Part shown: one piece after another, positions 1 through 64,000 of the stretch
Numbering within the stretch: the first letter of the stretch is position 1
Layout: each line of letters opens with the position of its first letter
NCBI GenBank assembly: GCA_052437175.1
Contig: JBQVOK010000001.1
Coordinates: forward strand, 227,388 to 291,387
Direction of reading: 5' to 3'
DNA length: 64,000 bases
From: Flavobacteriales bacterium
GTDB lineage: Bacteria; Bacteroidota; Bacteroidia; CAIKAF01
The notes under the pieces: model-generated
What the model was told of the DNA's origin: nothing
Seen by the model: the letters and a program-made list of their open reading frames with translations, nothing else
The model's database searches: none
Position numbers and translations under genes: made by a program

Positions 1-3
1 ATT

Positions 4-3000
4 ATGTCCCTGTCGCAGAACGGCGGCGAAAGTACCCACTTTGCCAAAGTGAACGTATCGCTGAGCGGCGGCGGACAAGCCTCGTTCATCGTGGAAAGCT
101 GCAATGCCTTTAAAAACTGCGATCCCTGTAACGAAGCGGATACCTGCCTGAAAATACTTACGGCATTCGATTTCGGTGATTACATCGAGAAATACGGTCC
201 GGGAAATGTACCTCATGGTAACTATATCATCAGCTTTACGGGCGAGTGTACCATGTTTCCGCCGCACAGCTTTGTACTGGACAGTTCCTACACCGATTTT
301 TACGACTTCCTGAATGCCTGGGCCGCCGAGCTGAATAGCCTGTACGGTGCCAGTTACGGTATTTATGCCTTTGTGCAGGGCGATTACCTGGTGATCGAAA
401 AAGACCGGGCCTTTATGCCGCCCAACTGCCGTTGTGAAACGTATCGTCCTTCATTGTCCTATAACCGTACCCGTATTCTTACCGGAAGCATGAACTGCTG
501 TTCGATGCTGGACACGCCGCCCGTGGTACAACACCGTATGGCGGCCGAGGCCGAGGACGGCTGGCAGGTAGTGGTAAAACCCTTCGATTATGAAATAGAC
601 TGTTACGAACCGGTAACGCCTTTCCCCACAGATACCATCGAAGATCCCTGTATCTCGTACCTGCTGGAGCTGGCTGCCGAAAATGCCTGGAACGATTACC
701 AGGCTTACCTGGACAGCGTACGCAATGCGTATCGACTGGCCTATACAGCCAAATGTATGCAGGCGCTGGAATCCTTTAAGGTACATTACAGCAGCGACGA
801 ATATCACTACACGCTGTACTACTACGACCTGGCCGGGAACCTGGTACGCACCGTACCGCCGCATGCGGTAACACTTATCGGCTACAGCGATATGGCCGCC
901 GTGAACAGCGCCCGCTCGGCAGGTACGGAGTTCAAGCCCGAACACAACGATATTGCCGCAGGTAATGATAAGTATGCCCTGACCACGCGCTACCGCTACA
1001 ACGTGCTTAACCAGACCGTGATCCAGACCAGTGCCGACGGAGGTCAGCAGCTGATGTTCTACGATAACCTGGGCCGCCTCATTGTAACCAAAACACCGCT
1101 GCACAGCAAGGCCGAATACTCCTATACCCGTTTCGATGCCCTGGGCCGGACGGTAGAGATCGGCGAAATGAAACGCAGCGACGCCCTGGTGGCCAGCCTG
1201 GCTTTCCTGCATAACCCTTCTAATGCCAGTACCTTCCTGGGCAGCGGTTACGTCAAAAGTGAATTTATACGCACGTATTACGACGCTGCACCTACGGGGG
1301 CGGGCTTTTACCCGGCTTCGTTCTTTAGCCAGGATAACCTGCGCAAACGTACAGCCTATATGACCTACCAGCCCGGTTCCGGTTATGCGGTGAACAATGC
1401 CAGCTTCGAGAATGCTACCTATTTCGATTACGACTACCACGGAAATATACGGCAGGTGCTGCAGGACAATAAAGGCATGCCCGACAGCGATCCTTCCGAT
1501 TTCCTCTATAATTTCCGCTTTCACCGCATCGAATACCGCTACGACCTCATCAGCGGCCGTACTACCGAAATGGTACTCAACCGCGGTCGCCAGGACCAGT
1601 TCTGGCAGCGCTACGACCACGATGAACAGAACCGTATGATACGCTCCTCGAGCAGTGCAGACAGTTATTGGTTCGATACCGATGCCGAATACGATTATTT
1701 CTACCACGGCGAACTGGCACGTGTCGAATATGGCCCCTACAAAAGCCAGGGTAACGACTACACCTTTACCCTGCATGGCTGGCTCAAGGGCATCAACAGC
1801 GAACAGCTCGATCCCAAGCGCGACCCCGGCCAGGATGGTTACAGCAGCTCGGCCAACCAGTTCACGGGCCGCGATGTATATGGTCTGGGACTCACCTATT
1901 ACCAGGACGATTATGTGTCCATCGCCGGCAGCGCAGATCACCTGCTGAGCGTGCCACCGGCCTATTACAACGGCTACGACCTGTACAACGGCAATGTACG
2001 TGCTGCGGATAATACGCTGAAGCTCTTCAACGGTAATTCCGAGGCCCTGCTGCAGGTATTTGCATACGATCAGCTGAGCCGCATTACGGAGAGCCATGCC
2101 TGGATACAGGAAGCACATTACCCGCATATCGACAACTGGGATCCGGGGGCTCCGCAGACCAATATGTTCGCTACTGCGTATAGGTATGACCTTGGCGGAA
2201 ACATGCAGCGCCTGAACCGTTTTGACAAAACGGCCACCCAGTTCGACGAACTGCGCTATACCTACCAGCCGGGTTCCAATATGCTTACTTCGGTGTCGGA
2301 CGCTGTGCCCGATCCGGTGGTGAACTACGACGTGGATAACCAGGACGGCGGCAACTATAAGTACGACCAGATGGGTAACCTGGTATACGATAAGGCCGAA
2401 GAGATCGCCTCTATTGCATGGAATGCCTTTGGCAAGGTGCTCTCGGTAAAACGTATCGCAGGCTCTGCCAGACCGGACCTGTATTTCGACTACAACTCCG
2501 CGGGCTACCGCATAGCCAAAACGGTGGTGATGCCGGGCGGAGAGACCTGGAAAGAGTTCTACATACTGGACGCCCTCGGCAATACCCTGGGCATATACCG
2601 CGGCGACGAACTGAGCGAAAGCGGCAGTCCGGCCAAACTGAAACTGGAAGAGAACGTAATGTACGGCACCCTGCGGCTGGGTACCTGGGAGCGTGACAAA
2701 AAGCTCAGCTTTACGGCCCAGGCTCCGCAGAACGGCTCGCTACTGCGTGGTACCAAACGCTACGAAATGAGCAACCAGCTTACCAATGTACAGGCTCTTG
2801 TTACCGACCGTAAAAAACTGGTATGCGAGGGCGAACAGCCGTCGTACTACGAGGCGGAGGTTACCAATCTCTACGACTATTATGCGTTTGGTATGCTCAT
2901 CAACGAACGGGTATACACGGCTTCGTACTGCGATACGCTTGTAGATTCGGTGAGGGTAACGGTATTCGATACTGATTTTAATTCAGAAATACCGGCCTGG

Positions 3001-4614
3001 AGCATCTTTGACACCGGACATACCTGGTACCACTACGGCGATAGTCTTACCCGCACAGCCGGCGGCCGCCTGAAACTCACCAAGTATTATTACGACTACA
3101 TGAATTCCGCTGCCTACGTGATCCTGGATGCAGGCCCGTCGATGCCCGAACTGGACGGAAATACCACGTATTACTACGAGTTCGACATAGATATGGGTAA
3201 CTGCGGCGGCCTCGACAGTATGTACTTCTGGGTAGATGATCTGAACGGTAACGACATGATCTACCAGCAGAATGTAATGAGCGGCGGACACTTCAGCGGC
3301 AGCTTTACCACCACCGTACAGGATGAATACCAGATATTCTTTATCCTGTATGGCGATACCTGCACGGCTTACCTCGACAATTTCCTCCTGTGGACCTATG
3401 CCGATTCCAGTAGTATTGTCTGCGGTGATTCCATCGGTGCCGGCTACTACAAATACCGCTACGGCTACAATGGCCAGGAGCGCGATGATGAAATGAAGGG
3501 CCCGGGCAACTCCCTCAACTACACCTTCCGTATGTACGATCCGCGGATAGCCCGTTTCTTTGCCGTAGACCCGCTTACCGACAAGTTTGCCGAACTGAGC
3601 CCGTACCAGTTTGCAGCCAACAGTCCCATTGTGAACGTAGAACTGGAAGGTCTGCAGGGTGATCCAAGCTTCTTCGGCGATCGTATTTACGGTCTGGGTA
3701 TCATTACCAACTTTAAGTTCAGTAAATTCCAGCTCACGGGCGGTATACGCCAGGATATAAGACCGCTGCAGGGTGTGGATATCGATCCGTACAAGAATAT
3801 GTTCGGTATTACACCGCGTATGGAGATCAAAGCCACGGCCGACTTCCTGCCGAGCTTCAATTTCCGGGTGAACTTTACGGCCACCGCCAATATGAATATC
3901 CCGAACGGGACCATCGGCGGAAACTTCTCCCTGACCATGGGCACCGATATGGACGCCCAGGCCAAACTGATGGGTACCAGCTCGGGCAAAGGTTCTACCG
4001 ATAAGGCCATTGCCAACCAGAAACTGATGATGGCCAAGAAGATCGTACCGGTTGAGTTTACGCCGCCTTCACCGGTGGCGCCGAAAGACGATCCGGTATG
4101 GCCCAAGATCAAAGCGGTAATGGGTGGTTACCCGCCGCTGGTAAAACCGATCACACCGCCTGCATCGGGTAAAACGCCGGTACTGTTCCTGAAAGGACTG
4201 CCGATGCCGCCTTCTGCGAACAACGGTGGTTTTGGCGGAATGACCCCGGGAGGTATGGGCTTCCCTACAGCGCCTTCGCTGAACTATACGTTACCGGGCT
4301 TCAACTTTCAGCCAACAACCCTGCCGGCTCTGGCGCCACGTACGCTCAACTTCCAGCTTACTACGCCCAACCTGCTTACCACGCCTTCTTTCGGAACGGG
4401 TTACCGGCCGCTGATGTTCAAATCGGGCTTTAGCACCACAACGGGTTCCGGCAGCAGCAGTAGCGGTACTACGGGTAATGCCGGTACTACGGCACCGGGC
4501 GTGGGTACAGGCACAGGAGCGGGTACCGGAACGGGCACCGGCACCGGCGGTAATTCAGGCGCACCTGCCCAGGGCGGACAGATTGGACCCTTACAACAGG
4601 ACGGAAGTTTTTAA
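4..4614 (+). CDS. RHS/YD-repeat protein (teneurin/Rhs-like), 5' end outside window. The Rhs core motif ends near nt 3657 and is followed by a roughly 320-aa low-complexity Pro/Gly/Thr-rich C-terminal extension
   Basis: ORF runs in from the window edge. There are many YD-repeat motifs (YYYDLAGNLVRTVPPH, RYRYNVLNQT, FYDNLGRL, YTRFDALGR). An Rhs repeat-associated core signature is present: YRYGYNGQERDDE...RMYDPRIARFFAVDPL...SPYQFAANSPIVNVELEGL. The C-terminal tail (GTGTGAGTGTGTGTGG, PPSPVAPKDDP) has no recognisable enzymatic toxin motif. Confidence 0.8.
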   Translation: MSLSQNGGESTHFAKVNVSLSGGGQASFIVESCNAFKNCDPCNEADTCLKILTAFDFGDYIEKYGPGNVPHGNYIISFTGECTMFPPHSFVLDSSYTDFYDFLNAWAAELNSLYGASYGIYAFVQGDYLVIEKDRAFMPPNCRCETYRPSLSYNRTRILTGSMNCCSMLDTPPVVQHRMAAEAEDGWQVVVKPFDYEIDCYEPVTPFPTDTIEDPCISYLLELAAENAWNDYQAYLDSVRNAYRLAYTAKCMQALESFKVHYSSDEYHYTLYYYDLAGNLVRTVPPHAVTLIGYSDMAAVNSARSAGTEFKPEHNDIAAGNDKYALTTRYRYNVLNQTVIQTSADGGQQLMFYDNLGRLIVTKTPLHSKAEYSYTRFDALGRTVEIGEMKRSDALVASLAFLHNPSNASTFLGSGYVKSEFIRTYYDAAPTGAGFYPASFFSQDNLRKRTAYMTYQPGSGYAVNNASFENATYFDYDYHGNIRQVLQDNKGMPDSDPSDFLYNFRFHRIEYRYDLISGRTTEMVLNRGRQDQFWQRYDHDEQNRMIRSSSSADSYWFDTDAEYDYFYHGELARVEYGPYKSQGNDYTFTLHGWLKGINSEQLDPKRDPGQDGYSSSANQFTGRDVYGLGLTYYQDDYVSIAGSADHLLSVPPAYYNGYDLYNGNVRAADNTLKLFNGNSEALLQVFAYDQLSRITESHAWIQEAHYPHIDNWDPGAPQTNMFATAYRYDLGGNMQRLNRFDKTATQFDELRYTYQPGSNMLTSVSDAVPDPVVNYDVDNQDGGNYKYDQMGNLVYDKAEEIASIAWNAFGKVLSVKRIAGSARPDLYFDYNSAGYRIAKTVVMPGGETWKEFYILDALGNTLGIYRGDELSESGSPAKLKLEENVMYGTLRLGTWERDKKLSFTAQAPQNGSLLRGTKRYEMSNQLTNVQALVTDRKKLVCEGEQPSYYEAEVTNLYDYYAFGMLINERVYTASYCDTLVDSVRVTVFDTDFNSEIPAWSIFDTGHTWYHYGDSLTRTAGGRLKLTKYYYDYMNSAAYVILDAGPSMPELDGNTTYYYEFDIDMGNCGGLDSMYFWVDDLNGNDMIYQQNVMSGGHFSGSFTTTVQDEYQIFFILYGDTCTAYLDNFLLWTYADSSSIVCGDSIGAGYYKYRYGYNGQERDDEMKGPGNSLNYTFRMYDPRIARFFAVDPLTDKFAELSPYQFAANSPIVNVELEGLQGDPSFFGDRIYGLGIITNFKFSKFQLTGGIRQDIRPLQGVDIDPYKNMFGITPRMEIKATADFLPSFNFRVNFTATANMNIPNGTIGGNFSLTMGTDMDAQAKLMGTSSGKGSTDKAIANQKLMMAKKIVPVEFTPPSPVAPKDDPVWPKIKAVMGGYPPLVKPITPPASGKTPVLFLKGLPMPPSANNGGFGGMTPGGMGFPTAPSLNYTLPGFNFQPTTLPALAPRTLNFQLTTPNLLTTPSFGTGYRPLMFKSGFSTTTGSGSSSSGTTGNAGTTAPGVGTGTGAGTGTGTGTGGNSGAPAQGGQIGPLQQDGSF

Positions 4615-4642
4615 TAACTTTACCAGGGGATAAGAAAATGAA

Positions 4643-6325
4643 ATGCTCAGGATACTACTGCTAAGTATAGGAATTTTAACCGCTTCACTGCTGCGGGCCC
4701 AGACCCCGCAGCAGGCCGAAGCGGAAAAACTGCTCACAGAGGCCGAGGCCTATTTCCTGGAAGCGAACGACCTGGATGCGGCCTCCGTACGCCTGCAACG
4801 CGTAATGGAACTGGATGCCACCCGTTTTAAAGCACCGCTGTACCTGGGCTGGATAAAACTGCTCCGCGAAGACTATGCGGCGGCTATGCCCCTTTTGGAT
4901 AAAGCCCTTGCCCTGGATACCCAAAAGGAACAGGAATACCTGGTCCGCTTTCTGAAGGGAACCATATTTTTTAACCAGAAACAGTACCCTGAAGCCATAG
5001 ACGAGCTTACGCGTTCGCTGGCTCTGCAGCCCGATAATTCCGAGGCCTACCATACCCGCGCCATGAGCTATATGCAGCAGGGACAGTACCTTAAAGCACT
5101 GCCCGACCTGAATACGGCCATAGCAGCAGACCCGGCTTCGGCAGCCCTGTACTTCGACCGCGGTCTTAGCTACCATGCCATGAGCATGTACGGCGAGGCC
5201 CTGAGCGACTTTGAAAAATGCCTGCAGACCGATCCGGCCTTTGTACGCTGCTACTACTACATGGGCAGCTGTTACATGGCTATGGAGCAGTACGAACGTG
5301 CGGCCTCCAATTTTGAGCTCAGTCTGCGCAAGGCAGATCATTCCGAAGAGTATACCTATGCATTGCTCCGTTCCGGAATTGCGTATATACATCTCAAAAA
5401 TTACGGAGAGGCCACCCGCAGGCTGAACCAGGTGATCGAACGCGCTCCCGGTCAGCCCGCACCGTATTCGTACCTGGGCTTTATATCCGTGGCGCAGGGG
5501 AAAGAAGACGAGGCACGCAGCTGGTTTCAGAAAGCCCTGGACAAAGATCCTGCTTACGACGAGGCTTTGTACCACCTGGGCCTGCTTAACTATGAAAAAG
5601 ACCCGCTGAAAGGGCTGGCCCAGCTGGAAGCGGCTGGCAGATCGGCCGCGGCTGGCGGACATACCGACCTTTTATCGCGCCTGGCCAACAGTTACATCGA
5701 ACTGAAAGATACCCTGAAGGCCCTGGAAACGCTGGACCTGCTGCTGGAGAAAGCTCCGGCGGACGTATATGCCCTCAAACGGCGTATAGAGATCAGCACC
5801 TATTACAGACCACGTTACGATGTACAGATACTCGATGATTTTAACACCCTCATCGAAATACATCAGAAACCTGCTGCACAGGCATATTACATGGTAGGCA
5901 AAGCCCTGTACCTGGCTGACAGCGGATACCTGAAAGACGCGGAAGAACTCGTAGGCGAGGCCATAGAGACCGACCCGTCCAATCCCGAATTCCTTGCCAT
6001 ACGTGCGCAGTTAAAACTCTTTATATTGCAGGAAAAACTACGTAAGGACAACCGCAGCAGTGCAACGGCAGAAGAACAGCAGCTGGTACTGGCCGATATA
6101 GATCTTCTGCTGCGTTATGCACACCGGCAGGCGGATGCCTACCTGCTTAAAACTACGGTGCTGATGGTATTCGGCCGTCATAAAGAAGCCTGCGAAGCCG
6201 CCGGGGAAGCTGTAAAACAGGGCGGACAGATCGAAAAGCCGGTATTGCAGTATATCTGCAAGGGTAAAGAACCGGCCGATAAAAGCATGAGATGGTCTTT
6301 CTTCTACGAATTATCGAAACCCTGA
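4643..6325 (+). CDS. Secreted tetratricopeptide-repeat (TPR) protein
   Basis: N-terminal signal peptide MLRILLLSIGILTASLLRAQ. There are many 34-aa TPR-like units (AxxYxxxGxxxxxxGxYxxA patterns) and a coding-like codon bias. Confidence 0.7.
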   Translation: MLRILLLSIGILTASLLRAQTPQQAEAEKLLTEAEAYFLEANDLDAASVRLQRVMELDATRFKAPLYLGWIKLLREDYAAAMPLLDKALALDTQKEQEYLVRFLKGTIFFNQKQYPEAIDELTRSLALQPDNSEAYHTRAMSYMQQGQYLKALPDLNTAIAADPASAALYFDRGLSYHAMSMYGEALSDFEKCLQTDPAFVRCYYYMGSCYMAMEQYERAASNFELSLRKADHSEEYTYALLRSGIAYIHLKNYGEATRRLNQVIERAPGQPAPYSYLGFISVAQGKEDEARSWFQKALDKDPAYDEALYHLGLLNYEKDPLKGLAQLEAAGRSAAAGGHTDLLSRLANSYIELKDTLKALETLDLLLEKAPADVYALKRRIEISTYYRPRYDVQILDDFNTLIEIHQKPAAQAYYMVGKALYLADSGYLKDAEELVGEAIETDPSNPEFLAIRAQLKLFILQEKLRKDNRSSATAEEQQLVLADIDLLLRYAHRQADAYLLKTTVLMVFGRHKEACEAAGEAVKQGGQIEKPVLQYICKGKEPADKSMRWSFFYELSKP

Positions 6326-6355
6326 ACGCATTCCCTTTTTTCGTATATTGAATGC

Positions 6356-7084
6356 ATGAATGCCAATGATCCACTTCTTGCAGACATCCGGCAGAAACTG
6401 GCTGACATGCTCAACGGGCGCCACTGTACCAGCGGCCATTTCCGGATGGAACGCCCCTCGTCGAATATGCTGCTGACCATGCACGGCGAACGACCCGATC
6501 TGCCCAAACCCGTATTCTTCTGGGAATGGCCCAACCCGGTAAAACGAAGTATATCCGTTTTCCTGGATGCCAACCCGGATCTTGCCGTGCTGGAAATGAA
6601 GCTGGACCTAGTACGGAATGCGATGGAGGTATATACGCAAAACCGTGCGGAATACAACGAGCAGAAAGAAAAGGAAGCACAGCAGCGGCAGGCTGAACTA
6701 CAACAGGCGCAACTGGAAAAACGCCGGCAACTGGCTACACTTACGCAGCCCTATGGACCCGAACTGGCCCTGCGCGTAACGGAACAGCTGCTCAAAGGCT
6801 ATTTCCTGGGTTACGGGCACCGGGATTACTGCGGCACCGGGCTGGAACGGAATGAAAAGGGACAGATCGTGTACGGAGAGATCTACGACGGCGGCATGAT
6901 CCTGCCCCTGCAGGTCTTTGAAACGTCCGGGGCCTTTGCCGAATGGCTGGCTGTACAATCCGATGCGTCCATGGCCCGGCTCGATTCCACAGAACCTTTT
7001 TACTGGGGCAACCAGACCATTACCGAACAGCGCCTGCGGGAGTTTGCGCCTTTTACCCCGGGCAGTTTCCAGGGCGGAAGATAA
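6356..7084 (+). CDS. Hypothetical protein
   Basis: 242-aa ORF filling the gap between flanking genes. No recognisable motifs. Confidence 0.45.
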   Translation: MNANDPLLADIRQKLADMLNGRHCTSGHFRMERPSSNMLLTMHGERPDLPKPVFFWEWPNPVKRSISVFLDANPDLAVLEMKLDLVRNAMEVYTQNRAEYNEQKEKEAQQRQAELQQAQLEKRRQLATLTQPYGPELALRVTEQLLKGYFLGYGHRDYCGTGLERNEKGQIVYGEIYDGGMILPLQVFETSGAFAEWLAVQSDASMARLDSTEPFYWGNQTITEQRLREFAPFTPGSFQGGR

Positions 7085-7086
7085 AT

Positions 7087-7779
7087 TCAGGAAAGTACAT
7101 GCAATCCTTCTTCCATTTCGCCCCGGCGGAAGCGGTTCACCATTTCGTGCGCCAGGCGTGTGGGTTCGGGTATGCGGTATTTGCCGGTGCAGAGGCGAAT
7201 GATGTCCAGGCTGTTCTGCATGCCCAGTCCGTGCCCCGGTGACACAAATACCGGCAGTGTGTTGTTTTTGCTGCGGTAGGCCCAGGCAATGGTTTCGGGG
7301 CCGTCCATCACGGGGCTGTAGTCGCCACGCATGGGCCCGGGCTCCCTGAATTTACCAAAGAGTATTTTCTTGGCGCAACCCATAGAAGGTTGCCCCGTAA
7401 GCGTACCGAAATGCGCCGCAATACCCATACGCCGCGGATGGGCTATACCATGCCCGTCTACCACCAGCAGATCGGGTTTCACAGGCATACGTTCCCAGGC
7501 TGTTTGCAGGGCGGGCACTTCACGAAAGGCCAGGTAACCGGGCACATAGGGAAAATGTGTTTCCGCCTTTACCAGGGAGCAGGCCAGGGGTTGCAGGGTA
7601 GGGAAGGAGAGCAGTATGATGCCCGCGTAAATGGTGGTACTGTACAGGTTCAGCGAGATATCGGCCCCGGCAATGGTCTGCAGGTGCAGGTCGCGCTCGG
7701 CTACGTCCAGCTTGCTGCGCAGTTCGTTCTGTATACGTGTGGCTTCAGGGATCCGGATATCGTCGTACAGTTGCGGCAT
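7087..7779 (-). CDS. nfi: Endonuclease V (deoxyinosine 3' endonuclease)
   Basis: Motifs AGADIS, YVPGYLAFREVP and VDGHGIAHPRRMGIAAHFG are characteristic of EndoV. Confidence 0.85.
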   Translation of the reverse strand: MPQLYDDIRIPEATRIQNELRSKLDVAERDLHLQTIAGADISLNLYSTTIYAGIILLSFPTLQPLACSLVKAETHFPYVPGYLAFREVPALQTAWERMPVKPDLLVVDGHGIAHPRRMGIAAHFGTLTGQPSMGCAKKILFGKFREPGPMRGDYSPVMDGPETIAWAYRSKNNTLPVFVSPGHGLGMQNSLDIIRLCTGKYRIPEPTRLAHEMVNRFRRGEMEEGLHVLS

Positions 7780-7841
7780 GTGTATACGTTTTAAGTCGGT
7801 ACAATACTTAAAGATACAAAAAATAAGGGAGATTTGCGTAC

Positions 7842-8318
7842 CTACAAACCCGAAAGATAGGCCTGCAGGCGTTGCAGGTTCTGCTTTTGGCCTTCTTCGG
7901 CCTTGTGGGCTTTCACGATGATATCGCGCTGTTCGGGCGTGTCAAATACCATGGTCCATTCCAGTAGCGTGTATTCCCCGTCCGGCTCAAACAGCACCGT
8001 GGTCATAAAATGCGGGTTGAAGTGCTCGAATACGATTTTATGCAGCGGAACGATCTCTTTAAAAACACTGCGGTTGGGATAATTGGTGCCGTCGGGGCCG
8101 TGTAGGGTAAGGCGCCATTCCCCGCCTTCGCGCAGGTCCATTTCGTGTATAGTGCTTGTAAAGCCGTCGGGGCCCCACCAGTGGGTAATGTGTTCGGGCT
8201 GGGTCCATGCGGCCCATAATTGCTCTACCGGGGTTTTAAAGCGATGTTGGATGCGTATTTCGCGGTCTGCGGTGTTTTCCATGTTACTCTGAAAATTTTG
8301 AATCGTTAATCTATCCAA
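7842..8318 (-). CDS. SRPBCC-family protein, Aha1/AHSA1-like (activator of Hsp90 ATPase homolog domain)
   Basis: 158 aa with the typical AHSA1-domain pattern (W..W..PE.I..WWGP.GF......D.R.GG.W...). The true start may be an internal Met. Confidence 0.55.
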   Translation of the reverse strand: MDRLTIQNFQSNMENTADREIRIQHRFKTPVEQLWAAWTQPEHITHWWGPDGFTSTIHEMDLREGGEWRLTLHGPDGTNYPNRSVFKEIVPLHKIVFEHFNPHFMTTVLFEPDGEYTLLEWTMVFDTPEQRDIIVKAHKAEEGQKQNLQRLQAYLSGL

Positions 8319-8815
8319 TGCTCGGGTTTTGGATATTTTCCGGTTCTATTCGGGTCGAAACGGCAACGCATGTTAGTATTCCCCTCCTGTTTAGCATACG
8401 TGGCAATCAGGTTATCGTTAAACGTTTTTGAGTTCAGGAAGGCTTTATCCGGTTGTACCTGTTCTTTTTCCAGGTCTACAAGATGAATGCGAAAGTCCGT
8501 GACCGTATCAGGAGCAAATTCGTTGTATATAAATTCACCCCAGGTATAGCTGCAGGCATACGATTTGGGATTCCAGCCTCTGCCGGAGATCAGCAGGTCT
8601 AAACGTTCCCCGTTGTGGATCTCCCCGATTATATCGAACGTACAGGCACAGGTGTCATCGCTGTCTTTGTCCGGAGGTACGGAGCTTACCGATGCTTCGG
8701 GGTTATGGTGCGTCCGGGCACTGACAGGTACCCCGGAACTATTCGTTTGGGTACAGGCCGAAACCAGGAAAAGACCTGGCAACAGCAGGAATATTTTAGC
8801 GAGCGGTTTATGCAT
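8306..8815 (-). CDS. Hypothetical lipoprotein
   Basis: Signal peptide plus lipobox (LFLVSAC), 169 aa. Overlaps the upstream gene by 13 bp. Confidence 0.5.
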   Translation of the reverse strand: MHKPLAKIFLLLPGLFLVSACTQTNSSGVPVSARTHHNPEASVSSVPPDKDSDDTCACTFDIIGEIHNGERLDLLISGRGWNPKSYACSYTWGEFIYNEFAPDTVTDFRIHLVDLEKEQVQPDKAFLNSKTFNDNLIATYAKQEGNTNMRCRFDPNRTGKYPKPEHWID

Positions 8816-8862
8816 AAGCAGTTTATGGCCTGGGTTTACAGACAGGCTAAAATAGCAATAAC

Positions 8863-9501
8863 TTATTTACAGTTGCACACCCGCCAGGTTTTGGCGGTGA
8901 TCCCGAACAGGGCCACATTCAGCAGATCGGCTTCGCTGGCATATACTCCATCGGCCTGTTGACTGGTAATTTCCTGCGGAATTAAGTTCTCTTTTATGGC
9001 ATCGGTATGTATCTGGTAATTTACTTTGGCCAGGGTGCGCCGCAGGTTCCAGTCCATTTTATTGTGGCGGCTTTCCTCGTTTTTAAGGCGTTGAAATTCT
9101 TTGATGAGGTAGAACTTAAATGGCGCACTCAACCAGCTGGCAAATTCAAACGCAATATCTTTATGGGCAAAGGTGCCACCGTTTTTTCCTTGTTTGGATA
9201 CAATGCCTTTGGCGTTTGTAGCTTCAGCCCATTTGGAGGGGGACAGCGTAAAGGTATTGCTGCCTGCCTCGTATAAAAAGGAGTCGAAATAGACCCCTTT
9301 AAAACCGGGATTGTTCAGTTGCTCCCAAAGGCCTAAAAACTCAATGCTTGTGCGGGGACGCATCCAGTTTTTAACTACATCTTTAGGTTCATTGGGATTT
9401 TTATACCGCGCAATATCGGTCAGTGAAATGTAGTCCTGCTCATTATCCTCGTAAAGACTAATATCGATGTGCTGAACGGTTATTTTCTTACTTTTTGCCA
9501 T
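8863..9501 (-). CDS. KilA-N domain protein
   Basis: The N-terminus (ITVQHIDISLYEDNEQDYISLTDIARYKN...NWMRPRTSIEFLGLWEQLNNP...GGTFAHKDIAFEFASWLSAPFKFYLIKEF) matches the Bacteroidetes KilA-N family, which is associated with phages and mobile elements. Confidence 0.75.
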   Translation of the reverse strand: MAKSKKITVQHIDISLYEDNEQDYISLTDIARYKNPNEPKDVVKNWMRPRTSIEFLGLWEQLNNPGFKGVYFDSFLYEAGSNTFTLSPSKWAEATNAKGIVSKQGKNGGTFAHKDIAFEFASWLSAPFKFYLIKEFQRLKNEESRHNKMDWNLRRTLAKVNYQIHTDAIKENLIPQEITSQQADGVYASEADLLNVALFGITAKTWRVCNCK

Positions 9502-9910
9502 ATTTCATATTGGTAAATTTTATATAGCCCAAAGCAGAACGGCCGCTGCGAAAACGACGTTTGATAAGGGCTGCGTATCCGGGTTTGTATAGGATGACTA
9601 AGATAGCCTGAATGCCCTAAAGAAAGTAGCTGCTTTTTCTGTAAAATGTTTAGCCTGAATATGTCCTGTGTAAAAGCCCGGATGTTTGTCTTGCCGGAGA
9701 ATGTGTAAAGATGTAGTTCCCTGTGTTTTTATATAAGGAGTCGAAATCGACCCCTTTAGCACAGGCATGATTCCGGTGGTGTATTCACATTTCTACACCT
9801 ACCGAATTCGAGAAGTTTAAAAAGGGGAAGGGCTGCCGCTTTGTGCCGTACGTAGGTTAATTCCATCGAATCCGATGGGTTTACAGGCGGGCGGGCCGGG
9901 GATGGTGCAG

Positions 9911-10414
9911 CTATCCAGCGGAGCTTTGCCCGATGCCGTAGCGTATGGCCTCTTCCAGTACGTTGAGGTCTATATCTTTCAGCGCTTTAAAGGCTATGCA
10001 GTAGCCCGTAACCTTAGCCTTGCCTATGCGGGCAGCAAAATGCTGCGGCAGGTATTGTTTGTCCGCCAGGCCCATAATGTATACGGAAATGCCTTTGCTG
10101 TTGCCGCTGAGCCCGATCTGGTAAAACGCCTTCGCCGAACCGTCTTTATAGCGTATGCTAAACTGTCCGTAACCGATATTGGGATTGCTGACCACCTTGC
10201 CGCTCTCGTCTGTACCATCCAGGAACCACAGCCGGCCATTGGGCAGCAGTTGCAACATGAGTTGATGCAGGGCCAGCAGGTCTGTGCGTTTGGGTTCTTG
10301 CTGGCTGGCGAGGTAAGCGTTGATCTGTTCCTGTGTGTGCATGGAAGGGAAGTTAGGGATTTGTTTTGTTGGGGTGGGTCTAAACCTGTCGAATTCGAGG
10401 GGGTAAAAGGGCAA
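9911..10414 (-). CDS. DUF1801 (YdhG-like) domain protein
   Basis: 167 aa, GC-rich like the host genome. Sequence pattern is typical of DUF1801 family members. It is the last gene of a tightly packed minus-strand array. Confidence 0.45.
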   Translation of the reverse strand: MPFYPLEFDRFRPTPTKQIPNFPSMHTQEQINAYLASQQEPKRTDLLALHQLMLQLLPNGRLWFLDGTDESGKVVSNPNIGYGQFSIRYKDGSAKAFYQIGLSGNSKGISVYIMGLADKQYLPQHFAARIGKAKVTGYCIAFKALKDIDLNVLEEAIRYGIGQSSAG

Positions 10415-10419
10415 CTACA

Positions 10420-11034
10420 TTATTCCACAGGCTTCCATCTGTCTCTGTGCCAAACCTCAAAATAATTGTCCTGCTCTGCAATGTAATGTGTAGCAGGGCA
10501 GTCAGAATAATAGGTAGTAAGGGTAGTAGGAACAAGCGCATAATCAAATTGCCAGAGTTTTGTCTTGTCATTGCTTGTTATGCCTTCAAAGTCAGAGCCA
10601 TCCTGCATTTCATCTGTGAAGTAAATGCCTGTTTGTTTAAATTCTCGGTGCATGGCCAGGCTTATGGTTTTAACCAGGTCATACGTATGCGGGTAAAATG
10701 CACCGTCTGCTGCACGTCTTAACTGTTCTGCTTCAATGAGTAAAGAACATTCCATCCAGGTATCTGTAAATATGCTGTCAACGGCGGGCGTATAGATACA
10801 AACATGAGGGCGGATAGTAATTCCATAATATACAGACAGAAAGTAACCAAACTGAGCCAGGGATGAAAAAACAAAACCATTTTCTTCTTTCCATTCGGCC
10901 CTGGTAAAGGTTTCTGCAATTTCAGCGTTCCACAGATCAATATTTCTAAGAACTGAAGCAAAGCGCTCGGCTACGGATGAAAAATCAGAACCGTTGATCC
11001 GTTCATAGGTCTGTATATTACTTAGGTCTGGCAT
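10420..11034 (-). CDS. Hypothetical protein (AT-rich, part of the AAA-S8 cassette)
   Basis: 204-aa ORF, 14 bp downstream of the S8 peptidase stop and 5 bp upstream of the next gene. Markedly AT-rich compared with flanking DNA. Confidence 0.5.
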   Translation of the reverse strand: MPDLSNIQTYERINGSDFSSVAERFASVLRNIDLWNAEIAETFTRAEWKEENGFVFSSLAQFGYFLSVYYGITIRPHVCIYTPAVDSIFTDTWMECSLLIEAEQLRRAADGAFYPHTYDLVKTISLAMHREFKQTGIYFTDEMQDGSDFEGITSNDKTKLWQFDYALVPTTLTTYYSDCPATHYIAEQDNYFEVWHRDRWKPVE

Positions 11035-11048
11035 AGTTTAGCGATAGA

Positions 11049-13580
11049 CTAAAGAGAATTGAAAAGATCAGTAGTATTTGCTAAAACTTCTACCGGTACT
11101 TCAATCATATTTCTCACTGTTGTATACAATTCAACATCCTGTGCAGGTGTATCCAGTGAAATAATCAATGAATAACGTGTTTGTTGTTTTACTTTTCCCA
11201 AATGCTTTCGCTCACGCCACCAACCAATAACGGGATAAACCGCAATATGATTGCAAGTTGCCAATGCGGCTGCAGTTCCTTCCCAATAATCGGAATGTAT
11301 TGACCCAGTGCTACGGTTGTTAGTTCCTATTACCCAACGGTTACTGCCGGTATTTCCGTTTACTTCTTCGTTTTCTTCCCGTGCTGCAATATTTACACGC
11401 TTTCTGAAATCTTCTTCACTTTCGCCTACGTTGTTTACGTCAAATCGTAAACCGTGCGACTGATAGCGGTATTTATCTTTCCAACCGATTTCGCCTGCTC
11501 CGGGTTCTATGAAATAGGAAAGCGTAATTTTCAGTTTCACGGGTGTTTCGCTCATTTGCAGTAACAAATCACTTGCCCACGGCAAATTAAAAAAATGAAT
11601 TTCGTTGGTTTCGGTCGTACTACTTTCTTCTTTGAAATTGAACGGTTGAATGGTTTCTTGGGCTATATAGGTTAATGCACTTTCCTGACTATACAATGCG
11701 CGGTCTAAATCGGGAACTCCATAACCAAAGGTTCGCAATAAATTTCTATAACTTGCTCTGTTACCTTGCTGCACTTGCATTTGAGCAAGCATAGCCTGAT
11801 GCCAGTTGGCAGAATGAACCATTAGACCCCTAATTGTTTCTGGCCAGGCATTTGGATATTCATACGCAATTTTTGCAGCAAACCAAGATGCTTGTGCTGC
11901 CGCAGCACTTGTGGCGTTAATGGTGTCAAATGGTTTTATGTTGAATGACCTTGATGTGGATAGTAACTCCAAATCTTCGTGAGCTGTAACGCTGTTGTCG
12001 GGTGCTCTCAACAAGTTTCCGCCTTCAAAAACCACATCGGGTTTTACGGGCCACTTCCTTTGTTCCCAAGTTAAAGATGTGGAACTGTAAGGTGAAAGTT
12101 GTCCTTCATTGGCAACAGGTATATGATTTTGAAAATTCGGAGCAGTTATCTGAATTTTTTCGGTATATGCTCCCACAACCAGCGCATTCCATGCTTGGGC
12201 GGGATTTTGAACAGGTGAGGTTTCATTTGACTGTGGATAATTACGCCACATTTCCTCATCACGGATATTTCCTGCGGAAACAATTATCAAGCGATGATTC
12301 TCGCCTTCGCCATAAGCCAAATTGTCTATTGCACCTGACCAAGAAGAAGGTCTGCCTTTGTCGGTATCTTCTTGTGAAGTAACAGACATACAATACACCA
12401 AAACCATATTGGGGTTTTGAATTTCGGCTCTTGCAACGCCTTGTATTGTTATATAACCCCATAGTTCCCGTGGCGTTTGTGCCTGATTTGGACGTGGCAA
12501 GATTTTTACAGAACACAATTTATGCGTAATCGGAACAACATCTTGTGAAAGAAGCACTTGTTCCATTTGTCCGTAACCTGCAAGCCCCGCCATTAGTGTT
12601 CCGTGTCCTGCTCTCGGTTCATGGTCGTCTGTTCCCCAAGCATTGTCAACGGTTAGTGTATTTGCATCGTCAATCAGTGGTTTGAGTAATTGATGCCCAT
12701 TGTTTACACCCGAATCCAATAAGCAAACTTTCACATTGCTTTCAACCAGTTCAATTCTTTGCAACAAATTATCAGTCCATGCTTGTTGCTCAACGCTGCT
12801 TTCGTTTACCCAGAATCCTGCGGGCTCCTGTCCAGCTCTGAACTCTGCCAGCAAGTCGCTTTGCAGCATCAATTCGATTAACTGTTCACGATTTGCGTTT
12901 ACAAGTAAAACGGCTCTTTCAGGAAAAATAATGCTGTTGTGTTTGTATGCTATTCCAATGTTGTCAAGAGTTGCAAAAAACTGTGCAATTTGTTCCTGCT
13001 CTTGGTTGTCTTTTGTATTCACATTCAGCCATGCTTCGATCCATTTGGCGACATCTGTTGGAATAAGTTGAGGTTTGTCAGTCCATAATCCTTCCAATAG
13101 AGCTATACTTACCTCTTCAATACTATTAACTAACCGTGCGTTTTTAGGTTGTCCCTTTGCCGTTTCTTCGTCTTGATATTTTTGGATTTTGGAAATGAAA
13201 TGTCCTTCTTTCCCGTTGGGAACATATACGGTTGCTCTTATTTGTGCTTGGTTTTCACCAACAGGAATTTCTTTGATGTTAAGCAATCGAATGCCTTTTC
13301 TAAGGTCTTCCAGACTTTTGGTAATCAAATCGTGGTCTGCCGAACTGGTAAACTGGATATACGTTCCTTCTCTGGTAGCAATTTGTTCTGCATTGCGTTG
13401 TTGTTGCAATTGCTCTTTTTGCTGCCAGATTGTGGCAAACTGTTGTAGCAATTTTTGACTTTGGGTTGCCCTGTCACGGGCTGGAATACGTGGTTGCGCA
13501 CCCCTTGCTGAAGGTGATTTGTATTTTTCGCTCTCCACGTTTCCAATAAGAAAGAAGTGTTTGTGAGGGGTTGGTGACAT
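11049..13580 (-). CDS. S8-family (subtilisin-like) serine peptidase with roughly 280-aa N-terminal and 270-aa C-terminal extensions of unknown function
   Basis: Catalytic triad motifs are present in the canonical order: D (VCLLDSGV), H (HGTLMAGLAGYG) and S (NATSAAAAQASWFAAKIA). 843 aa, AT-rich codon usage. Confidence 0.8.
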   Translation of the reverse strand: MSPTPHKHFFLIGNVESEKYKSPSARGAQPRIPARDRATQSQKLLQQFATIWQQKEQLQQQRNAEQIATREGTYIQFTSSADHDLITKSLEDLRKGIRLLNIKEIPVGENQAQIRATVYVPNGKEGHFISKIQKYQDEETAKGQPKNARLVNSIEEVSIALLEGLWTDKPQLIPTDVAKWIEAWLNVNTKDNQEQEQIAQFFATLDNIGIAYKHNSIIFPERAVLLVNANREQLIELMLQSDLLAEFRAGQEPAGFWVNESSVEQQAWTDNLLQRIELVESNVKVCLLDSGVNNGHQLLKPLIDDANTLTVDNAWGTDDHEPRAGHGTLMAGLAGYGQMEQVLLSQDVVPITHKLCSVKILPRPNQAQTPRELWGYITIQGVARAEIQNPNMVLVYCMSVTSQEDTDKGRPSSWSGAIDNLAYGEGENHRLIIVSAGNIRDEEMWRNYPQSNETSPVQNPAQAWNALVVGAYTEKIQITAPNFQNHIPVANEGQLSPYSSTSLTWEQRKWPVKPDVVFEGGNLLRAPDNSVTAHEDLELLSTSRSFNIKPFDTINATSAAAAQASWFAAKIAYEYPNAWPETIRGLMVHSANWHQAMLAQMQVQQGNRASYRNLLRTFGYGVPDLDRALYSQESALTYIAQETIQPFNFKEESSTTETNEIHFFNLPWASDLLLQMSETPVKLKITLSYFIEPGAGEIGWKDKYRYQSHGLRFDVNNVGESEEDFRKRVNIAAREENEEVNGNTGSNRWVIGTNNRSTGSIHSDYWEGTAAALATCNHIAVYPVIGWWRERKHLGKVKQQTRYSLIISLDTPAQDVELYTTVRNMIEVPVEVLANTTDLFNSL

Positions 13581-13589
13581 AGTGATTAA

Positions 13590-14543
13590 TTATTTATGGT
13601 ATGCTGCGTTTCGGTCTTTAATGGCTTTTAGAATTAATTGATTATTCATTTGCTGCTTCTCATTTAGCACCGTTTCTTTAATGGCATCAATGCAGGCAAG
13701 CGATATTTCAGCATGACTCAAGCCATTAATATTGGGCAGGAGCTCTTCAAAATTTATTCTTTTTCTGAAACGTGCAAGTCTGTTTTTCAGCAGGGCACGT
13801 TTCTCCTCTATGCTTGGTAGCTGATATAAAATCACATCGTCAAACCTGCGAAAAAGAGCCTGGTCTAAAAGTTCTTTATTATTGGTAATGGCAATAATAA
13901 GGCTATCAGAATTATCCCGTTCAATAAATTGAAGAAAAGAGTTTAGGACTCTGCGCATTTCGCCTACGTCATTCTCTCTACTACGTTCACCGCCTATAGC
14001 ATCAAATTCATCAAAAAGATAAATACCCTGTTTCTGCTCAATTAGATCAAATATTTGACGAAGCTTAGCACTGGTTTCTCCCATGAATTTTGTTACCATT
14101 TTATCCATTAAAATGGTGTAAAGTGGTAAGTTCAGCTCGTTGGCAATAATCGAAGCAGTCAGGGTTTTTCCTGTTCCGGGGGGGCCTGAAAGTAAAATTT
14201 TCCTCCGATTTTCTAAGTCATGTTTGCGAAGTTTGTCTCGCTGTACAAACTCTGAAATAATCCGGTTGATTTTGGACCTTATGTCTTCAGAAGCAATTAT
14301 GTCTGAAAGATTGACAGCAGGTACATTTTCCTGTATTAATCCTTGTAAATCAGGAGTGAATATTTTTGTTTTATGTTTTGCTTCTTTTGCTTTGTCTATT
14401 ATGCTCTTAATATCATTTGCTACTAAGGTGTGTCCTAATTTAGCTTCATGGGCTGCAATTTGTAGGGCAACGGTAGTAAAGCGTTCCGGCTCATTATTAT
14501 AGTGAGCCTTAATTAATGAAATTATATAATCAGCTTTTGCCAT
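13590..14543 (-). CDS. Classic-clade AAA ATPase (single AAA module with a helical N-domain)
   Basis: Walker A (GPPGTGKT), Walker B (IYLFDEFD) and second region of homology (LDQALFRRFD). AT-rich. The stop lies 9 bp before the S8 peptidase start. Confidence 0.8.
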   Translation of the reverse strand: MAKADYIISLIKAHYNNEPERFTTVALQIAAHEAKLGHTLVANDIKSIIDKAKEAKHKTKIFTPDLQGLIQENVPAVNLSDIIASEDIRSKINRIISEFVQRDKLRKHDLENRRKILLSGPPGTGKTLTASIIANELNLPLYTILMDKMVTKFMGETSAKLRQIFDLIEQKQGIYLFDEFDAIGGERSRENDVGEMRRVLNSFLQFIERDNSDSLIIAITNNKELLDQALFRRFDDVILYQLPSIEEKRALLKNRLARFRKRINFEELLPNINGLSHAEISLACIDAIKETVLNEKQQMNNQLILKAIKDRNAAYHK

Positions 14544-14581
14544 TCAAATCTTGGGGGTTACACTATTCGTGTGCTATTTTA

Positions 14582-14998
14582 TTATCTATTGATTAACATC
14601 TCTAACCGTTGGAGCATCTCATCCTTTTCCTTCAACATGCGCTCATACAGTGCAATCTTTTCGTCATACAGGCTGAGGATTTTATTCTCATACAGCTCTA
14701 TGATCTTTTCCAATGGATTGAATTGGTTCTGAACAGAATTATCGTGAAAGTTGTTATTGATATTATGAATGGCCTGTTCCGCGTCAAAGTTTTGTATGGC
14801 TTCCATGGGCAGTTTCAATACAGTCGCTATCTGCTTTAGGATATTGTCCTCAATGGTTTCGCGCTGTTCCAGCAGGCTTATTTTCTGTTGATTCCAGTCC
14901 TCGCCCAGTTCCCAGGCAAGGGCGTCCTGCTTCATGCCCAGCATCTCGCGGAAGCGTTTAATATTGCGGCCCTGGTGTATTTTAGTGCTGTTACGCAT
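14582..14998 (-). CDS. XRE-family helix-turn-helix transcriptional regulator with coiled-coil C-terminus
   Basis: HTH motif IKRFREMLGMKQDALAWELG. Immediately upstream (38 bp) of the AAA ATPase on the same strand. Confidence 0.65.
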   Translation of the reverse strand: MRNSTKIHQGRNIKRFREMLGMKQDALAWELGEDWNQQKISLLEQRETIEDNILKQIATVLKLPMEAIQNFDAEQAIHNINNNFHDNSVQNQFNPLEKIIELYENKILSLYDEKIALYERMLKEKDEMLQRLEMLINR

Positions 14999-15210
14999 TA
15001 TGGTAAAATTTATGGTAAAGGTATGCTTTTTAAGGGTATTGCAATATAGGTGTTTTATGATAAAATACAGGTAAAAAACGGATGAACCTACTGGAAAATT
15101 TCAAGTAGGATATATGTATTTGAATGGGTAAAAACATAAAGAAAAGCGCCCTCCCGGCAAGGAAGAGCGCTTTCGTTACTCTATGCGCACTTTAGTAAAA
15201 TAGTTACCGG

Positions 15211-15714
15211 CTACCCGCCATCGGCTTCTGTGCCGGGTGTCTGGTCTTTTTTGCGGCGCAGGCCCGTGCTGGGGAACAGCCGTCGGATGTCTTCCATTTT
15301 AACGTCGTAACCCGGAGCTTCGGTGCCGGCCATGTAGCGGGTGTACTGGTAGTCGTTCAGGGCGGTCTTGTACACGTCGTGGTCGTGCAGGATCTTGCAG
15401 TCAGACGTCATGTCCAGCAGGTTGCGTATGCGGCTGAGCAGTTCTTCCAGGAAATTGCGGTCCGTGAAATCGGCCTCGAATTCGTTCCAGTCGATCTGCG
15501 GACTACTCAGCGCAGGCTGCTGCTGCCGGTAATCGCGTACCTTGTGTACTACCAGTTTGTTCTGTTCGTTGATGCTACCGTATTCCTGGCGTTCCGCGGG
15601 ACTCAGGTTACGGGTTTTGGGGGAGATGGCATTGTGCAGAGAGTCGAGCAGGGTGCGGATCGTGTTCATATCAGCCGGACTGAAATGCTGATCCGTTAAA
15701 TTGTTTATGGGCAT
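15211..15714 (-). CDS. Hypothetical protein
   Basis: 167-aa ORF with host-like GC. No recognisable motifs. Confidence 0.4.
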   Translation of the reverse strand: MPINNLTDQHFSPADMNTIRTLLDSLHNAISPKTRNLSPAERQEYGSINEQNKLVVHKVRDYRQQQPALSSPQIDWNEFEADFTDRNFLEELLSRIRNLLDMTSDCKILHDHDVYKTALNDYQYTRYMAGTEAPGYDVKMEDIRRLFPSTGLRRKKDQTPGTEADGG

Positions 15715-16536
15715 AGCAAAACTGTGTTATTTGGTTATTAAATTGAAAAAATGCTATGCACAGCGCTGTGACTATATCCTATACACGCAAAAAAAGACAG
15801 TTTCGTATATAGAGACCGGCCCTGTTTTCTAAAAAAATACTTAAATTTTAGTTTATATCTACTTAAATAGCTGTAGAACATAGGTTTAATGAGTTTGGAA
15901 ACGGTGTGCTTTTTCTGCGGAAATGGCCGTACATACGGCTACAAATGGGTATAAGCGGTAGGGTAAATGGGTGCAGCTGGTTGCGGAGATAGTGCAGCCG
16001 GCAGGCAGAATGGGTATAGCCGGTAGCTGAGGTAGTGCAGTTGCTAAGGGCAGGTGGTGTACCGGGTCCCCAACGTAGTACAGCCGCTTATGAGTCTGCT
16101 ACAGCCGGTATAAGAACCGGGTATAGACACTATACCCACTGGGTACAGCCAATTTAGATATTCCATACAGATAGTAGAGGGAATATTTGCAGGGGATGCA
16201 AAGGTTGTGTGCAGACAGGTTTCTGAATGGCTACAGGGGCTATGTGCTATGTATGTACACAGGTTAGGGTATGGTTATAGGGACTCCGGGGTTCCGGCAG
16301 GATACCTGCGAACAGGCATACAGGCAGTCCGTGCCGGAAAAGAACAGGAAATGCATCACCCTGTACCGGAGTTTAGTGCAGGCGCTGAAAGCTTTAGTAA
16401 GAGGTATATAATGTTCAGCCATACTATGAAATACCCGGCGGGGCGGCATAAGCGGTTTTGATGCGTGCTGCGTTTGAAATAAATTTGCAAAATAGTTTCC
16501 TTTTGTGAAACATTTTACCCGCTCAAACGTTATAGT

Positions 16537-16893
16537 ATGCAGGTACGATTGTTCTTGAGCGCTACCATTGAAGATTTTGTGCGCGACCATGCCAACGCGA
16601 AAGTACATTTCCGCAATTTTTTGACTGCCATCCGTTATGCAGACTGGCATACGCCGGCAGATATTCCCCGGAGCATACGGGCTAACCTGCTGGGTAACGG
16701 TTCCGACAGAGTGGTGTTCGATATCGGGGGCAACGGCCGTAATGCCTTCCGCATGATATGCAGTTATAAATTCGGTTGTCCCTACCGTAAAAGCAATACC
16801 GAAAAAGTGCAGCTGTACGTGAACCGGATCGGCACGCACGAAGTATACAATATGCTCAGCGAAGAACAAAAGCGTACGATTACCGACTATTAA
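16537..16893 (+). CDS. higB: Type II toxin-antitoxin toxin, HigB/RelE superfamily
   Basis: Residues ADWHTPADI...NRVVFDIGGNGRNAFRMICSYKFG...VQLYVNRIGTHEVYNML match the Bacteroidetes HigB family. The toxin sits upstream of the antitoxin, as in HigBA operons. Confidence 0.7.
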   Translation: MQVRLFLSATIEDFVRDHANAKVHFRNFLTAIRYADWHTPADIPRSIRANLLGNGSDRVVFDIGGNGRNAFRMICSYKFGCPYRKSNTEKVQLYVNRIGTHEVYNMLSEEQKRTITDY

Positions 16894-16904
16894 AACGCAT
16901 TGCC

Positions 16905-17312
16905 ATGAACAACATTAAAGTAATAAAAAGCAAACCGCAATACCTGGCCTACAACCGGCAGCTGCGCAAACTCTGGGAAGATCCTTCGCCGGAGAACGAG
17001 GACGAGCGCGAACTGCTGGAGGTACTTATCCGTGTGTGGGAGCAGGAGCATCTGCCGCATGAAGACAGCGACCCCATAGAGCTGCTGAAGTTCCTGATGG
17101 AAAACCACGAGCTGGACCGCAGCCGCATGATGGAAATTATGGAGGTGAACAAGGCCACGCTCAGCAAGATACTGAACTACAAAAAAGGGCTTTCCAAGAA
17201 TGTGATCCGGCGTCTTTCGGAACACTTCAACATTTCGCAGGAGGCCTTTAATCGTCCTTATCTATTGCAGCCGGATACCGATACCTCCGCTCCGAAAGCA
17301 GAAACTGTGTAA
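16905..17312 (+). CDS. higA: HigA-type HTH antitoxin
   Basis: HTH region NKATLSKILNYKKGLSKNVIRRLSEHFNISQEAF. Lies 11 bp after higB. Confidence 0.65.
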   Translation: MNNIKVIKSKPQYLAYNRQLRKLWEDPSPENEDERELLEVLIRVWEQEHLPHEDSDPIELLKFLMENHELDRSRMMEIMEVNKATLSKILNYKKGLSKNVIRRLSEHFNISQEAFNRPYLLQPDTDTSAPKAETV

Positions 17313-17314
17313 AT

Positions 17315-17680
17315 TTGTATACTATGCTCAACGCGATACATCCCAAACTACCGATGCGCAACAAAGCCGCCACGCGCACTTTTTACATAGACGGACTGGG
17401 TTTTGAACCAACCGGCCCGGTGGATTACGACGGCTACCTGATGCTGCGTAAAGACAACATCGAAATACACTTTTTTGAATTCCGGGAGCTGGACCCGCTG
17501 CAGAACTACGGACAGGTGTACATACGCACCGCGGAGATCGAAAAACTGTATCAGCAGGCCCTGGACAAAGGTCTGAACATGCCCGCCGCCGGTCAGCTGC
17601 AAACCAAACCCTGGGGACAAAAAGAGTTTTCCCTGCTGGATCCCGATCACAACCTGCTTACCTTCGGGCAGAGCCTGTAA
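17315..17680 (+). CDS. VOC-family (glyoxalase/bleomycin-resistance fold) protein
   Basis: 121 aa with a beta-alpha-beta-beta-beta module pattern (…IHFFEF…YIRTAEIEKLYQQA…) typical of glyoxalase-fold proteins. Confidence 0.5.
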   Translation: MYTMLNAIHPKLPMRNKAATRTFYIDGLGFEPTGPVDYDGYLMLRKDNIEIHFFEFRELDPLQNYGQVYIRTAEIEKLYQQALDKGLNMPAAGQLQTKPWGQKEFSLLDPDHNLLTFGQSL

Positions 17681-17814
17681 TGTTCACAGGCGATAGCGAA
17701 TGACCCATAGCCCGGTTCCTGGGAGCATGGGGTATTCTTTTTTGTTAAAATCAATCATTATTTATTGTTATTCGATAAATAATTGTTCCTTTGCAATCAT
17801 AACCTTAAAATGAA

Positions 17815-18363
17815 TTGACAATGGAAATCAAGATCAGTACCCGGCAGACGCTTCGCTTGCTGAACATTATTGCCTGGTATCTTTTTATCGGTATGTGCAT
17901 TGAAGCAGGCAGTTTTTTCTTTAATGCATTCTATACAATAGCTATAAACCCTGAGGCAGCCGGTTACTTTCGCCTGGCCGAGCTTTATGCATACGATCAG
18001 GGTTATTTCCTGGTGCAGGTTTTGCTGGTAAGCATACCCGCTGTGCTGAAGGCCCTGCTGTTCTTCCTGATCGTAAAAATACTGATGGGCAAGAAGCTGA
18101 ATGTGGCCCAGCCCTTCAACAGGGAAATGGGACGCTTTTTGCGGAATGCTTCCTGGATATCGCTGGGCATAGGTGCGTTCTCTTTCTGGGCAGGAACGTA
18201 CAGGCTATGGCTGCAGCAAAAAGGTATACCCATACCCGATGTGGAAAAGCTGAATATAGACGGCGCAAGTGTATGGCTGTTCATGGGCGTTATTCTCCTT
18301 ATCATTGCCCAGCTGTTTAAACGCGGCATTGAAATACAGTCCGAAAACGAATTAACGATATAA
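17815..18363 (+). CDS. DUF2975-family membrane protein
   Basis: Four predicted TM helices. It is directly followed by a small YozG-like XRE regulator, which is the conserved DUF2975-HTH gene pair. Confidence 0.55.
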   Translation: MTMEIKISTRQTLRLLNIIAWYLFIGMCIEAGSFFFNAFYTIAINPEAAGYFRLAELYAYDQGYFLVQVLLVSIPAVLKALLFFLIVKILMGKKLNVAQPFNREMGRFLRNASWISLGIGAFSFWAGTYRLWLQQKGIPIPDVEKLNIDGASVWLFMGVILLIIAQLFKRGIEIQSENELTI

Positions 18364-18367
18364 GCCT

Positions 18368-18577
18368 ATGCCGATCATTGTAAACCTGGACGTAATGATG
18401 GCCCGGCGTAAAATATCGCTGAATGAACTGTCAGAGAAAGTAGACATCACGCTCTCGAACCTTTCCATCCTGAAAACGGGCAAGGCCAAAGCCATACGCT
18501 TCAGCACGCTGGAGGCGATATGCAAAGCCCTGGACTGCCAGCCGGGGGATATACTGGAGTTTAGAAAGGATAGCTGA
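18368..18577 (+). CDS. XRE-family HTH transcriptional regulator (YozG-like)
   Basis: 69 aa. HTH motif ISLNELSEKVDITLSNLSILKTGKAKAIRFSTLEAICKAL. Confidence 0.7.
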   Translation: MPIIVNLDVMMARRKISLNELSEKVDITLSNLSILKTGKAKAIRFSTLEAICKALDCQPGDILEFRKDS

Positions 18578-18663
18578 AGGCTATGAGCTGGTAGCTATTA
18601 GCTTTTTTTCAGTACTTTTGCCCTGGCAAACCGCGCTGCTGCGCCTTGCCGGAAGGAGAAAAA

Positions 18664-19482
18664 ATGATCCATTTAAAGACCAGAGAAGAAATAGAGCTCA
18701 TGTACCAGTCGGCACAGCTGGTGTCGAAGACACTGGGGATGGTGGCGCGGGAGATCAAACCCGGCGTTAGCACCCTGCAGCTGGATACCATGGCCGAAGA
18801 ATTTATACGCGACCACGGCGGAATACCGGCTTTTAAAGGCATGTACGGTTTCCCGAAAACACTGTGTATGTCGCCCAATGAACAGGTGGTGCACGGCATC
18901 CCCAATAATACCCCGCTGAAAGACGGCGACGTGATCTCCGTAGACTGCGGCGTACTCATGAACGGCTACTACGGCGACCATGCCTATTCCTTTGAAGTGG
19001 GCGAAGTGGCCCCCGAAACCCGCAAACTGCTGCAGGTGACCAAAGAAAGCCTGTACAAAGGCATTGCGCAGTGTGTAAAAGGTAACCGTATCGAGGACAT
19101 CAGTTATGCTATACAGTCGTATTGCGAAGAGCATGGCTATGGCATTGTGCGTGAACTGGTGGGCCACGGCCTCGGTAAAAAGATGCACGAAGACCCGCAG
19201 GTACCCAATTACGGTAAACGCGGCCGGGGTAAAGTAATTGCCGAAGGACTCACCATTGCCATTGAACCCATGGTGAACATGGGCACGGGCGAAGTAAAAT
19301 TCCATAAGGATGGCTGGACGGTGACCACCAAAGACAACAAGCCCTCCGCCCATTTTGAGCACGATGTGGCTGTGATCAACGGCAAACCCGTGCTGCTTTC
19401 CACGTTTAAGTACGTATACGAGGCCCTGGGCATTGAAAGCGACGAAGAAGAACCGTTTTTGTATAATGAAGTTAGCTTATAG
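18664..19482 (+). CDS. map: Type I methionine aminopeptidase
   Basis: Metal-binding motifs (DVISVDCGV, GYYGDHAYSF, HGLGKKMHE, IAIEPMV). I take the start at ATG 18664; the ORF-track start at 18646 is a TTG. Confidence 0.9.
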   Translation: MIHLKTREEIELMYQSAQLVSKTLGMVAREIKPGVSTLQLDTMAEEFIRDHGGIPAFKGMYGFPKTLCMSPNEQVVHGIPNNTPLKDGDVISVDCGVLMNGYYGDHAYSFEVGEVAPETRKLLQVTKESLYKGIAQCVKGNRIEDISYAIQSYCEEHGYGIVRELVGHGLGKKMHEDPQVPNYGKRGRGKVIAEGLTIAIEPMVNMGTGEVKFHKDGWTVTTKDNKPSAHFEHDVAVINGKPVLLSTFKYVYEALGIESDEEEPFLYNEVSL

Positions 19483-19507
19483 CCGGTAGCTAATAGCTAA
19501 CCTCAGA

Positions 19508-19790
19508 GTGTACAGATATGGCCGTATACTTCACTATATGCGATAAAACCGGCATATAGTAAGCTACAGGCTATAAGCCATAAGCTCTTCTGAACTTCAA
19601 TGGGCACAGATATGGCCGTATACTTCACTATATGCGATAAATCCGGCATATAGTAAGCTACAGGCTATTAGCCATAAGCTCTTCTGAACATCAGGGTGTG
19701 CAGGTCTGGCTGTATACTTCACTATCTGCCATGGAACCGCTATAAAGTAAGCCACAAGCTGTCAGCTGATCGCTCTTCTACAACCACGTT
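19508..19790. repeat. Intergenic tandem repeat, 3 copies of a ~93-bp unit (third copy degenerate)
   Basis: Units begin near 19508, 19602 and 19694. The unit consensus is gtgYacagatatggccgtatacttcactatatgcgataaaNccggcatatagtaagctacaggctatWagccataagctcttctgaac. Each unit carries an internal inverted repeat (ctatatgc...gcatatag). Confidence 0.75.
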
Positions 19791-19890
19791 TCCCGTTGTA
19801 CACAAGCCATAGATTTAATCTCAGGCAAGCTATAAGCTGAAAAAGGCCTTCCGCGGGGAAGACCTTTTTCTCTCTAAAGTGTTATGCTGA

Positions 19891-20832
19891 TTATGCGTTT
19901 ACGGAGTTCATCTTGTCCAGGACATCGCAAACTTCTTTCACGGCAGCGGCTGAGTTTTTCAGGAGTTCTTTTTCCTGGTCGTTCAGTTGCAGTTCGATGA
20001 TCTTTTCGATACCGTTCTTACCCAGGATCACCGGTACGCCCAGGTACAGGTTGTTTACGCCGTACTCGCCGGTGAGCCATGCGCACACGGGGAATACACG
20101 ACGCTGGTTACGCACGATGGCTTCTACCATCTGCGCAGCCGCAGCGCCCGGGGCATACCAGGCCGAAGTACCCATCAGGTTCACCAGTTCGCCGCCGCCT
20201 TTTTTGGTGCGCTCGATGATGGCATTCAGGGTGTTTTCGTCCAGCAGTTCGGTTACCGGGATACCGCTAACGGTCGTGTAACGTGGCAGGGGAACCATGG
20301 TATCGCCGTGCCCGCCCAGCAGCATTGCCTGGATCTCTTTCGGAGATACGTTCAGGGCATCGGCCAGGAAGGCGCGGTAACGGGCCGTATCCAGGATACC
20401 GGCCATACCCATAACGCGCTCCGACGGAATTTTAGCCGTGAGGAAAGCGCAGTAGGTCATTACGTCCAGCGGGTTCGAAACCACAATGATCTTGGCATCG
20501 GGGCTGTATTTAATTACGTTTTCGGTTACGCTTTTTACGATACCGGCATTGGTAGCGATAAGGTCGTCGCGGCTCATACCGGGTTTGCGCGGCAGGCCGG
20601 ATGTGATCACCACCACTTCGGAACCTGCGGTAGGCTCGTAGTTGTTGGTATATCCCTTGATGCGCGAATCGTACACATTGATAGGGGCAGTCTGCCACAT
20701 ATCCAGTGATTTACCTTCGGCCACACCTTCTTTGATATCGATCAGGATCACCTCCTGGGCCAGTTCTTTTTCAGCGATCACGTTGGCGCATGTGGCACCT
20801 ACGTTTCCTGCTCCTATAACGGTAACTTTCAT
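19891..20832 (-). CDS. mdh: Malate dehydrogenase (LDH-like family)
   Basis: Starts MKVTVIGAGNVGATCA. Carries the NAD-binding and catalytic motifs of LDH-type MDH. Confidence 0.9.
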   Translation of the reverse strand: MKVTVIGAGNVGATCANVIAEKELAQEVILIDIKEGVAEGKSLDMWQTAPINVYDSRIKGYTNNYEPTAGSEVVVITSGLPRKPGMSRDDLIATNAGIVKSVTENVIKYSPDAKIIVVSNPLDVMTYCAFLTAKIPSERVMGMAGILDTARYRAFLADALNVSPKEIQAMLLGGHGDTMVPLPRYTTVSGIPVTELLDENTLNAIIERTKKGGGELVNLMGTSAWYAPGAAAAQMVEAIVRNQRRVFPVCAWLTGEYGVNNLYLGVPVILGKNGIEKIIELQLNDQEKELLKNSAAAVKEVCDVLDKMNSVNA

Positions 20833-20857
20833 TGTAATTTGAATTTGAGATTATGAA

Positions 20858-21745
20858 TTATTTTTTGGTCTTTTTTACGTTCTGCGTAAGGGTATCGATA
20901 AAGAAGGCCAGCTGGTGCTTCAGGTCCTTGCGGTGTACGATCTTGTCCAGGAAACCGGTCTCGAGTACGAACTCGGCCGTCTGGAACCCTTCGGGCAGGT
21001 CTTTCTTGATGGTCTCTTTTACCACCCGCGGACCGGCAAAACCGATCAGGGCCCTGGGCTCGGCAATATTCAGATCGCCCAGCATGGCAAAAGAAGCCGT
21101 TACACCACCCGTAGTGGGATTGGTGAGTATCGAAATATAGGGCAGCTGCGCGTCGGAAAGCTGGGTAAGCTTGGCGGAGGTCTTGGCCATCTGCATCAGC
21201 GAAAAGGCGCCTTCCATCATACGGGCCCCGCCCGATTTGGAAATGATGATGAACGCTTTCTTGTACTTGATGCAATGGTCGATGGCACGTGCGATCTTTT
21301 CGCCCACTACCGAACCCATACTTCCGCCGATGAAATCGAAGTCCATACAGGCAATTACGGTCTCGTGCCCGTCGATACGGCCTGCGGCTGTTTCAATGGC
21401 GTCTTTGAGGCCGGTATTGGCAATTACGCTGCGGATACGGTCGGTGTATTTCTTGGTGTCGGTAAAGTTCAGCGGGTCGCCCGAGGTAATGTTCGGGTTC
21501 AGCAGGCGGTATTTGCCCTGGTCGAACAGGATGTGAAAATATTCCTCGGAACCGATACGGTCGTGGTGCTGACAGTTGGGGCATACGTAGTAGTTCTCGG
21601 CATGCTCTTCGGACCGTATGATGTTTTTGCAGGACGGGCACTTGTACCACAGTCCTTCGGGGGTTTCTTTCTTGTCTTCCGTTTCGGTAAGAATTCCTTT
21701 GCGGATACGCTTAAACCATGACATTTCTTCTTCCTGAACAGACAT
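20858..21745 (-). CDS. accD: Acetyl-CoA carboxylase carboxyltransferase beta subunit
   Basis: Zinc-ribbon CPSCKN...CPNCQHH followed by a carboxyltransferase domain ([20 protein letters not shown]). Confidence 0.9.
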
Positions 21746-21777
21746 TGTTTTTTCCTTGTTTTTAGGTTTACACGGGT

Positions 21778-22848
<1,071 letters not shown>

Positions 22849-23235
22849 AAAGATATGTAATAGTGCGCAAAGCTAATATTTATACATCACTTGGCCAAAA
22901 GCAATCCCGAAAACTTGGTAGCGCCGGGGAATAAGTGTTTTCTGCCTGCCGCAGGCAGCTTCCGGGGCTCCCTGTGCATCAAAAATGCGGCCGTGGATAA
23001 ACACAGCCGCATTTGCCTTGAAGTTGCCTGTAAAAACCTTGCGAAACGCATGACATGGTATTTTCACAGACTGTTTGTCATAAAATTGCTGAACCTATGA
23101 AACATAGCCGTTTCCGGCAGTACAAGATTAGCACTTTCCGGCCGGGATCATTTACTCATAAAGGCCATAGATTTATTCAGAACGGCCACATATAGCTAAT
23201 TAGCAATTTTATACCGGAGGATATACGATAAGGCG

Positions 23236-23243
23236 TATTTTTG
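23236..23243 (+). promoter_or_regulatory. Bacteroidetes sigma-A -7 box (TAnnTTTG)
   Basis: TAttTTTG lies 19 bp upstream of ATG 23263. Confidence 0.3.
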
Positions 23244-23262
23244 TATAGCAAGTATCCGGCCT

Positions 23263-24075
23263 ATGGAACAGCAGGAACTACCTAAATATTACATTACGGA
23301 AGTAGACCGTTATACCGATTCCGTGTACATACACCACGACCTGATGGGCGAGAAGTTTATTCCGCAGCATGCCCACGACAAGGCGCAGTTCCTGTATACC
23401 GAGGGCGGACTGGTGTACGTGCAGACGCCACAGAAGACCTATTACCTGCCGGCCCGGCATTACATGTGGATCGCACCGGGTGTGCCGCACAGCATACATC
23501 CCAATTCGCCGGAGGTAGTGATGCGTAACCTCTACTTCCCGGTAACGGCAGACGAAGATGTGTTTTTTGAACGCACGGCCATTTACCCCGTGAACGATCT
23601 GCTGCTGCATTACCTGTTGTTCACCGGCCGCTGGAACGGCAATATCTTCCGTAAAAACCGTGAAGACTATACCATTTTAAATGCATTCAAATACCTGCTT
23701 CCGCAGTTAGGGCAGTATGCATTGCCGCTCTCGCTGCCCTTCCCGAAAGATCACCGCCTGAAAGCCATCGTGGAATACATGTCCGGGAACCTGGATGCCG
23801 CCTTCACGTTTGAACGCATTGCGCAGCGCTTCGGCTTCAGCGAACGTTCGCTGTCCCGCCTTTTTCAGCGCGACCTGCAGATGACCTTTGTGCAGTATTT
23901 CACCATCCTGCGTATGCTGCGTGCCCTGCACCTGCTCATAGAACAAAGGCTCAGCGTATCCGAAATTGCCCTGGCCGTAGGCTACAGCAGCATGCCCACC
24001 TTCAGTAATACGTTCACACGCATCATTGGCATGCGCCCCACGGAATACATGCGTATCAGGGGGATACTTGCCTGA
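23263..24075 (+). CDS. AraC-family transcriptional regulator (cupin sensor + HTH)
   Basis: N-terminal cupin-like domain. C-terminal AraC HTH (FERIAQRFGFSERSLSRLFQRDLQMTFVQY...LIEQRLSVSEIALAVGYSSMPTFSNTF). Confidence 0.8.
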   Translation: MEQQELPKYYITEVDRYTDSVYIHHDLMGEKFIPQHAHDKAQFLYTEGGLVYVQTPQKTYYLPARHYMWIAPGVPHSIHPNSPEVVMRNLYFPVTADEDVFFERTAIYPVNDLLLHYLLFTGRWNGNIFRKNREDYTILNAFKYLLPQLGQYALPLSLPFPKDHRLKAIVEYMSGNLDAAFTFERIAQRFGFSERSLSRLFQRDLQMTFVQYFTILRMLRALHLLIEQRLSVSEIALAVGYSSMPTFSNTFTRIIGMRPTEYMRIRGILA

Positions 24076-24161
24076 AGTAAAAGCAGGAATCCTGCACCGG
24101 GATACATTTGATTTTTCAGTTGAAAAAGAGGTTATTTGCATAAAAAGTATGAAATTGTTCT

Positions 24162-25463
24162 ATGAGCCGCTACTGTATTTTTTTGCTTGGTTATTTTTAT
24201 GTCAGCCTCTTACACGCACAATATTTTGTGAAGGATGATAACGTTAGTGATCAATTCCGGGTGGGATGGAAGAAAGGATTTCAGCTGACAGACCCGGTGG
24301 ACAACAGTTATTATCTCGTGTTAGGAGAGATGAAAGGTCTGCTTTATTATTATTCATCCCCGGAGGCGGAACCTCGTACCATCAAGATCACGGAGGAAAA
24401 GAAGAGGTATGTAGGAATTGGGTACAGCAAACTTTTCAATGGAATTTTCTATCATACGTACAATGAATCCAATTACACATGCATCGTGGCGATTGATGTG
24501 AAAACAGGGGAAGTAATATACCGCAAAAAGAAAATTTATAAATTGGACAGGCGCTTTGACTATCGCATGCTCATCGAAGAAGTATCGCCGGATAATGAGT
24601 ATATTCTTGTTCGCTGGCAGAATACGACCCACCCGGACAAGGAATGTGTATTTTATGTAGTGGACAGAGAGGGAAACATACAGTTTACAAAAAATATTAC
24701 TGATTTTACAAAGGATAAGGAGGAGCAGAAAGGTTTCGTTTCGGAACTGGATAAGGAAGGGAACTGGTATGTGCACGTACCCGGTAAAATTCAGGTGTTC
24801 GACAGGTCCGGAGTGCTGAAAGAGGAGGTAAAGACAGCTCAGAATGAATTTATCAATTTTTACTGGAACCCGCATACGTCTGAGATCGTCTTTTGGAAAA
24901 TGCGTATAGAGGGTAAGCGAAGCGGATTTTATAGTTCGACGGATATGGATGAAATTACCGGGAACGACGGAACTTTTTATCCGCTGCGTTTATTGCCGAT
25001 GCCTAAGTTTAACCGGAGTTCCGTAGGATATTCACTGAAAACACAATTTGATGATGTTACAGGTAATATGCTTCTTATGGTGGAAATGGAGGTTGTTGAC
25101 GAGCGGTTTTTATATGGCTTTAAATACGCTACCGACGTATACCTGTTTTCAGGTAAAAATAAAGTAATTTCTTCGTTCCAGGTAGGGGCCGGCCGGCTTA
25201 AAACGTACTTTTATAAAGACCGGCTGATAATCACATACCAGGCAGCCTACAGGCATTGCCAAACCAATAAGTCCCAGGTAAAGGAAATTAAAGGGGCAGG
25301 TAGACGAACCTATCTGAATGTAATTGTGGTAGATCCATCCGTCGGAAAGCCGGAATGTGTGGATCTATCGGAGTTTTATCCGAAAAAAAGAAATGGTCTC
25401 TGGCATTTTTGGAATAATCATTACAAGAATAAACCCGGTTTTTATACACTGGAATTTAATTAA
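24162..25463 (+). CDS. Hypothetical secreted protein (AT-rich gene)
   Basis: Signal peptide MSRYCIFLLGYFYVSLLHAQ. 433 aa. GC is clearly lower than both neighbours. Confidence 0.55.
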   Translation: MSRYCIFLLGYFYVSLLHAQYFVKDDNVSDQFRVGWKKGFQLTDPVDNSYYLVLGEMKGLLYYYSSPEAEPRTIKITEEKKRYVGIGYSKLFNGIFYHTYNESNYTCIVAIDVKTGEVIYRKKKIYKLDRRFDYRMLIEEVSPDNEYILVRWQNTTHPDKECVFYVVDREGNIQFTKNITDFTKDKEEQKGFVSELDKEGNWYVHVPGKIQVFDRSGVLKEEVKTAQNEFINFYWNPHTSEIVFWKMRIEGKRSGFYSSTDMDEITGNDGTFYPLRLLPMPKFNRSSVGYSLKTQFDDVTGNMLLMVEMEVVDERFLYGFKYATDVYLFSGKNKVISSFQVGAGRLKTYFYKDRLIITYQAAYRHCQTNKSQVKEIKGAGRRTYLNVIVVDPSVGKPECVDLSEFYPKKRNGLWHFWNNHYKNKPGFYTLEFN

Positions 25464-26908
25464 GGCAGTTCGGCCATTTTTATCATCAGGCGTTCCATTT
25501 TGTCGGTAAGTTCCGAGGTGGAACAGCTGTAGTTATTGGCCATTACGCAAAAAGCGATCGTTTTGCCGCTCTGCGTCTGTACATAACCGGCATAGGATTT
25601 TACCCGGCTCATGGTGCCGCTTTTGGCATGTACGTTGTTGGCGGCTTTGGTGCCCTTGCACAGGTTGCGCAGCGTACCGTCCACGCCGGCAATGGAAAGC
25701 GATTCGTAAAAGGTTTTGTAGCGGCTGCTTTTGTACATGTATTCAAAGATCTTTACAATGCTGTTGGGCGAAACCGCATTGCTGCGCGAAAGTCCGCTGC
25801 CGTCGGTCATAAAAAGCTGGGGCGAGCTGAGTCCGCGGTTCACCCAGAAGCTTTCGATGATGCTGTTGCTGCCCTTGTTGCTGCCTTCGCTCTGGGTCTT
25901 GGCCGAAATGGCCTTGTGCAGGTGTTCGGCATACAGGTTGTTGCTGGGTTTATTGGTAAGAGCCACCAGTTTGCTGAGCGGGGGAGATACAATACTGCCG
26001 ATCTCGGTGGCCTGGGTATAATTGATTTCAATACCTGCCCTGCGGGCATTACGCGGCAAGCCCGTTACATATAACCCGTTATCGATAAACTGCTGATAGA
26101 ACGTAAGCGCGGCAATATAGGGCGGGTCGGGCATGGAGGCATGCACCTCAAATTCGGTCTGGTTGGGCGTGATACGGCCGTTGATGTAGCGGTGCTCGCT
26201 GTATTCGGCTCCGTACACATAGGCATTGTCGCCGCTGCCGCCGGCCACTACGTCGGCACGTACCTTAATGCTGGGTATATAGGGCCGCACCCCGATAAAT
26301 TCGGCCGGGCGCCCTTCACGGCCCGATTTGAATTTGTACCAGATGGTATTGTCGGCAAAGGTAAGCCCGCTGGGAGCCGCCCCGTAACGGTTGCCGATAT
26401 CGCTCCAGTTCCAGCCGCCGGGCGTCATCAGTTCTTCAAAAAAAGTATCGTCGGCCAGTATGTCGCCTGCAATTACTTTTACACCGCGTTCCCGCAGTTT
26501 AAGCAGGGCTTCGTTCACCACGCAACTGGCGCACAGGCCCGAATTTTCCTCGGAGCCGAAGGTAGGGTCGCCTCCGCCGCGTATAATAAAATCGCCGTTC
26601 AGTATGCCTTCTGAAGAAACTTCCCCGCGTATGTAATAGCGTGTCTTAAAGGTATAATTTTCGCCCAGTATTTCCAGTGCGGCCGCGGTGGTCACGGTCT
26701 TCATCACGCTGGCGGGCACCATGCACATCTGTGCATTGTGTTCGGCGATCAGTTCTCCGCTCTGCAGGTTCACAGCTTTGAACCCCCAGGCGGCAGAAAC
26801 CAGTCCTGCATCGGTTTTTAAACGGTTTACTTCGGAACTTACTGCATTCTGTGCCTGAACACTAAGCAGTGTAATGTAAAATACTACGGAAAAAAGAAAT
26901 CTGTTCAT
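25460..26908 (-). CDS. dacB: D-alanyl-D-alanine carboxypeptidase/endopeptidase (PBP4, peptidase S13)
   Basis: Signal peptide and the SxxK active site (PASVMKTVTTAAAL). The GGGDPTFG motif and S13 family architecture are present. Confidence 0.8.
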   Translation of the reverse strand: MNRFLFSVVFYITLLSVQAQNAVSSEVNRLKTDAGLVSAAWGFKAVNLQSGELIAEHNAQMCMVPASVMKTVTTAAALEILGENYTFKTRYYIRGEVSSEGILNGDFIIRGGGDPTFGSEENSGLCASCVVNEALLKLRERGVKVIAGDILADDTFFEELMTPGGWNWSDIGNRYGAAPSGLTFADNTIWYKFKSGREGRPAEFIGVRPYIPSIKVRADVVAGGSGDNAYVYGAEYSEHRYINGRITPNQTEFEVHASMPDPPYIAALTFYQQFIDNGLYVTGLPRNARRAGIEINYTQATEIGSIVSPPLSKLVALTNKPSNNLYAEHLHKAISAKTQSEGSNKGSNSIIESFWVNRGLSSPQLFMTDGSGLSRSNAVSPNSIVKIFEYMYKSSRYKTFYESLSIAGVDGTLRNLCKGTKAANNVHAKSGTMSRVKSYAGYVQTQSGKTIAFCVMANNYSCSTSELTDKMERLMIKMAELP

Positions 26909-26962
26909 GCTCTGCTAATATACTAAACCCATTGGTTTTTCAACGCAGGCGTACAGAAAAGC

Positions 26963-27670
26963 TTATAAATGCACCGAAATTTTTTCGGTATTCTGCTCGT
27001 CGGTCTCGATCACGCCATCGCGCATACGTATAATGCGGCGGGTATGTTTGGCAATATCTTCTTCGTGGGTAACAATTACAATGGTATTACCGGCTTCGTT
27101 CAGTTCCTGGAACAGGCCCATGATCTCGTAGGAGGTCCTGGTATCGAGGTTACCGGTAGGTTCATCGGCCAGCAGCAGCGAGGGATTGTTCACCAGGGCA
27201 CGGGCTACGGCCACACGCTGGCGCTGTCCGCCCGAAAGCTCGTTGGGCTTGTGTTTCATACGGTCGGCCAGGTTCACTTTTTCCAGGGCCACGCGGGCGC
27301 GCTCTTCCCGTTCTTTTTTGCCGATACCTCCGTAGATCAGTGGAAGAGCCACGTTTTCGAGTGCGGTATAGCGGGGCAGCAGGTTAAAGGTCTGGAAAAT
27401 GAACCCGATCTCCTTGTTGCGCACTTCGGCCAGGGCATTATCGCTCATGTGGCTAACGTCGGTGCCGTTCAGGAAATACTGTCCGCCGCTGGGTGTATCC
27501 AGGCAGCCCAGTATGTTCATATACGTACTTTTTCCCGAGCCCGAGGGACCCATTAAAGCCACATACTCACCTTTTTTGATCTCAATATTGATCCCTTTCA
27601 GTACATGCAGTACTTCCTGTCCCATTTTGAAATTGCGGGTAATGTTCACGGTCTTGATTATGGATGTCAT
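26963..27670 (-). CDS. ABC transporter ATP-binding protein (LolD/MacB-type)
   Basis: Walker A (GPSGSGKST), ABC signature ([15 protein letters not shown]) and Walker B ([11 protein letters not shown]). Confidence 0.85.
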
Positions 27671-27688
27671 CGCTTTCGGGATATAAAA

Positions 27689-28465
27689 TTAGTAACGAAT
27701 ATAATAATGTTCTTTGGTAAGGTCGGGGTTGAAAAACACAATGCCCATGTGAAACAGGTCGAGGCTGAGGCTTACTTCGGGCCGGGCGCATATTTCCTGC
27801 CAGGCCTGCTGCATACCTTCGCTCCAGTAAATATCGTCGAAAATGATACAGACCGGTTTCTGCGGGGCTCCGGCAAACATGCCGTAATAGCGCAGCGTGG
27901 CCTCGTAGGTATGGTTTCCGTCGATAAATACCATGTCCGGGAGCGGCATCTTTGGTAACAGAACGGGCAGTACCTCGTCAAAATTGCCTTCGTGGCTCAG
28001 TATATTCACAAAACCGCTTTTTTCGAAGTTCTGTATGGCCAGGTTGCGTATATAGGGGTTGCCCTCGATGGTGTGTATCTCGGCATGCGGACAGGCATCG
28101 GCCAGGTACAGGGTAGAAATGCCCAGGCTGGTACCCAGTTCCAGTATACAGCGGGGCTTCAGAAAGGCGGCAATACGGTGCAGCAGGCGGGCTTCACGTA
28201 CAGGCTTTACGGATACGGAGGCGATCCGCCGCACTTCTATTTCGCTGCCGTTGTTCTTGCGGCTGCCGGCCCCCAGGTCTATATTGGGCACGCGTGCCCT
28301 GCTGTGCAGCATTTCAGCACGCAGCTCTTCCACAGCCTTCAGGGAATGGTCGCCCCGCGAGGGTGCAATGGCCCGGGTATAAAAATCGTACAGGAAGGGC
28401 GAATGGATGCCATGGGCATTTACGCTCTTCATACGCCACTGTATATAGGACCGGAACCATCTCAC
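27689..28465 (-). CDS. Class I SAM-dependent methyltransferase
   Basis: Motif I ILELGTSLGISTLYLA. The Rossmann-fold pattern resembles O-methyltransferases. Confidence 0.55.
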   Translation of the reverse strand: MRWFRSYIQWRMKSVNAHGIHSPFLYDFYTRAIAPSRGDHSLKAVEELRAEMLHSRARVPNIDLGAGSRKNNGSEIEVRRIASVSVKPVREARLLHRIAAFLKPRCILELGTSLGISTLYLADACPHAEIHTIEGNPYIRNLAIQNFEKSGFVNILSHEGNFDEVLPVLLPKMPLPDMVFIDGNHTYEATLRYYGMFAGAPQKPVCIIFDDIYWSEGMQQAWQEICARPEVSLSLDLFHMGIVFFNPDLTKEHYYIRY

Positions 28466-28564
28466 AGTACAAAAGTAATTTTTACGGAGCGTATGCCTTT
28501 ATTATTTCGATAAAGGCACGTTATTGCTATACGTTTGATACCTTTGCACAGAAATTTTTGCATT

Positions 28565-28984
28565 ATGAAGAAGTTCACGGTACTCCTGTTCTTACCCCTG
28601 CTGCTGCTCACGGCCTGTGTTTCGCCCAAACAGAAGGAAGAAAACCTGGCCAAAGAAGTAATGGCCATACACGATGAGGTAATGCCCCGTATGGGCGAAA
28701 TATCCTCGTACCGCCGCGAACTGAAACAAAAGCTGAAAGCCCAGGAATTCCAGTTCTCTGCCGAAACACGCATTGAAAGACAACAGATGGAGACCCTGGT
28801 AATGAAGCTCGACAGCGCCGATAAAGGCATGATGGACTGGATGCATAATTACAACGGAGGCAAGGACCTGTACACGCACAAAGAGATCATGGACTACCTG
28901 GAAGCGGAAAAGAAAAAGATCAGCGATGTAAAAGTGTATATGGAAAGCACACTCGACGAAACCAAAAAATACCTCGGTAAATGA
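28565..28984 (+). CDS. Hypothetical lipoprotein
   Basis: MKKFTVLLFLPLLLLTAC lipobox. I take the start at ATG 28565, because the track's upstream start lacks signal-peptide logic. A TAccTTTG -7 box lies about 19 bp upstream. Confidence 0.55.
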   Translation: MKKFTVLLFLPLLLLTACVSPKQKEENLAKEVMAIHDEVMPRMGEISSYRRELKQKLKAQEFQFSAETRIERQQMETLVMKLDSADKGMMDWMHNYNGGKDLYTHKEIMDYLEAEKKKISDVKVYMESTLDETKKYLGK

Positions 28985-29583
28985 AACTGAAATATTTGTA
29001 CGGCGGACTTTTGTTCGCCTTTTTTATGAGCTGCGGACCCGGAAAGAATACACCCCCCGCACAGAGCGGCCCCAAAGAATTCCCGGTACTGGGAAACGGC
29101 CCCGTAACACCCTTCGGTTTTGTGGCACACACAGGCGATACCATTACCGAAAAGAATATGGACGGTAAGCTTACCGTGATGGACTTTTTCTTTACCTCGT
29201 GCCCCACCATCTGCCCCAAAATGAAAACGCAGCTCCTGCGTGTATACGAAAAGTATAAAACAAACGACCGCGTGCTGATCCTTTCGCATTCCATCGACCC
29301 GGAATTTGATACGAAGGAAGTGCTGGCCGATTTTGCGAAACGCCTCGAAGTAAGCGGCGACCGCTGGTATTTTCTTACCGGGGATAAAGACAGTATTTAT
29401 GCCCGTGCCGATCAGTACATGATCAGTGCCAAGGCCGATGCTTCCGCGCCCGGAGGCTATGCGCACAGCGGAGCATTTCTGCTCATTGACGGCGACCGCA
29501 ATATCCGCGGCATGTACGACGGTACCCGCGAGCAGGCTGTAGACAGTATGATGGCCGATATGGACATCCTTCTGAAACCCTGA
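28981..29583 (+). CDS. SCO1/SenC-family copper chaperone (thioredoxin-like)
   Basis: CxxxC motif FFFTSCPTICPKM plus the conserved His region. Overlaps the upstream gene by 4 bp. Confidence 0.8.
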   Translation: MKLKYLYGGLLFAFFMSCGPGKNTPPAQSGPKEFPVLGNGPVTPFGFVAHTGDTITEKNMDGKLTVMDFFFTSCPTICPKMKTQLLRVYEKYKTNDRVLILSHSIDPEFDTKEVLADFAKRLEVSGDRWYFLTGDKDSIYARADQYMISAKADASAPGGYAHSGAFLLIDGDRNIRGMYDGTREQAVDSMMADMDILLKP

Positions 29584-29602
29584 CGTAAAAAGCAATAAAA
29601 GA

Positions 29603-29642
29603 AGACGGCCGCCTTGCTATGAGCGAGACGGCCGTCTTTCGT
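29603..29642. terminator. Bidirectional hairpin terminator between convergent genes
   Basis: Hairpin agacggccg...cggccgtct lies between the SCO1 (+) and OMF (-) stops and is flanked by A/T tracts. Confidence 0.55.
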
Positions 29643-29678
29643 TAAGTAACAGCAGGATTTTCGTTTGTGAATGGCTTG

Positions 29679-31100
29679 CTATTTCCAGCCACCCCCGAGG
29701 GCCCTGTATAATTCTATTTTTGCCAGGTACAGGTTGCAGGTAATGGCAGAGGCTTCCAGCTCGCCCTGTAACAGGTTGCCCTGCGCGGTGATCACTTCCA
29801 GGTAATCGGCCAGGCCGGTCTGGAACAGGAGCCTTGCATCCGTAAGTGCGCCCTGCAGTGTTTTTACGCGGGCTTCGGCGATCTGCTGCTGCTGTTTCAG
29901 CTTTTCCACTTTTACCAGGGCATCCGAAACTTCGGTCACGGCGGTCAGCACCGTTTTTTCAAATTCTATGATCGATTTGTCGCGCTCGATCTTGGCCAGT
30001 TCGAACTGGGTCTTGAGGCGGCGGCGGTTAAAGAGCGGCTGGGTAAGTCCGCCGAAAAAGGTACCGAACAGCGAACCGGGTATATTGAACCAGTTGCCGG
30101 CGGTAAAGGAGTTGAGTCCGGCCCCCAGGTTGATCACCAGCGAGGGGTACATACTGGCCTGGGCCACACCGGCACGGGCATTGGCGGCTTTTACGCGCAT
30201 TTCGCTGGCTTTAACGTCGGGGCGGCGGCTCAGGATACCCAGCGGGAACCCGGCGGCCAGGCTGTCGCTCAGCAGTACGTCGCGCAGACGGGTGCTGCGG
30301 TCCACGGCCGAGGGCTGATCGCCGGAGAGCAGGCGCAGGGCGTTCTCCTGTATCGTAATACGTTGTTCCAGTTGTGGTATCAGCAGGGCTGCGGCCTGTT
30401 TCTGTGCTTCTACCAGCTGTACGCCCAGCGAGGTGGTCTGGCCTACGTCTTTGCGCAGCTGTGTCATTTGTAAAATACTGTCGTTCAGTTGCAGGTTGCG
30501 GCGGGCAATGGCCAGCTGTGCGTCCAGCATCAGCAGGTTGTAATAGCCCGTAGCTACGGAAGACACCAGGCTGGTCTGTACGGCGCGTACGCCTTCGGCA
30601 CTCTGTATGTAATCGGCCTGTGCGGCTTCTTTCTGGCGGCGCATCTTGCCCCAGATATCGATCTCCCAGGACAGGCTTACGCCCGTGTTAAAGTCCTCGA
30701 TATGGGTGGTGCCCAGGAAATTACTGAGGCTGATGCCGTTGAGGCTGGAACCCGAAGGGCGGTTACTGGCCGCGCTGATGTTGAAGTTCAGGTCCGGCGC
30801 AAAGGCGGCACGGCTCTGTTTCAGTGTCTGGTTGGCGCTTTCGATGTTCTTCAGGGCCAGGCGCATATCAAAATTGCGTACGATCGTATGGCTGATCATA
30901 CCCTGCAGGGTCGTATCGGAAAAGAAATCTTTCCAGGCCAGGTCGGCCACGCTCGACGAGTCTTTGGTCTCCGGCGCATTGCGGAAGTTCTGGGGCAGGT
31001 TGGTCTGGGGCCTGCGGAAATTTTTGCCTACGCTGCACGACGCCAGGAACAGTACCAGGGCGGGGAACAGCAGTGTGCGTATATATCTGTGTTGCATCAT
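29679..31100 (-). CDS. Efflux transporter outer-membrane factor lipoprotein (NodT/TolC family)
   Basis: Lipobox LFLASCS. Two-repeat TolC-like helical architecture. It is the last gene of the RND tripartite operon. Confidence 0.85.
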   Translation of the reverse strand: MMQHRYIRTLLFPALVLFLASCSVGKNFRRPQTNLPQNFRNAPETKDSSSVADLAWKDFFSDTTLQGMISHTIVRNFDMRLALKNIESANQTLKQSRAAFAPDLNFNISAASNRPSGSSLNGISLSNFLGTTHIEDFNTGVSLSWEIDIWGKMRRQKEAAQADYIQSAEGVRAVQTSLVSSVATGYYNLLMLDAQLAIARRNLQLNDSILQMTQLRKDVGQTTSLGVQLVEAQKQAAALLIPQLEQRITIQENALRLLSGDQPSAVDRSTRLRDVLLSDSLAAGFPLGILSRRPDVKASEMRVKAANARAGVAQASMYPSLVINLGAGLNSFTAGNWFNIPGSLFGTFFGGLTQPLFNRRRLKTQFELAKIERDKSIIEFEKTVLTAVTEVSDALVKVEKLKQQQQIAEARVKTLQGALTDARLLFQTGLADYLEVITAQGNLLQGELEASAITCNLYLAKIELYRALGGGWK

Positions 31101-31120
31101 CGTTGTGTTTTTATCCGGTT

Positions 31121-34100
31121 TTAATGGGTTTCGGCGGGTACCGGGGCCGCTTTTTTACTTATTTTTTCGTGCAGGTGCTGGAATACCACGAACAGCACAG
31201 GTATGATGAATATACCCAGCAATACGCCCGAAAGCATTCCGCCTACCGCGCCGATACTGATGGAGTGGTTACCCAGTGCCGAGGGCCCTTTGGCGCCCAT
31301 CATCGGTAACAGACCCACAATAAAGGCCAGGGAGGTCATCACGATGGGACGCAGACGTAAACGCGCCGCTTCCAGGGCCGCTTCGGTGATGCGCATGCCC
31401 GCCCTGCGCCGCTGTACGGCATATTCCACGATCAAAATGGCATTCTTGGCCAGCAGACCGATGAGCATGATGAGCGCTACCTGTACGTAAATATTGTTTT
31501 CGATACCGGCAATGCCGATGGCGATAAATACGCCCAGCAGACCGGTAGGGATAGACAGGATCACCGACAGGGGCAGGATGTAACTTTCGTACTGGGCTGC
31601 CAGCAGGAAGTATACAAAAATGAGACAGAGCGCAAAGATATAGGTCGATTGTCCGCCGGAAGAGATCTCTTCGCGGGTGATACCCGAGAACTCGTAGGTA
31701 TAGCCCTGCGGCAGGTCGGTCTTGGCCACTTCTTCCACCGCTTTGATGGCATCCCCGGTACTGAAGCCCGGTTTCGGGATCACGTTCACCCCGATGGAGT
31801 TAAAGAGGTTGTAGCGCGTCATGTTCTCGGGGCCGTATACGCGCTTCAGCTGCACAAGGGTGCTGAGGGGCACATTTTCGCCCTGCATGTTCTTTACGTA
31901 TACGCCGTTCAGCGCCGAAGGATCTGCACGGTAGGGGATATCGGCCTGCACCATTACGCGGTAGTATTTACCGAAACGGTTAAAGTCGGAGGCCTGCATA
32001 CTGCCGAAATAGGCCTGCATGGTAGTGAGCGCTTCACGTACGCTTACGCCCAGCTGTTTGGCCTTGGCGGCGTCGATGCTGAGCTCGAGCTGCGGGTAGT
32101 CGGCCCGGAAAGGGGTAAAGGCCACCGCTACTTCGGGGCGTGCCATCAGGGAACCGATAAAGCCGTTGGCCACACCGCTGAATTTATCTACGGGGCCGCC
32201 GGTACGGTCCTGGAGCACCATGTCCAGACCGTCGATATTACTGAAGCCGGGTACGGTAGGGAAGGTGAACACAAAAAAGCTACCGCCCTGTATGGTGTTC
32301 AGTTTGCCCTGTATGGTGGCCATCAGCTCGTTCAGGTCCTCCATCTCGCCACGGGTACCCATGGGTTTCAGTTCTACAAAGCCTACGCCCGATGAGGGAC
32401 TGGCGGAGTTGGACAGCAGGTTGAAACCGCCGATCAGGTTCACCGATTGTACGGCTTCCATTTCGCGCATCATCTTACCGGCTTCCTGCAGTACGCCATT
32501 GGTGCGGTCCAGCGAGGAACCGCCCGGTGTGGAGAGGGCAAAGATGGCAAAACTCTGGTCCTCGGCCGGTATAAAGCCGGTACGTGTACTGCGCATCAGC
32601 AGCACGGTGGCTACAATGATGAGGGCCAGTCCGCCCAGGCTTACCCATTTGTTGCGGATAAGGAACTGCAGGCTGCGGCCGTAGCGGGTAGTAAGGCTGT
32701 CGAAGCCTTTGTTGAAGCCGCCGGCCAGGCGTTTAACCATATTCTGGCGCGGTGGTTTTTCGCCTTTAGGGGCAGCGTGTGAATTTTTAAGGAAGAGGGC
32801 CGAAAGTGCGGGGCTCAGCGTAAGGGCGTTCACCGCCGAAATAAGAATAGCAATGGCCAGGGTAAAGGCAAACTGCCGGTAGAACACCCCGGAGGAACCC
32901 GTCATGAAACCTACGGGCAGGAACACGGCCGACATCACCAGGGTAATGGAAATAATGGCGCCGGTGATCTCGCTCATGGCCGAAAGGGTGGCCGTTTTGG
33001 CGTCCATGTGTTCGTTCTCCATCTTGGCGTGTACGGCTTCCACCACCACAATGGCGTCATCCACCACGATACCGATGGCCAGTACCAGGGCAAAGAGCGT
33101 GAGCAGGTTTATGGAGAAGCCGAATAGCTGCATAAAGAAGAAGGTACCGATCACGGCTACCGGCACGGCAATGGCCGGTATCAGCGTAGAGCGGAAATCC
33201 TGCAGGAAGATCAGTACCACGATAAATACCAGTACAAAGGCTTCCAGCAGCGTACTTTTTACCTGGTCTATCGACTGGTCGAGTGCGCGTTTGGTGCTGT
33301 ACGGTACAATGTATTCGATGCCCGCCGGGAAACTGGCCTCCTGTTTTTTCAGCAGGGCCGTAAGGGCGGTCTGTATCTCGTTGGCATTGGAGCCGGCCGT
33401 CTGGAATATGGCTATACCCACGGTAGGCTGTCCGTTCACGAAACTTTCGCCCGAGTAGGTAAAGGAACCCAGCTCGATGCGGGCCACGTCTTTCAGTTTC
33501 AGCAGAGAACCGTCGGGGTTGGCCCGGATGATCATGTTCTCATACTCTTCCGGGCGGTTCATTTTGCCCTTGTACTTAATGATGTACTCAAAGGTCTCGT
33601 CGCTGCCTTCGCCAAAGCGGCCGGGGGCGGCGTCCATGTTCTGGTCCTGTATGGCAGCCATCACTTCCTGCGGGGTAATGTTGTAGGATGCCATCTGTGG
33701 CGGATTGAGCCATATACGCATGGAATAGTCCTTGGGACTGCCGAAGGCCATGGCCTGGGCTACGCCTTTTACACGCTTGATCTCCGGTATTACGTTGATC
33801 TTGGCGTAGTTTTCAATAAAGGCATGGTCGTATTTTTTGGGGTCGGTGCTGTACAGGTTCACGAACATCATGATGCTGTTCTGCTGTTTGGTGGTGGAAA
33901 CCCCCATCTGCAGTACCTCTGCGGGCAGCTGGTTACTGGCCTGTGCCACGCGGTTCTGTACGTTCACGGCGGCCTGGTCGGGGTCGGTGCCCAGCTCAAA
34001 GTATACACTGATGTTCAGGGAGCCGTCGTTACCGGCCGATGAACTCATATAGGTCATGTTCTCTACCCCGTTGATGGATTCTTCGAGGGAAGGAGCTACC

Positions 34101-34279
34101 GAACGGATCACCGTTTCGGCATTGGCCCCGGGATAGTTGGCGGTAACCAGTACCACGGGCGGGGCAATATCGGGGAACTGGGTTATGGGCAGCGTTGCCA
34201 GGCCCAGACCTCCGAGCAGCACCAGCAGTATGGAAATTACCGTGGCCAGCACGGGTCTTTCAATAAAAATTTTAAGCAT
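31121..34279 (-). CDS. RND multidrug efflux permease (AcrB/HAE1 family)
   Basis: 1052 aa with 12 TM segments and typical AcrB motifs (e.g. AIGIVVDDAIVVVE). Confidence 0.9.
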   Translation of the reverse strand: MLKIFIERPVLATVISILLVLLGGLGLATLPITQFPDIAPPVVLVTANYPGANAETVIRSVAPSLEESINGVENMTYMSSSAGNDGSLNISVYFELGTDPDQAAVNVQNRVAQASNQLPAEVLQMGVSTTKQQNSIMMFVNLYSTDPKKYDHAFIENYAKINVIPEIKRVKGVAQAMAFGSPKDYSMRIWLNPPQMASYNITPQEVMAAIQDQNMDAAPGRFGEGSDETFEYIIKYKGKMNRPEEYENMIIRANPDGSLLKLKDVARIELGSFTYSGESFVNGQPTVGIAIFQTAGSNANEIQTALTALLKKQEASFPAGIEYIVPYSTKRALDQSIDQVKSTLLEAFVLVFIVVLIFLQDFRSTLIPAIAVPVAVIGTFFFMQLFGFSINLLTLFALVLAIGIVVDDAIVVVEAVHAKMENEHMDAKTATLSAMSEITGAIISITLVMSAVFLPVGFMTGSSGVFYRQFAFTLAIAILISAVNALTLSPALSALFLKNSHAAPKGEKPPRQNMVKRLAGGFNKGFDSLTTRYGRSLQFLIRNKWVSLGGLALIIVATVLLMRSTRTGFIPAEDQSFAIFALSTPGGSSLDRTNGVLQEAGKMMREMEAVQSVNLIGGFNLLSNSASPSSGVGFVELKPMGTRGEMEDLNELMATIQGKLNTIQGGSFFVFTFPTVPGFSNIDGLDMVLQDRTGGPVDKFSGVANGFIGSLMARPEVAVAFTPFRADYPQLELSIDAAKAKQLGVSVREALTTMQAYFGSMQASDFNRFGKYYRVMVQADIPYRADPSALNGVYVKNMQGENVPLSTLVQLKRVYGPENMTRYNLFNSIGVNVIPKPGFSTGDAIKAVEEVAKTDLPQGYTYEFSGITREEISSGGQSTYIFALCLIFVYFLLAAQYESYILPLSVILSIPTGLLGVFIAIGIAGIENNIYVQVALIMLIGLLAKNAILIVEYAVQRRRAGMRITEAALEAARLRLRPIVMTSLAFIVGLLPMMGAKGPSALGNHSISIGAVGGMLSGVLLGIFIIPVLFVVFQHLHEKISKKAAPVPAETH

Positions 34280-34366
34280 ATCGTCGTCTACGTTGTTTTA
34301 CATAAACCGCCCGGCCTCTGCTAAATATAAAGCCAGGCGGTCTTTTATCTTTATATATGGGATGCC

Positions 34367-35548
34367 TTATTTGCCGGCAGCTTTGGCTGGTACCGGGCTT
34401 ATCTCGGCACCGTCCTGCAGCAGGTGCAGGCTTCCGGTTACGATCTTGCTGCCGGGGTTCAGACCTTCGCTGACCAGGTAGGCATTTTCGTGTTTGCCAC
34501 CGATGGTGATGGGTGTCATTTTTACTTTATTGCTGTCTCCGAGTACGTATACAAAAGTGCGGTCCTGTAGCTCAAAAGTGGCTTCCTGCGGTATCATGAG
34601 CACACCCTGGTGTACCTGGTTGAGGCGTACCTTACCGGTATTGCCCGAGCGCAGCATGCCGTTCTTATTGGGGAAGTTGGCGCGCAGGCTGATGGAACCG
34701 GTGGTCTTGTCGAACTGTCCGTCCACCATCTCGATGCGGCCCTGCTCGGGGTACAGGTTCCCGTCGGCCAGCACCAGGGTAACCGGCAGCAGGTTCTTGA
34801 TCTTCTCGGGAATGTCTTCGCCTTTATTATCGCGGTTAAAGGCAATAAAGTCCATTTCGCTCATGGAGAAATACGCATATACCTCGTGTACGTCCGAAAG
34901 GGTAGTGAGGGCCTGTACGTCCATACGTCCCACCAGGTTGCCCAGGCGTTTGGGAATACGCCCGATGTAACCGCTCACGGGAGCTTTGATGAGCGTATAG
35001 TCCAGGTTGATGCGGGCCATGGCCACGGCGGCCTTACTCTGTGCCACATTGGCTTTGGCGGCTTCGTAGGCGGCTTCTACCGTTTTAAGCTGAATTTCAG
35101 AAACCACGTTGTTGCGGCTCAGTACCTTCATTTTGTTCACTTCCAGTTCGGCGTTCAGCAGGTTGGCCTCGGCGGCCTGTTGTGCGGCCATGGCATTGTT
35201 CAGCTGCTCGCGGTAAGGCTGGTCGTTGATCTTGAACAGGGGCTGACCTTCTTTTACAAAAGCACCTTCGTCTACAAAGATCTTATCGAGGTAGCCGTCT
35301 ACCTGGGCGCGGATCTCTACGTTTACGCGGCCTTCGAGTGCGGCTGAATATTCTTTGTAGGTTTGTGCCGAGGTAGTATCGGTTACCAGCACGGGTACCG
35401 AAGGTGCACCGCCCATATTGCCCGGACCGTTGGCCGAGCCGGAGCTGCATCCCCAGGCCAGTAGCAAAGCGGCAAGTATGGCAAGCATACCTGTATGTTG
35501 GATGGAAATTGTTTTGTTTGACATTTTGTTTTTTTTTTGAGGGTACAA
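34367..35548 (-). CDS. RND efflux periplasmic adaptor subunit (AcrA/MexA family)
   Basis: Lipoprotein signal (LLLAWGCSS) followed by coiled-coil hairpin, lipoyl and beta-barrel domains. The start may be the downstream MSNKT. Confidence 0.85.
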   Translation of the reverse strand: MYPQKKNKMSNKTISIQHTGMLAILAALLLAWGCSSGSANGPGNMGGAPSVPVLVTDTTSAQTYKEYSAALEGRVNVEIRAQVDGYLDKIFVDEGAFVKEGQPLFKINDQPYREQLNNAMAAQQAAEANLLNAELEVNKMKVLSRNNVVSEIQLKTVEAAYEAAKANVAQSKAAVAMARINLDYTLIKAPVSGYIGRIPKRLGNLVGRMDVQALTTLSDVHEVYAYFSMSEMDFIAFNRDNKGEDIPEKIKNLLPVTLVLADGNLYPEQGRIEMVDGQFDKTTGSISLRANFPNKNGMLRSGNTGKVRLNQVHQGVLMIPQEATFELQDRTFVYVLGDSNKVKMTPITIGGKHENAYLVSEGLNPGSKIVTGSLHLLQDGAEISPVPAKAAGK

Positions 35549-35784
35549 AGCAACGAAACGTAGAAATATTTAAGAAAGCAGAATGACCAATAAACTGCTG
35601 AAATGACGAATTCAATTCGTCATTTTTTATTGCAGTAAATCCCTATATTGGGTTCCTTTGCATTCACATAACATATAGATTATACACATTTGTTATACAT
35701 GAAGCATACCTGTTATACCGGTTCCATCTGTACAGCCCCCGGCTGTGCGGCGGGATCATATATTCATTTAAATAGGGAACGGTT

Positions 35785-36900
35785 TTGAGCGTAGCAACCT
35801 TAAGCGTAAAAGAACTGGTTCCCTCGTTCCGCGGAAATATCCTGGAACAGCGCTGGCTGCAGGAACTGCTGGTAGTAACCACCCTGTTTACGCTGTTCAC
35901 CCTGAACGAGTGGACCTATATCTCCAGCTGGGACGATCTCCGCAGCGGTATAGCCTATTTCGGCATCCTGTATGCACATGCCCAGGTGCACCGTTTCCTG
36001 GTGCTGCCCATCCTGCTCGACCGGCACAAACCGCTTCCATACATCAGCTATTCCCTGTTGCTGCTGCTGGTGTTCTCGGCCATACTGCATTTTGTGAGTA
36101 TTTACTGGATCTATCCCGACTGTTTCCTGTATAAATCCGCCGCCCAGGACACCTTTATCTTTCACGTGGCCACCTGCGCCCTTACCCTTATTGCCATGCT
36201 TACGCCCTTCCTGATCCTGCGTTTTTACCGCCAGCAGAAACGGGAGGCCATGTCGCGCATCTGTGTGAACGAAATGGAGCTGAACCTGCTGCGTTCCCAG
36301 CTGAACCCGCACTTTATGTTCAATATGTTCAACAACCTGTACGGCATCAGCCTTAAAGAGCCCGAACGGATGCCCGACCTGATACTGCAGGTTTCGCAGC
36401 TGATGCGTTACCAGGTGGAGAACAACAGCCGCATGTGGGTATCCCTGGCCGATGAACTGGCTTTTATCGAAAGCTGTATCGCCCTGGAAGAAGAACGGGT
36501 GAGCCGCCGCTGTAAAATTCATTACGAATACGAAAATAATTCAGCCAGGGTATACGATCAGATCGCCCCCATGATCCTGATCCCCTTTATTGAAAATGCC
36601 TTTAAGCACGGCACCAACAGCATGGAGTCCTGCTATGTGTGTATTTGTATACAGGTAAAAGACGCCTGCCTGCAGATGGAAATTGTGAACTCCATACCCA
36701 AAAATGCCGATATTTCGAAAGTTTCTACAGGTATCGGACTGCAGAATGCCCGGCAGCGTCTGAACATTCTGTATCCCGGAACAAAACACCGGCTTAGCAT
36801 AGAAACCACAAAAACCGAATATAAGGTTAAATTAGCGCTGCGATTATTTTCAAAAGAAGAACTGCATGACCGAGAAATTCAGGTGTCTGATTGTAGATGA
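35785..36900 (+). CDS. Sensor histidine kinase, LytS/YehU-type (His_kinase family)
   Basis: N-terminal multi-TM domain. His_kinase motif LNPHFMFNMFNNLYGIS. HATPase_c C-terminus (GIGLQNARQRL). The exact start is uncertain. Confidence 0.75.
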   Translation: MSVATLSVKELVPSFRGNILEQRWLQELLVVTTLFTLFTLNEWTYISSWDDLRSGIAYFGILYAHAQVHRFLVLPILLDRHKPLPYISYSLLLLLVFSAILHFVSIYWIYPDCFLYKSAAQDTFIFHVATCALTLIAMLTPFLILRFYRQQKREAMSRICVNEMELNLLRSQLNPHFMFNMFNNLYGISLKEPERMPDLILQVSQLMRYQVENNSRMWVSLADELAFIESCIALEEERVSRRCKIHYEYENNSARVYDQIAPMILIPFIENAFKHGTNSMESCYVCICIQVKDACLQMEIVNSIPKNADISKVSTGIGLQNARQRLNILYPGTKHRLSIETTKTEYKVKLALRLFSKEELHDREIQVSDCR

Positions 36901-37579
36901 TGAATCCGCCGCCCATTACGTACTCACCAGTTATATTGAACGTATCGAGCGGCTCGAACTGGCCGGACAGTGCTACAATGTGCTGGAGGCCATCAATTTT
37001 TTGCACCAGAACCCGGTAGACCTGCTGTTCCTCGATATCAACATGCCCGAACTCAGCGGGTTCGACCTGCTTAAAACGCTCACCAATCCGCCCAAGGTAA
37101 TTATTACCACCGCCTATTCGGAATTTGCCCTGGAAAGCTATGAGTACTGGGTGATCGATTACCTGCTGAAACCCATTGAATTCCCGCGTTTCCTGAAGTC
37201 GATAGACCGTTTCCTGATCACGCTGCCGGCCGACACTGATCCGGAAGCTTTCCCGGCCGCACAGCCCGATCCGGATCTGCCTTTTATGGTAAAGGTAGAC
37301 GGCGAACAGGTGCGCATACATCCCGATGAACTGCTGTATGCCCAGAGCCTGGGAAACTATGTAAAGCTTATTACCACCCGGCAGACCTTCCTGGCCACCA
37401 TTACCACTACGGAGCTGGAACACCGCCTGCCTTCCGCACGTTTTATGCGCATTCACAAATCGTACATTGTAGCCCTGGATAAAGTTACACGTTCGGGCAA
37501 CGGTTTTGTGATCGTGGGCGAAACCGAACTGCCCGTGGGCATTACCTACCGCCGCGAACTGGCCGAGCGTCTGCGCTAA
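36866..37579 (+). CDS. LytTR-family response regulator
   Basis: Receiver domain (LIVDDE...D at LFLDINMP) plus a LytTR DNA-binding domain. Overlaps the kinase gene by 35 bp. Confidence 0.85.
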   Translation: MTEKFRCLIVDDESAAHYVLTSYIERIERLELAGQCYNVLEAINFLHQNPVDLLFLDINMPELSGFDLLKTLTNPPKVIITTAYSEFALESYEYWVIDYLLKPIEFPRFLKSIDRFLITLPADTDPEAFPAAQPDPDLPFMVKVDGEQVRIHPDELLYAQSLGNYVKLITTRQTFLATITTTELEHRLPSARFMRIHKSYIVALDKVTRSGNGFVIVGETELPVGITYRRELAERLR

Positions 37580-37629
37580 AAAAAAGAGCCCCGCAATGCA
37601 GGGCCCTTTCATACAATATTTCTGTTTTT

Positions 37630-39522
37630 TTATTTTTTGATGAACAGGGAACTGAGTGTACGTTCTGCCGTTTCGAGACGGATGATGTACATACCGCTTT
37701 GCAGTGCCTGCAGATCTATGCTGAAGGTATTTTCCGTAATGTTCCGGCGCTCCTGTACGGTTTTGCCGGCCGCATCGCAGATCGAAACCGAAGCGGTCCC
37801 GAAAGACGCGGGCAGTACCAGGTTCAGCAGCTCGCCGGCCGGGTTGGGGAACATGCGTATACCGGCCGCTGCAAAATCAGGGTTGCCGAGGCTGTTCACC
37901 GTGATCTGGGTACAGTGTTCGTCTACGCAACCGTTGGCCGCTGTGGCAGTAAGACAAACGGTATAGGTGCCCGCCGCTGTGTAAATGTGCACGGGACTTT
38001 GCAGGGCCGAAGTGTTACCGTCTCCAAAATCCCAGCTGTAGGTAGCCGCCCCGGTAGACGTATTCTGGAAGCTTACCGCCTGGCTCTGTGCGCTGGCGTT
38101 GGACGTGAACTGTGCTACCGCGGAAGGAAGCAGGGTCACGGTAAGCTGGTCGGTCTGGTCGCAGCCGTTAATGTCGTTCACCGTTACGCTGTAGGTACCT
38201 GCGTTGCTGACATTGATGGAAGAGCTGGTCTGTCCGCCGTTCCACAGGTAGGTATTGTACATATTGCCGGCGCTCAGCGTCAGCGGTGTTCCGGCGCAGA
38301 TACTGGTGTCGTTGCCCAGGTTCAGCGGTATAAAGGTGTCGTATATTTTTACAAAGGCCGAGTCTTTGGAAGTACAGCCCAGTGCATTTACCGCCGTTAC
38401 GCTCACAAAGCCCAGGCTGGCCGTGTGGGTAGAGTTGCCGGTGGCGCCGGTGCTCCAGCTGTAGCTGTTAAAGCCGGTCTGTACAAAGGCAAAGGCCGAG
38501 TCGCCGGGGCAGATAAAAATACTGTCCATCGGTATATTTACATACAGGAAGCTGGTGGCTTCTTCCATGCCAGCGCTGAAGGTAGGCGTAAGCGCAGCGT
38601 ATTTGCGGGCGCGGATCCAGTTGATGTTGATGGAACCCGTACCCGATGAAATGCCGCCGATACACAGGCGCAGGTCTGCATCGCGGGGGTGCTGGTTATC
38701 GGTGGTGCTCATGCCCGCGGCGCTGGGGTGTGAACCGGTGATATCGCCCGTACCGATCCAGGTTGTGCTCCACAGACCGGCATTGGCACCCAGGGTAAAC
38801 AGGCCGCTGGCCCAGTTGTGTCCCTGGCAGTAACCGGTATTGGTGCCCGATTTGGAGATACGCACCTGTCCGCCGCCCTGCAGGGTTCCGTAACCGCGGT
38901 TATCGGCATTGTTCTTGAGCCAGTAGATGCCCGGCCAGTCGCCCGAGGCAGATACCACCTGTGCTTCGGCGGTATATACGCTGGTCTGCGGGAATACGGT
39001 ATTGGACGTAAGTATATGGGATCCGGTCCAGCTCATGTTCAGGTTGCCGCCGCTCAGGGTATTGGTACCGCTGCCGCAGGCATCCACGCTGAAGTTCTGC
39101 AGGGTATTGCCGTCGAAACCTTCGAACAGGCTGAAGGTGGCGCTTCCATTGGAACCTGCCGCTGCCACAGCGTTGCCGTAGATCATATAAACGGTGGCCG
39201 AACCATTGGCCGGTACAGAAGGCACTTTTACCCAGATGGAAGTGCTGGCCGTATTGATGCCCGACTCAATGAAATAGGGGAGGGAATCGCAGCAGCCGGT
39301 ACCGGTAAAACGGATATCCTGGCCCTGTGACTGCATTTTGCCGGCCGAAATGAGCGCAGCCGTATTTACGGTAATAAGCACTTCATGTGCCGTAAGCGCC
39401 GTAGCATTGGGATTTGTTACCTGGATAGGCATGCGGTACAGCCAGCCCGAAAAACAGGCCTGACCAAATACCACGCCTGCCGGCAGCAGGGCCAGCAGCA
39501 TCAGCATGTAGATCTTCTTCAT
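37630..39522 (-). CDS. T9SS C-terminal-sorted secreted protein with PKD-like/Ig-like domains
   Basis: Signal peptide. Repeated Ig/PKD-like modules (…SWDFGDGNTS…). C-terminal T9SS type-A sorting domain (FPNPAGELLNL...SGMYIIRLE). Confidence 0.75.
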   Translation of the reverse strand: MKKIYMLMLLALLPAGVVFGQACFSGWLYRMPIQVTNPNATALTAHEVLITVNTAALISAGKMQSQGQDIRFTGTGCCDSLPYFIESGINTASTSIWVKVPSVPANGSATVYMIYGNAVAAAGSNGSATFSLFEGFDGNTLQNFSVDACGSGTNTLSGGNLNMSWTGSHILTSNTVFPQTSVYTAEAQVVSASGDWPGIYWLKNNADNRGYGTLQGGGQVRISKSGTNTGYCQGHNWASGLFTLGANAGLWSTTWIGTGDITGSHPSAAGMSTTDNQHPRDADLRLCIGGISSGTGSININWIRARKYAALTPTFSAGMEEATSFLYVNIPMDSIFICPGDSAFAFVQTGFNSYSWSTGATGNSTHTASLGFVSVTAVNALGCTSKDSAFVKIYDTFIPLNLGNDTSICAGTPLTLSAGNMYNTYLWNGGQTSSSINVSNAGTYSVTVNDINGCDQTDQLTVTLLPSAVAQFTSNASAQSQAVSFQNTSTGAATYSWDFGDGNTSALQSPVHIYTAAGTYTVCLTATAANGCVDEHCTQITVNSLGNPDFAAAGIRMFPNPAGELLNLVLPASFGTASVSICDAAGKTVQERRNITENTFSIDLQALQSGMYIIRLETAERTLSSLFIKK

Positions 39523-39864
39523 TGTTAAGTTAAGGTTTTAAGGCGTTAAAACTATAACTTTTTATCAAAAAATCATAGACAGGGGGGGACAGAAATGAAA
39601 AGGACCGCTTTCGGCGGCCCTTCTTTAATCAGTTTAACATCATCTCGTATTTGGGTAGTACGCGTCCTTCCAATGTCCGGTAAGCGGCGGCGTAACCCAG
39701 AACCACTTTGATCGTATATGCACTCGGTAAAACCATCGTTTTAATGGTAAGAGTGCGGTCAAATGGTGAGTTCGTGTTTTTGGAGTAGATTTTGAGCATA
39801 GGCGCTTTTACGTTGTTTTTCTATAAAACGCCCTGTTCTTTTTTTTATTGCAGGTATTCCCTTA

Positions 39865-40509
39865 TTAAAATATGTTAACTTCTGAAGCTTCCAGCGGACT
39901 CTTTTCCACCAGCTTACGCAGGTTGATGAGTGCATAGCGCATACGGCCCAGGGCGGTATTGATGCTAACGCCGGTCTGTTCGGCAATATCGTTAAAGCTG
40001 AGGTCGGCATAATGGCGAAGGATGAGCACTTCTTTCTGCTCTTTGGGCAGCTTTTTAATGAGCTCGCGCACCAGGGCCACGTTCTGTTCGCGGATCATTT
40101 TGTCCTCGGCGCTCTGCTCGGGGATACGGATCAGCTTAAAGATATCGAAGTCTTCGTCCTGGGTCTTGATGCCGGGCATTTTTTTCTCGCGCCGGAAATG
40201 ATCGATGATCAGGTTGTGCGAAATACGCATCACCCAGGGAAGGAATTTTCCTTCTTCATTGTACTTACCTGCCTGCAGGGTATGTATTACCTTAATGAAA
40301 ACATCCTGGAAGATATCTTCGGCAGTTGCTCGGTCTTTAACAAGCATATAGATGTACGAGAACACCTTGCGCTTGTGGCGGCTTAACAAAACTTCAAAGG
40401 AGGCGTGATTACCTTTCAGGTACATGCGCACTAATTCCTTGTCTTCCATCATTTGCAGCATCATAACAGTATATTTTTGATGTAGGGGGCAGTGTTTCTG
40501 CCTGGACAA
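39865..40509 (-). CDS. ECF-type RNA polymerase sigma-70 family factor
   Basis: Region 2 (VFSYIYMLVKDRATAEDIFQDVFIKV) and region 4 HTH (LSFNDIAEQTGVSINTALGRMRYA). The real start is probably an internal Met near 40462. Confidence 0.8.
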   Translation of the reverse strand: MSRQKHCPLHQKYTVMMLQMMEDKELVRMYLKGNHASFEVLLSRHKRKVFSYIYMLVKDRATAEDIFQDVFIKVIHTLQAGKYNEEGKFLPWVMRISHNLIIDHFRREKKMPGIKTQDEDFDIFKLIRIPEQSAEDKMIREQNVALVRELIKKLPKEQKEVLILRHYADLSFNDIAEQTGVSINTALGRMRYALINLRKLVEKSPLEASEVNIF

Positions 40510-40622
40510 GGTATAGGTTCTATTCTATAGGCGCGTGTGTTTTTTGTTTATTCGGACAAATGTAAGTGAACAATTTGTTAAAACCAAATTTACTTAGTTA
40601 AAACGATCCTAAAGCAAAAAGG

Positions 40623-41366
40623 TTACATTATACGGTTCCATTCGTAAAAAAAGAGGGTGGCACTGATGGCTGCATTCAGTGATTCCGGGCGGTCTGCGGG
40701 GTTAGCGGCGGCAATATGAACAAATTCATCGGTCATCTTCCGCACCGTTTCCGATACGCCCCGGCTTTCGCTGCCCACAATAATCAGTGCGTTTTGCTGT
40801 TGCCGTACCTTTGTCAGGGGCTCTCCCTGCATATCGGCGGTATATATTTTTCCGTCCTGTTTAAACTCCGGCAGCTTTTCACGGTCAATATACAGGAAAG
40901 GAACGGATAAAAGACTGCCCATGGTGCTCTGTACGGTCTTGGGGTTGTACCATTCCACGCTGTCGCTGCTGAGCAGTATGCTGCGTATGCCAAACCAGTG
41001 TGCCGAACGGATAATGGTGCCCAGGTTGCCGGGGTCCTGCAGCCCGTCCAGGAAAACGCGTGTACCCTGCAGAAAGTGCGCCTGCCCGGCATTGTACTGT
41101 TTCTGGCGGAATACGCCCAGGATGCCCGGGGGAGCCGATTGCAGGCTGAGTTTGGCCAGTTCGGCCGCGCCGGTCTCGATAAGCTCGGCCGGTTTGCCCG
41201 CAGGGGCCTGCCAGCCGCCGGTATGTACAATGAACTCGGCTTCGGCACCGTGTGCAAGCAGGTCTTCCACGCATTTATAGCCCTCGGCCAGGAAGAGATT
41301 TTCCTGCTGCCGCTGCTTCTTTTGATGCAATAAGCGGATAATTTTTCGTTTCTTTTCAGACAACAT
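40623..41366 (-). CDS. TrmH/SpoU-family RNA 2'-O-methyltransferase
   Basis: SPOUT-fold motifs (GNLGTIIRSA, LIVGSESRGVS). Confidence 0.8.
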   Translation of the reverse strand: MLSEKKRKIIRLLHQKKQRQQENLFLAEGYKCVEDLLAHGAEAEFIVHTGGWQAPAGKPAELIETGAAELAKLSLQSAPPGILGVFRQKQYNAGQAHFLQGTRVFLDGLQDPGNLGTIIRSAHWFGIRSILLSSDSVEWYNPKTVQSTMGSLLSVPFLYIDREKLPEFKQDGKIYTADMQGEPLTKVRQQQNALIIVGSESRGVSETVRKMTDEFVHIAAANPADRPESLNAAISATLFFYEWNRIM

Positions 41367-41414
41367 ACGTGCTCAAAAATACAAAGGCTTTTCACTTTCG
41401 TATAATGTTGGTAG

Positions 41415-41422
41415 TATATTTG
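41415..41422 (+). promoter_or_regulatory. Bacteroidetes sigma-A -7 box (TAnnTTTG)
   Basis: TAtaTTTG lies 17 bp upstream of ATG 41440. Confidence 0.35.
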
Positions 41423-41439
41423 CAATCGTCAGGACATTC

Positions 41440-43884
41440 ATGAATAAACAAACGGCATTTGTTGTAACGCTTATCGTACTGCTTTTTACCGCGGAAGCCT
41501 GCAGCCCTACCCGGAAGCTTAAGGAGGGCGAACGTTTGCTTATTAAGAACAAGATCATCGAAGAAGATAAAAAGGAAAAGGGCTCCGCACTTGAGACCGA
41601 AGACTACGTGCTGCAGAAGCCCAATAAAAAACTGCTGGGCATCTGGCGTTTTAACCTGTGGGTATATAACCTGGTGAACCAGGAAAAAATGCGCCGCAAC
41701 CAGGTGCGCAAAGATTCCCTTACCGAAGTGAAAAATGAGGCCCGCCTGGCCAAAGGTAAGCCCGAAAAGGAACCGAAACCGGTTTTCGGGGCCCGCCTGC
41801 TTAAATTCGGGGAACCGCCCGCCATATACGATTCTTCGCTTACCCAGATGTCGAACCGCAATATGGAGCAATACCTGTTCAACAAAGGCTATTTTCATGC
41901 CCATGTGCGCGACAGCACCTCATTCCGCGGAAAGAAAAAGGTACTCAAGTACTACTTTATTACCTACGGCCCGGCGCATACCTACCGCAACGTAAGTATG
42001 ATCATCGACGACCCGCGCTTAAAAAGTGCCATGGAAAAGGAACGTATCTTTAAGGATACTCCCCTGAAGACCGGTGAACGCTTCGACCTGGACCAGATCG
42101 ACGAGGAACGTATGCGCATTACCAAGGCCATGCGTAAACAGGGCTATTTCTTCTTTAATAACCAATATGTAGAGTTTGCCGCCGATACGGGCCTGCCCGA
42201 TAACAAGATCGATATCAGCCTGCGTATCCGCGACCCGCAGATATCCATGCGCCGCGGCAACGATACCGTGGTGATCAGCAAACATATACCCTGCAAGATC
42301 CGCTACGTATACGTAGAACCGGAGTACCGCCCGGGCGTGGACCAGAAATACAGCCATGCCGATACCTTTTACCTGGACCGCAACCCCTACATTATCCTAC
42401 ACAACGGCAACCTGAAGTATACGCCGCGCATCCTTACCAAACAGATCATCATTGAATCGGGCAATTATTTCAATACCGACGATAACGACATCACCTACCA
42501 GAATTTTTCTTCCCTGCGCAATTTCAAGTACATCAATATCGACTTTTCCTATATAGAGACCAAAGGCAATGTCGGGTACCTGGATTGTTACATAAAGCTT
42601 TCGCCCAGCAAACGGCAGTCGTTCAGCGCTTCGTTCCAGGGTACCACCACGGGGGCCTATCCCGGGCTGGAGGCCTCGTTCTCGTACCAGAACAAAAATG
42701 CCTTCTTTTCGGCCGAACAGCTGGAGTTTCGCCTCTTCGGACGTGCCGAAAGCCAGATCATCAACGATACCACTTTCCAGAATATCCGCCGGGTGTTCAA
42801 TACGCTGGAGTTCGGGGGCGAATTTTCCATCAAGTTCCCCAAATTCCTGGTGCCGTTCAATATAGGCCGCTATTCCAAACGGAATAACCCGCTTACCACG
42901 CTGCGCCTGCCCATTACCTACCAGACCCGTCCCGACTATGCACGCTTCCTCAGCAATATCTCGTTCGGCTACGAATGGAACGAAACCCCGCAGAAAAGAC
43001 ACCGCTTTAACCCGGTAGAGTTCACCATTATCCGGGTACAGCTGTCCGACCATTTCCGCAAGACCCTGCAGCAGAGCCAGGACCGCTTCCTGCTGAACAG
43101 TTTTACGAACCATATTATTTCCTCCACTTCCTATACATACCTGTATTCCAACTACAAGGCCAACAACACGCCCGGCAATTATGTAACGCTGAAGGCCGGT
43201 ATCGAGTACGGTGGCAATATCCTGTACGGGCTGGCAAAGGCGGGTAAATGGAAGCAGGACAGCACGGGGCGTTACCTGATCTCCTACGTACCCTTTGCCC
43301 AGTTTGTAAAAACGGAATTCGATTTCAGGGACTACTGGGTCATGAGCAAGCGGAATACCCTGGCTTTCCGTGCGGTACTGGGGGTGGGGGTGCCCTATGG
43401 CAACTCGAACGTAATGCCTTTCGAAAAATCGTTCTCGGCGGCCGGGGCCAACGACCTGCGCGGGTTCATTGCCCGCCGCCTGGGGCCGGGTTCACACTAT
43501 TCGGGCGGCCTGTTCGATCAGTTCGGCGATATTAAACTGCTGTTCACCCTGGAAGAACGCTTTAAACTTACCGACCAGATCGAGCTGGGCCTCTATGCCG
43601 ATGCCGGTAACATCTGGCTCATGCGCAAAGACCTGGACCGCGAATTCGGGGAGTTCCGCTTCGACCGTTTCTATAAGGAAATTGCCATCAGCGCCGGCCT
43701 GGGACTGAGGCTTAACCTGGGTTTCTTTATCTTCAGGCTCGATCCGGCCTTCCCGGTGTATAACCCGGCCTCGGTAAATAATTTCGACCCCAATACCACC
43801 GAAAAAGACCGCGATCCCTGGCGCATTAAATACCTGCGGTTTAGAGACCTGCGCTGGAATTTTGCCATCGGCTACCCGTTCTGA
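41440..43884 (+). CDS. Omp85/BamA-family outer-membrane protein (translocation/assembly module)
   Basis: 814 aa. Signal/lipobox (LFTAEACS), POTRA-like N-terminal region and a C-terminal beta-barrel ending in an aromatic residue (…NFAIGYPF). A TAtaTTTG -7 box lies 17 bp upstream. Confidence 0.7.
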   Translation: MNKQTAFVVTLIVLLFTAEACSPTRKLKEGERLLIKNKIIEEDKKEKGSALETEDYVLQKPNKKLLGIWRFNLWVYNLVNQEKMRRNQVRKDSLTEVKNEARLAKGKPEKEPKPVFGARLLKFGEPPAIYDSSLTQMSNRNMEQYLFNKGYFHAHVRDSTSFRGKKKVLKYYFITYGPAHTYRNVSMIIDDPRLKSAMEKERIFKDTPLKTGERFDLDQIDEERMRITKAMRKQGYFFFNNQYVEFAADTGLPDNKIDISLRIRDPQISMRRGNDTVVISKHIPCKIRYVYVEPEYRPGVDQKYSHADTFYLDRNPYIILHNGNLKYTPRILTKQIIIESGNYFNTDDNDITYQNFSSLRNFKYINIDFSYIETKGNVGYLDCYIKLSPSKRQSFSASFQGTTTGAYPGLEASFSYQNKNAFFSAEQLEFRLFGRAESQIINDTTFQNIRRVFNTLEFGGEFSIKFPKFLVPFNIGRYSKRNNPLTTLRLPITYQTRPDYARFLSNISFGYEWNETPQKRHRFNPVEFTIIRVQLSDHFRKTLQQSQDRFLLNSFTNHIISSTSYTYLYSNYKANNTPGNYVTLKAGIEYGGNILYGLAKAGKWKQDSTGRYLISYVPFAQFVKTEFDFRDYWVMSKRNTLAFRAVLGVGVPYGNSNVMPFEKSFSAAGANDLRGFIARRLGPGSHYSGGLFDQFGDIKLLFTLEERFKLTDQIELGLYADAGNIWLMRKDLDREFGEFRFDRFYKEIAISAGLGLRLNLGFFIFRLDPAFPVYNPASVNNFDPNTTEKDRDPWRIKYLRFRDLRWNFAIGYPF

Positions 43885-43948
43885 TGCGCCTCTTAAAAAA
43901 AGTTATTTACTAAAATAAATAATCATTTGCGCAGTTTAGCATAATATA

Positions 43949-43956
43949 TACCTTTG
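43949..43956 (+). promoter_or_regulatory. Bacteroidetes sigma-A -7 box (TAnnTTTG)
   Basis: TAccTTTG lies 21 bp upstream of ATG 43977. Confidence 0.35.
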
Positions 43957-43976
43957 TTGCAAACAGAGATTAATTT

Positions 43977-44192
43977 ATGAAAAAATTAGCAATCTATTCA
44001 GGTGTTATAGCCGTGTTGACGTTGAGTTCCTGTGCAGAAAAAGTTTGTATCAAATGTACGCCCATCCCGGGCCAGGCAGGCGAAGACCAGACACTCTGCT
44101 CCCGTAATGCCGATGAACGCAAGCAGTTCCAGACAGACTGGATCTACCAGGGCTACAACTGTGCTACCACTGAAGAGACTTCAGCAGAGTAA
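43977..44192 (+). CDS. Small cysteine-rich lipoprotein
   Basis: 71 aa with lipobox LTLSSC and six Cys. A TAccTTTG -7 box lies 21 bp upstream. Confidence 0.45.
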   Translation: MKKLAIYSGVIAVLTLSSCAEKVCIKCTPIPGQAGEDQTLCSRNADERKQFQTDWIYQGYNCATTEETSAE

Positions 44193-44227
44193 GGGTAAAA
44201 TTGGGTTAAAGTAAAATTCAGATAACT

Positions 44228-45088
44228 ATGAAAGTAATGAAGTTAAGCGTACTGAGTACGCTGGTGGCTGCCGGGCTGATGCTGGGCGCCTGTGGTGGAA
44301 CAGGTTCGAATGCCGAACTGGAAAAACTGAAAGCTGAAAATGCAAAGTTACAGGACGATTTGAAAAACCGGGATTCTCAGGTGGACGAGATGATGGCCGA
44401 TTTCAATTCGATCGAAGATAACCTCCTGCAGGTTCAGCAGAAAGAGAAGGCCATCGCTGCCGGCGATGTGCAGAACAGCGCTGAAACAGGCGGAGATGCC
44501 AAAGCACGCATCGAGGCCGAAATTCAGTCGATCAACGAACTGATGGCCAAAAACAAGGAGCAGATCGCTTCTTTACAGAAGAAGATCAAAAACTCCAACA
44601 TGAAGATCGGTCAGTTCGAGAAAACCATCGAACGTCTCAACCTGCTGATCCAGGAGAAAGATGCAGAGATCACCGCTCTGAACGAGAAACTGGTTGCTCT
44701 TAACTACCAGGTGGAAGGTCTGAACCGTTCGGTTGACTCCCTGCGCGTGGATGGCGAGACCAAAAGCGCTACCATCGCGAGCAAGGACGATGAGCTGAAT
44801 AAAGTATACTACGCCATGGGTACCAAAAAAGAACTCATTGCCAACGGTGTACTTTCTAAAGACGGTGTTTTCAGCGGTGGAAAAGGCAAAACACTCAACT
44901 TTAGCAGCAATTACTTTACACAGGGTGATGCACGTACACTTTCTTCCATCAATATCGGTGGTAAAAAAGTGAAACTGCTTTCTTCGCACCCGACCAGCAG
45001 CTATACCCTTAGCGGTGAAAAGCTGGAGATCAAAGATGCCGCAGCATTCTGGAAGGCTTCCAAATACTGTGTGATCGAAGTACGATAA
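44228..45088 (+). CDS. Coiled-coil lipoprotein
   Basis: Lipobox LMLGACGG. The N-terminal half has heptad-rich sequence (ELEKLKAENAKLQDDLK...). Confidence 0.5.
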   Translation: MKVMKLSVLSTLVAAGLMLGACGGTGSNAELEKLKAENAKLQDDLKNRDSQVDEMMADFNSIEDNLLQVQQKEKAIAAGDVQNSAETGGDAKARIEAEIQSINELMAKNKEQIASLQKKIKNSNMKIGQFEKTIERLNLLIQEKDAEITALNEKLVALNYQVEGLNRSVDSLRVDGETKSATIASKDDELNKVYYAMGTKKELIANGVLSKDGVFSGGKGKTLNFSSNYFTQGDARTLSSINIGGKKVKLLSSHPTSSYTLSGEKLEIKDAAAFWKASKYCVIEVR

Positions 45089-45112
45089 ACCAGGATATTA
45101 AACGTTCTATAA

Positions 45113-45146
45113 AGACCGTTCCGCTGTGGCGGAGCGGTCTTTTTTC
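45113..45146 (+). terminator. Rho-independent terminator
   Basis: Hairpin agaccgttccgc-tgtg-gcggagcggtct followed by T6. Confidence 0.65.
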
Positions 45147-45258
45147 TTGTCCATACGCGCCTTTTTGTGCCATTCGTAGCTACTACCCATTACACAAAAC
45201 GGCAAAGAAAAAATTGTACAGTTCGGTAATTTTTGTAAATTGTATTTACTAAGTTGTT

Positions 45259-45546
45259 TTGTCTATGGAAAGAGTACCAATGATCGCCAAGGAAGAAATA
45301 CGTTCCGTGGGAGTAGGTCACCGCGCTGCAGCCATCAGTGATGAAGAGCGCTCGCTGCTGCAGCGGAAAATTGAAAGAGCCGCGTTGCTGGGCAACGGGT
45401 ATAAAAGTAAGGTACGCATTGTATTTGAAACCAATGAGGGGCCCAGGGCCGTGGAAACCACGGTGTGGTCGGCCGATGAAAAGGGAATAGCGCTCAAGAG
45501 CGGCGTGTTTATCCCGCTCGATGCCCTGTACGATGTAGAATTATAG
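45259..45546 (+). CDS. Hypothetical protein
   Basis: 95-aa ORF with coding-like composition. The stop overlaps the lpxD stop region. Confidence 0.35.
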   Translation: MSMERVPMIAKEEIRSVGVGHRAAAISDEERSLLQRKIERAALLGNGYKSKVRIVFETNEGPRAVETTVWSADEKGIALKSGVFIPLDALYDVEL

Positions 45547-46488
45547 AACGCCCTGTTTTTCGAGGGCTTTTACAATACCCGGCAGCTTACGCAGTAAGAT
45601 CCACTCGCGGTTTTTGGCAAATGCCTCGCTGGTAGGATTACCCAGGTAACGTTTACCGGCTTCCAGATCTTCAATTACACCGGATTTGGCCAGGACCTGT
45701 GCACCTTTACCGATGTGTACTTCCTTGGTAACGCCGATCTGTCCCCAGAGGATCACTTCGTCCTCGATACGGCATACGCCGGCTATGGCACATTGTGCGG
45801 CCATCAGCACGCGTTCGCCGATATAGGTATCGTGTCCTACGTGTATCTGGTTATCGAATTTACAACCCTTACTGATAATGGTATCGCCGGTAACGCCGCG
45901 GTCTATCGTACACAGGGCGCCCAGTTCCACATCGTCGCCGATAAGCACGCGGCCGCAGGTCTGGAATTTATCGTAATACCCGGGGCGGCCCTTGAAGTAA
46001 AAGGCGTCCGCACCGATCACACAACCGGCATGAATAATGCAGTTCTTCCCGATCACCACATCGCGGTAGATACACACGTTGGGGTGCAGGATGGTGTTAT
46101 CGCCGATCTCTACATTGTCGCCAATGGTTACATTGGGACTGATGACCACATTTTTACCGATGCGGGCCGTGGGCGAAATGCCGTTATTGGGCTTTTGCAG
46201 GTCGGGCTTGCAGTAGGCGATCAGTTTATTGAGTGCCGAAAAAGGATCGCTGTGCACCAGCAGGTGCTTGCCGTAGGTATTTTCGGGAACGGTGTTGATA
46301 ATGACCACCGAAGCGGCCGATTGCAGCGATTTTTTGTAGTATTTGGGATGGTCGGTGAAGGTAATGTCCCCTTCTTCCACCATGTGGATCTCGTTAAGCC
46401 CGGTGGCTTTGTAGTTTTCGTCCCCGTGCACGGTGGCCCCGATCAGTTCGGCGATCGTGCGCAGGCTGAGGGCCTGTTCGAATTTCAT
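45541..46488 (-). CDS. lpxD: UDP-3-O-acylglucosamine N-acyltransferase
   Basis: Left-handed beta-helix hexapeptide repeats (IGKNVVISPNVTIGDNVEIGDNTIL...) and LpxD N-terminal domain. Confidence 0.85.
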   Translation of the reverse strand: MKFEQALSLRTIAELIGATVHGDENYKATGLNEIHMVEEGDITFTDHPKYYKKSLQSAASVVIINTVPENTYGKHLLVHSDPFSALNKLIAYCKPDLQKPNNGISPTARIGKNVVISPNVTIGDNVEIGDNTILHPNVCIYRDVVIGKNCIIHAGCVIGADAFYFKGRPGYYDKFQTCGRVLIGDDVELGALCTIDRGVTGDTIISKGCKFDNQIHVGHDTYIGERVLMAAQCAIAGVCRIEDEVILWGQIGVTKEVHIGKGAQVLAKSGVIEDLEAGKRYLGNPTSEAFAKNREWILLRKLPGIVKALEKQGVL

Positions 46489-46494
46489 CCGGCT

Positions 46495-47061
46495 TTATTT
46501 TACGCGTTCTTTATACTCACGGGTCTTGGTGTCCACACGGATACGCTCGCCCTGCTCCACGAAAAGCGGAACCATAATGCGTACCTCGTTCTCTACGGTG
46601 GCGGGCTTCATCGGGCTACCGGAAGAATCGCCCTTAACGCCGGGTTCGGTATATACGATGGTGGTTTCCACGAACTGCGGCAGTTCGGCAAACAGCGGAA
46701 TTTCCTTATCGGCATGGAACACTACCTCTATATTCTCCATACCGTCCTGCAGGAACTCGGGGGCATCAATGAGGTCGGCGGTCAGCAGCAGCTGTTCGTA
46801 GGTCTGCGAGTGCATAAAATTGTAGCCCTGTTCGTCTTTGTACAGGAACTGGTGCGGACGGCGTTCGATGGTCTGTATGTTTATTTTCTCGTCACCGCCA
46901 AAGGTATGGTCGATGAGTTTACCGCTGGTAAGACTTTTCAGTTTGGTACGCATATTGGATGAACCGCGTCCGGTCTGAAAACGGAGAAATTCCACGACCA
47001 CGAACAGGTCGTTGTTATGCTCGATGCAAAGGCCGCGTTTGATATCTGCTACTGTTGCCAT
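46495..47061 (-). CDS. efp: Translation elongation factor P
   Basis: 188 aa. The N-terminal KOW-like domain and OB folds match EF-P. Confidence 0.9.
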   Translation of the reverse strand: MATVADIKRGLCIEHNNDLFVVVEFLRFQTGRGSSNMRTKLKSLTSGKLIDHTFGGDEKINIQTIERRPHQFLYKDEQGYNFMHSQTYEQLLLTADLIDAPEFLQDGMENIEVVFHADKEIPLFAELPQFVETTIVYTEPGVKGDSSGSPMKPATVENEVRIMVPLFVEQGERIRVDTKTREYKERVK

Positions 47062-47150
47062 AATTTATTATAATAGAGTGCAAAAGTAATAATTATCTCC
47101 GAGCCGCGGAAGGGGAGCGGCGGAATATCCGGAGCGCTGCAAAAAGGCAT

Positions 47151-47181
47151 AAAAAAAGCCCCAACAGAGACTGTTGAGGCT
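47151..47181 (-). terminator. Rho-independent terminator of hup
   Basis: On the minus strand the hairpin gcctcaacag-tctc-tgttggggc is followed by T7. Confidence 0.65.
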
Positions 47182-47199
47182 TCCAAAAATGGTGTCAGA

Positions 47200-47481
47200 T
47201 TACTTTTTAGCAACTGAAGCAGACAGATCAGCACCAGCTTTGAAACGTACCACTTTTTTTGCAGGAATTTTGATCTCTTTTCCTGTCTGTGGGTTACGTC
47301 CTGTGCGGGCTTTGCGCTCAGATACAGAGAAAGAACCGAAACCTACCAGAGATACACGGCCGTCTTTCTTTTTCAGAGCAGCAGTAACTGCATCAGTGAA
47401 AGCATCTAATGCTTTTTTTGAATCAGCCTTTGTCAGGCCGGCTTTTGATGCGATAGCATCAATCAATTCAGCTTTGTTCAT
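47200..47481 (-). CDS. hup: HU-family DNA-binding protein
   Basis: MNKAELIDAIA...GFGSFSVSERKARTGRNPQTGKEIKIPAKKVVRFKAG matches histone-like HU proteins. Confidence 0.9.
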   Translation of the reverse strand: MNKAELIDAIASKAGLTKADSKKALDAFTDAVTAALKKKDGRVSLVGFGSFSVSERKARTGRNPQTGKEIKIPAKKVVRFKAGADLSASVAKK

Positions 47482-47653
47482 TTTTGATTTTGGTTTTTGG
47501 TTAATAACTTAGTTATGAACGTTTATAGTAACAAATGTAGGCGCAATCTCAATCTGTGCAATAGGTGAGGGTAAAAAAAAGCTCTTTTTGTTAATAAAAA
47601 CGGGCTTTTGTTAATAACGCAGTCCCGTAAGCCCCGTTTTTAACGGTTTTTTA

Positions 47654-48610
47654 CTATTCAATAGCGGTGTAAACCTTGCCAGCATTGGGAAAATTCCGCA
47701 TGCCTCTCAGGAAATCGGCTGCAGGCATACGTTTTTTGCCCTCGGCCTGCATTTCCTTTATGCGTATGCTGCCGTCCGCCGCATGCAGGTAAATGCCTGT
47801 CTTAGCGTCGCTTGTATAGGTCCCGGGGCTTCCCTGTACATCGTAGGCCGGTTCGGCACTGAATATTTTCAGCATCTGTATTTTTCCGGTACCCGGGTCC
47901 CAGTAAATGCGTGCCCCGGGATAGGGGCTCAGTCCGCGTACCTTATTATATATGTTGCGTATGCTGTCTTCCAGGTCCAGGATACAGTCTTCGGGGAAGA
48001 TCTTGGGTGCGGCGGGTAATGCGTCGCTGTTTACAGGCTGCGGCTGGGGCTGTATCTCTCCTTTTTCCAGTCCGTCTATGGTGCGTGCAATGAGCGGACC
48101 TCCGGCTATCATGAGGCGGTCGTGCAGGCTTCCGGCGTCTTCGTCCGCACCGATCTCCAGGCTTTCGCTCAGCAGGATATTGCCGGTATCGATCTTATCG
48201 TCGATCAGGAAGGTGGTAAGGCCCGTACGGGTCTCTCCGTTCATAACGGCGTGGTTGATGGGTGCCGCTCCCCGGTAGGCGGGCAGGAGAGAGGCGTGCA
48301 GGTTAAAGGTGCCCAGGCGCGGAATTTTCCATACCGACCGTGGCAGCATACGAAAGGCCACTACCACCATTACATCGGGGCGCAGGGCTTCCAGGGCCTG
48401 TATAAAGGCTTCGTCGCGCAGTTTTTCGGGTTGCAGCACCGGTATATGGTGTTTCAGGGCGGTCTTCTTTACATCACTTTGGTGCAGTTGCAGCCCGCGT
48501 CCGGCCGGTTTGTCGGGAACGGTGACCACTGCAGATACGTTATAGCCGTTACGCAGCAGGTATTCGAGCTGGGTGGCCGCAAAAGCCGGCGTACCCATAA
48601 AAACTATATT
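47654..48610 (-). CDS. fmt: Methionyl-tRNA formyltransferase
   Basis: MNIVFMGTPAFA...NLHASLLPAYRGAAPI motifs. I take the start at ATG 48610, not the longer track ORF. Confidence 0.85.
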   Translation of the reverse strand, partial: NIVFMGTPAFAATQLEYLLRNGYNVSAVVTVPDKPAGRGLQLHQSDVKKTALKHHIPVLQPEKLRDEAFIQALEALRPDVMVVVAFRMLPRSVWKIPRLGTFNLHASLLPAYRGAAPINHAVMNGETRTGLTTFLIDDKIDTGNILLSESLEIGADEDAGSLHDRLMIAGGPLIARTIDGLEKGEIQPQPQPVNSDALPAAPKIFPEDCILDLEDSIRNIYNKVRGLSPYPGARIYWDPGTGKIQMLKIFSAEPAYDVQGSPGTYTSDAKTGIYLHAADGSIRIKEMQAEGKKRMPAADFLRGMRNFPNAGKVYTAIE

Positions 48611-48719
48611 CATGGGCACAAAGGTAAACGATTTCGGGAGCGGCAACCGCAAAAGCACTGTGGATAACAGGCTGAAATATTGTTTTTGTGGTTCGGATGT
48701 TAAGCTTTAGTTTTGTGCC

Positions 48720-49583
48720 ATGAATCCCTACAGTATTTCGCAGGAAAAATTACCTGAGCTGTGCCGGCAGGTCCGCCGCGACATTGTACGTATGGTACAC
48801 GCCGTAAATTCGGGTCACCCGGGCGGTTCGCTCGGATGCGCCGAGTTCTTTACGGCCCTTTACGGAAGTATTATGAAGCACGATCCTTCGTCTTTCCGCA
48901 TGGACGGTATCGGCGAGGACATCTTTATCCTGTCCAACGGGCACATTTCACCGGTATGGTACAGTATACTGGCCCGCACAGGGTATTTCCCGGTGAGCGA
49001 ACTGGCCACCTTCCGCAAGCTGGATTCACGCCTGCAGGGGCACCCGGCCACGGCCGAACACCTGGAAGGTATACGTGTGGCCTCCGGCTCCCTGGGGCAG
49101 GGTCTTTCCGTAGCGCTGGGCGCGGCCCTGGCCAAGAAGCTGAACGGGGACGACCGCCGCGTATTTACCCTGCATGGTGACGGCGAGCTGCAGGAAGGCC
49201 AGATATGGGAAGCGGCCCTGGCTGCCCCCAATATGAAGGCCGATAACCTGATCTGCACCGTGGACTGGAACGGACGCCAGATCGACGGCGATACCGATAC
49301 GGTTATGCCCCTGGGCGATCTGAAAGCCAAATTCGAAGCCTTCGGATGGCTGGTGTTCGTGATCGAAAAAGGGAATGACCTGGCCGAGGTCACAGCAGGT
49401 CTGCAACGTGCGGTGGAAGCTTCGGGCAAAGGCCGCCCCGTAATGAACCTGATGCGTACCGAAATGGGCGCCGGGGTAGACTTTATGATGGGTTCGCACA
49501 AATGGCACGGCGTAGCTCCGAACGACGAACAGTTGCAGAGTGCCCTGGGCCAGCTGCAGGAAACTTCATTCGGCGATTATTAA
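48720..49583 (+). CDS. tktA: Transketolase, N-terminal (thiamine-diphosphate-binding) subunit
   Basis: Split transketolase. TPP-binding motif GHPGGSLGCAEF...GDGELQEG. Confidence 0.85.
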   Translation: MNPYSISQEKLPELCRQVRRDIVRMVHAVNSGHPGGSLGCAEFFTALYGSIMKHDPSSFRMDGIGEDIFILSNGHISPVWYSILARTGYFPVSELATFRKLDSRLQGHPATAEHLEGIRVASGSLGQGLSVALGAALAKKLNGDDRRVFTLHGDGELQEGQIWEAALAAPNMKADNLICTVDWNGRQIDGDTDTVMPLGDLKAKFEAFGWLVFVIEKGNDLAEVTAGLQRAVEASGKGRPVMNLMRTEMGAGVDFMMGSHKWHGVAPNDEQLQSALGQLQETSFGDY

Positions 49584-49604
49584 TCCCTTAAACTGTAAAC
49601 GATC

Positions 49605-50561
49605 ATGACCAGATACGAAAGCAAAGGAAATAAAGATACCCGCTCGGGTTTCGGCGACGGACTCACCGAACTCGGACGTACGAATAAAGATGTGGTGGCC
49701 CTTTGTGCCGACCTTACCGGTTCGCTTAAGATGGACACATTTGCCAAGGAGAATCCCGAACGTTTTTTCCAGGTGGGCATTGCCGAGGCCAATATGATGG
49801 GCATGGCAGCCGGCCTTACGATCGGCGGCAAGATACCTTTTACGGGTACCTTTGCCAATTTCAGCACGGGCCGCGTGTATGACCAGATCCGCCAGTCGAT
49901 CGCCTACAGCGGTAAAAACGTAAAAATAGCCGCTTCGCATGCCGGACTTACCCTGGGCGAAGACGGCGCCACACACCAGATACTGGAAGACATCGGGCTG
50001 ATGAAAATGCTGCCCGGTATGACGGTGATCTGCCCGGCAGACTATACACAGACAAAACAGGCCACCATAGCCAGTGCTGCCTGGGAAGGCCCGGTTTACC
50101 TGCGTTTCGGCCGTCCGGCCTGGCCGGTCTTTATCCCGGAAGATATGCCGTTCGAGATCGGTAAGGCCCAGCTGCTTTCCGAAGGAACGGACGTAAGCAT
50201 CATTGCCTGCGGACACCTTGTATGGCTGGCGCTCCAGGCCTGCGAAACACTGGAGAAAGAAGGTGTTTCGGCCGAGGTGATCAACCTGCATACCATAAAA
50301 CCGCTGGATACGGAAGCCGTATTAAAGAGTATACGTAAAACACGCTGCGTGGTTACGGCCGAAGAACACAATATATGGGGCGGCCTCGGGGAGACCATTT
50401 CCGGTCTGCTGGCGCGCGAACTGCCGGTTCCCCAGGAATTTGTGGCGGTGAACGATACCTTCGGCGAAAGTGGTACGCCTATGCAACTGCTCGAGAAATA
50501 CGGGCTGAATGCCGGAAGCATTGTTTCTGCAGCCCGCAGGGCGATTGAGCGTAAGGGGTAA
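49605..50561 (+). CDS. tktB: Transketolase, C-terminal (pyrimidine-binding) subunit
   Basis: Follows tktA by 21 bp. Transketolase pyrimidine-binding and C-terminal domains are present. Confidence 0.85.
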
Positions 50562-50645
50562 TCTACTGATTCAGTAGGAATTGAATCCTTGTTAAAAGGA
50601 TTTAATTTTTTAGCTCTCGTTGTTTTATTTAATGAAATGTTTATA

Positions 50646-50653
50646 TACATTTG
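50646..50653 (+). promoter_or_regulatory. Bacteroidetes sigma-A -7 box (TAnnTTTG)
   Basis: TAcaTTTG lies 23 bp upstream of ATG 50677. Confidence 0.35.
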
Positions 50654-50676
50654 ATGAAAACTAAACGTTGAGAGAC

Positions 50677-52587
50677 ATGAAAAAAAGTTTACTCTTTGCA
50701 GGCTTGTGCCTGGGGGCTATTAACTTAGCCAGTGCTCAGATCTTTTCTGAAAATTTTAACGGAGTGCCGCTGACGGGCGGTACAGGTGTTTTACCTGCAG
50801 GCTGGGCCCAGTACAATGTAGACGGTCTTACGCCTGCTTCTGCAACCTCTTATATGGGTACTTCGGCCTGGGTGGTACGCGCCCAGAGCGGTAATAATGT
50901 AGCTACCAGTACCAGCTGGTATAATCCGGCCGGTGTTTCCAACGACTGGATGGTTACGCCCGCCATTACTATTCCCAATACGGGCAACCCATACCTGCGA
51001 TTTAAAGAACAGGCCTTCGAAGCGGCCTATGCAGACGGATACCGTGTATTTATCTCCACTACCGGTAACACGGTGGCCGATTTCACAAATCCTCCCGTAT
51101 TAACGGTTGCTGCCGCCAATGCTACCGGACTTACCACCAAACTGGTGAACCTCTCCGGCAATATGGGCCAGACCATTTATATCGCTTTCCAGAACAACAG
51201 CAACGATAAAAACCTGCTGTTCATCGACGATGTGGAAGTAGTTGACCTGCCGGCTTACGATGCCCGCCTCAACAACATCAACCTGCCGCGCTACGGTGTG
51301 GTGAATACCAATACGTCTATGATCCTGAACGTAAGCAATGACGGTTCCCAGGCCATTACCAGTCTTACCATCGACTGGAACGACGGTGCCGCTCACAGTG
51401 CTACCATCAGCGGTCTGAACATCGCCCCGGGCGCTTCGGCCAACGTTACACACACTACACCGGTGAATTATTCTACCGTGGAAGAAAAAAACATCAGCGT
51501 AAACATTACCCAGGTAAATGCCAATACCGATGCCGTTCCGGCCAACAACACCGGTACAAGCCGTTTCAACTCCACCAGCTCTGCTCCCGATAAGGGCGTG
51601 CTGATCGAGGAAGGTACGGGTACATGGTGCGGATGGTGCCCGCGTGGTGCCATTGCCATGGAATACATGTACGATACTTACGGTGCACAGGGCTTCATCG
51701 GTATTGCCGTGCACAACCAGGACCCGATGACCGTTTCTGCCTATGACAATGCGGCCAACTTCGGCGGTTACCCGAGCTGTAACGTAGACCGTACTATCCT
51801 GGATGCTTCTGTATCACAGGGGCTGTTCGAGCAATACTTTGCTGCCCGCAAAGACCTGCCGGTTCCGGCTTCGATCAGCATTACCCCTACGGTAAGCGGT
51901 CAGGACATTACCATCCCGGTATCTGCCCAGTTCGTAACAAAATTTGCTGCTGCTAACTTCCGCCTGGCTGTTGTAGTGGTTGAAGACGATGTTACCGGTA
52001 CTTCTTCCGGTTATAACCAGACCAACTATTATGCCGGCAATGCCAATGGCCCGATGGGTGGTTATGAGTCTAAACCCGATCCGGTTCCGGCTGCCGATAT
52101 GGTATACGATCACGTAGGCCGCGCCCTGCTGGGAGGTTACAACGGACAGACAGGAAGCGTTCCGGCTGCCATCAACGACGGACAGACTGCCAGCTACACC
52201 TTTAACTACACCGTACCTGCCACCAGCGATATGGCCCAGATCAAACTGGTTGCCCTGCTCATTGACCAGGCCGACGGTTCTGTGGTAAATGCCAAAGAAG
52301 TAAAAGTACAGGGTGGTGTTTCTGTAGAAGAGAAAGACGAAAACGCTTTCAGCTTTAACGTATACCCGAACCCGAGCACCGATTTCCTGAACGTAAGCCT
52401 GGAAAACAACAGCAACGTGAATACACTTACGGTTGTGGACATGAACGGTAAAGTGGTTTACACACGCGAGATCAGCGGTTCAGAGAACCTGCTCAGCATT
52501 CCGGTATCGCAGCTGTCAAATGGCAACTACCTGATCAGTGTTTCAGGTGCCGCTGCCAGCTACACCCAAGTATTCGTGAAAAACTAA
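50677..52587 (+). CDS. T9SS C-terminal-sorted secreted protein with a choice-of-anchor-J-like N-terminal domain
   Basis: Signal peptide MKKSLLFAGLCLGAINLASAQ, then the IFSENFNG motif. C-terminal T9SS sorting domain (FNVYPNPSTDFLNVSL...NGNYLISV). The true start is ATG 50677, with a TAcaTTTG box upstream. Confidence 0.7.
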   Translation: MKKSLLFAGLCLGAINLASAQIFSENFNGVPLTGGTGVLPAGWAQYNVDGLTPASATSYMGTSAWVVRAQSGNNVATSTSWYNPAGVSNDWMVTPAITIPNTGNPYLRFKEQAFEAAYADGYRVFISTTGNTVADFTNPPVLTVAAANATGLTTKLVNLSGNMGQTIYIAFQNNSNDKNLLFIDDVEVVDLPAYDARLNNINLPRYGVVNTNTSMILNVSNDGSQAITSLTIDWNDGAAHSATISGLNIAPGASANVTHTTPVNYSTVEEKNISVNITQVNANTDAVPANNTGTSRFNSTSSAPDKGVLIEEGTGTWCGWCPRGAIAMEYMYDTYGAQGFIGIAVHNQDPMTVSAYDNAANFGGYPSCNVDRTILDASVSQGLFEQYFAARKDLPVPASISITPTVSGQDITIPVSAQFVTKFAAANFRLAVVVVEDDVTGTSSGYNQTNYYAGNANGPMGGYESKPDPVPAADMVYDHVGRALLGGYNGQTGSVPAAINDGQTASYTFNYTVPATSDMAQIKLVALLIDQADGSVVNAKEVKVQGGVSVEEKDENAFSFNVYPNPSTDFLNVSLENNSNVNTLTVVDMNGKVVYTREISGSENLLSIPVSQLSNGNYLISVSGAAASYTQVFVKN

Positions 52588-52610
52588 TACGTATACATAA
52601 TTTTTACAGA

Positions 52611-52656
52611 AGACCGTCCCGTTTCGCTACCAGCGAGACGGGACGGTCTTTTTTAT
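52611..52656 (+). terminator. Rho-independent terminator
   Basis: Hairpin gaccgtcccgtttcgct/agcgagacgggacggtc followed by a T6 tract. Confidence 0.7.
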
Positions 52657-52938
52657 TTTACAGCTGTGTAACCGGACCTTGCAAATTCTGTGCAGATTTT
52701 TTGTTAAGTTATCTGTTCTCAAAAGAGTATGCTTGCATAATAAAAATGTTTTTTATTACTTTGCTTCTCACCAGATAAGAAAATAGTCTCTAACTCTAAT
52801 CATTAATCCCCGGATAATCTTTCACCATCCCCCGCACATTTTACTGATCTAAGCACCCGGTATCGCCTGTTCATGCTGCACGTATGTGGTATGAGCCTAC
52901 ATTACCGTATGCCGGCCTGTAAAGACAAAAAAACGTAT

Positions 52939-54180
52939 ATGGTATCTGCAGTAAATTACAGCCTGTTTCGTTTCTTTTTCGGAATATTAATGATTCCGCA
53001 GGTGCTGCATTTAACCCCACACGTACACGACCTCTCCAAATCGGCTTTTGTGTTCCATTACCCGGGTCTTTCCTTTATCGAGGCGTATTCTCACGGGTTG
53101 ATCGACCTGTTGCAGGCTTCGGCGATCGTTTCTGCCGTTCTGCTGGCCCTGGGCATTATACCCCGTGTGGCGGCCCTGTTGTTCATGTGTTCGTTCGGGT
53201 ACCTGTTCCTGATCGATATATCGTTCTATAACAATCACTACTACCTGTGGTGCCTGCTGGCCTTTCTTTTTGCCTGCACCGAGGCGGGACTTTCGATCTC
53301 CGTATTCGATGTTTTCCGGCGCCGTTTTAACAAACAGATGCATGTATGGAATTATGCGGCATTCGGTCTGCTGATCACGATCGTATATTTTTACGGAGGA
53401 ACGGCCAAACTCAACGGCGACTGGCTGCAGGGCTATCCCATGCGCCTGTATACCCATGCCAAGGGGTTTCCGTTTCCCGATCTCAGCGGGTATTTTCTCA
53501 GCTACACGGGTTTACTGTTCGACCTGCTGATCGGTCTGCTGCTCTGGCGTTTTGCCCGTTCTGTATGGGTAGTAGCGCCGATGCTGGTTTTTCATATCAG
53601 CAATTATTTCCTGTTCGATATCGGCGAATTCCCGCTGGTCATGATCGCCGCCTGGCTGATCTATATTCCGCTGAGCCGTTTCCCTTTGCGCGATATCCTA
53701 AAGGAGACAAAGGCCCTGAAAAAGCCGGTTTTTGCAATCCTGGGCCTGTTTTTTGCCTTTCAGCTGCTTTTCCCCGCCCGGGCCCTGCTGTTATACGGCG
53801 GTAATGTGGCCTGGCACCGGCAGGGGTATAATTTTTCCTGGCGGATGATGCTCAATAATCACAAGCCTTCCTATTTTCAGTTCCTGGTGGATATGCCGGA
53901 ACGGGACGACCGCTATCATGTAGACTTTGAAAAACTGCTTACCTACCGGCAGTTCTATCATACCTATCATGAACCCTATATGATCTGGCAGCTGGCGCAG
54001 AAACTGCACAGCGACGCACAGAAAAAATACGGGAACACGCCCATACATGTATACTGTAAATCGCTGGTGGCACTGAACCAGCATCCGCCACGGTCACTGA
54101 TCAATGAACGTGCTGACCTGGCGGCTGTGCCTTTTCACCATCTCAGCCCGAATCACTTTGTAAATACATTCACTCCATGA
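52939..54180 (+). CDS. HTTM-domain membrane protein (vitamin-K-dependent gamma-carboxylase-like) with a soluble C-terminal extension
   Basis: Multi-TM N-terminal half with the HTTM hallmark (FRFFFGILM..., NNHYYLWCLLAFLF). I take the start at ATG 52939. The stop overlaps the next gene's ATG by 4 bp (ATGA). Confidence 0.6.
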   Translation: MVSAVNYSLFRFFFGILMIPQVLHLTPHVHDLSKSAFVFHYPGLSFIEAYSHGLIDLLQASAIVSAVLLALGIIPRVAALLFMCSFGYLFLIDISFYNNHYYLWCLLAFLFACTEAGLSISVFDVFRRRFNKQMHVWNYAAFGLLITIVYFYGGTAKLNGDWLQGYPMRLYTHAKGFPFPDLSGYFLSYTGLLFDLLIGLLLWRFARSVWVVAPMLVFHISNYFLFDIGEFPLVMIAAWLIYIPLSRFPLRDILKETKALKKPVFAILGLFFAFQLLFPARALLLYGGNVAWHRQGYNFSWRMMLNNHKPSYFQFLVDMPERDDRYHVDFEKLLTYRQFYHTYHEPYMIWQLAQKLHSDAQKKYGNTPIHVYCKSLVALNQHPPRSLINERADLAAVPFHHLSPNHFVNTFTP

Positions 54181-57100
54181 ATAAAACGTATACCCTTCTG
54201 TCACTATTCACCCTGTTCTTTGGCCTTTTTGCGCTGCCGGCGAAATTCCATGCTCAGATCACCAACGGGCAGGTCAATTATGAGCTGCGTGTAGACCAGT
54301 GGTACCAGTCCTGCGATAATGACTGGATAAATGCGGACGACAATGAGATTCGTATTGGTCTAAGCAGCGATGGTAATACGGGAGGCACGGCTTCCTGGAC
54401 CTCCGGGGGTAACGGGGCCAGCTGCGGGGGTAACCTGTATGTGCGGCGCTGGCAGGCCGATGCTCCGTCTACGGTAACCAACAGCAATACCTTGCTGTAT
54501 TACTGTACAAACCGCAATAATATAAATGATAACTTTTCCATTTATTACAATTCCTGGGAAGAAGACGGTTCGCCGGACTGTGACCCCGGCGGGGATGCCT
54601 GCCAGTCGAACGGTACCTACACCTACACGTTTAAAAGTGCGTCCAAAACGCCTTCACTCTGGTGGGGCTACACCGGAACTGCCGGAGGCTCTTTTATGAC
54701 GGGGAACAGCGGCGACTTTTTTGCCAAAACGGTATGGCGTTATACATACGGGGATGGCTGCGGATCGGCGCTGAATTTCGGAACGCTTTCTTCGGGTACC
54801 ACCTATTCGCACGTGAATTCAAACCGTCCTTCACCAGGCGGTGCTTCGGGCAATATGGGATACACCTCGGTATCGGGTAATAGCTCCCAGGATGTATTTT
54901 ACCAGTTTAGCATTTCGTCTCCTGCCAGTGTGGTTATTTCTACCAATAATGCAGGAACGGATTACGATACCTATCTCCGCCTGTATAATTCTACGTCCTG
55001 CGGTACACAGATCGCTTTTAACGACGATTACGGCGGCTCTGTGAACTCTACGATCAATATGGACCTGTGCGCCGGCACCTATGTGATACAGGTGGAAGGT
55101 TTTTCTACCAGTTTCGGGAATTTCAACCTTTCGGTGCAGGCGACCAACAGACCTGTGAACGGGGGCACGATAGCGGGCATCACCAATGGTGTAAATATCT
55201 GTCCCGGAGATGATCCGGGTGCTTTTACAAGCAGCGTGGATGCCACAGGTGCCGGGGGAGTTACGTACCAGTGGGAGTCTTCTACAACAGGTGCCGGTTC
55301 GGGTTATAGTAATATCGTGGGGCAAACGGCAAATACCTATGATCCGGGAGCTCTGACGCAAACGACCTGGTTCCGGCGCCGGGCCACAGATGGTTGTGGT
55401 CAGGTGGGGTATTCCAATGTGATCCAGGTGGTTATGAATACTGCATCGACAGCGCCGACGGCTATTTCAGGAACTACCACTATTTGTGCCGGCAACAGTA
55501 CCACGCTTACGCTTTCGGGCGGCAGCGCAGGCACGGGAGCCACGGCCCAGTGGTTCAGCGGCAGCTGTGGCGGTACCCTGGTAGGTACGGGCAACAGCAT
55601 AACGGTATCTCCGACATCGAACACCACATACTTTGTACGTTATTCAGGCACCTGTAACACCACTACCTGTGCTTCTGTAAACGTAACGGTAAATACACTA
55701 TCGGTAGCGCCTACGGGCATTACGGGTACAACAACGATCTGTGCGGGGGCTTCCACCACGCTTACGCTCTCGGGCGGCAGTGCAGGAACGGGAGCCACGG
55801 CCGAGTGGTTCAGCGGCAGCTGTGGCGGTACATTAGTAGGTACGGGCAACAGCATAACGGTATCACCGACTTCGAACACCACGTACTTTGTACGCTATTC
55901 TGGAACCTGTAACACCACTACCTGCGCATCTGCAACGGTAACGGTCAACAGCCTCTCCACAGCTCCCACAGCCATTACGGGAACAACTACTCTTTGTGCC
56001 GGTAACAGTACCACGCTCACACTTTCGGGTGGCAGCGCGGGCACGGGCGCTGTGGCTGAATGGTACAGCGGCAGCTGTGGCGGTACCCTGGTGGGCACGG
56101 GCAACAGCATCAGTGTATCCCCGGCTTCGAACACTACGTACTTTGTACGCTATTCGGGCACTTGTAATACAACCAGTTGTGCATCCGTGGCGGTGACGGT
56201 AAATGCAGCACCGGCAAGCTTTACGCCTTCGGTACTTACCTCCACACCGCTGTGTTACCGTGGAAATGCGGAGGTATCCAGCGGCGGCAGCCAGTCAGGA
56301 GTTACGTACCAGCTGCGCGATAATACCACCAATGTAGGCACTTCGCAGGCCGGTAACGGATCTGCACTCAGCTTCCTGACCGCCAACCTTACGGCCGGCA
56401 GCAGCAGCTATAACATCCTGGCCACGTCGGGCGCCGGTTGTACACTTTCTGTGAACGTACCTGCCATTACGGTAACATCAGCGCCCAACGCGATCGGTAA
56501 CAATAACGATACACGTACCTGTTACGTAAATAATAACAACAACTTTGTAGAATTCATTACTTCCAACCGCGATATCCTGGCCATAAATCCCGGTAGCCAG
56601 AACCTGGGCAATGTAACCGTAACGGAATATGTAGACGGCACACCGATCGGTGTGCAGGCCTGCAACACTACCCAGCCTGAGTTTATGGTAACGGCGCTGA
56701 ACCGCCGCTGGGTGATCAGTTCTACGGTGCCCCCCGTATCCCCGGTAAGTGTACGCCTGTACCTTGCCGATACGGATGTAACGGCCCTGGCCGCGGTGGC
56801 CAATGCCAACCTGAATACCACGGACGACGTATCGGGCCTGGGTTCACTGCAACTGACCAAATACAGCGGTGCGAACGAGAACAGCACCTTTACGGACAAC
56901 TGTAACGCAGGCGGAACGGTTACCCTGCACAGCCAGGCGGCAAACGGCAGCATCACGGCTCCCATCGCGGGTAATGCCATTGTAGCCGGTTCTTACGTTA
57001 CCTACAGTATCCCGGGATTCTCGGAACTCTGGCTCAACGGTACCAGTATCAGCAGCCCGCTGCCGGTTACGCTCAACAGTTTTGATGCCGTGTGTAAGGA

Positions 57101-57614
57101 CGGCCGGGGACTGATCAGCTGGAGCACCGTTTCTGAAGTGAACAACGCCTACTTTACAGTGGAACGCAGCGCCGACGCACACAGCTGGGAAGTGCTGCAG
57201 ACCGTGAGCGGGGCAGGGAACAGCAACAGCCTGCTTAGCTACAGCGTTACCGACGAACGCCCGGAAAACGGTATTACATACTACCGCCTCCGCCAGACCG
57301 ATTACAACGGCGACGAAGAACTTTTTGCGGAAAAAAGCATTTTCTGTTCGGCAGAAGATACTCCGGTACTGCTTCTGTTCCCCAATCCGGCAGAAGATGT
57401 GCTGAACCTGAGATTCTACCTGGACGAAAGCTCGGATGTGGAAATGAGCATCTACGATGCCCGCGGCGCCCGCCTGCAGCTGGAGAAATGGAGCGGGGTA
57501 CCGCAGGGTGAACTGGCGCGTACGATCGTACTTTCGGACATGGCCCCCGGGGTATACAACCTGCGCCTGCGTATCGGCAAAGGACTGTACACGAGCGCTT
57601 TTGTAAAGCGATAG
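54177..57614 (+). CDS. Giant T9SS-secreted surface protein. Architecture: PPC (pre-peptidase C-terminal-like) domain, 3 tandem 85-aa Cys-bearing Ig-like repeats, a conserved ~400-aa module, and a T9SS sorting domain
   Basis: Signal peptide. PPC-like segment (DYDTYLRLYN...CAGTYVIQVEGF). Three 85-aa repeats (ICAGNSTTLTLSGGSAGTGATAQWFSGSCGGTLVGTGNSITVSPTSNTTYFVRYSGTCNTTTCAS). T9SS type-A sorting domain at the C-terminus. Confidence 0.8.
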   Translation: MNKTYTLLSLFTLFFGLFALPAKFHAQITNGQVNYELRVDQWYQSCDNDWINADDNEIRIGLSSDGNTGGTASWTSGGNGASCGGNLYVRRWQADAPSTVTNSNTLLYYCTNRNNINDNFSIYYNSWEEDGSPDCDPGGDACQSNGTYTYTFKSASKTPSLWWGYTGTAGGSFMTGNSGDFFAKTVWRYTYGDGCGSALNFGTLSSGTTYSHVNSNRPSPGGASGNMGYTSVSGNSSQDVFYQFSISSPASVVISTNNAGTDYDTYLRLYNSTSCGTQIAFNDDYGGSVNSTINMDLCAGTYVIQVEGFSTSFGNFNLSVQATNRPVNGGTIAGITNGVNICPGDDPGAFTSSVDATGAGGVTYQWESSTTGAGSGYSNIVGQTANTYDPGALTQTTWFRRRATDGCGQVGYSNVIQVVMNTASTAPTAISGTTTICAGNSTTLTLSGGSAGTGATAQWFSGSCGGTLVGTGNSITVSPTSNTTYFVRYSGTCNTTTCASVNVTVNTLSVAPTGITGTTTICAGASTTLTLSGGSAGTGATAEWFSGSCGGTLVGTGNSITVSPTSNTTYFVRYSGTCNTTTCASATVTVNSLSTAPTAITGTTTLCAGNSTTLTLSGGSAGTGAVAEWYSGSCGGTLVGTGNSISVSPASNTTYFVRYSGTCNTTSCASVAVTVNAAPASFTPSVLTSTPLCYRGNAEVSSGGSQSGVTYQLRDNTTNVGTSQAGNGSALSFLTANLTAGSSSYNILATSGAGCTLSVNVPAITVTSAPNAIGNNNDTRTCYVNNNNNFVEFITSNRDILAINPGSQNLGNVTVTEYVDGTPIGVQACNTTQPEFMVTALNRRWVISSTVPPVSPVSVRLYLADTDVTALAAVANANLNTTDDVSGLGSLQLTKYSGANENSTFTDNCNAGGTVTLHSQAANGSITAPIAGNAIVAGSYVTYSIPGFSELWLNGTSISSPLPVTLNSFDAVCKDGRGLISWSTVSEVNNAYFTVERSADAHSWEVLQTVSGAGNSNSLLSYSVTDERPENGITYYRLRQTDYNGDEELFAEKSIFCSAEDTPVLLLFPNPAEDVLNLRFYLDESSDVEMSIYDARGARLQLEKWSGVPQGELARTIVLSDMAPGVYNLRLRIGKGLYTSAFVKR
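55446..56210 (+). repeat. Intragenic tandem repeat, 3 x 255 bp (near-identical at DNA level)
   Basis: Three successive 255-bp units encode the 85-aa module. The units differ by only a few substitutions. Confidence 0.85.
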
Positions 57615-57914
57615 TGAAATTTTTTATGCATAGCCGAATAAACGGTCCCTCCGGGGGCCGTTTACGGCATGTTTTTTGTAGACGGATTTGCATATTGAGA
57701 AGAAAAGTTCTTTCTTTGATATAACAGTTAAATAATTCGATCACCAAAAAACAAGAAATTTAAACCCGATATCTGTCACCTGAACCGTACTATCACCAAA
57801 AATCCGATAACACAGATGCGTCCGTACGTAACCCCCTGTACAGGACCTGACACAGAACCGAATACCTGAACAGATGGTGTGGTGTGGTTGTGGCCGGTAA
57901 GGAGCCTCAACACC

Positions 57915-58994
57915 ATGAACAGGAAAGTATATACACTGCTTTTTCTGGTAACGATATGTATCGTTAGTCTGTTTGTGCGCTCCTGTGTCATACACAGGAA
58001 AACGGTTTATTTCCGCTACGATATCCCCCCGGAACTTCCGCAGGCCTACCAGCCTTCGCATAATGCAACCACCGAGGCCGGCGTGGCCCTGGGCAAAACG
58101 CTCTTCTTCAGTACGGAACTTTCCCGCAACAATACGATCTCCTGCAGCAGTTGCCACGACCAGGAAAAGGCGTTTGCCGAGAGCAGGACCACGTCTGAAG
58201 GGATCGACGGACAAAAAGTGAACCGTAATTCCATGCCCCTGTTCAACCTGGCCTGGGTAGACCGTTTTTTCTGGGACGGCCGTGCAGCTTCGCTCGAAGA
58301 GGCTGTGAACTTCCCCATAACGGCGCACAACGAGATGGACAGCGATACCAACCGGCTGGTGCAGCGCCTGAACCGCTCCGCACGTTTCCGCAGGCAATTT
58401 TACGCCGCATTCGGTATAGAAGAAGTGCGCTATGTACACGTACGCATGGCCCTGGCGCAATACCTGCGCAGCATTACCTCCTACGCCAGTCCGCTCGACC
58501 GTATGTATCCCATTGTAAGCGAACTGATGGCACAGGGTCTGAGTCAGCCCCAGATCATGCAGCGGGAGTTCGGCTTTTCCGACAAGACCATACAGACCCT
58601 GCAACTGTGCGAAACCTGCCATTCGAACATTACCTACGGTAACAACAAAATGAAGAACAACGGCCTGGATATCTCCAATGCAGGCGATATTGGTTTTGCC
58701 GTGGTAAGCGGTAAGAAAACGGATGAGGGCCTTTTTAAAGCGCCCAGTTTCCGGAATGTGGCGTTTTCAGCTCCTTATATGCACGACGGACGTTTTGCCA
58801 CCCTCGAAGAAGTACTTGAACATTACAACTCCGGAATACAACCCAATCCCAATTTAAGCGAAGAACTCCGCGATGAGGCCGGAAATCCCCTGCGTCTGCA
58901 CCTGGGAGAACGCGAAAAGAAGGAAATGCTCTTTTTTTTAACCCGACTGATGTCGGACACAAGTTTTATCACCAATAAACAATACGCTCTATGA
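57915..58994 (+). CDS. Di-haem cytochrome-c peroxidase (CCP/MauG family)
   Basis: Two CxxCH haem-binding motifs (CSSCHDQ, CETCHSN) and the conserved NVAFSAPYMHDG region. I take the start at ATG 57915. The stop overlaps the next gene's ATG by 4 bp. Confidence 0.8.
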   Translation: MNRKVYTLLFLVTICIVSLFVRSCVIHRKTVYFRYDIPPELPQAYQPSHNATTEAGVALGKTLFFSTELSRNNTISCSSCHDQEKAFAESRTTSEGIDGQKVNRNSMPLFNLAWVDRFFWDGRAASLEEAVNFPITAHNEMDSDTNRLVQRLNRSARFRRQFYAAFGIEEVRYVHVRMALAQYLRSITSYASPLDRMYPIVSELMAQGLSQPQIMQREFGFSDKTIQTLQLCETCHSNITYGNNKMKNNGLDISNAGDIGFAVVSGKKTDEGLFKAPSFRNVAFSAPYMHDGRFATLEEVLEHYNSGIQPNPNLSEELRDEAGNPLRLHLGEREKKEMLFFLTRLMSDTSFITNKQYAL

Positions 58995-61900
58995 ACCGAA
59001 TGTTACCTGTTTTTTTAGCACTGATGCTCTGCCTTACGGCCGCTGCCCAGAAGAGTGAGACCGGTACGGGAGAGAACCCGGTATCCCGCAGGGAAGCTGC
59101 GGATCCCGTGATCATGAAATTATACGGTGCGTCGGGCCCGTATGCAAAGTACGATCCGGCCCGGGAACTGCCTGAAAAACGTACGGAAAATGCGAAGCAC
59201 TTCCGTAACGAAGACGGTACCGAAACCGCCCTGCTTACGGCCGGCCCCATGCACTATTTTGAAAACGGCGAATGGCTCACTTCGTCCAACGAGATCATAC
59301 CCGTGTCCATGCCCCTGTACCCGGGCTATGTGCTGATGAACCGCCATAATCAGTATAAAACCCTGTACGGTACGGCGGGTAAAGGTATGGCCATCAAAAA
59401 GGCCGACGGCAGCGATCTCCTTTCCGGCTACACCCAGGAAGGTGTTTTCCTGTACGACCTGGATAAAAAAATGCAGAAAAACGTATTGCAGTACAACAAA
59501 GAAGCGCTGCCGCTGCGGTCTGCCGAAACGGACAACCATCTGGAATACGGCTTAACGCCCGATATCAGCCTGCAGGTAACACAGCTTACAGGCAAGATCA
59601 AATCGCAGTATTTCATTGGTTCGAATCCCTTTGCGGCGTATGGCGGTTCAAAATACCTGGGCTTTGCCGAGCAGCTTACTTTTGCCGAACCGGTAGAGAT
59701 CGTAAACGATGAACAGAAAAAAGGCCTGCTGGTAAAAAATGCCGCCGGCGAAGTGCTGTTTTCGTACAATGAAGCTTATTATTTTCAGCAGAACCGCAAA
59801 AGCTCTTCGGAGTATGAAGAGGCCGAATACCTGGTAACCAAAGTGGACGATTTTACGTATAAAATAGTACTGCTGGTGCCTATTGACTGGTTCAATAACC
59901 CCGAGCGTGTGTACCCGGTGATCGTGGACCCAAGCATTACCTGCACGCCCAACGCTTCTATTTACTGGACAGGAACCACCAATGAAGATGCAGATGCACA
60001 CAGTTCAGACAATATCAAGGTCGGTTTTTACGATTGCAGTGGCTGCGATGACGAAACCTGGGCGCCTTATGCCAAGATCAATCTTTCTTCCATCCCCGAC
60101 GGGTCCTGCATACAGAATGCATCTTTCTCGATGTACCAGCATACCTGGCGCAACGGGGGCGGTAATGACGGACTGCGTTTCGAGATCGGCTGGGCCAATG
60201 TGGAACCGGTATCGGCTTCCTGGGCTTCGATCCGCGATAATGTACAGGGCCTTTCGGAACGCTACGCCAACTGGGACGTTTGGGGAACACCGGGAAACTG
60301 CGGCGGTTGTAACGGCGGTTACGATTATCCCGAATCGCCCAACGGATGGAAAAACTTTAACATCGACTATGCACTGCACCGTAACCGGGTGGCGAATCGT
60401 TTAACTACGGATTACATCACCTATGGTCTGGATATGACCTATAATGCAAACGACTGTTTCTGGTGCTGGGGCGATGAAACCAATGAGCTGGAATATTACG
60501 GCTGGAGCAATGGCAGCCGTCCGCAGCTCTCAGTCACCTACCAGAGCGCTTCGGTAGCGCCCACCGCCATCAGCGGAACCACAACGATATGCAGTGGCGG
60601 CAGTACAACGCTTACCGCGTCCGGTGGTTCGGTAGGTTCAGATGCCACCATCCAGTGGTTCAGCGGCAGCTGCGGCAGCACGGTGATCGGCACGGGCAAC
60701 AGCATTACGGTGTCTCCTGCATCAAATACCACCTATTTTGTGCGTTATTCCGGCAGTTGCAACACCACCGGCTGTGCATCCGTTACGGTAACGGTAAATA
60801 CGGTTTCCTCAGCTCCTACAGGTATTTCAGGAACTACCACCATTTGTGCCGGCAACAGCACCACGCTTACGCTTTCGGGCGGCAGCGCGGGCACAGGCGC
60901 CACGGCCCAGTGGTTCAGCGGCAGCTGCGGCAGTACGGTGATCGGTACGGGCAACAGCATAACGGTATCTCCAACCTCGAATACTACGTATTTTGTACGT
61001 TATGCAGGTACCTGTAACACCACTGCCTGTGCCTCTGTAGCGGTAACGGTAAACACTCTGTCCACAGCCCCTGCGGCTATTACAGGCAGCACCAGCATCT
61101 GTTTGGGTAACAGCACCACGCTTACGCTTTCGGGCGGCAGCGCGGGCACAGGCGCCACGGCCCAGTGGTTCAGCGGCAGCTGCGGCAGCACGGTGATCGG
61201 CACGGGTAACAGCATAACGGTATCTCCAACCTCGAATACTACGTATTTTGTACGTTATGCAGGTACCTGTAACACCACTACCTGTACTTCGGTTTCGGTT
61301 ACGGTGAATACTCCGTCGGCAGCCCCAACGGCCATAACAGGCAGCACTACCATCTGCACGGGCGGCAGCACTACGCTTACGCTTTCGGGCGGCAGTGCGG
61401 GCACAGGCGCCACGGCCGAATGGTTCAGCGGCAGCTGCGGCGGTACAGCGGTAGGTACAGGCAATAGCATTACGGTATCCCCGGGCTCGAATACCACGTA
61501 TTTTGTACGTTATGCAGGGACTTGTAACACCACTGCCTGTGCTTCTGTAGCGGTAACGGTAAATACCCCGTCGGTAGCCCCAACGGCCATAACAGGCAGC
61601 ACTACCATCTGTGCAGGCGGCAGCACTACGCTTACGCTTTCGGGCGGCAGTGCGGGTACAGGCGCCACGGCCCAATGGTTCAGCGGCAGCTGCGGCAGCA
61701 CGGTGATCGGTACGGGCAACAGCATTACGGTATCGCCGGGCAGCGCTACTACGTATTTTGTAAACTACGCAGGCAGCTGCAATACAACGGCCTGCGCATT
61801 CGTACCGGTAACGGTAAATCCGGTACCGGCAGCCTTTACACCGCTGATCAGTACTTCCACACCAGTTTGTTACCGCGGAAATGCAGAGATCACCGTAGCT

Positions 61901-63244
61901 TCTTCTGTGGCGGGCCTTAGCTACCAGCTGCGCGATAATACTACCAATATCGGCAGCGCACAGGCCGGCACGGGCAGCACACTTACTTTCCGCACGGATA
62001 ATCTTACCGCAACCAGCACCACCTATAATATACTGGCTACCGCTGGCGCCGGCTGTACACTTTCGGTGAACGTACCCGCCATCAGTGTTGCGGCCTCGGC
62101 TACTTCGCTTGCCAATAATAACGATACACGTACCTGTTACGTAAACGGGAACAATGCCTTTGTGGAATTTGCTATGTCCGGACGCAGCATCATTGCCGTG
62201 AACCCGGGTACACAAGACCTGGGCCTGGTAACGGTAACCGAGTATGTAAACGGTACACCGGTGAACATACAGGCCTGCAATACCAATTCTGTAACGCAGC
62301 CGGAGTTCAACAGCGCGGCCCTGAGCCGTCACTGGGTGATCACGTCCTCCAATCCGCCGGTAACGCCCGTGAATGTACGCCTGTACCTGGCAGACGGCGA
62401 TGTAAGCTCCCTGGCTGCCAGCGCAAATTTCAACGTAAACCCCGATGACGACGTAAGCGGGATCGGTTCTCTGAAACTGAGCCGTTACAGCGGGCCGAAT
62501 GAAAATGCCACTTTCAGCGATAACTGCAACACCGGTGGTAATACCTACCTGCATGCGCAGAGCGGAAACGGTACCATAACCGCAGGGATATCCGGCAATG
62601 CCATTGCAGGTGCTTCCTATGTTACCTATACGGTGAACGGGTTCTCCGAATGGTGGCTGAGCGGTACCGGTGCCACCAGTCCGCTGCCCATCGTACTCGG
62701 TAGTTTTAATGCCGAATGTGCTAAGGGTGGTGTAGAGATACGCTGGACCACCATGTCGGAAGTGAATAACGCCTACTTTACCATAGAGCGCAGTGCCGAT
62801 GCAGAGCACTGGGAGCTGGTACGCGAAATAAGCGGTGCAGGCAACAGTAATACGCTGCTGAATTACAGCATCACCGATGATCGTCCGCTGAACGGTATTT
62901 CATACTACCGCCTGCGGCAGACCGATCATAACGGGGACAACGAGACCTTTGCCCCGCAGAGTGTTACCTGTTTCGGCAACGCCCAGAATGGCCTGCTGAT
63001 CTACCCCAATCCTTCGAACGACTATTTTGTACTGAACTTCAGCACAGCTGCGGATATGGCAGGTTCCGTAGAACTCATGGACATGACCGGGCGCCGGGTG
63101 GCCATACAGAACGGCAGCTGGCAGAGCGGTATGAACAGCTTTACGTTTAAGGACCTGGCCGCTTTCCTTCCAGGTGCGTATACACTGCGGATCAGTGGCG
63201 AAGGGAAAGTACTTTATACGGCGCCTGTAATTATAAAGCGTTAA
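58991..63244 (+). CDS. Giant T9SS-secreted surface protein, paralog of 54177-57614. It has a distinct ~515-aa head, 5 tandem 85-aa repeats, a conserved ~400-aa module and a T9SS sorting domain
   Basis: Signal peptide MNRMLPVFLALMLCLTAAAQ. Five 85-aa repeats. The C-terminal ~480 aa are co-linear with the first paralog (NNNDTRTCYVN..., RHWVITSSNPPVTPVNVRLYLADGD...). T9SS type-A sorting domain at the C-terminus. Confidence 0.8.
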   Translation: MNRMLPVFLALMLCLTAAAQKSETGTGENPVSRREAADPVIMKLYGASGPYAKYDPARELPEKRTENAKHFRNEDGTETALLTAGPMHYFENGEWLTSSNEIIPVSMPLYPGYVLMNRHNQYKTLYGTAGKGMAIKKADGSDLLSGYTQEGVFLYDLDKKMQKNVLQYNKEALPLRSAETDNHLEYGLTPDISLQVTQLTGKIKSQYFIGSNPFAAYGGSKYLGFAEQLTFAEPVEIVNDEQKKGLLVKNAAGEVLFSYNEAYYFQQNRKSSSEYEEAEYLVTKVDDFTYKIVLLVPIDWFNNPERVYPVIVDPSITCTPNASIYWTGTTNEDADAHSSDNIKVGFYDCSGCDDETWAPYAKINLSSIPDGSCIQNASFSMYQHTWRNGGGNDGLRFEIGWANVEPVSASWASIRDNVQGLSERYANWDVWGTPGNCGGCNGGYDYPESPNGWKNFNIDYALHRNRVANRLTTDYITYGLDMTYNANDCFWCWGDETNELEYYGWSNGSRPQLSVTYQSASVAPTAISGTTTICSGGSTTLTASGGSVGSDATIQWFSGSCGSTVIGTGNSITVSPASNTTYFVRYSGSCNTTGCASVTVTVNTVSSAPTGISGTTTICAGNSTTLTLSGGSAGTGATAQWFSGSCGSTVIGTGNSITVSPTSNTTYFVRYAGTCNTTACASVAVTVNTLSTAPAAITGSTSICLGNSTTLTLSGGSAGTGATAQWFSGSCGSTVIGTGNSITVSPTSNTTYFVRYAGTCNTTTCTSVSVTVNTPSAAPTAITGSTTICTGGSTTLTLSGGSAGTGATAEWFSGSCGGTAVGTGNSITVSPGSNTTYFVRYAGTCNTTACASVAVTVNTPSVAPTAITGSTTICAGGSTTLTLSGGSAGTGATAQWFSGSCGSTVIGTGNSITVSPGSATTYFVNYAGSCNTTACAFVPVTVNPVPAAFTPLISTSTPVCYRGNAEITVASSVAGLSYQLRDNTTNIGSAQAGTGSTLTFRTDNLTATSTTYNILATAGAGCTLSVNVPAISVAASATSLANNNDTRTCYVNGNNAFVEFAMSGRSIIAVNPGTQDLGLVTVTEYVNGTPVNIQACNTNSVTQPEFNSAALSRHWVITSSNPPVTPVNVRLYLADGDVSSLAASANFNVNPDDDVSGIGSLKLSRYSGPNENATFSDNCNTGGNTYLHAQSGNGTITAGISGNAIAGASYVTYTVNGFSEWWLSGTGATSPLPIVLGSFNAECAKGGVEIRWTTMSEVNNAYFTIERSADAEHWELVREISGAGNSNTLLNYSITDDRPLNGISYYRLRQTDHNGDNETFAPQSVTCFGNAQNGLLIYPNPSNDYFVLNFSTAADMAGSVELMDMTGRRVAIQNGSWQSGMNSFTFKDLAAFLPGAYTLRISGEGKVLYTAPVIIKR
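60545..61823 (+). repeat. Intragenic tandem repeat, 5 x 255 bp
   Basis: Five near-identical 255-bp units, followed by a sixth divergent copy. They are homologous to the repeats at 55446-56210. Confidence 0.85.
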
Positions 63245-63270
63245 AAATTAATTGCATAAACACAGCAGGA

Positions 63271-63299
63271 AGGCCATCAGAAAATGATGGCCTTTTTTA
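63271..63299 (+). terminator. Rho-independent terminator
   Basis: Hairpin aggccatcag-aaaa-tgatggcct followed by T6. Confidence 0.7.
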
Positions 63300-63539
63300 T
63301 TATCTATTTGTAATTCTCCTAACTAATAGTAATTTAGTATCAGTAAACATCAAAAAACCTTTTCTATCATGAACACACCATATCACCGCAGCTCCTGTAC
63401 CTGAAGCTCCACAGGTATTTCTTTCCGTAGTTTTTTATCGTTTTTACCGCCTTCCCCGGACGCTGACGAAGCGTACCTGAGATTATATCACCCTTGTTTT
63501 ATCTAAAAACAAAAAACGTATTAATCCTCTGTGACCAGT

Positions 63540-64000
63540 ATGAAGACAAATCTACTTAAACCGTTCTGCGTGCAGCTGCCTGTAAAAGGACTGCTTGCGG
63601 CAGTAATCACGTGTACGGCCGCTGCGCTTTCGGCGCAGAACGTATCGGTAAATACCGACGGAACCTCGGGACCGGGACTTTTTAACGTGGGCAATACTAC
63701 CACGCCGCCTTTCCAGGTAATGCCCAACGGGCAGGTGCTGGGCTGGGCATCGGGTACGGCGGGTGGGCCCTCATATTCTTTTGTGGGCAACGGCAGCACG
63801 GGTATGTTTCGTCCGGGTACCGATATCCTGGGCTTTTCTACCGCATCCACGGAGAGACTCCGCATCCTGGCCAATGGCAATGTAGTAGTGGCCGGAACGT
63901 CCACTAACGCACGTTTTGAGGCCGTAGGGCCGGCTACGGGTTCCGGGGTGGCCATACAGGCCGGCGGTGGGGGCGATGTGCTGCTCAACAGTGGCGGAAG
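63540..64000 (+). CDS. Secreted Gly/Thr-rich protein, possibly tail-fibre-like or adhesin-like; 3' end outside window
   Basis: ATG at about 63540. Signal peptide MKTNLLKPFCVQLPVKGLLAAVITCTAAALSAQ. Open + strand frame to the window edge with no stop. It is missing from the ORF track, which lists only the antisense ORF. Confidence 0.55.
   Translation, partial: MKTNLLKPFCVQLPVKGLLAAVITCTAAALSAQNVSVNTDGTSGPGLFNVGNTTTPPFQVMPNGQVLGWASGTAGGPSYSFVGNGSTGMFRPGTDILGFSTASTERLRILANGNVVVAGTSTNARFEAVGPATGSGVAIQAGGGGDVLLNSGG

Follow-up and report, generated by a model that had tools for sequence, protein, structure and literature searches.

A probable two-gene IetAS toxin-antitoxin and anti-phage module in a chromosomal defence hotspot of a Flavobacteriales bacterium

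Do four closely packed, AT-rich genes on a Flavobacteriales contig constitute a defence system of a new kind, or do they include a known system flanked by genes with other affiliations? An earlier note on this DNA, made from the sequence alone, proposed an uncharacterised cassette of an XRE regulator, a AAA ATPase, an S8 peptidase and a 204-aa protein. In the window, by which we mean the whole stretch of 64,000 nucleotides analysed, the four minus-strand open reading frames are as that note described them, but the 5-nt spacer that it counted inside the cassette is not there. The spacers are 38 nt (HTH gene to ietA), 9 nt (ietA to ietS) and 14 nt (ietS to the 204-aa gene), while the 5-nt gap is that to the next ORF, a DUF1801 gene for which the start as called probably lies too far upstream. 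The locus is arranged as follows.

10420-11034, minus strand: 204-aa gene, flanking, AT-rich and stand-alone; not an IetAS component
11035-15141, no strand: segment of variable cargo at the hotspot, here the HTH gene, ietA and ietS
11049-13580, minus strand: ietS, 843-aa S8 subtilase, putative toxin/effector subunit (PADLOC, PF00082, pTiC58 homology)
13590-14543, minus strand: ietA, 317-aa classic-clade AAA+ ATPase, putative antitoxin/regulatory subunit (PADLOC, PF00004, pTiC58 homology)
14582-14998, minus strand: XRE-type HTH gene, 138 aa, with a helical C-terminal half (PADLOC HTH_VI)
14999-15141, minus strand: intergenic region specific to the island, upstream of the HTH gene; presumed site of promoter and operator
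15142-15174, minus strand: terminator-like hairpin belonging to the 167-aa gene upstream; marks where the variable segment ends on the right

Profile searches with PADLOC and Pfam identify the ATPase and the S8 protein as IetA and IetS, and the description of the system as uncharacterised therefore does not hold, since the founding pair is known. We assign 11049-14543 to a two-gene IetAS module, and give this family assignment, together with the general toxin-antitoxin and abortive-infection logic that comes with it, a probability of roughly 0.85. The PADLOC IetA model matches residues 1-314, its full length, at 6.9e-71, and the protein is 46% identical to pTiC58 IetA across its full length (E 2e-95). 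The plasmid DNA behind the pTiC58 comparisons is itself 100% identical to NC_003065.3. The reading of IetA as a classic-clade AAA ATPase with Walker A and B motifs is confirmed by the Pfam profile (PF00004, 9.5e-31) and by the location of the motifs, which are intact and all on the minus strand.

14163-14186, minus strand: Walker A GPPGTGKT, IetA residues 120-127
14079-14090, minus strand: pore loop KFMG, residues 152-155
14001-14018, minus strand: Walker B LFDEFD, residues 176-181
13878-13889, minus strand: ITNN, residues 219-222
13839-13853, minus strand: FRRFD (Arg fingers), residues 231-235

A PDB sequence search places the D2 domains of p97/VCP (p97/Cdc48) closest to IetA among solved structures (1.7e-43); the D2 rings of p97/Cdc48 are substrate-threading. 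The N-domain of IetA yielded nothing usable in a Pfam scan at E<=10.

The protease is likewise what it had appeared to be, an 843-aa S8 peptidase whose D/H/S triad lies between large unannotated extensions. PF00082 matches residues 281-621 at 8e-63, the PADLOC IetS model covers residues 181-832 at 2.5e-42, and the alignment to pTiC58 IetS is collinear over residues 3-836, extensions included (37% identity, E 1e-171). The catalytic residues and the oxyanion asparagine are invariant in 43 IetS homologues, and at least 2,771 homologues are found at E<=1e-10.

11718-12740, minus strand: IetS S8 domain (PF00082)
12714-12716, minus strand: catalytic D289
12603-12605, minus strand: catalytic H326
12267-12269, minus strand: oxyanion N438
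11907-11909, minus strand: catalytic S558

The N-terminal 280 and C-terminal 222 residues, to which no Pfam model matches even at E=10, are family-specific. No N-terminal signal sequence is evident, and a PDB sequence search gave no solved relative of IetS. An AlphaFold2 model built from the 43 homologues scored poorly (pLDDT 38.9, pTM 0.31) because these are all at least 73% identical, and it is unusable for the folds of the terminal extensions.

Two NCBIfam equivalog models give low scores, with 196 bits against a cut-off of 510 for IteA_antiphage and 52 bits against 900 for IteS_antiphage. These models are narrow, and scores below their cut-offs are compatible with the PADLOC matches and with direct homology to the pTiC58 pair; scores so far below indicate instead that the pair belongs to a subfamily divergent from the members on which the models were built. 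Two other known systems were considered and set aside. A CBASS TRIP13/HORMA assignment is disfavoured by a weak TRIP13 match (4.1e-14, against 6.9e-71 for IetA) and by the lack of an adjacent HORMA or CD-NTase gene, and for the EccA and mycosin of type VII secretion the scores are 30-32 bits where the cut-offs stand at 279 and 467, with no other ESX genes adjacent.

Comparison of neighbourhoods across genomes shows that the ATPase-protease pair is conserved. IetA lies directly upstream of IetS in 22/22 related loci that include upstream DNA (Bacteroidota and Ignavibacteria), and its copies there are 86-92% identical to that of the window, across orders. Taken with the E-values, this synteny places the pairing far beyond chance. 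DNA similarity between the related loci and the window begins at the ATG of IetA and stops at 11085-11098, 12-16 codons before the stop codon of IetS, and since it is confined to ietA and ietS, the mobile unit consists of these two genes only. What surrounds them differs from genome to genome, and the pair has a GC content of 0.33-0.41 against 0.30-0.54 in the flanks. In one case, a metagenomic relative whose IetS is 88% identical, the pair sits in a type I R-M operon, in the order HsdM..HsdS-IetA-IetS-HsdR.

Composition in the window also points to acquisition, as the earlier note had observed, although its estimate of about 55% GC for the host is too high. The GC content is 0.369 in ietA, 0.421 in ietS, 0.420 in the 204-aa gene and 0.434 in the HTH gene; the flanks stand at 0.53 and 0.52 and the whole window at 0.511, and the host therefore at about 51-53%. 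The view of the ATPase/S8 pair as a horizontally acquired module of the defence or abortive-infection type in an accessory region is upheld. The earlier note was also correct that AAA-ATPase/S8 gene pairs turn up repeatedly in defence islands with no mechanism assigned to them.

The site of insertion can be defined by comparison with a sister genome, whose flanks are 94-100% identical to those of the window and which is otherwise syntenic but lacks the IetAS pair. By blastn, window positions 5001-11034 match sister L006 and 15142-19109 match sister L007, and between these blocks only 122 nt of the HTH N-terminus match the sister genome. Region 14999-15141 is not shared; similarity resumes at 15142, with a hairpin (14-bp stem, then a T-run) that is the same in the sister genome through the end of the stem. 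In place of IetAS, the sister genome carries at this site a SymE gene, an HTH paralogue, ShosT/PsyrT-like and ShosA/PsyrA-like genes and an Mrr-type nuclease (PADLOC). Because the same site holds different defence cargo in the two genomes, we regard it as a defence hotspot. The sister HTH paralogue is 49% identical to the HTH protein of the window and heads the ShosTA/PsyrTA-like cassette. This genome has gained the pair by horizontal transfer, at a hotspot of defence genes in the chromosome and immediately downstream of an XRE HTH gene of resident type. Nothing supports an origin as a transposon, integron or tRNA island: terminal repeats, direct or inverted, were sought around the island and gave only short chance matches, and the window contains no tRNA or Rfam element.

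The locus is a new Bacteroidota copy of a named toxin-antitoxin and anti-phage system that has already been tested. According to later accounts, the pTiC58 pair was first described as a toxin-antitoxin system (Yamamoto 2009, as cited in PMC13069673 and PMC5006074), and anti-phage activity of the family was reported by Gao 2020 (as cited in PMC13069673). In pTiC58, the roles of toxin and antitoxin fall to IetS and IetA, respectively, and a homologous pair resides on SGI1 (PMC5006074, PMC13069673). The Agrobacterium pair resembles that of the window in its order of ATPase then protease, its short spacer and its catalytic motifs. However, it is plasmid-borne in Alphaproteobacteria, whereas the pair in the window lies on a Bacteroidota chromosome, falls within a tight, AT-rich clade from Bacteroidota and Ignavibacteria that scores under the NCBIfam equivalog cut-offs, and has an XRE HTH gene in front of it. 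IetAS of B. cereus m1293 and of E. coli ECOR52 are experimentally tested anti-phage members of the same named system (bioRxiv 10.1101/2022.08.27.505566, 10.1101/2022.08.21.504612). SGI1 S026-S025 (sgiAT) likewise couples a AAA antitoxin with an S8 toxin and maintains a chromosomal island (PMC5006074), but it belongs to an enterobacterial integrative mobilisable element and was studied for island maintenance rather than for phage defence. The ietHAS system of Liu-DS4 consists of the IetAS core and one upstream gene, an SNF2 helicase (PMC13069673). That helicase is required for defence and is conserved with the pair, unlike the HTH and 204-aa genes of the window.

In the reading of the earlier note, all four genes, XRE regulator, AAA ATPase, S8 protease and 204-aa protein, would act together as a novel system, the last of them as substrate, inhibitor or partner. 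The genes are co-oriented with the short spacers given above, the 204-aa gene matches the pair in AT-richness at third codon positions (GC3 0.38 vs 0.31-0.35), its nucleotide identity to the sister genome is 75-77% where the outer flank shows 97-100%, so that it may have been swapped together with the cargo, and its immunity-protein-like fold could in principle inhibit an enzyme. However, synteny largely refutes such a system, which we consider very unlikely. By tblastn at 1e-4, neither an HTH nor a 204-aa homologue accompanies IetAS at any of 24 related genome loci, and neither is found beside the two nearest metagenomic relatives, whose IetS proteins are 93% and 88% identical; as noted, the DNA common to related loci is limited to the two coding sequences. 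Homologues of the 204-aa gene stand alone in unrelated contexts in five other genomes, and the sister copy (68% identical) follows the ShosTA-like/Mrr cargo, so that this gene is not a member of the cassette. Nor is the XRE gene a conserved regulator of IetAS, because its family, found in Bacteroidota with more than 7,500 members, heads many unrelated cassettes and elsewhere precedes genes for C5 and N6 methyltransferases, GmrSD, AAA_15/21, PRTase and DUF4411.

Returning to the two-gene module, it could be argued that IetAS serves here mainly as an addiction module that stabilises the island or the content of the hotspot, with little or no role against phage. Such stabilisation was the first function described for pTiC58 IetAS and the homologous SGI1 pair (PMC5006074, PMC13069673), and 625 plasmid records, most of them conjugative, contain an IetA homologue. 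The window locus is chromosomal, though, at a site occupied by different anti-phage systems in the sister genome; a close relative is nested in the type I R-M operon; and homologues confer phage protection by abortive infection (bioRxiv 10.1101/2022.08.27.505566, PMC13069673). A mainly addictive role seems improbable, and the two roles do not exclude one another. A housekeeping pair for quality control or secretion, comparable to FtsH/PAN ATPase with a protease or to EccA with mycosin, would account for the weak NCBIfam matches of IetA to PAN, FtsH, Cdc48 and EccA and of IetS to mycosin. All these scores are far under the curated cut-offs, and a pair that is missing from the sister genome, changes neighbourhood in each genome, is foreign to its host in composition and has no further type VII secretion genes beside it has almost no chance of being a housekeeping one.

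For the IetAS module itself, characterised relatives suggest how it might operate. The ability of IetA to neutralise toxic IetS depends on its ATPase in the pTiC58, SGI1 and ietHAS homologues (PMC5006074, PMC13069673), the protease activity of IetS is required for defence, cloning of an ietA mutant proved impossible (PMC13069673), and abortive infection by IetAS of B. cereus m1293 is triggered by yosG of SPbeta (bioRxiv 10.1101/2022.08.27.505566). In the E. coli and B. cereus homologues, phage protection by abortive infection needs the catalytic serine (bioRxiv 10.1101/2022.08.27.505566; Gao 2020, as cited in PMC13069673). By analogy, IetS of the window would be a toxic effector and IetA its ATP-dependent antitoxin, and the pair would protect against phage by abortive infection that needs protease activity. 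As to the physical mode of restraint and the cleavage targets of IetS, we infer the following sequence of events. In an uninfected cell, the IetA ring would engage IetS and block its activity through ATP-driven remodelling or sequestration; that an unfoldase step is responsible is a tentative proposal, to which we give somewhat less than an even chance. This control would be upset by a protein of the phage or by some effect of its replication; released IetS would then cleave proteins of the cell or of the phage, and growth arrest or death of the infected cell would precede phage release. The same toxin-antitoxin logic may also stabilise the stretch of DNA on which the pair resides.

Expression of the pair here probably depends on the resident-type XRE HTH gene, which would supply its promoter and regulation. 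Its identification as an XRE regulator was sound: members of its family carry PF01381 and NCBI names the protein an XRE family regulator, although its own Pfam matches are sub-threshold (HTH_31 0.0076, HTH_3 0.009) and PADLOC HTH_VI matches at 6.5e-07. The 38-nt spacing, with no terminator-like site found in the gap, suggests that the HTH gene and ietA are co-transcribed, and the HTH protein is probably a local transcriptional regulator and promoter donor that would control the ietAS operon. A sigma-70 promoter scan gave 11 matches against 10.6 expected from shuffled sequence, with a model unsuited to Bacteroidota. Family members often have a divergent SymE-like gene or an unannotated gene of about 186 aa upstream. 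It is conceivable, if rather doubtful, that this family of helical-tailed XRE HTH proteins provides general head regulators for interchangeable defence cassettes, with an Imm52-like orphan immunity gene at the other edge in this lineage. If so, these regulators would mark new defence cargo in Bacteroidota and provide a shared switch for its expression.

The assignment changes little for the field, as a standard PADLOC-type scan would label the locus IetAS, and any novelty may sit in the architecture of the hotspot, where cassettes have been replaced between sister genomes, rather than in the pair. Nevertheless, the locus documents a tight and highly mobile Bacteroidota/Ignavibacteria clade, in which IetA keeps about 90% identity from one order to another and GC content stays at 0.33-0.41, and which NCBI equivalog models miss. 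Its mobile unit of two coding sequences is placed behind an available promoter, that of an XRE gene here and of a type I R-M operon elsewhere, and its compact, highly conserved homologues could suit structural work.

For the 204-aa protein, searches of the PDB by sequence and of a viral fold library returned no solved relative and no significant match, respectively, and distant members of its family showed no sequence link to Pfam immunity families; its fold resembles toxin-immunity proteins, and it is a candidate for an Imm52/CdiI-like one. The accessory setting described for the cassette was recovered in full, with a KilA-N protein (PF04383; PADLOC candidate PDC-S22 at 5e-104), a pair formed by HigB (PF09907) and a HigA-like HTH protein, and a further HTH regulator (HTH_26).

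On the sequence comparisons made here, the ATPase and peptidase genes of this locus form a further member of the known IetAS family, which lies inside a defence hotspot. Four minus-strand open reading frames (ORFs) are found at precisely the positions that the earlier note had assigned to them, and are listed below with three other ORFs of the window.

8863-9501, minus strand, KilA-N protein, PADLOC candidate defence family PDC-S22 (5e-104)
9911-10414, minus strand, DUF1801 ORF, listed start a TTG 5 nt from the 204-aa gene
10420-11034, minus strand, ORF for a 204-aa protein
11049-13580, minus strand, ORF for an 843-aa S8 peptidase (IetS; PF00082, PADLOC)
13590-14543, minus strand, ORF for a 317-aa AAA ATPase (IetA; PF00004, PADLOC)
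14582-14998, minus strand, ORF for a 138-aa HTH protein
24162-25463, plus strand, 433-aa ORF without a Pfam match, in a second AT-rich stretch

Spacers of 38, 9 and 14 nt separate the HTH gene from ietA, ietA from ietS, and ietS from the 204-aa gene. The still shorter 5-nt spacing reported previously is likely an ORF-calling artefact, because homologues of the DUF1801 ORF align only from residue 12 on, so that its true start is probably further downstream. The described drop in GC content is real, with values of 0.369 for ietA, 0.421 for ietS, 0.420 for the 204-aa gene and 0.434 for the HTH gene compared with 0.52-0.53 in the flanks. However, these flanks and the value for the window (0.511) indicate a host of about 51-53% GC and not ~55%. 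The KilA-N, HigBA and additional XRE neighbours were also recovered, as KilA-N, HigB, HigA-like and HTH_26 proteins, and the KilA-N protein (8863-9501) has a 95% identical counterpart in the sister genome, a close relative with near-identical flanks.

The module had been considered uncharacterised, but PADLOC models name its ATPase IetA (6.9e-71, full length) and its peptidase IetS (2.5e-42, residues 181-832), and both proteins are homologous to those of pTiC58, the plasmid where IetAS was originally defined. As a reference we used the ATPase and S8 genes of an Agrobacterium Ti plasmid whose DNA is 100% identical to pTiC58 (NC_003065.3, 97873-101373). The likeness extends from end to end in both proteins, with 46% identity over the whole length of IetA (E 2e-95) and 37% identity for IetS (E 1e-171), whose alignment stays collinear over residues 3-836 and takes in the two unannotated extensions. 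NCBIfam "IteA/IteS antiphage" models match far below their equivalog cut-offs (196 vs 510 bits and 52 vs 900 bits), and the window pair is thus a divergent subfamily relative to these narrow models. The classic AAA motifs expected of the ATPase (PF00004, 9.5e-31) were located as Walker A GPPGTGKT (residues 120-127), Walker B LFDEFD (176-181) and FRRFD (231-235), together with the pore loop KFMG (152-155) and ITNN (219-222). In the peptidase (PF00082, 8e-63, residues 281-621), the predicted triad D289, H326 and S558 is present along with N438, none of which varies across 43 aligned homologues, and this domain does lie between extensions of 280 aa (N-terminal) and 222 aa (C-terminal) that no Pfam model matches at a threshold of E=10. 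Some longer IetS relatives of ~898-906 aa (those at loci L027, L028, L032 and L035, and proteins P0177, P0190 and others) carry a ~65-aa internal tandem duplication covering roughly residues 68-135, which suggests a repeatable structural unit in the N-terminal domain.

Comparison of gene neighbourhoods, which the earlier note had proposed as a check, shows that the pair is syntenic elsewhere. Scanning a single genome for each species yielded 24 loci with close IetS relatives (best-segment identity 70-84%) in Bacteroidales, Flavobacteriales, Cytophagales, Sphingobacteriales, Saprospiraceae, Ignavibacteria and one MAG labelled Acholeplasmataceae. IetA, 86-92% identical, is encoded directly upstream of IetS in 22 of the 22 loci that have upstream DNA, and neighbouring genes on both sides differ from locus to locus among those examined. 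DNA similarity to the window runs from the IetA start codon (14543/14544) to 11085-11098, which is 12-16 codons short of the IetS stop. The final ~11 residues of IetS (window 11049-11098) vary between loci, a pattern that would fit a mobile-unit boundary within the 3' end of ietS itself. Given this synteny, these limits and the absence of HTH and 204-aa homologues at all 24 loci (tblastn, 1e-4), the conserved mobile unit comprises the two coding sequences alone. The GC content of the pair stays at 0.33-0.41 across loci while flanks range from 0.30 to 0.54, and this composition of its own explains why it looks AT-rich in a ~52% GC genome. The two closest metagenomic relatives agree with this: one, with a 93% identical IetS, has no HTH gene upstream, and the other (L117, 206-9427) places an 88% identical IetAS within a type I restriction-modification operon arranged HsdM..HsdS-IetA-IetS-HsdR, in which HsdR is backed by a PDB sequence match (1e-21).

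The sister genome reveals what else can occupy this site. Its flanking proteins share 94-100% identity with their window counterparts, and by blastn window 5001-11034 aligns to its contig L006 and 15142-19109 to its contig L007, whereas the only match between 11034 and 15142 is 122 nt of the HTH N-terminus. The left junction is the start codon of the 204-aa gene and the right junction falls just past the terminator hairpin of the upstream 167-aa gene. In place of HTH-IetA-IetS (window 11035-15141), L007 3981-7865 carries five genes:

gene 1, divergent, SymE-like
gene 2, HTH paralogue, 49% identical
gene 3, ShosT/PsyrT-like PRTase (1.8e-12)
gene 4, ShosA/PsyrA-like DprA-family protein (2.9e-43)
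gene 5, Mrr-type nuclease, PDC-S02 (4.7e-15)

By these alignments the site is a defence hotspot, and the two genomes present a clean case in which one defence cassette stands in for another between near-identical flanks. A search for terminal repeats, tRNA genes and Rfam elements turned up none, which leaves homologous recombination in the flanks as the simplest way to swap the cargo. L006 and L007 carry the nearest homologue of the 204-aa protein, at 68% identity. Nucleotide identity to the sister genome is 0.99 at 9250-10000, 0.87 at 10250 and 0.75-0.77 within the 204-aa gene, and this fall suggests that the gene may have been exchanged together with the cargo in this lineage.

These distributions bear on what the two outer genes might contribute. 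The synteny data essentially refute a four-gene system of HTH protein, IetA, IetS and 204-aa protein, with the latter as a partner, as neither outer gene accompanies IetAS at the 24 related loci and the 204-aa gene occurs alone in five other genomes. In none of these is an AAA or S8 gene nearby: the homologue is flanked by IS elements in Hymenobacter, lies between a histidine kinase and a LytTR regulator, follows Mfd, adjoins LysR and DoxX genes, or is surrounded by genes that largely lack annotation, with transposases encoded a few kb further downstream. The 204-aa protein has no match in Pfam, PADLOC or NCBIfam and no PDB relative by sequence, and its family is small (52 close matches, 143 cluster representatives at 50% identity), with all members single-domain and ~200 aa. 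With moderate confidence, it is probably an orphan immunity-type gene resident at the hotspot edge. The HTH family, in turn, has >7,500 members, nearly all in Bacteroidota, and the 752-kb MAG contig that holds the window encodes a second one, a 73% identical paralogue. Of 80 metagenomic loci surveyed for this family (L037-L116), 60 extend 1 kb or more downstream, and 29 of these 60 have a co-oriented downstream gene whose start lies within 200 nt. Downstream genes encode C5 and N6 DNA methyltransferases, a type I specificity subunit, GmrSD, AAA_15, AAA_21 and AAA_23 ATPases, a ShosT-like PRTase, and DUF4411, HATPase_c_3, ORC/Cdc6-like, NUDIX and KilA-N/ORF6N proteins; many are of defence type by raw count. 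Divergent upstream genes are SymE-like in 8/38 loci and belong to a ~186-aa family with no assigned function in 19/38. Such diversity argues that the HTH protein, frequently neighboured by defence genes, may be a generic head-of-cassette regulator; it is not an IetAS component. Because the 38-nt gap to ietA holds no predicted terminator, we infer co-transcription with ietA and local regulation.

Three findings exclude a housekeeping or secretion role for the pair: the syntenic sister genome lacks it, its composition is foreign, and its scores fall far under the cut-offs. The proposed horizontal acquisition of the pair is supported. What had been observed in the sequence was confirmed, and its interpretation is partly supported.

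The original account of IetAS is of a toxin-antitoxin system that stabilises a plasmid, its serine protease being the toxin and its ATPase the antitoxin (Yamamoto 2009, as cited by PMC13069673 and PMC5006074), and the SGI1 island is maintained by a homologous pair (PMC5006074). A purely addictive, island-stabilising role fits this family history and would not exclude defence. Protease-dependent anti-phage activity is attributed to Gao et al. 2020 where PMC13069673 cites that study. In Bacillus cereus, an IetAS works through abortive infection and turns toxic upon expression of the SPbeta gene yosG (bioRxiv 10.1101/2022.08.27.505566). A 2026 paper describes the anti-phage mechanism as still unknown, and in that work cloning of an ietA mutant was not possible (PMC13069673).

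The nearest solved relatives of IetA by sequence are p97/VCP/Cdc48 D2 rings (1.7e-43), hexamers that thread their substrates. In IetA the aromatic pore loop, Walker motifs and arginine fingers are intact, the catalytic set of IetS is complete, and no N-terminal hydrophobic signal sequence was seen in the IetS translation. The best-supported model draws on these intact motifs and on the published toxin-antitoxin and abortive-infection data for homologues. An IetA ring would hold or remodel IetS in an ATP-dependent manner and so keep it inactive, a phage-derived trigger would end this restraint, and proteolysis by IetS would then arrest or kill the infected cell. On both the physical form of this restraint and the targets of IetS, the model is conjectural.

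Ordinary defence-system annotation would already put the IetAS name on this locus. What is mildly new is the tight mobile Bacteroidota clade, its mobile unit of two coding sequences and the HTH-headed hotspot. The second AT-rich stretch of the window (24000-25500, GC 0.40-0.42) contains the 433-aa ORF, which has an AraC-family regulator gene on one side and a convergent S13 D-Ala-D-Ala carboxypeptidase gene on the other, and which may be another acquired gene.

Follow-up and report, generated by a model that had tools for sequence, protein, structure and literature searches.

Pairing of a VKGC-like membrane protein and a predicted MauG/MbnH-type di-haem enzyme with distinct N-terminal heads of T9SS surface proteins in a Flavobacteriales genome

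Results

Organization of the locus

The analysis covered a stretch of 64,000 nucleotides (the window), in which two gene pairs lie side by side on the forward strand, each consisting of a gene for a putative redox enzyme followed by the gene for a giant T9SS cargo protein. Several other T9SS cargo genes are also present within the 64-kb window. The genes and boundaries are as follows.

52873, forward: alternative upstream ATG of the HTTM gene (product of 435 aa)
52939..54180, forward: HTTM gene, VKGC-like membrane enzyme, 413 aa
54177..54180, forward: ATGA overlap of the HTTM stop and the giant 1 ATG
54177..57614, forward: giant 1, T9SS cargo, 1145 aa
57641..57664, forward: hairpin AAACGGTCCC-TCCG-GGGGCCGTTT with a T-run some distance after it (read from the sequence)
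57915..58994, forward: CCP gene, predicted MauG/MbnH-type di-haem enzyme, 359 aa
58991..58994, forward: ATGA overlap of the CCP stop and the giant 2 ATG
58991..63244, forward: giant 2, T9SS cargo, 1417 aa
63267..63297, forward: terminator-like hairpin and T-run 3' of giant 2 (terminator scan)

The original prediction had described an ATGA overlap at both enzyme/giant junctions, and these, together with all its other sequence-level statements on the locus, were reproduced. Four-nucleotide stop/start overlaps are common in bacterial operons, and such an overlap alone is not above chance; adjacency conserved in other genomes is. The spacer between the two pairs measures 300 nt and contains the hairpin at 57641-57664, which was not picked up by the terminator scan and whose role as a boundary is tentative. 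The two pairs are probably separate operons with this spacer as their boundary, not one unit.

Comparison of the two giant proteins

Both giants have the same layout: a signal peptide, an N-terminal head, Ig_7 repeats, a module of about 380 aa and a type A C-terminal sorting domain (CTD).

54255..54872, forward: head-1 N-domain (aa 27-232), specific to HTTM-linked proteins, starting at the mature N-terminus QITNGQVNYELRVDQW
54282-54284, forward: head-1 E36 codon (invariant Y-E)
54555-54566, forward: head-1 W-E-E-D codons (invariant)
54873..55181, forward: head-1 PPC-like (collagen-binding-domain-like) beta-sandwich (aa 233-335)
55182..57356, forward: giant 1 stalk, Ig_7 repeats and ~380-aa module (aa 680-1060)
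57375..57611, forward: giant 1 type A CTD (Por_Secre_tail, TIGR04183)
59048..60550, forward: head 2 (aa 20-520), N-terminal beta-sandwich (~aa 36-310) and CBM-like subdomain (~aa 315-520)
59273-59275, forward: head 2 W95, candidate CCP-related residue
60191-60193, forward: head 2 W401, candidate CCP-related residue
60452-60469, forward: head 2 DCFWCW, candidate CCP-related motif
62999-63241, forward: giant 2 type A CTD

The signal peptides were read from the sequence as hydrophobic N-termini ending in FHA (giant 1) and AAA (giant 2), each followed by the Q of the predicted mature N-terminus. The C-terminal ~830 aa of the two proteins are 63% identical over 828 aligned positions, and the ~380-aa module (aa 680-1060 of giant 1, aa 947-1327 of giant 2) is co-linear and 65% identical; that of giant 1 is also 63% identical to L005p. 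Ig_7 was matched by Pfam in three stretches of giant 1 and six of giant 2. Por_Secre_tail (cutoff 27 bits) and TIGR04183 (cutoff 23 bits) matched both CTDs, at 41.2 and 32.7 bits in giant 1 and at 30.8 and 30.6 bits in giant 2. The tandem modules, co-linear C-terminal module and sorting domains claimed for both proteins were thus recovered, and the heads (aa 1-335 in giant 1, aa 1-520 in giant 2) proved as unrelated as had been proposed, sharing nothing on comparison.

Outside the window, the stalk of giant 1 resembles those of other head-1 proteins at only ~40% identity over ~100 aa. The partners of the two enzymes range from 560 to >3500 aa, with Ig_7 repeats present or absent, and one partner has no Pfam CTD match on record. 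The shared stalk (Ig_7, ~380-aa module and CTD) is interchangeable between proteins, and the link of each enzyme is to a head.

The HTTM protein retains the catalytic residues of VKGC

The following codons mark the key positions of the HTTM gene.

53230-53238, forward: N98-N99-H100, key residues
53407-53409, forward: K157, K218 equivalent
53521-53523, forward: D195, D263 equivalent
53593-53604, forward: H219..N222, with N222 the N290 equivalent
53812-53850, forward: lumenal motif WHRQGYNFSWRMM, key motif

The protein matched Pfam HTTM (PF05090) at 152.6 bits and VKGC_lumenal_dom (PF22777) at 111.8 bits over profile positions 2-148 of 152 (cutoff 27.7 for both), and human VKGC by phmmer at E=1.4e-21; no NCBIfam family, SdpB included, matched at E<=0.01. 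Residue roles were taken from two structure papers, in which K218 is the catalytic base and D263 and N290 belong to the catalytic centre (PMC13486548), and N159, H160 and Y395 bind Glu (PMC12647623). In the alignment of 29 HTTM orthologues, K157, D195 and N222, N99 and H100 (human N159 and H160) and the equivalent of human H287 are invariant, and at position 297 (human Y395) 24 have Y and 5 have H. Within the lumenal motif (human ~390-404), which carboxylation requires, the equivalents of W390, W399 and M401/M402 are invariant; the motif differs from the human one by L394 to G and D400 to R, both invariant, and by H404 to N, D or H. The end of the protein (aa 413) aligns to about human residue 490-510, so that propeptide-binding clamp B and the C-terminal domain (about the last 250 of 758 human aa) are mostly missing. 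[quoted passage not shown] The clade formed by this HTTM protein and its orthologues is rare, occurring in 9 of ~185,000 species genomes.

Head 1 accompanies the HTTM gene in every lineage tested

The head-1 gene abuts the HTTM gene in 12/12 independent lineages tested, the window included, and the junctions, measured from called gene starts where available, span -4 to +18 nt. HTTM is followed by the head-1 gene in L001, L002 and L003/L004, at every one of the eight orthologous genome loci where this could be tested (L009-L016), and in L094 and L095, which diverge most within the clade. Flanking genes are wholly different and their contexts unrelated between loci; with its spacing maintained, the pair recurs in four orders of Bacteroidota. 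Head 1 was found at 0/71 more distant (out-group) HTTM loci. The head-1 N-domains of HTTM-linked partners are 62-71% identical (35-49% in the most divergent), and in most lineages this exceeds the identity of the HTTM proteins themselves (52-63%), while the stalks differ. Out-group VKGC-like HTTMs also adjoin genes for exported proteins, among them purple-acid-phosphatase-like proteins, PhoX and another T9SS protein.

AF2 models the head-1 N-domain as an all-beta sandwich (pLDDT 88), and a sequence search found no relative of it in the PDB. The PPC-like domain claimed for giant 1 scored below the Pfam cutoff (22.8 against 25.9 bits); its assignment is nevertheless supported by a profile match to the PPC domain 2luw and by Foldseek matches to the collagen-binding/PPC module of ColG (1nqj_A, TM 0.77 on target; 2o8o_A, 0.72; tandem 5iku). 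Among the solved structures that match head 1, the ColG module predominates, and the first-ranked entry was determined in the presence of calcium. This PPC-like domain is common to head 1 and other T9SS cargo (P0263-P0277). No Gla-domain or propeptide signature was found in giant 1 or its head with Pfam and NCBIfam. The alignment revealed four invariant Cys in head 1 and two invariant Glu in its N-domain, one preceded by Y in 18/19 sequences and by W in the other, the second preceded by W in 19/19. As both follow an aromatic residue, they fit the hydrophobic 'Eup' rule (PMC12647623).

The CCP protein is predicted to be His/Tyr-ligated

The CCP gene carries the following features.

58143-58157, forward: CSSCH haem motif
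58272-58274, forward: inter-haem W120
58608-58622, forward: CETCH haem motif
58818-58826, forward: E-H-Y304, with Tyr at the Met-ligand position

In agreement with the earlier assignment to the di-haem CCP/MauG family, the protein matched Pfam CCP_MauG (PF03150) at 178.2 bits and contains two CxxCH motifs, preceded by an N-terminal hydrophobic signal or anchor. C77/C80/H81, C232/C235/H236 and W120 are invariant in ten clade members. The best NCBIfam matches, MbnH family TIGR04039 (201.7 bits) and MauG TIGR03791 (170.9 bits), lie below their equivalog cutoffs of 362.85 and 443.85; the closest PDB relative is 6e1c, and the next-closest relatives are MbnH-MbnP fusions at ~40% identity. Judged from these scores and alignments, the CCP is related to MbnH and MauG, yet belongs to a separate clade. 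Y304 of 'EHY' is invariant across the clade and aligns with the Tyr of 6e1c and with the Met of 'ETMG' in Ne bCcP 1iqc, which we take to be a haem ligand. His/Tyr ligation separates MauG-type enzymes from canonical bCcPs (PMC11892367), and the E haem of the CCP is accordingly predicted to be His/Tyr- and not His/Met-ligated, as in the MauG/MbnH type. In both the HTTM protein and the CCP, the residues to be expected in catalytically active family members that modify proteins are retained.

Head 2 and its facultative link to the CCP gene

Head 2 has no Pfam match, PF20243 included, no Pfam similarity to MbnP and no sequence relative in the PDB. Its relatives form 836 representative clusters at E<=1e-3, and of the 150 that were listed nearly all carry head 2 at the N-terminus. 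The AF2 model (pLDDT 88.9) matched a chondroitin-sulfate-binding CBM (8wab) by Foldseek, with TM 0.62 on target.

The CCP gene abuts a head-2 gene in five lineages (the window, L005/L006/L089, L007, L008 and L092), in which the heads are 30-76% and the CCPs 46-79% identical. The junction is an ATGA overlap in the window and L005/L006, and +10, +10 and +70 nt in L007, L008 and L092. The L005/L006/L089 loci are closely related to one another. Three related head-2 genes among the eight lineages examined have no CCP gene upstream, and the link is therefore facultative. A CxxC motif occurs in 5/5 CCP-linked heads and 0/3 unlinked ones (Fisher p=0.018, for eight lineages that are not phylogenetically independent), and one prospective prediction among these came true; the aromatic residues within the motif are not conserved.

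A lack of conserved adjacency in relatives had been named as an observation that would speak against the original prediction, and this was checked in both families. The expectation of conserved adjacency held throughout for the HTTM pairing (12/12 lineages), but only in part for the CCP pairing (five lineages, absent in three).

Discussion

The head-specific linkage identifies the head as the partner of each enzyme and makes the paralogy of the stalks irrelevant to the pairing. The original view of the partner as a 'giant T9SS paralog' was therefore abandoned, since the paralogy is that of a swappable stalk, as was the view of a single system, because two independent systems happen to lie side by side. 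We propose, with moderate confidence, two independent cassettes, in each of which a redox enzyme facing the periplasm is followed directly, and in tight coupling, by its exported client, the N-terminal head of the client being the specific partner of the enzyme. What is observed of this proposal is the order of the genes, the conserved pairing, the specificity of each enzyme for its head, the conserved active sites and the predicted folds. On the best reading of the sequences, the HTTM protein and the CCP would be maturation enzymes of the periplasm, each dedicated to its head and acting on it prior to T9SS export; the heads may be their substrates, and the residues and chemistry may be those outlined below.

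With menaquinol and O2, the HTTM protein would modify head 1 while the chain, still unfolded, emerges from the Sec channel. Menaquinol, the native quinone of Bacteroidota, would be the counterpart of the VKGC quinol. The most likely chemistry would be carboxylation of acidic residues, with E36 ('NYELR') and E128/E129 ('SWEED') as candidates, after which head 1 would fold as a beta-sandwich module whose binding may depend on Ca2+, and would be exported. With H2O2, the CCP would oxidise residues of the CBM-like subdomain of head 2 or cross-link them, its target being the head-2 subfamily with the C489-x-x-C492 motif and W401, in parallel to MbnH acting on MbnP and MauG on preMADH. The stalk would only display the head on the cell surface via T9SS.

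It is possible, though we consider it unlikely, that the HTTM protein acts on or with head 1 in another way than as a carboxylase, through menaquinol epoxidation serving only as oxidant or strong base for a different reaction, such as hydroxylation or the making of a disulfide or other cross-link at the four invariant Cys of head 1, or as a membrane-bound folding or export factor, like SdpB for SdpC. The same HTTM/head-1 pairing evidence applies to this reading, and the departures of the lumenal motif from the animal consensus (L394G, D400R, H404N/D/H) and the missing C-terminal ~250 aa agree with it. Vitamin K is epoxidised by the VKGC orthologue of Leptospira, which is not known to carboxylate, and this also counts against carboxylation here. 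Among the genes of the window that were scanned, no VKOR gene came up. Giant-virus VKGC-like proteins have been proposed as epoxidases only (PMC13486548). The HTTM protein, however, unlike those viral proteins, retains the lumenal domain and the N159, H160 and Y395 equivalents, and MloH, a member of the family from bacteria, does carboxylate according to two sources (bioRxiv 10.64898/2026.08.19.745780; PMC12647623); an SdpB-like role is further opposed by the missing NCBIfam match at E<=0.01.

The resemblance of head 2 to a carbohydrate-binding module and to GH/PL accessory beta-sandwiches, the facultative CCP link and the fact that CCP-family enzymes mostly scavenge peroxide (PMC11892367) would suit heads that are not substrates and bind an external polymer, with co-regulated enzymes acting on small molecules or detoxifying peroxide. 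We regard this as improbable, as the CCP carries the MauG-type Tyr in place of the peroxidase Met and the HTTM/head-1 linkage (12/12, near-zero spacing) is specific to one head; moreover, with enzymes that are periplasmic or membrane-bound and mature heads on the surface, the periplasm in transit would be the sole compartment they share. That the adjacency has no functional meaning, reflecting inherited gene order or hitch-hiking amid T9SS cargo genes, seems highly improbable. Four-nucleotide overlaps are common, the window holds several other T9SS cargo genes and some loci (L005/L006/L089) are closely related, but the flanks differ fully while pair and spacing persist in four orders, out-group HTTMs never occur with head 1, and the CxxC motif predicts CCP presence. 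For the HTTM/head-1 cassette, this last explanation is strongly disfavoured.

The proposed cassettes, as dedicated maturation systems, can be compared with several known ones. Known maturation of T9SS cargo comprises N-terminal pyroglutamate formation, CTD cleavage with A-LPS attachment, and O-glycosylation. These steps likewise process cargo in the periplasm or at the surface, and both giants have the N-terminal Q; such steps are, however, generic to many cargo proteins, whereas each of the proposed redox enzymes would serve a single cargo head whose gene lies next to its own. In Bacillus subtilis, SdpB/SdpA-SdpC represents an HTTM-family membrane protein in an operon with an exported protein that needs it for maturation, although SdpB is not known to carry the VKGC lumenal domain and SdpC is a small toxin precursor. 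Like animal VKGC, the HTTM protein has membrane and lumenal domains, invariant active-site equivalents and most of the W390-M402 motif, and its active side faces the compartment that secretory proteins cross. It differs in being ~345 aa shorter, without most of the propeptide clamp and the C-terminal domain, in an activity that is predicted, in a client, head 1, that has an all-beta fold, belongs to a T9SS surface protein and carries no Gla domain or propeptide, and in the dedication of each HTTM to one neighbouring gene.

MloH (Law 2018, cited in bioRxiv 10.64898/2026.08.19.745780 and PMC12647623), which carries out vitamin-K-dependent carboxylation in malonomycin biosynthesis in Streptomyces, is likewise a bacterial HTTM/VKGC-type enzyme encoded beside its substrate pathway; as described there, it acts on an aspartyl of a small polyketide-peptide intermediate in a cytoplasmic-membrane setting, not on a large exported protein. 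For the CCP, the precedent is MbnH, which converts Trp of MbnP to kynurenine (PMC11951088). As in MbnH-MbnP and MauG-preMADH (TTQ), the CCP has the His/Tyr signature and an inter-haem Trp, and the enzyme is encoded beside, or fused to, an exported partner (PMC11951088, PMC11892367). Its partner is, however, neither MbnP nor MADH but a head of ~500 aa that includes a CBM-like subdomain and belongs to a T9SS giant, its scores fall below both equivalog cutoffs, and its link is facultative, with CxxC and not the WxW of MbnP as the discriminating feature.

No prior description of the HTTM/head-1 and CCP/head-2 cassettes was found in the literature, and by sequence they would represent a variant of known enzyme-substrate operons. 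The HTTM gene was found with head 1 in every lineage of its clade that was tested, which makes head 1 a first candidate in bacteria for a protein acted on by this enzyme family.

Gene Organization of the Two Cassettes

The two enzyme genes and their giant partners are arranged in the window as follows.

52939–54180 (alternative upstream ATG at 52873), + strand: HTTM ORF, Pfam HTTM (152.6 bits) and VKGC lumenal domain (111.8 bits)
Start at 54177, + strand: giant 1 (1145 aa), its start sharing an ATGA with the HTTM stop
57915–58994, + strand: di-haem gene, Pfam CCP_MauG (178.2 bits), two CxxCH motifs
58991–63244, + strand: giant 2 (1417 aa), its start sharing an ATGA with the di-haem gene stop

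Both ATGA overlaps that had been read from the DNA were reproduced, and the family score and the two CxxCH motifs confirmed the assignment of the second enzyme to the di-haem CCP/MauG family. The giants were likewise found to be paralogous C-terminally, with 63% identity over 828 aligned positions, and to differ in their unrelated heads (head 1, aa 1–335 of giant 1; head 2, aa 1–520 of giant 2). Downstream of either head lies what we call the stalk, namely Ig_7 repeats (Pfam: three stretches in giant 1 and six in giant 2), a module of ~380 aa and a type IX secretion system (T9SS) C-terminal domain (CTD), which was recognized in both giants as Por_Secre_tail by Pfam and by TIGR04183 above its cutoff.

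A 4-nt stop/start overlap is frequent in bacteria and alone means no more than chance. The terminator scan placed a strong terminator 5' of the HTTM gene and another 3' of giant 2, and giant 1 is separated from the CCP gene by a 300-nt spacer with a hairpin. Because of this spacer, the idea of a single operon holding both pairs was rejected, and cassette 1 (HTTM gene and giant 1) and cassette 2 (CCP gene and giant 2) are probably two operons. The two cassettes are mutually independent.

The region around both cassettes is rich in surface proteins, and the following features were recorded elsewhere in the window.

4–4614, + strand: 1536-aa ORF, no Pfam family at E<=1e-4
4643–6325: TPR protein, next after the 1536-aa ORF
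8863–9501, 11049–13580 and 13590–14543, − strand: IetA (AAA ATPase, E=7e-71)/IetS (subtilase, E=2.5e-42) anti-phage pair and candidate PDC-S22 (E=5e-104)
37630–39522, − strand: T9SS cargo gene, DUF2341, PKD and CTD
50668–52587, + strand: T9SS cargo gene, Cleaved_Adhesin, Omp28 and CTD

The segment at 8800–14600 (− strand), of low GC (0.41–0.47 vs 0.52–0.57 elsewhere), is probably a defence island gained by horizontal transfer. A 660-aa antisense ORF inside the Ig_7 repeats of giant 2 (60827–62809, − strand) is most likely an artefact of repetitive GC-rich sequence and not a gene, since its translation is of low complexity, with Arg, Ala and Gly abundant.

Each Enzyme Travels with a Head

HTTM homologues at 63%, 56% and 52% identity occupy entirely different genomic neighbourhoods, and the gene directly 3' of each encodes a protein with a T9SS CTD (948, 877 or 569 aa); CCP homologues at 79%, 50% and 52% identity are directly followed by proteins of 1503, >3330 and 585 aa. 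Head 1 (aa ~1–335) was present in every compared HTTM partner at 62–69% identity, which exceeds the identity of the HTTM enzymes themselves, and head 2 (aa ~1–520) in every compared CCP partner at 31–74%. Outside the heads, the partners vary in repeat numbers and modules, and the 585-aa partner at locus L008 is essentially head 2 alone, with no Pfam match on record. As the head is what the partners share, the specific tie is that of enzyme to head, not of enzyme to giant, and the paralogy of the giants is incidental. The original observation that each enzyme is coupled to a giant paralog holds in that an abutting partner is conserved; that partner is the head, and the stalk is interchangeable.

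The stalk of giant 1 (window 55182–57356 vs 60551–62971) shows 63–65% amino-acid identity and 72–79% DNA identity with those of giant 2 and the giant 2 orthologue, and is far less like the ones of other head-1 proteins. As it is closest to giant 2-type stalks, stalks have evidently been swapped among T9SS cargo genes within a genome, as judged from sequence identity. The head-2 giant of locus L007 (11094 to the contig end, 3360 aa as a gene call, partner of CCP P0123) carries two PPC-like segments (aa 555–709 and 1430–1520) resembling that of head 1; PPC modules therefore recur in stalks too. In these giants, heads and stalks are shuffled independently.

Linkage of HTTM to Head 1

The HTTM orthologues form a well-separated clade (P0001–P0056) with 44–99% identity, the next relatives reaching <=35%. 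When 185,579 species were scanned, each represented by a single genome, an orthologue turned up in 9 genomes only, belonging to Flavobacteriales (Crocinitomicaceae, Taishania, Flavobacterium luminosum), Cytophagales, Sphingobacteriales and Chitinophagales/Saprospiraceae. Head 1 is encoded immediately 3' of HTTM in 8/8 loci with readable downstream sequence and at none of 71 out-group HTTM loci. Even in the two most divergent clade members (44–45% identity), the next gene encodes a head-1 protein, with 3510 aa in one and 3134 aa in the other as gene calls. In four cases the junction is an ATGA overlap of −4 nt, and the widest spacing is +18 nt, with values taken from called gene coordinates for L001 and L095 and an approximate partner start for L011. 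The adjacency expected in other Bacteroidota was borne out: in 12/12 lineages, window and L001 included, HTTM is linked to a partner carrying head 1. These data provide strong evidence for a functional link between HTTM and head 1, and cassette 1 is very probably an enzyme–client pair.

The sole cassette-1 genome not labelled as a MAG is that of Flavobacterium luminosum HXWNR70 (L016/L003, NZ_JAMLJM010000001.1), which appears to be a cultured isolate, and its partner has just 569 aa, consisting of head 1 and CTD. With this short partner and its apparent isolate status, the strain is the most practical experimental model.

Linkage of CCP to Head 2

Head 2 has no Pfam match. It nevertheless represents a large family: an exhaustive HMMER search recovered 836 representative clusters at E<=1e-3, 33 of which reached E<=1e-30; among the 150 matches listed, almost all start near the N-terminus and most have 500–3700 aa. 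A word-indexed search with the joined head-1 and head-2 query retrieved head-1 relatives and almost no head-2 relatives.

Gene context was obtained for eight head-2 lineages; a metagenome scan with a tighter alignment yielded one locus. The adjacency was only partly upheld: a CCP gene abuts head 2 in five lineages (the window, L005/L006/L089, L007, L008 and L092), whereas three head-2 genes, at L090, L093 and P0287, lack it. W95, W401 and C489-x-x-C492 are among the residues that are invariant in the five linked heads and altered in the unlinked L090 and L093; the CxxC motif and W401 occur together in 10/28 head-2 sequences. For P0287, a close relative lacking the motif, absence of CCP was predicted beforehand and found: the 298 nt upstream on its 4.2-kb contig are non-coding without similarity to CCP, which excludes an abutting CCP gene but not a distant one. 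The CxxC motif is thus present in 5/5 linked vs 0/3 unlinked heads (Fisher p=0.018, with small numbers and lineages that are not independent), and may serve as a predictor of which head-2 members need CCP. These data support a functional link of moderate strength, and we consider it reasonably likely that cassette 2 is an enzyme–client pair.

The head 2 model (pLDDT 88.9) has a C-terminal subdomain matching the chondroitin-sulfate-binding CBM 8wab (TM 0.62 on target), and its N-terminal part bears a weak likeness to accessory beta-sandwiches of glycoside hydrolases and lyases. On these predicted folds, glycan binding by head 2 is plausible. An MbnP-like nature was rejected, having neither Pfam nor sequence support, and the PDB profile search gave no match.

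Active-Site Features of the Two Enzymes

Residue equivalences were taken from an alignment to human VKGC and a 29-sequence orthologue alignment, in which H160 (H100), N159 (N99), K218 (K157), D263 (D195), H287 (H219) and N290 (N222) are invariant. The lumenal motif shows no variation at W390, W399 and M401/M402, and at Y395 it has Tyr in 24/29 and His in 5/29 sequences. In human VKGC, D263 and N290 are at the catalytic centre and residues 374–418 are required for carboxylation (PMC13486548), while the substrate Glu is held by N159, H160 and Y395, the last stacking on the hydrophobic residue before each carboxylated Glu, known as the 'Eup' rule (PMC12647623). Unlike the giant-virus homologues, which are proposed to be epoxidase-only (PMC13486548), this HTTM protein has the lumenal part. 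It differs from animal VKGC in having Gly for L394, Arg for D400 and a variable H404, and its chain stops near the equivalent of human residue 490–510, without most of the propeptide-binding clamp and C-terminal domain. An SdpB-type identity was rejected, there being no NCBIfam match. The only bacterial family member with an assigned function that we found in the literature is MloH, a real carboxylase that acts on a small-molecule intermediate (bioRxiv 10.64898/2026.08.19.745780; PMC12647623).

CCP scored best against 'MbnH family di-heme enzyme' (201.7 bits), followed by MauG (170.9 bits), in each case below the equivalog cutoff. Among solved structures it is closest to 6e1c ('Di-heme enzyme'), with canonical peroxidases and MauG ranking lower, and many relatives at ~40% identity are MbnH–MbnP fusions. 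In the alignment, Tyr304 of an invariant 'EHY' stands opposite the 'ETMG' Met of the N. europaea enzyme and a Tyr of 6e1c; with Tyr in the Met position, an ordinary peroxidase was rejected. MbnH oxidises a Trp to kynurenine in the neighbouring MbnP, and TTQ in preMADH is formed by MauG (PMC11951088); the two therefore offer a clear precedent for a MauG-type enzyme beside an exported protein.

Possible Chemistry of Cassette 1

The head-1 family is small (21 clusters). Its N-domain (aa 27–232) is confined to HTTM-linked proteins, and its PPC-like domain (aa 233–335) is common to many other T9SS cargo proteins. The AF2 model is all-beta (pLDDT 88, pTM 0.86), and Foldseek returned mostly the collagen-binding/PPC domains of the clostridial collagenase ColG, including the tandem s3a–s3b module solved with calcium; weaker matches included some C2-domain proteins. 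Against PDB sequences, the head-1 profile matched in the PPC part alone, with none for the N-domain. Invariant Asp, Asn and Glu are numerous in this domain, and its two invariant Glu are each preceded by an aromatic residue, in W-E-E-D and in the Y-E of 'NYELR', the latter ten residues from the predicted mature N-terminus. The aromatic–Glu pairs agree with the 'Eup' rule, which at sequence level is weak evidence. No Gla domain was found in head 1 by Pfam or NCBIfam.

HTTM may act on the unfolded head-1 N-terminus at the Sec exit, and an uncleaved signal peptide would possibly serve as the tether, the role of the animal propeptide. Bacteroidota respire with menaquinones, so the quinol would be menaquinol. 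To our knowledge, protein gamma-carboxylation is known only from animals. Carboxylation as the chemistry of cassette 1 is a tentative inference, and we regard as possible, though rather doubtful, a form of Gla/carboxy-Asp protein in bacteria, for which an inner-membrane, menaquinol-dependent VKGC homologue of some Bacteroidota would carboxylate the conserved acidic residues E36 and E128/E129 of head 1, its dedicated adhesin head, at Sec, giving a Ca2+-dependent binding module displayed by T9SS.

Implications

Conserved exported neighbours were also found at out-group loci encoding HTTM with the VKGC lumenal domain (L018–L088, e.g., L020, L072 and L019). In 29 mostly planctomycete loci, a gene for a ~150-aa lipoprotein-like product lies upstream of HTTM, and 20 of the 29 have a ~470-aa purple-acid-phosphatase-like gene downstream; PhoX is the neighbour at three out-group loci, and in the Bacteroidia MAG L019 it is an Ig_7 and CHU_C (T9SS) protein whose Gly-rich head is unrelated. 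These neighbours suggest a wider rule, in which every VKGC-like enzyme has a dedicated exported client. If the carboxylation reading is true, the same logic would extend to the phosphatase-linked HTTMs of Planctomycetota.

Full-text literature searches (HTTM domain; T9SS with vitamin-K-dependent; type IX secretion with MauG) found neither pairing described. Enzyme–substrate operons are already known, and the HTTM–head 1 and CCP–head 2 pairings would be new among them. Cassette 2 extends the MauG/MbnH principle to a large uncharacterised adhesin-head family, and for T9SS biology the pairs would add cargo-specific periplasmic redox maturation to the known generic processing. Cassette 1 is a rare, strictly conserved pair whose enzyme retains an intact active site; candidate residues can be named, and one host appears to be in culture. 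It is chiefly valuable for providing bacterial VKGC homologues with a candidate natural protein substrate that can be tested.
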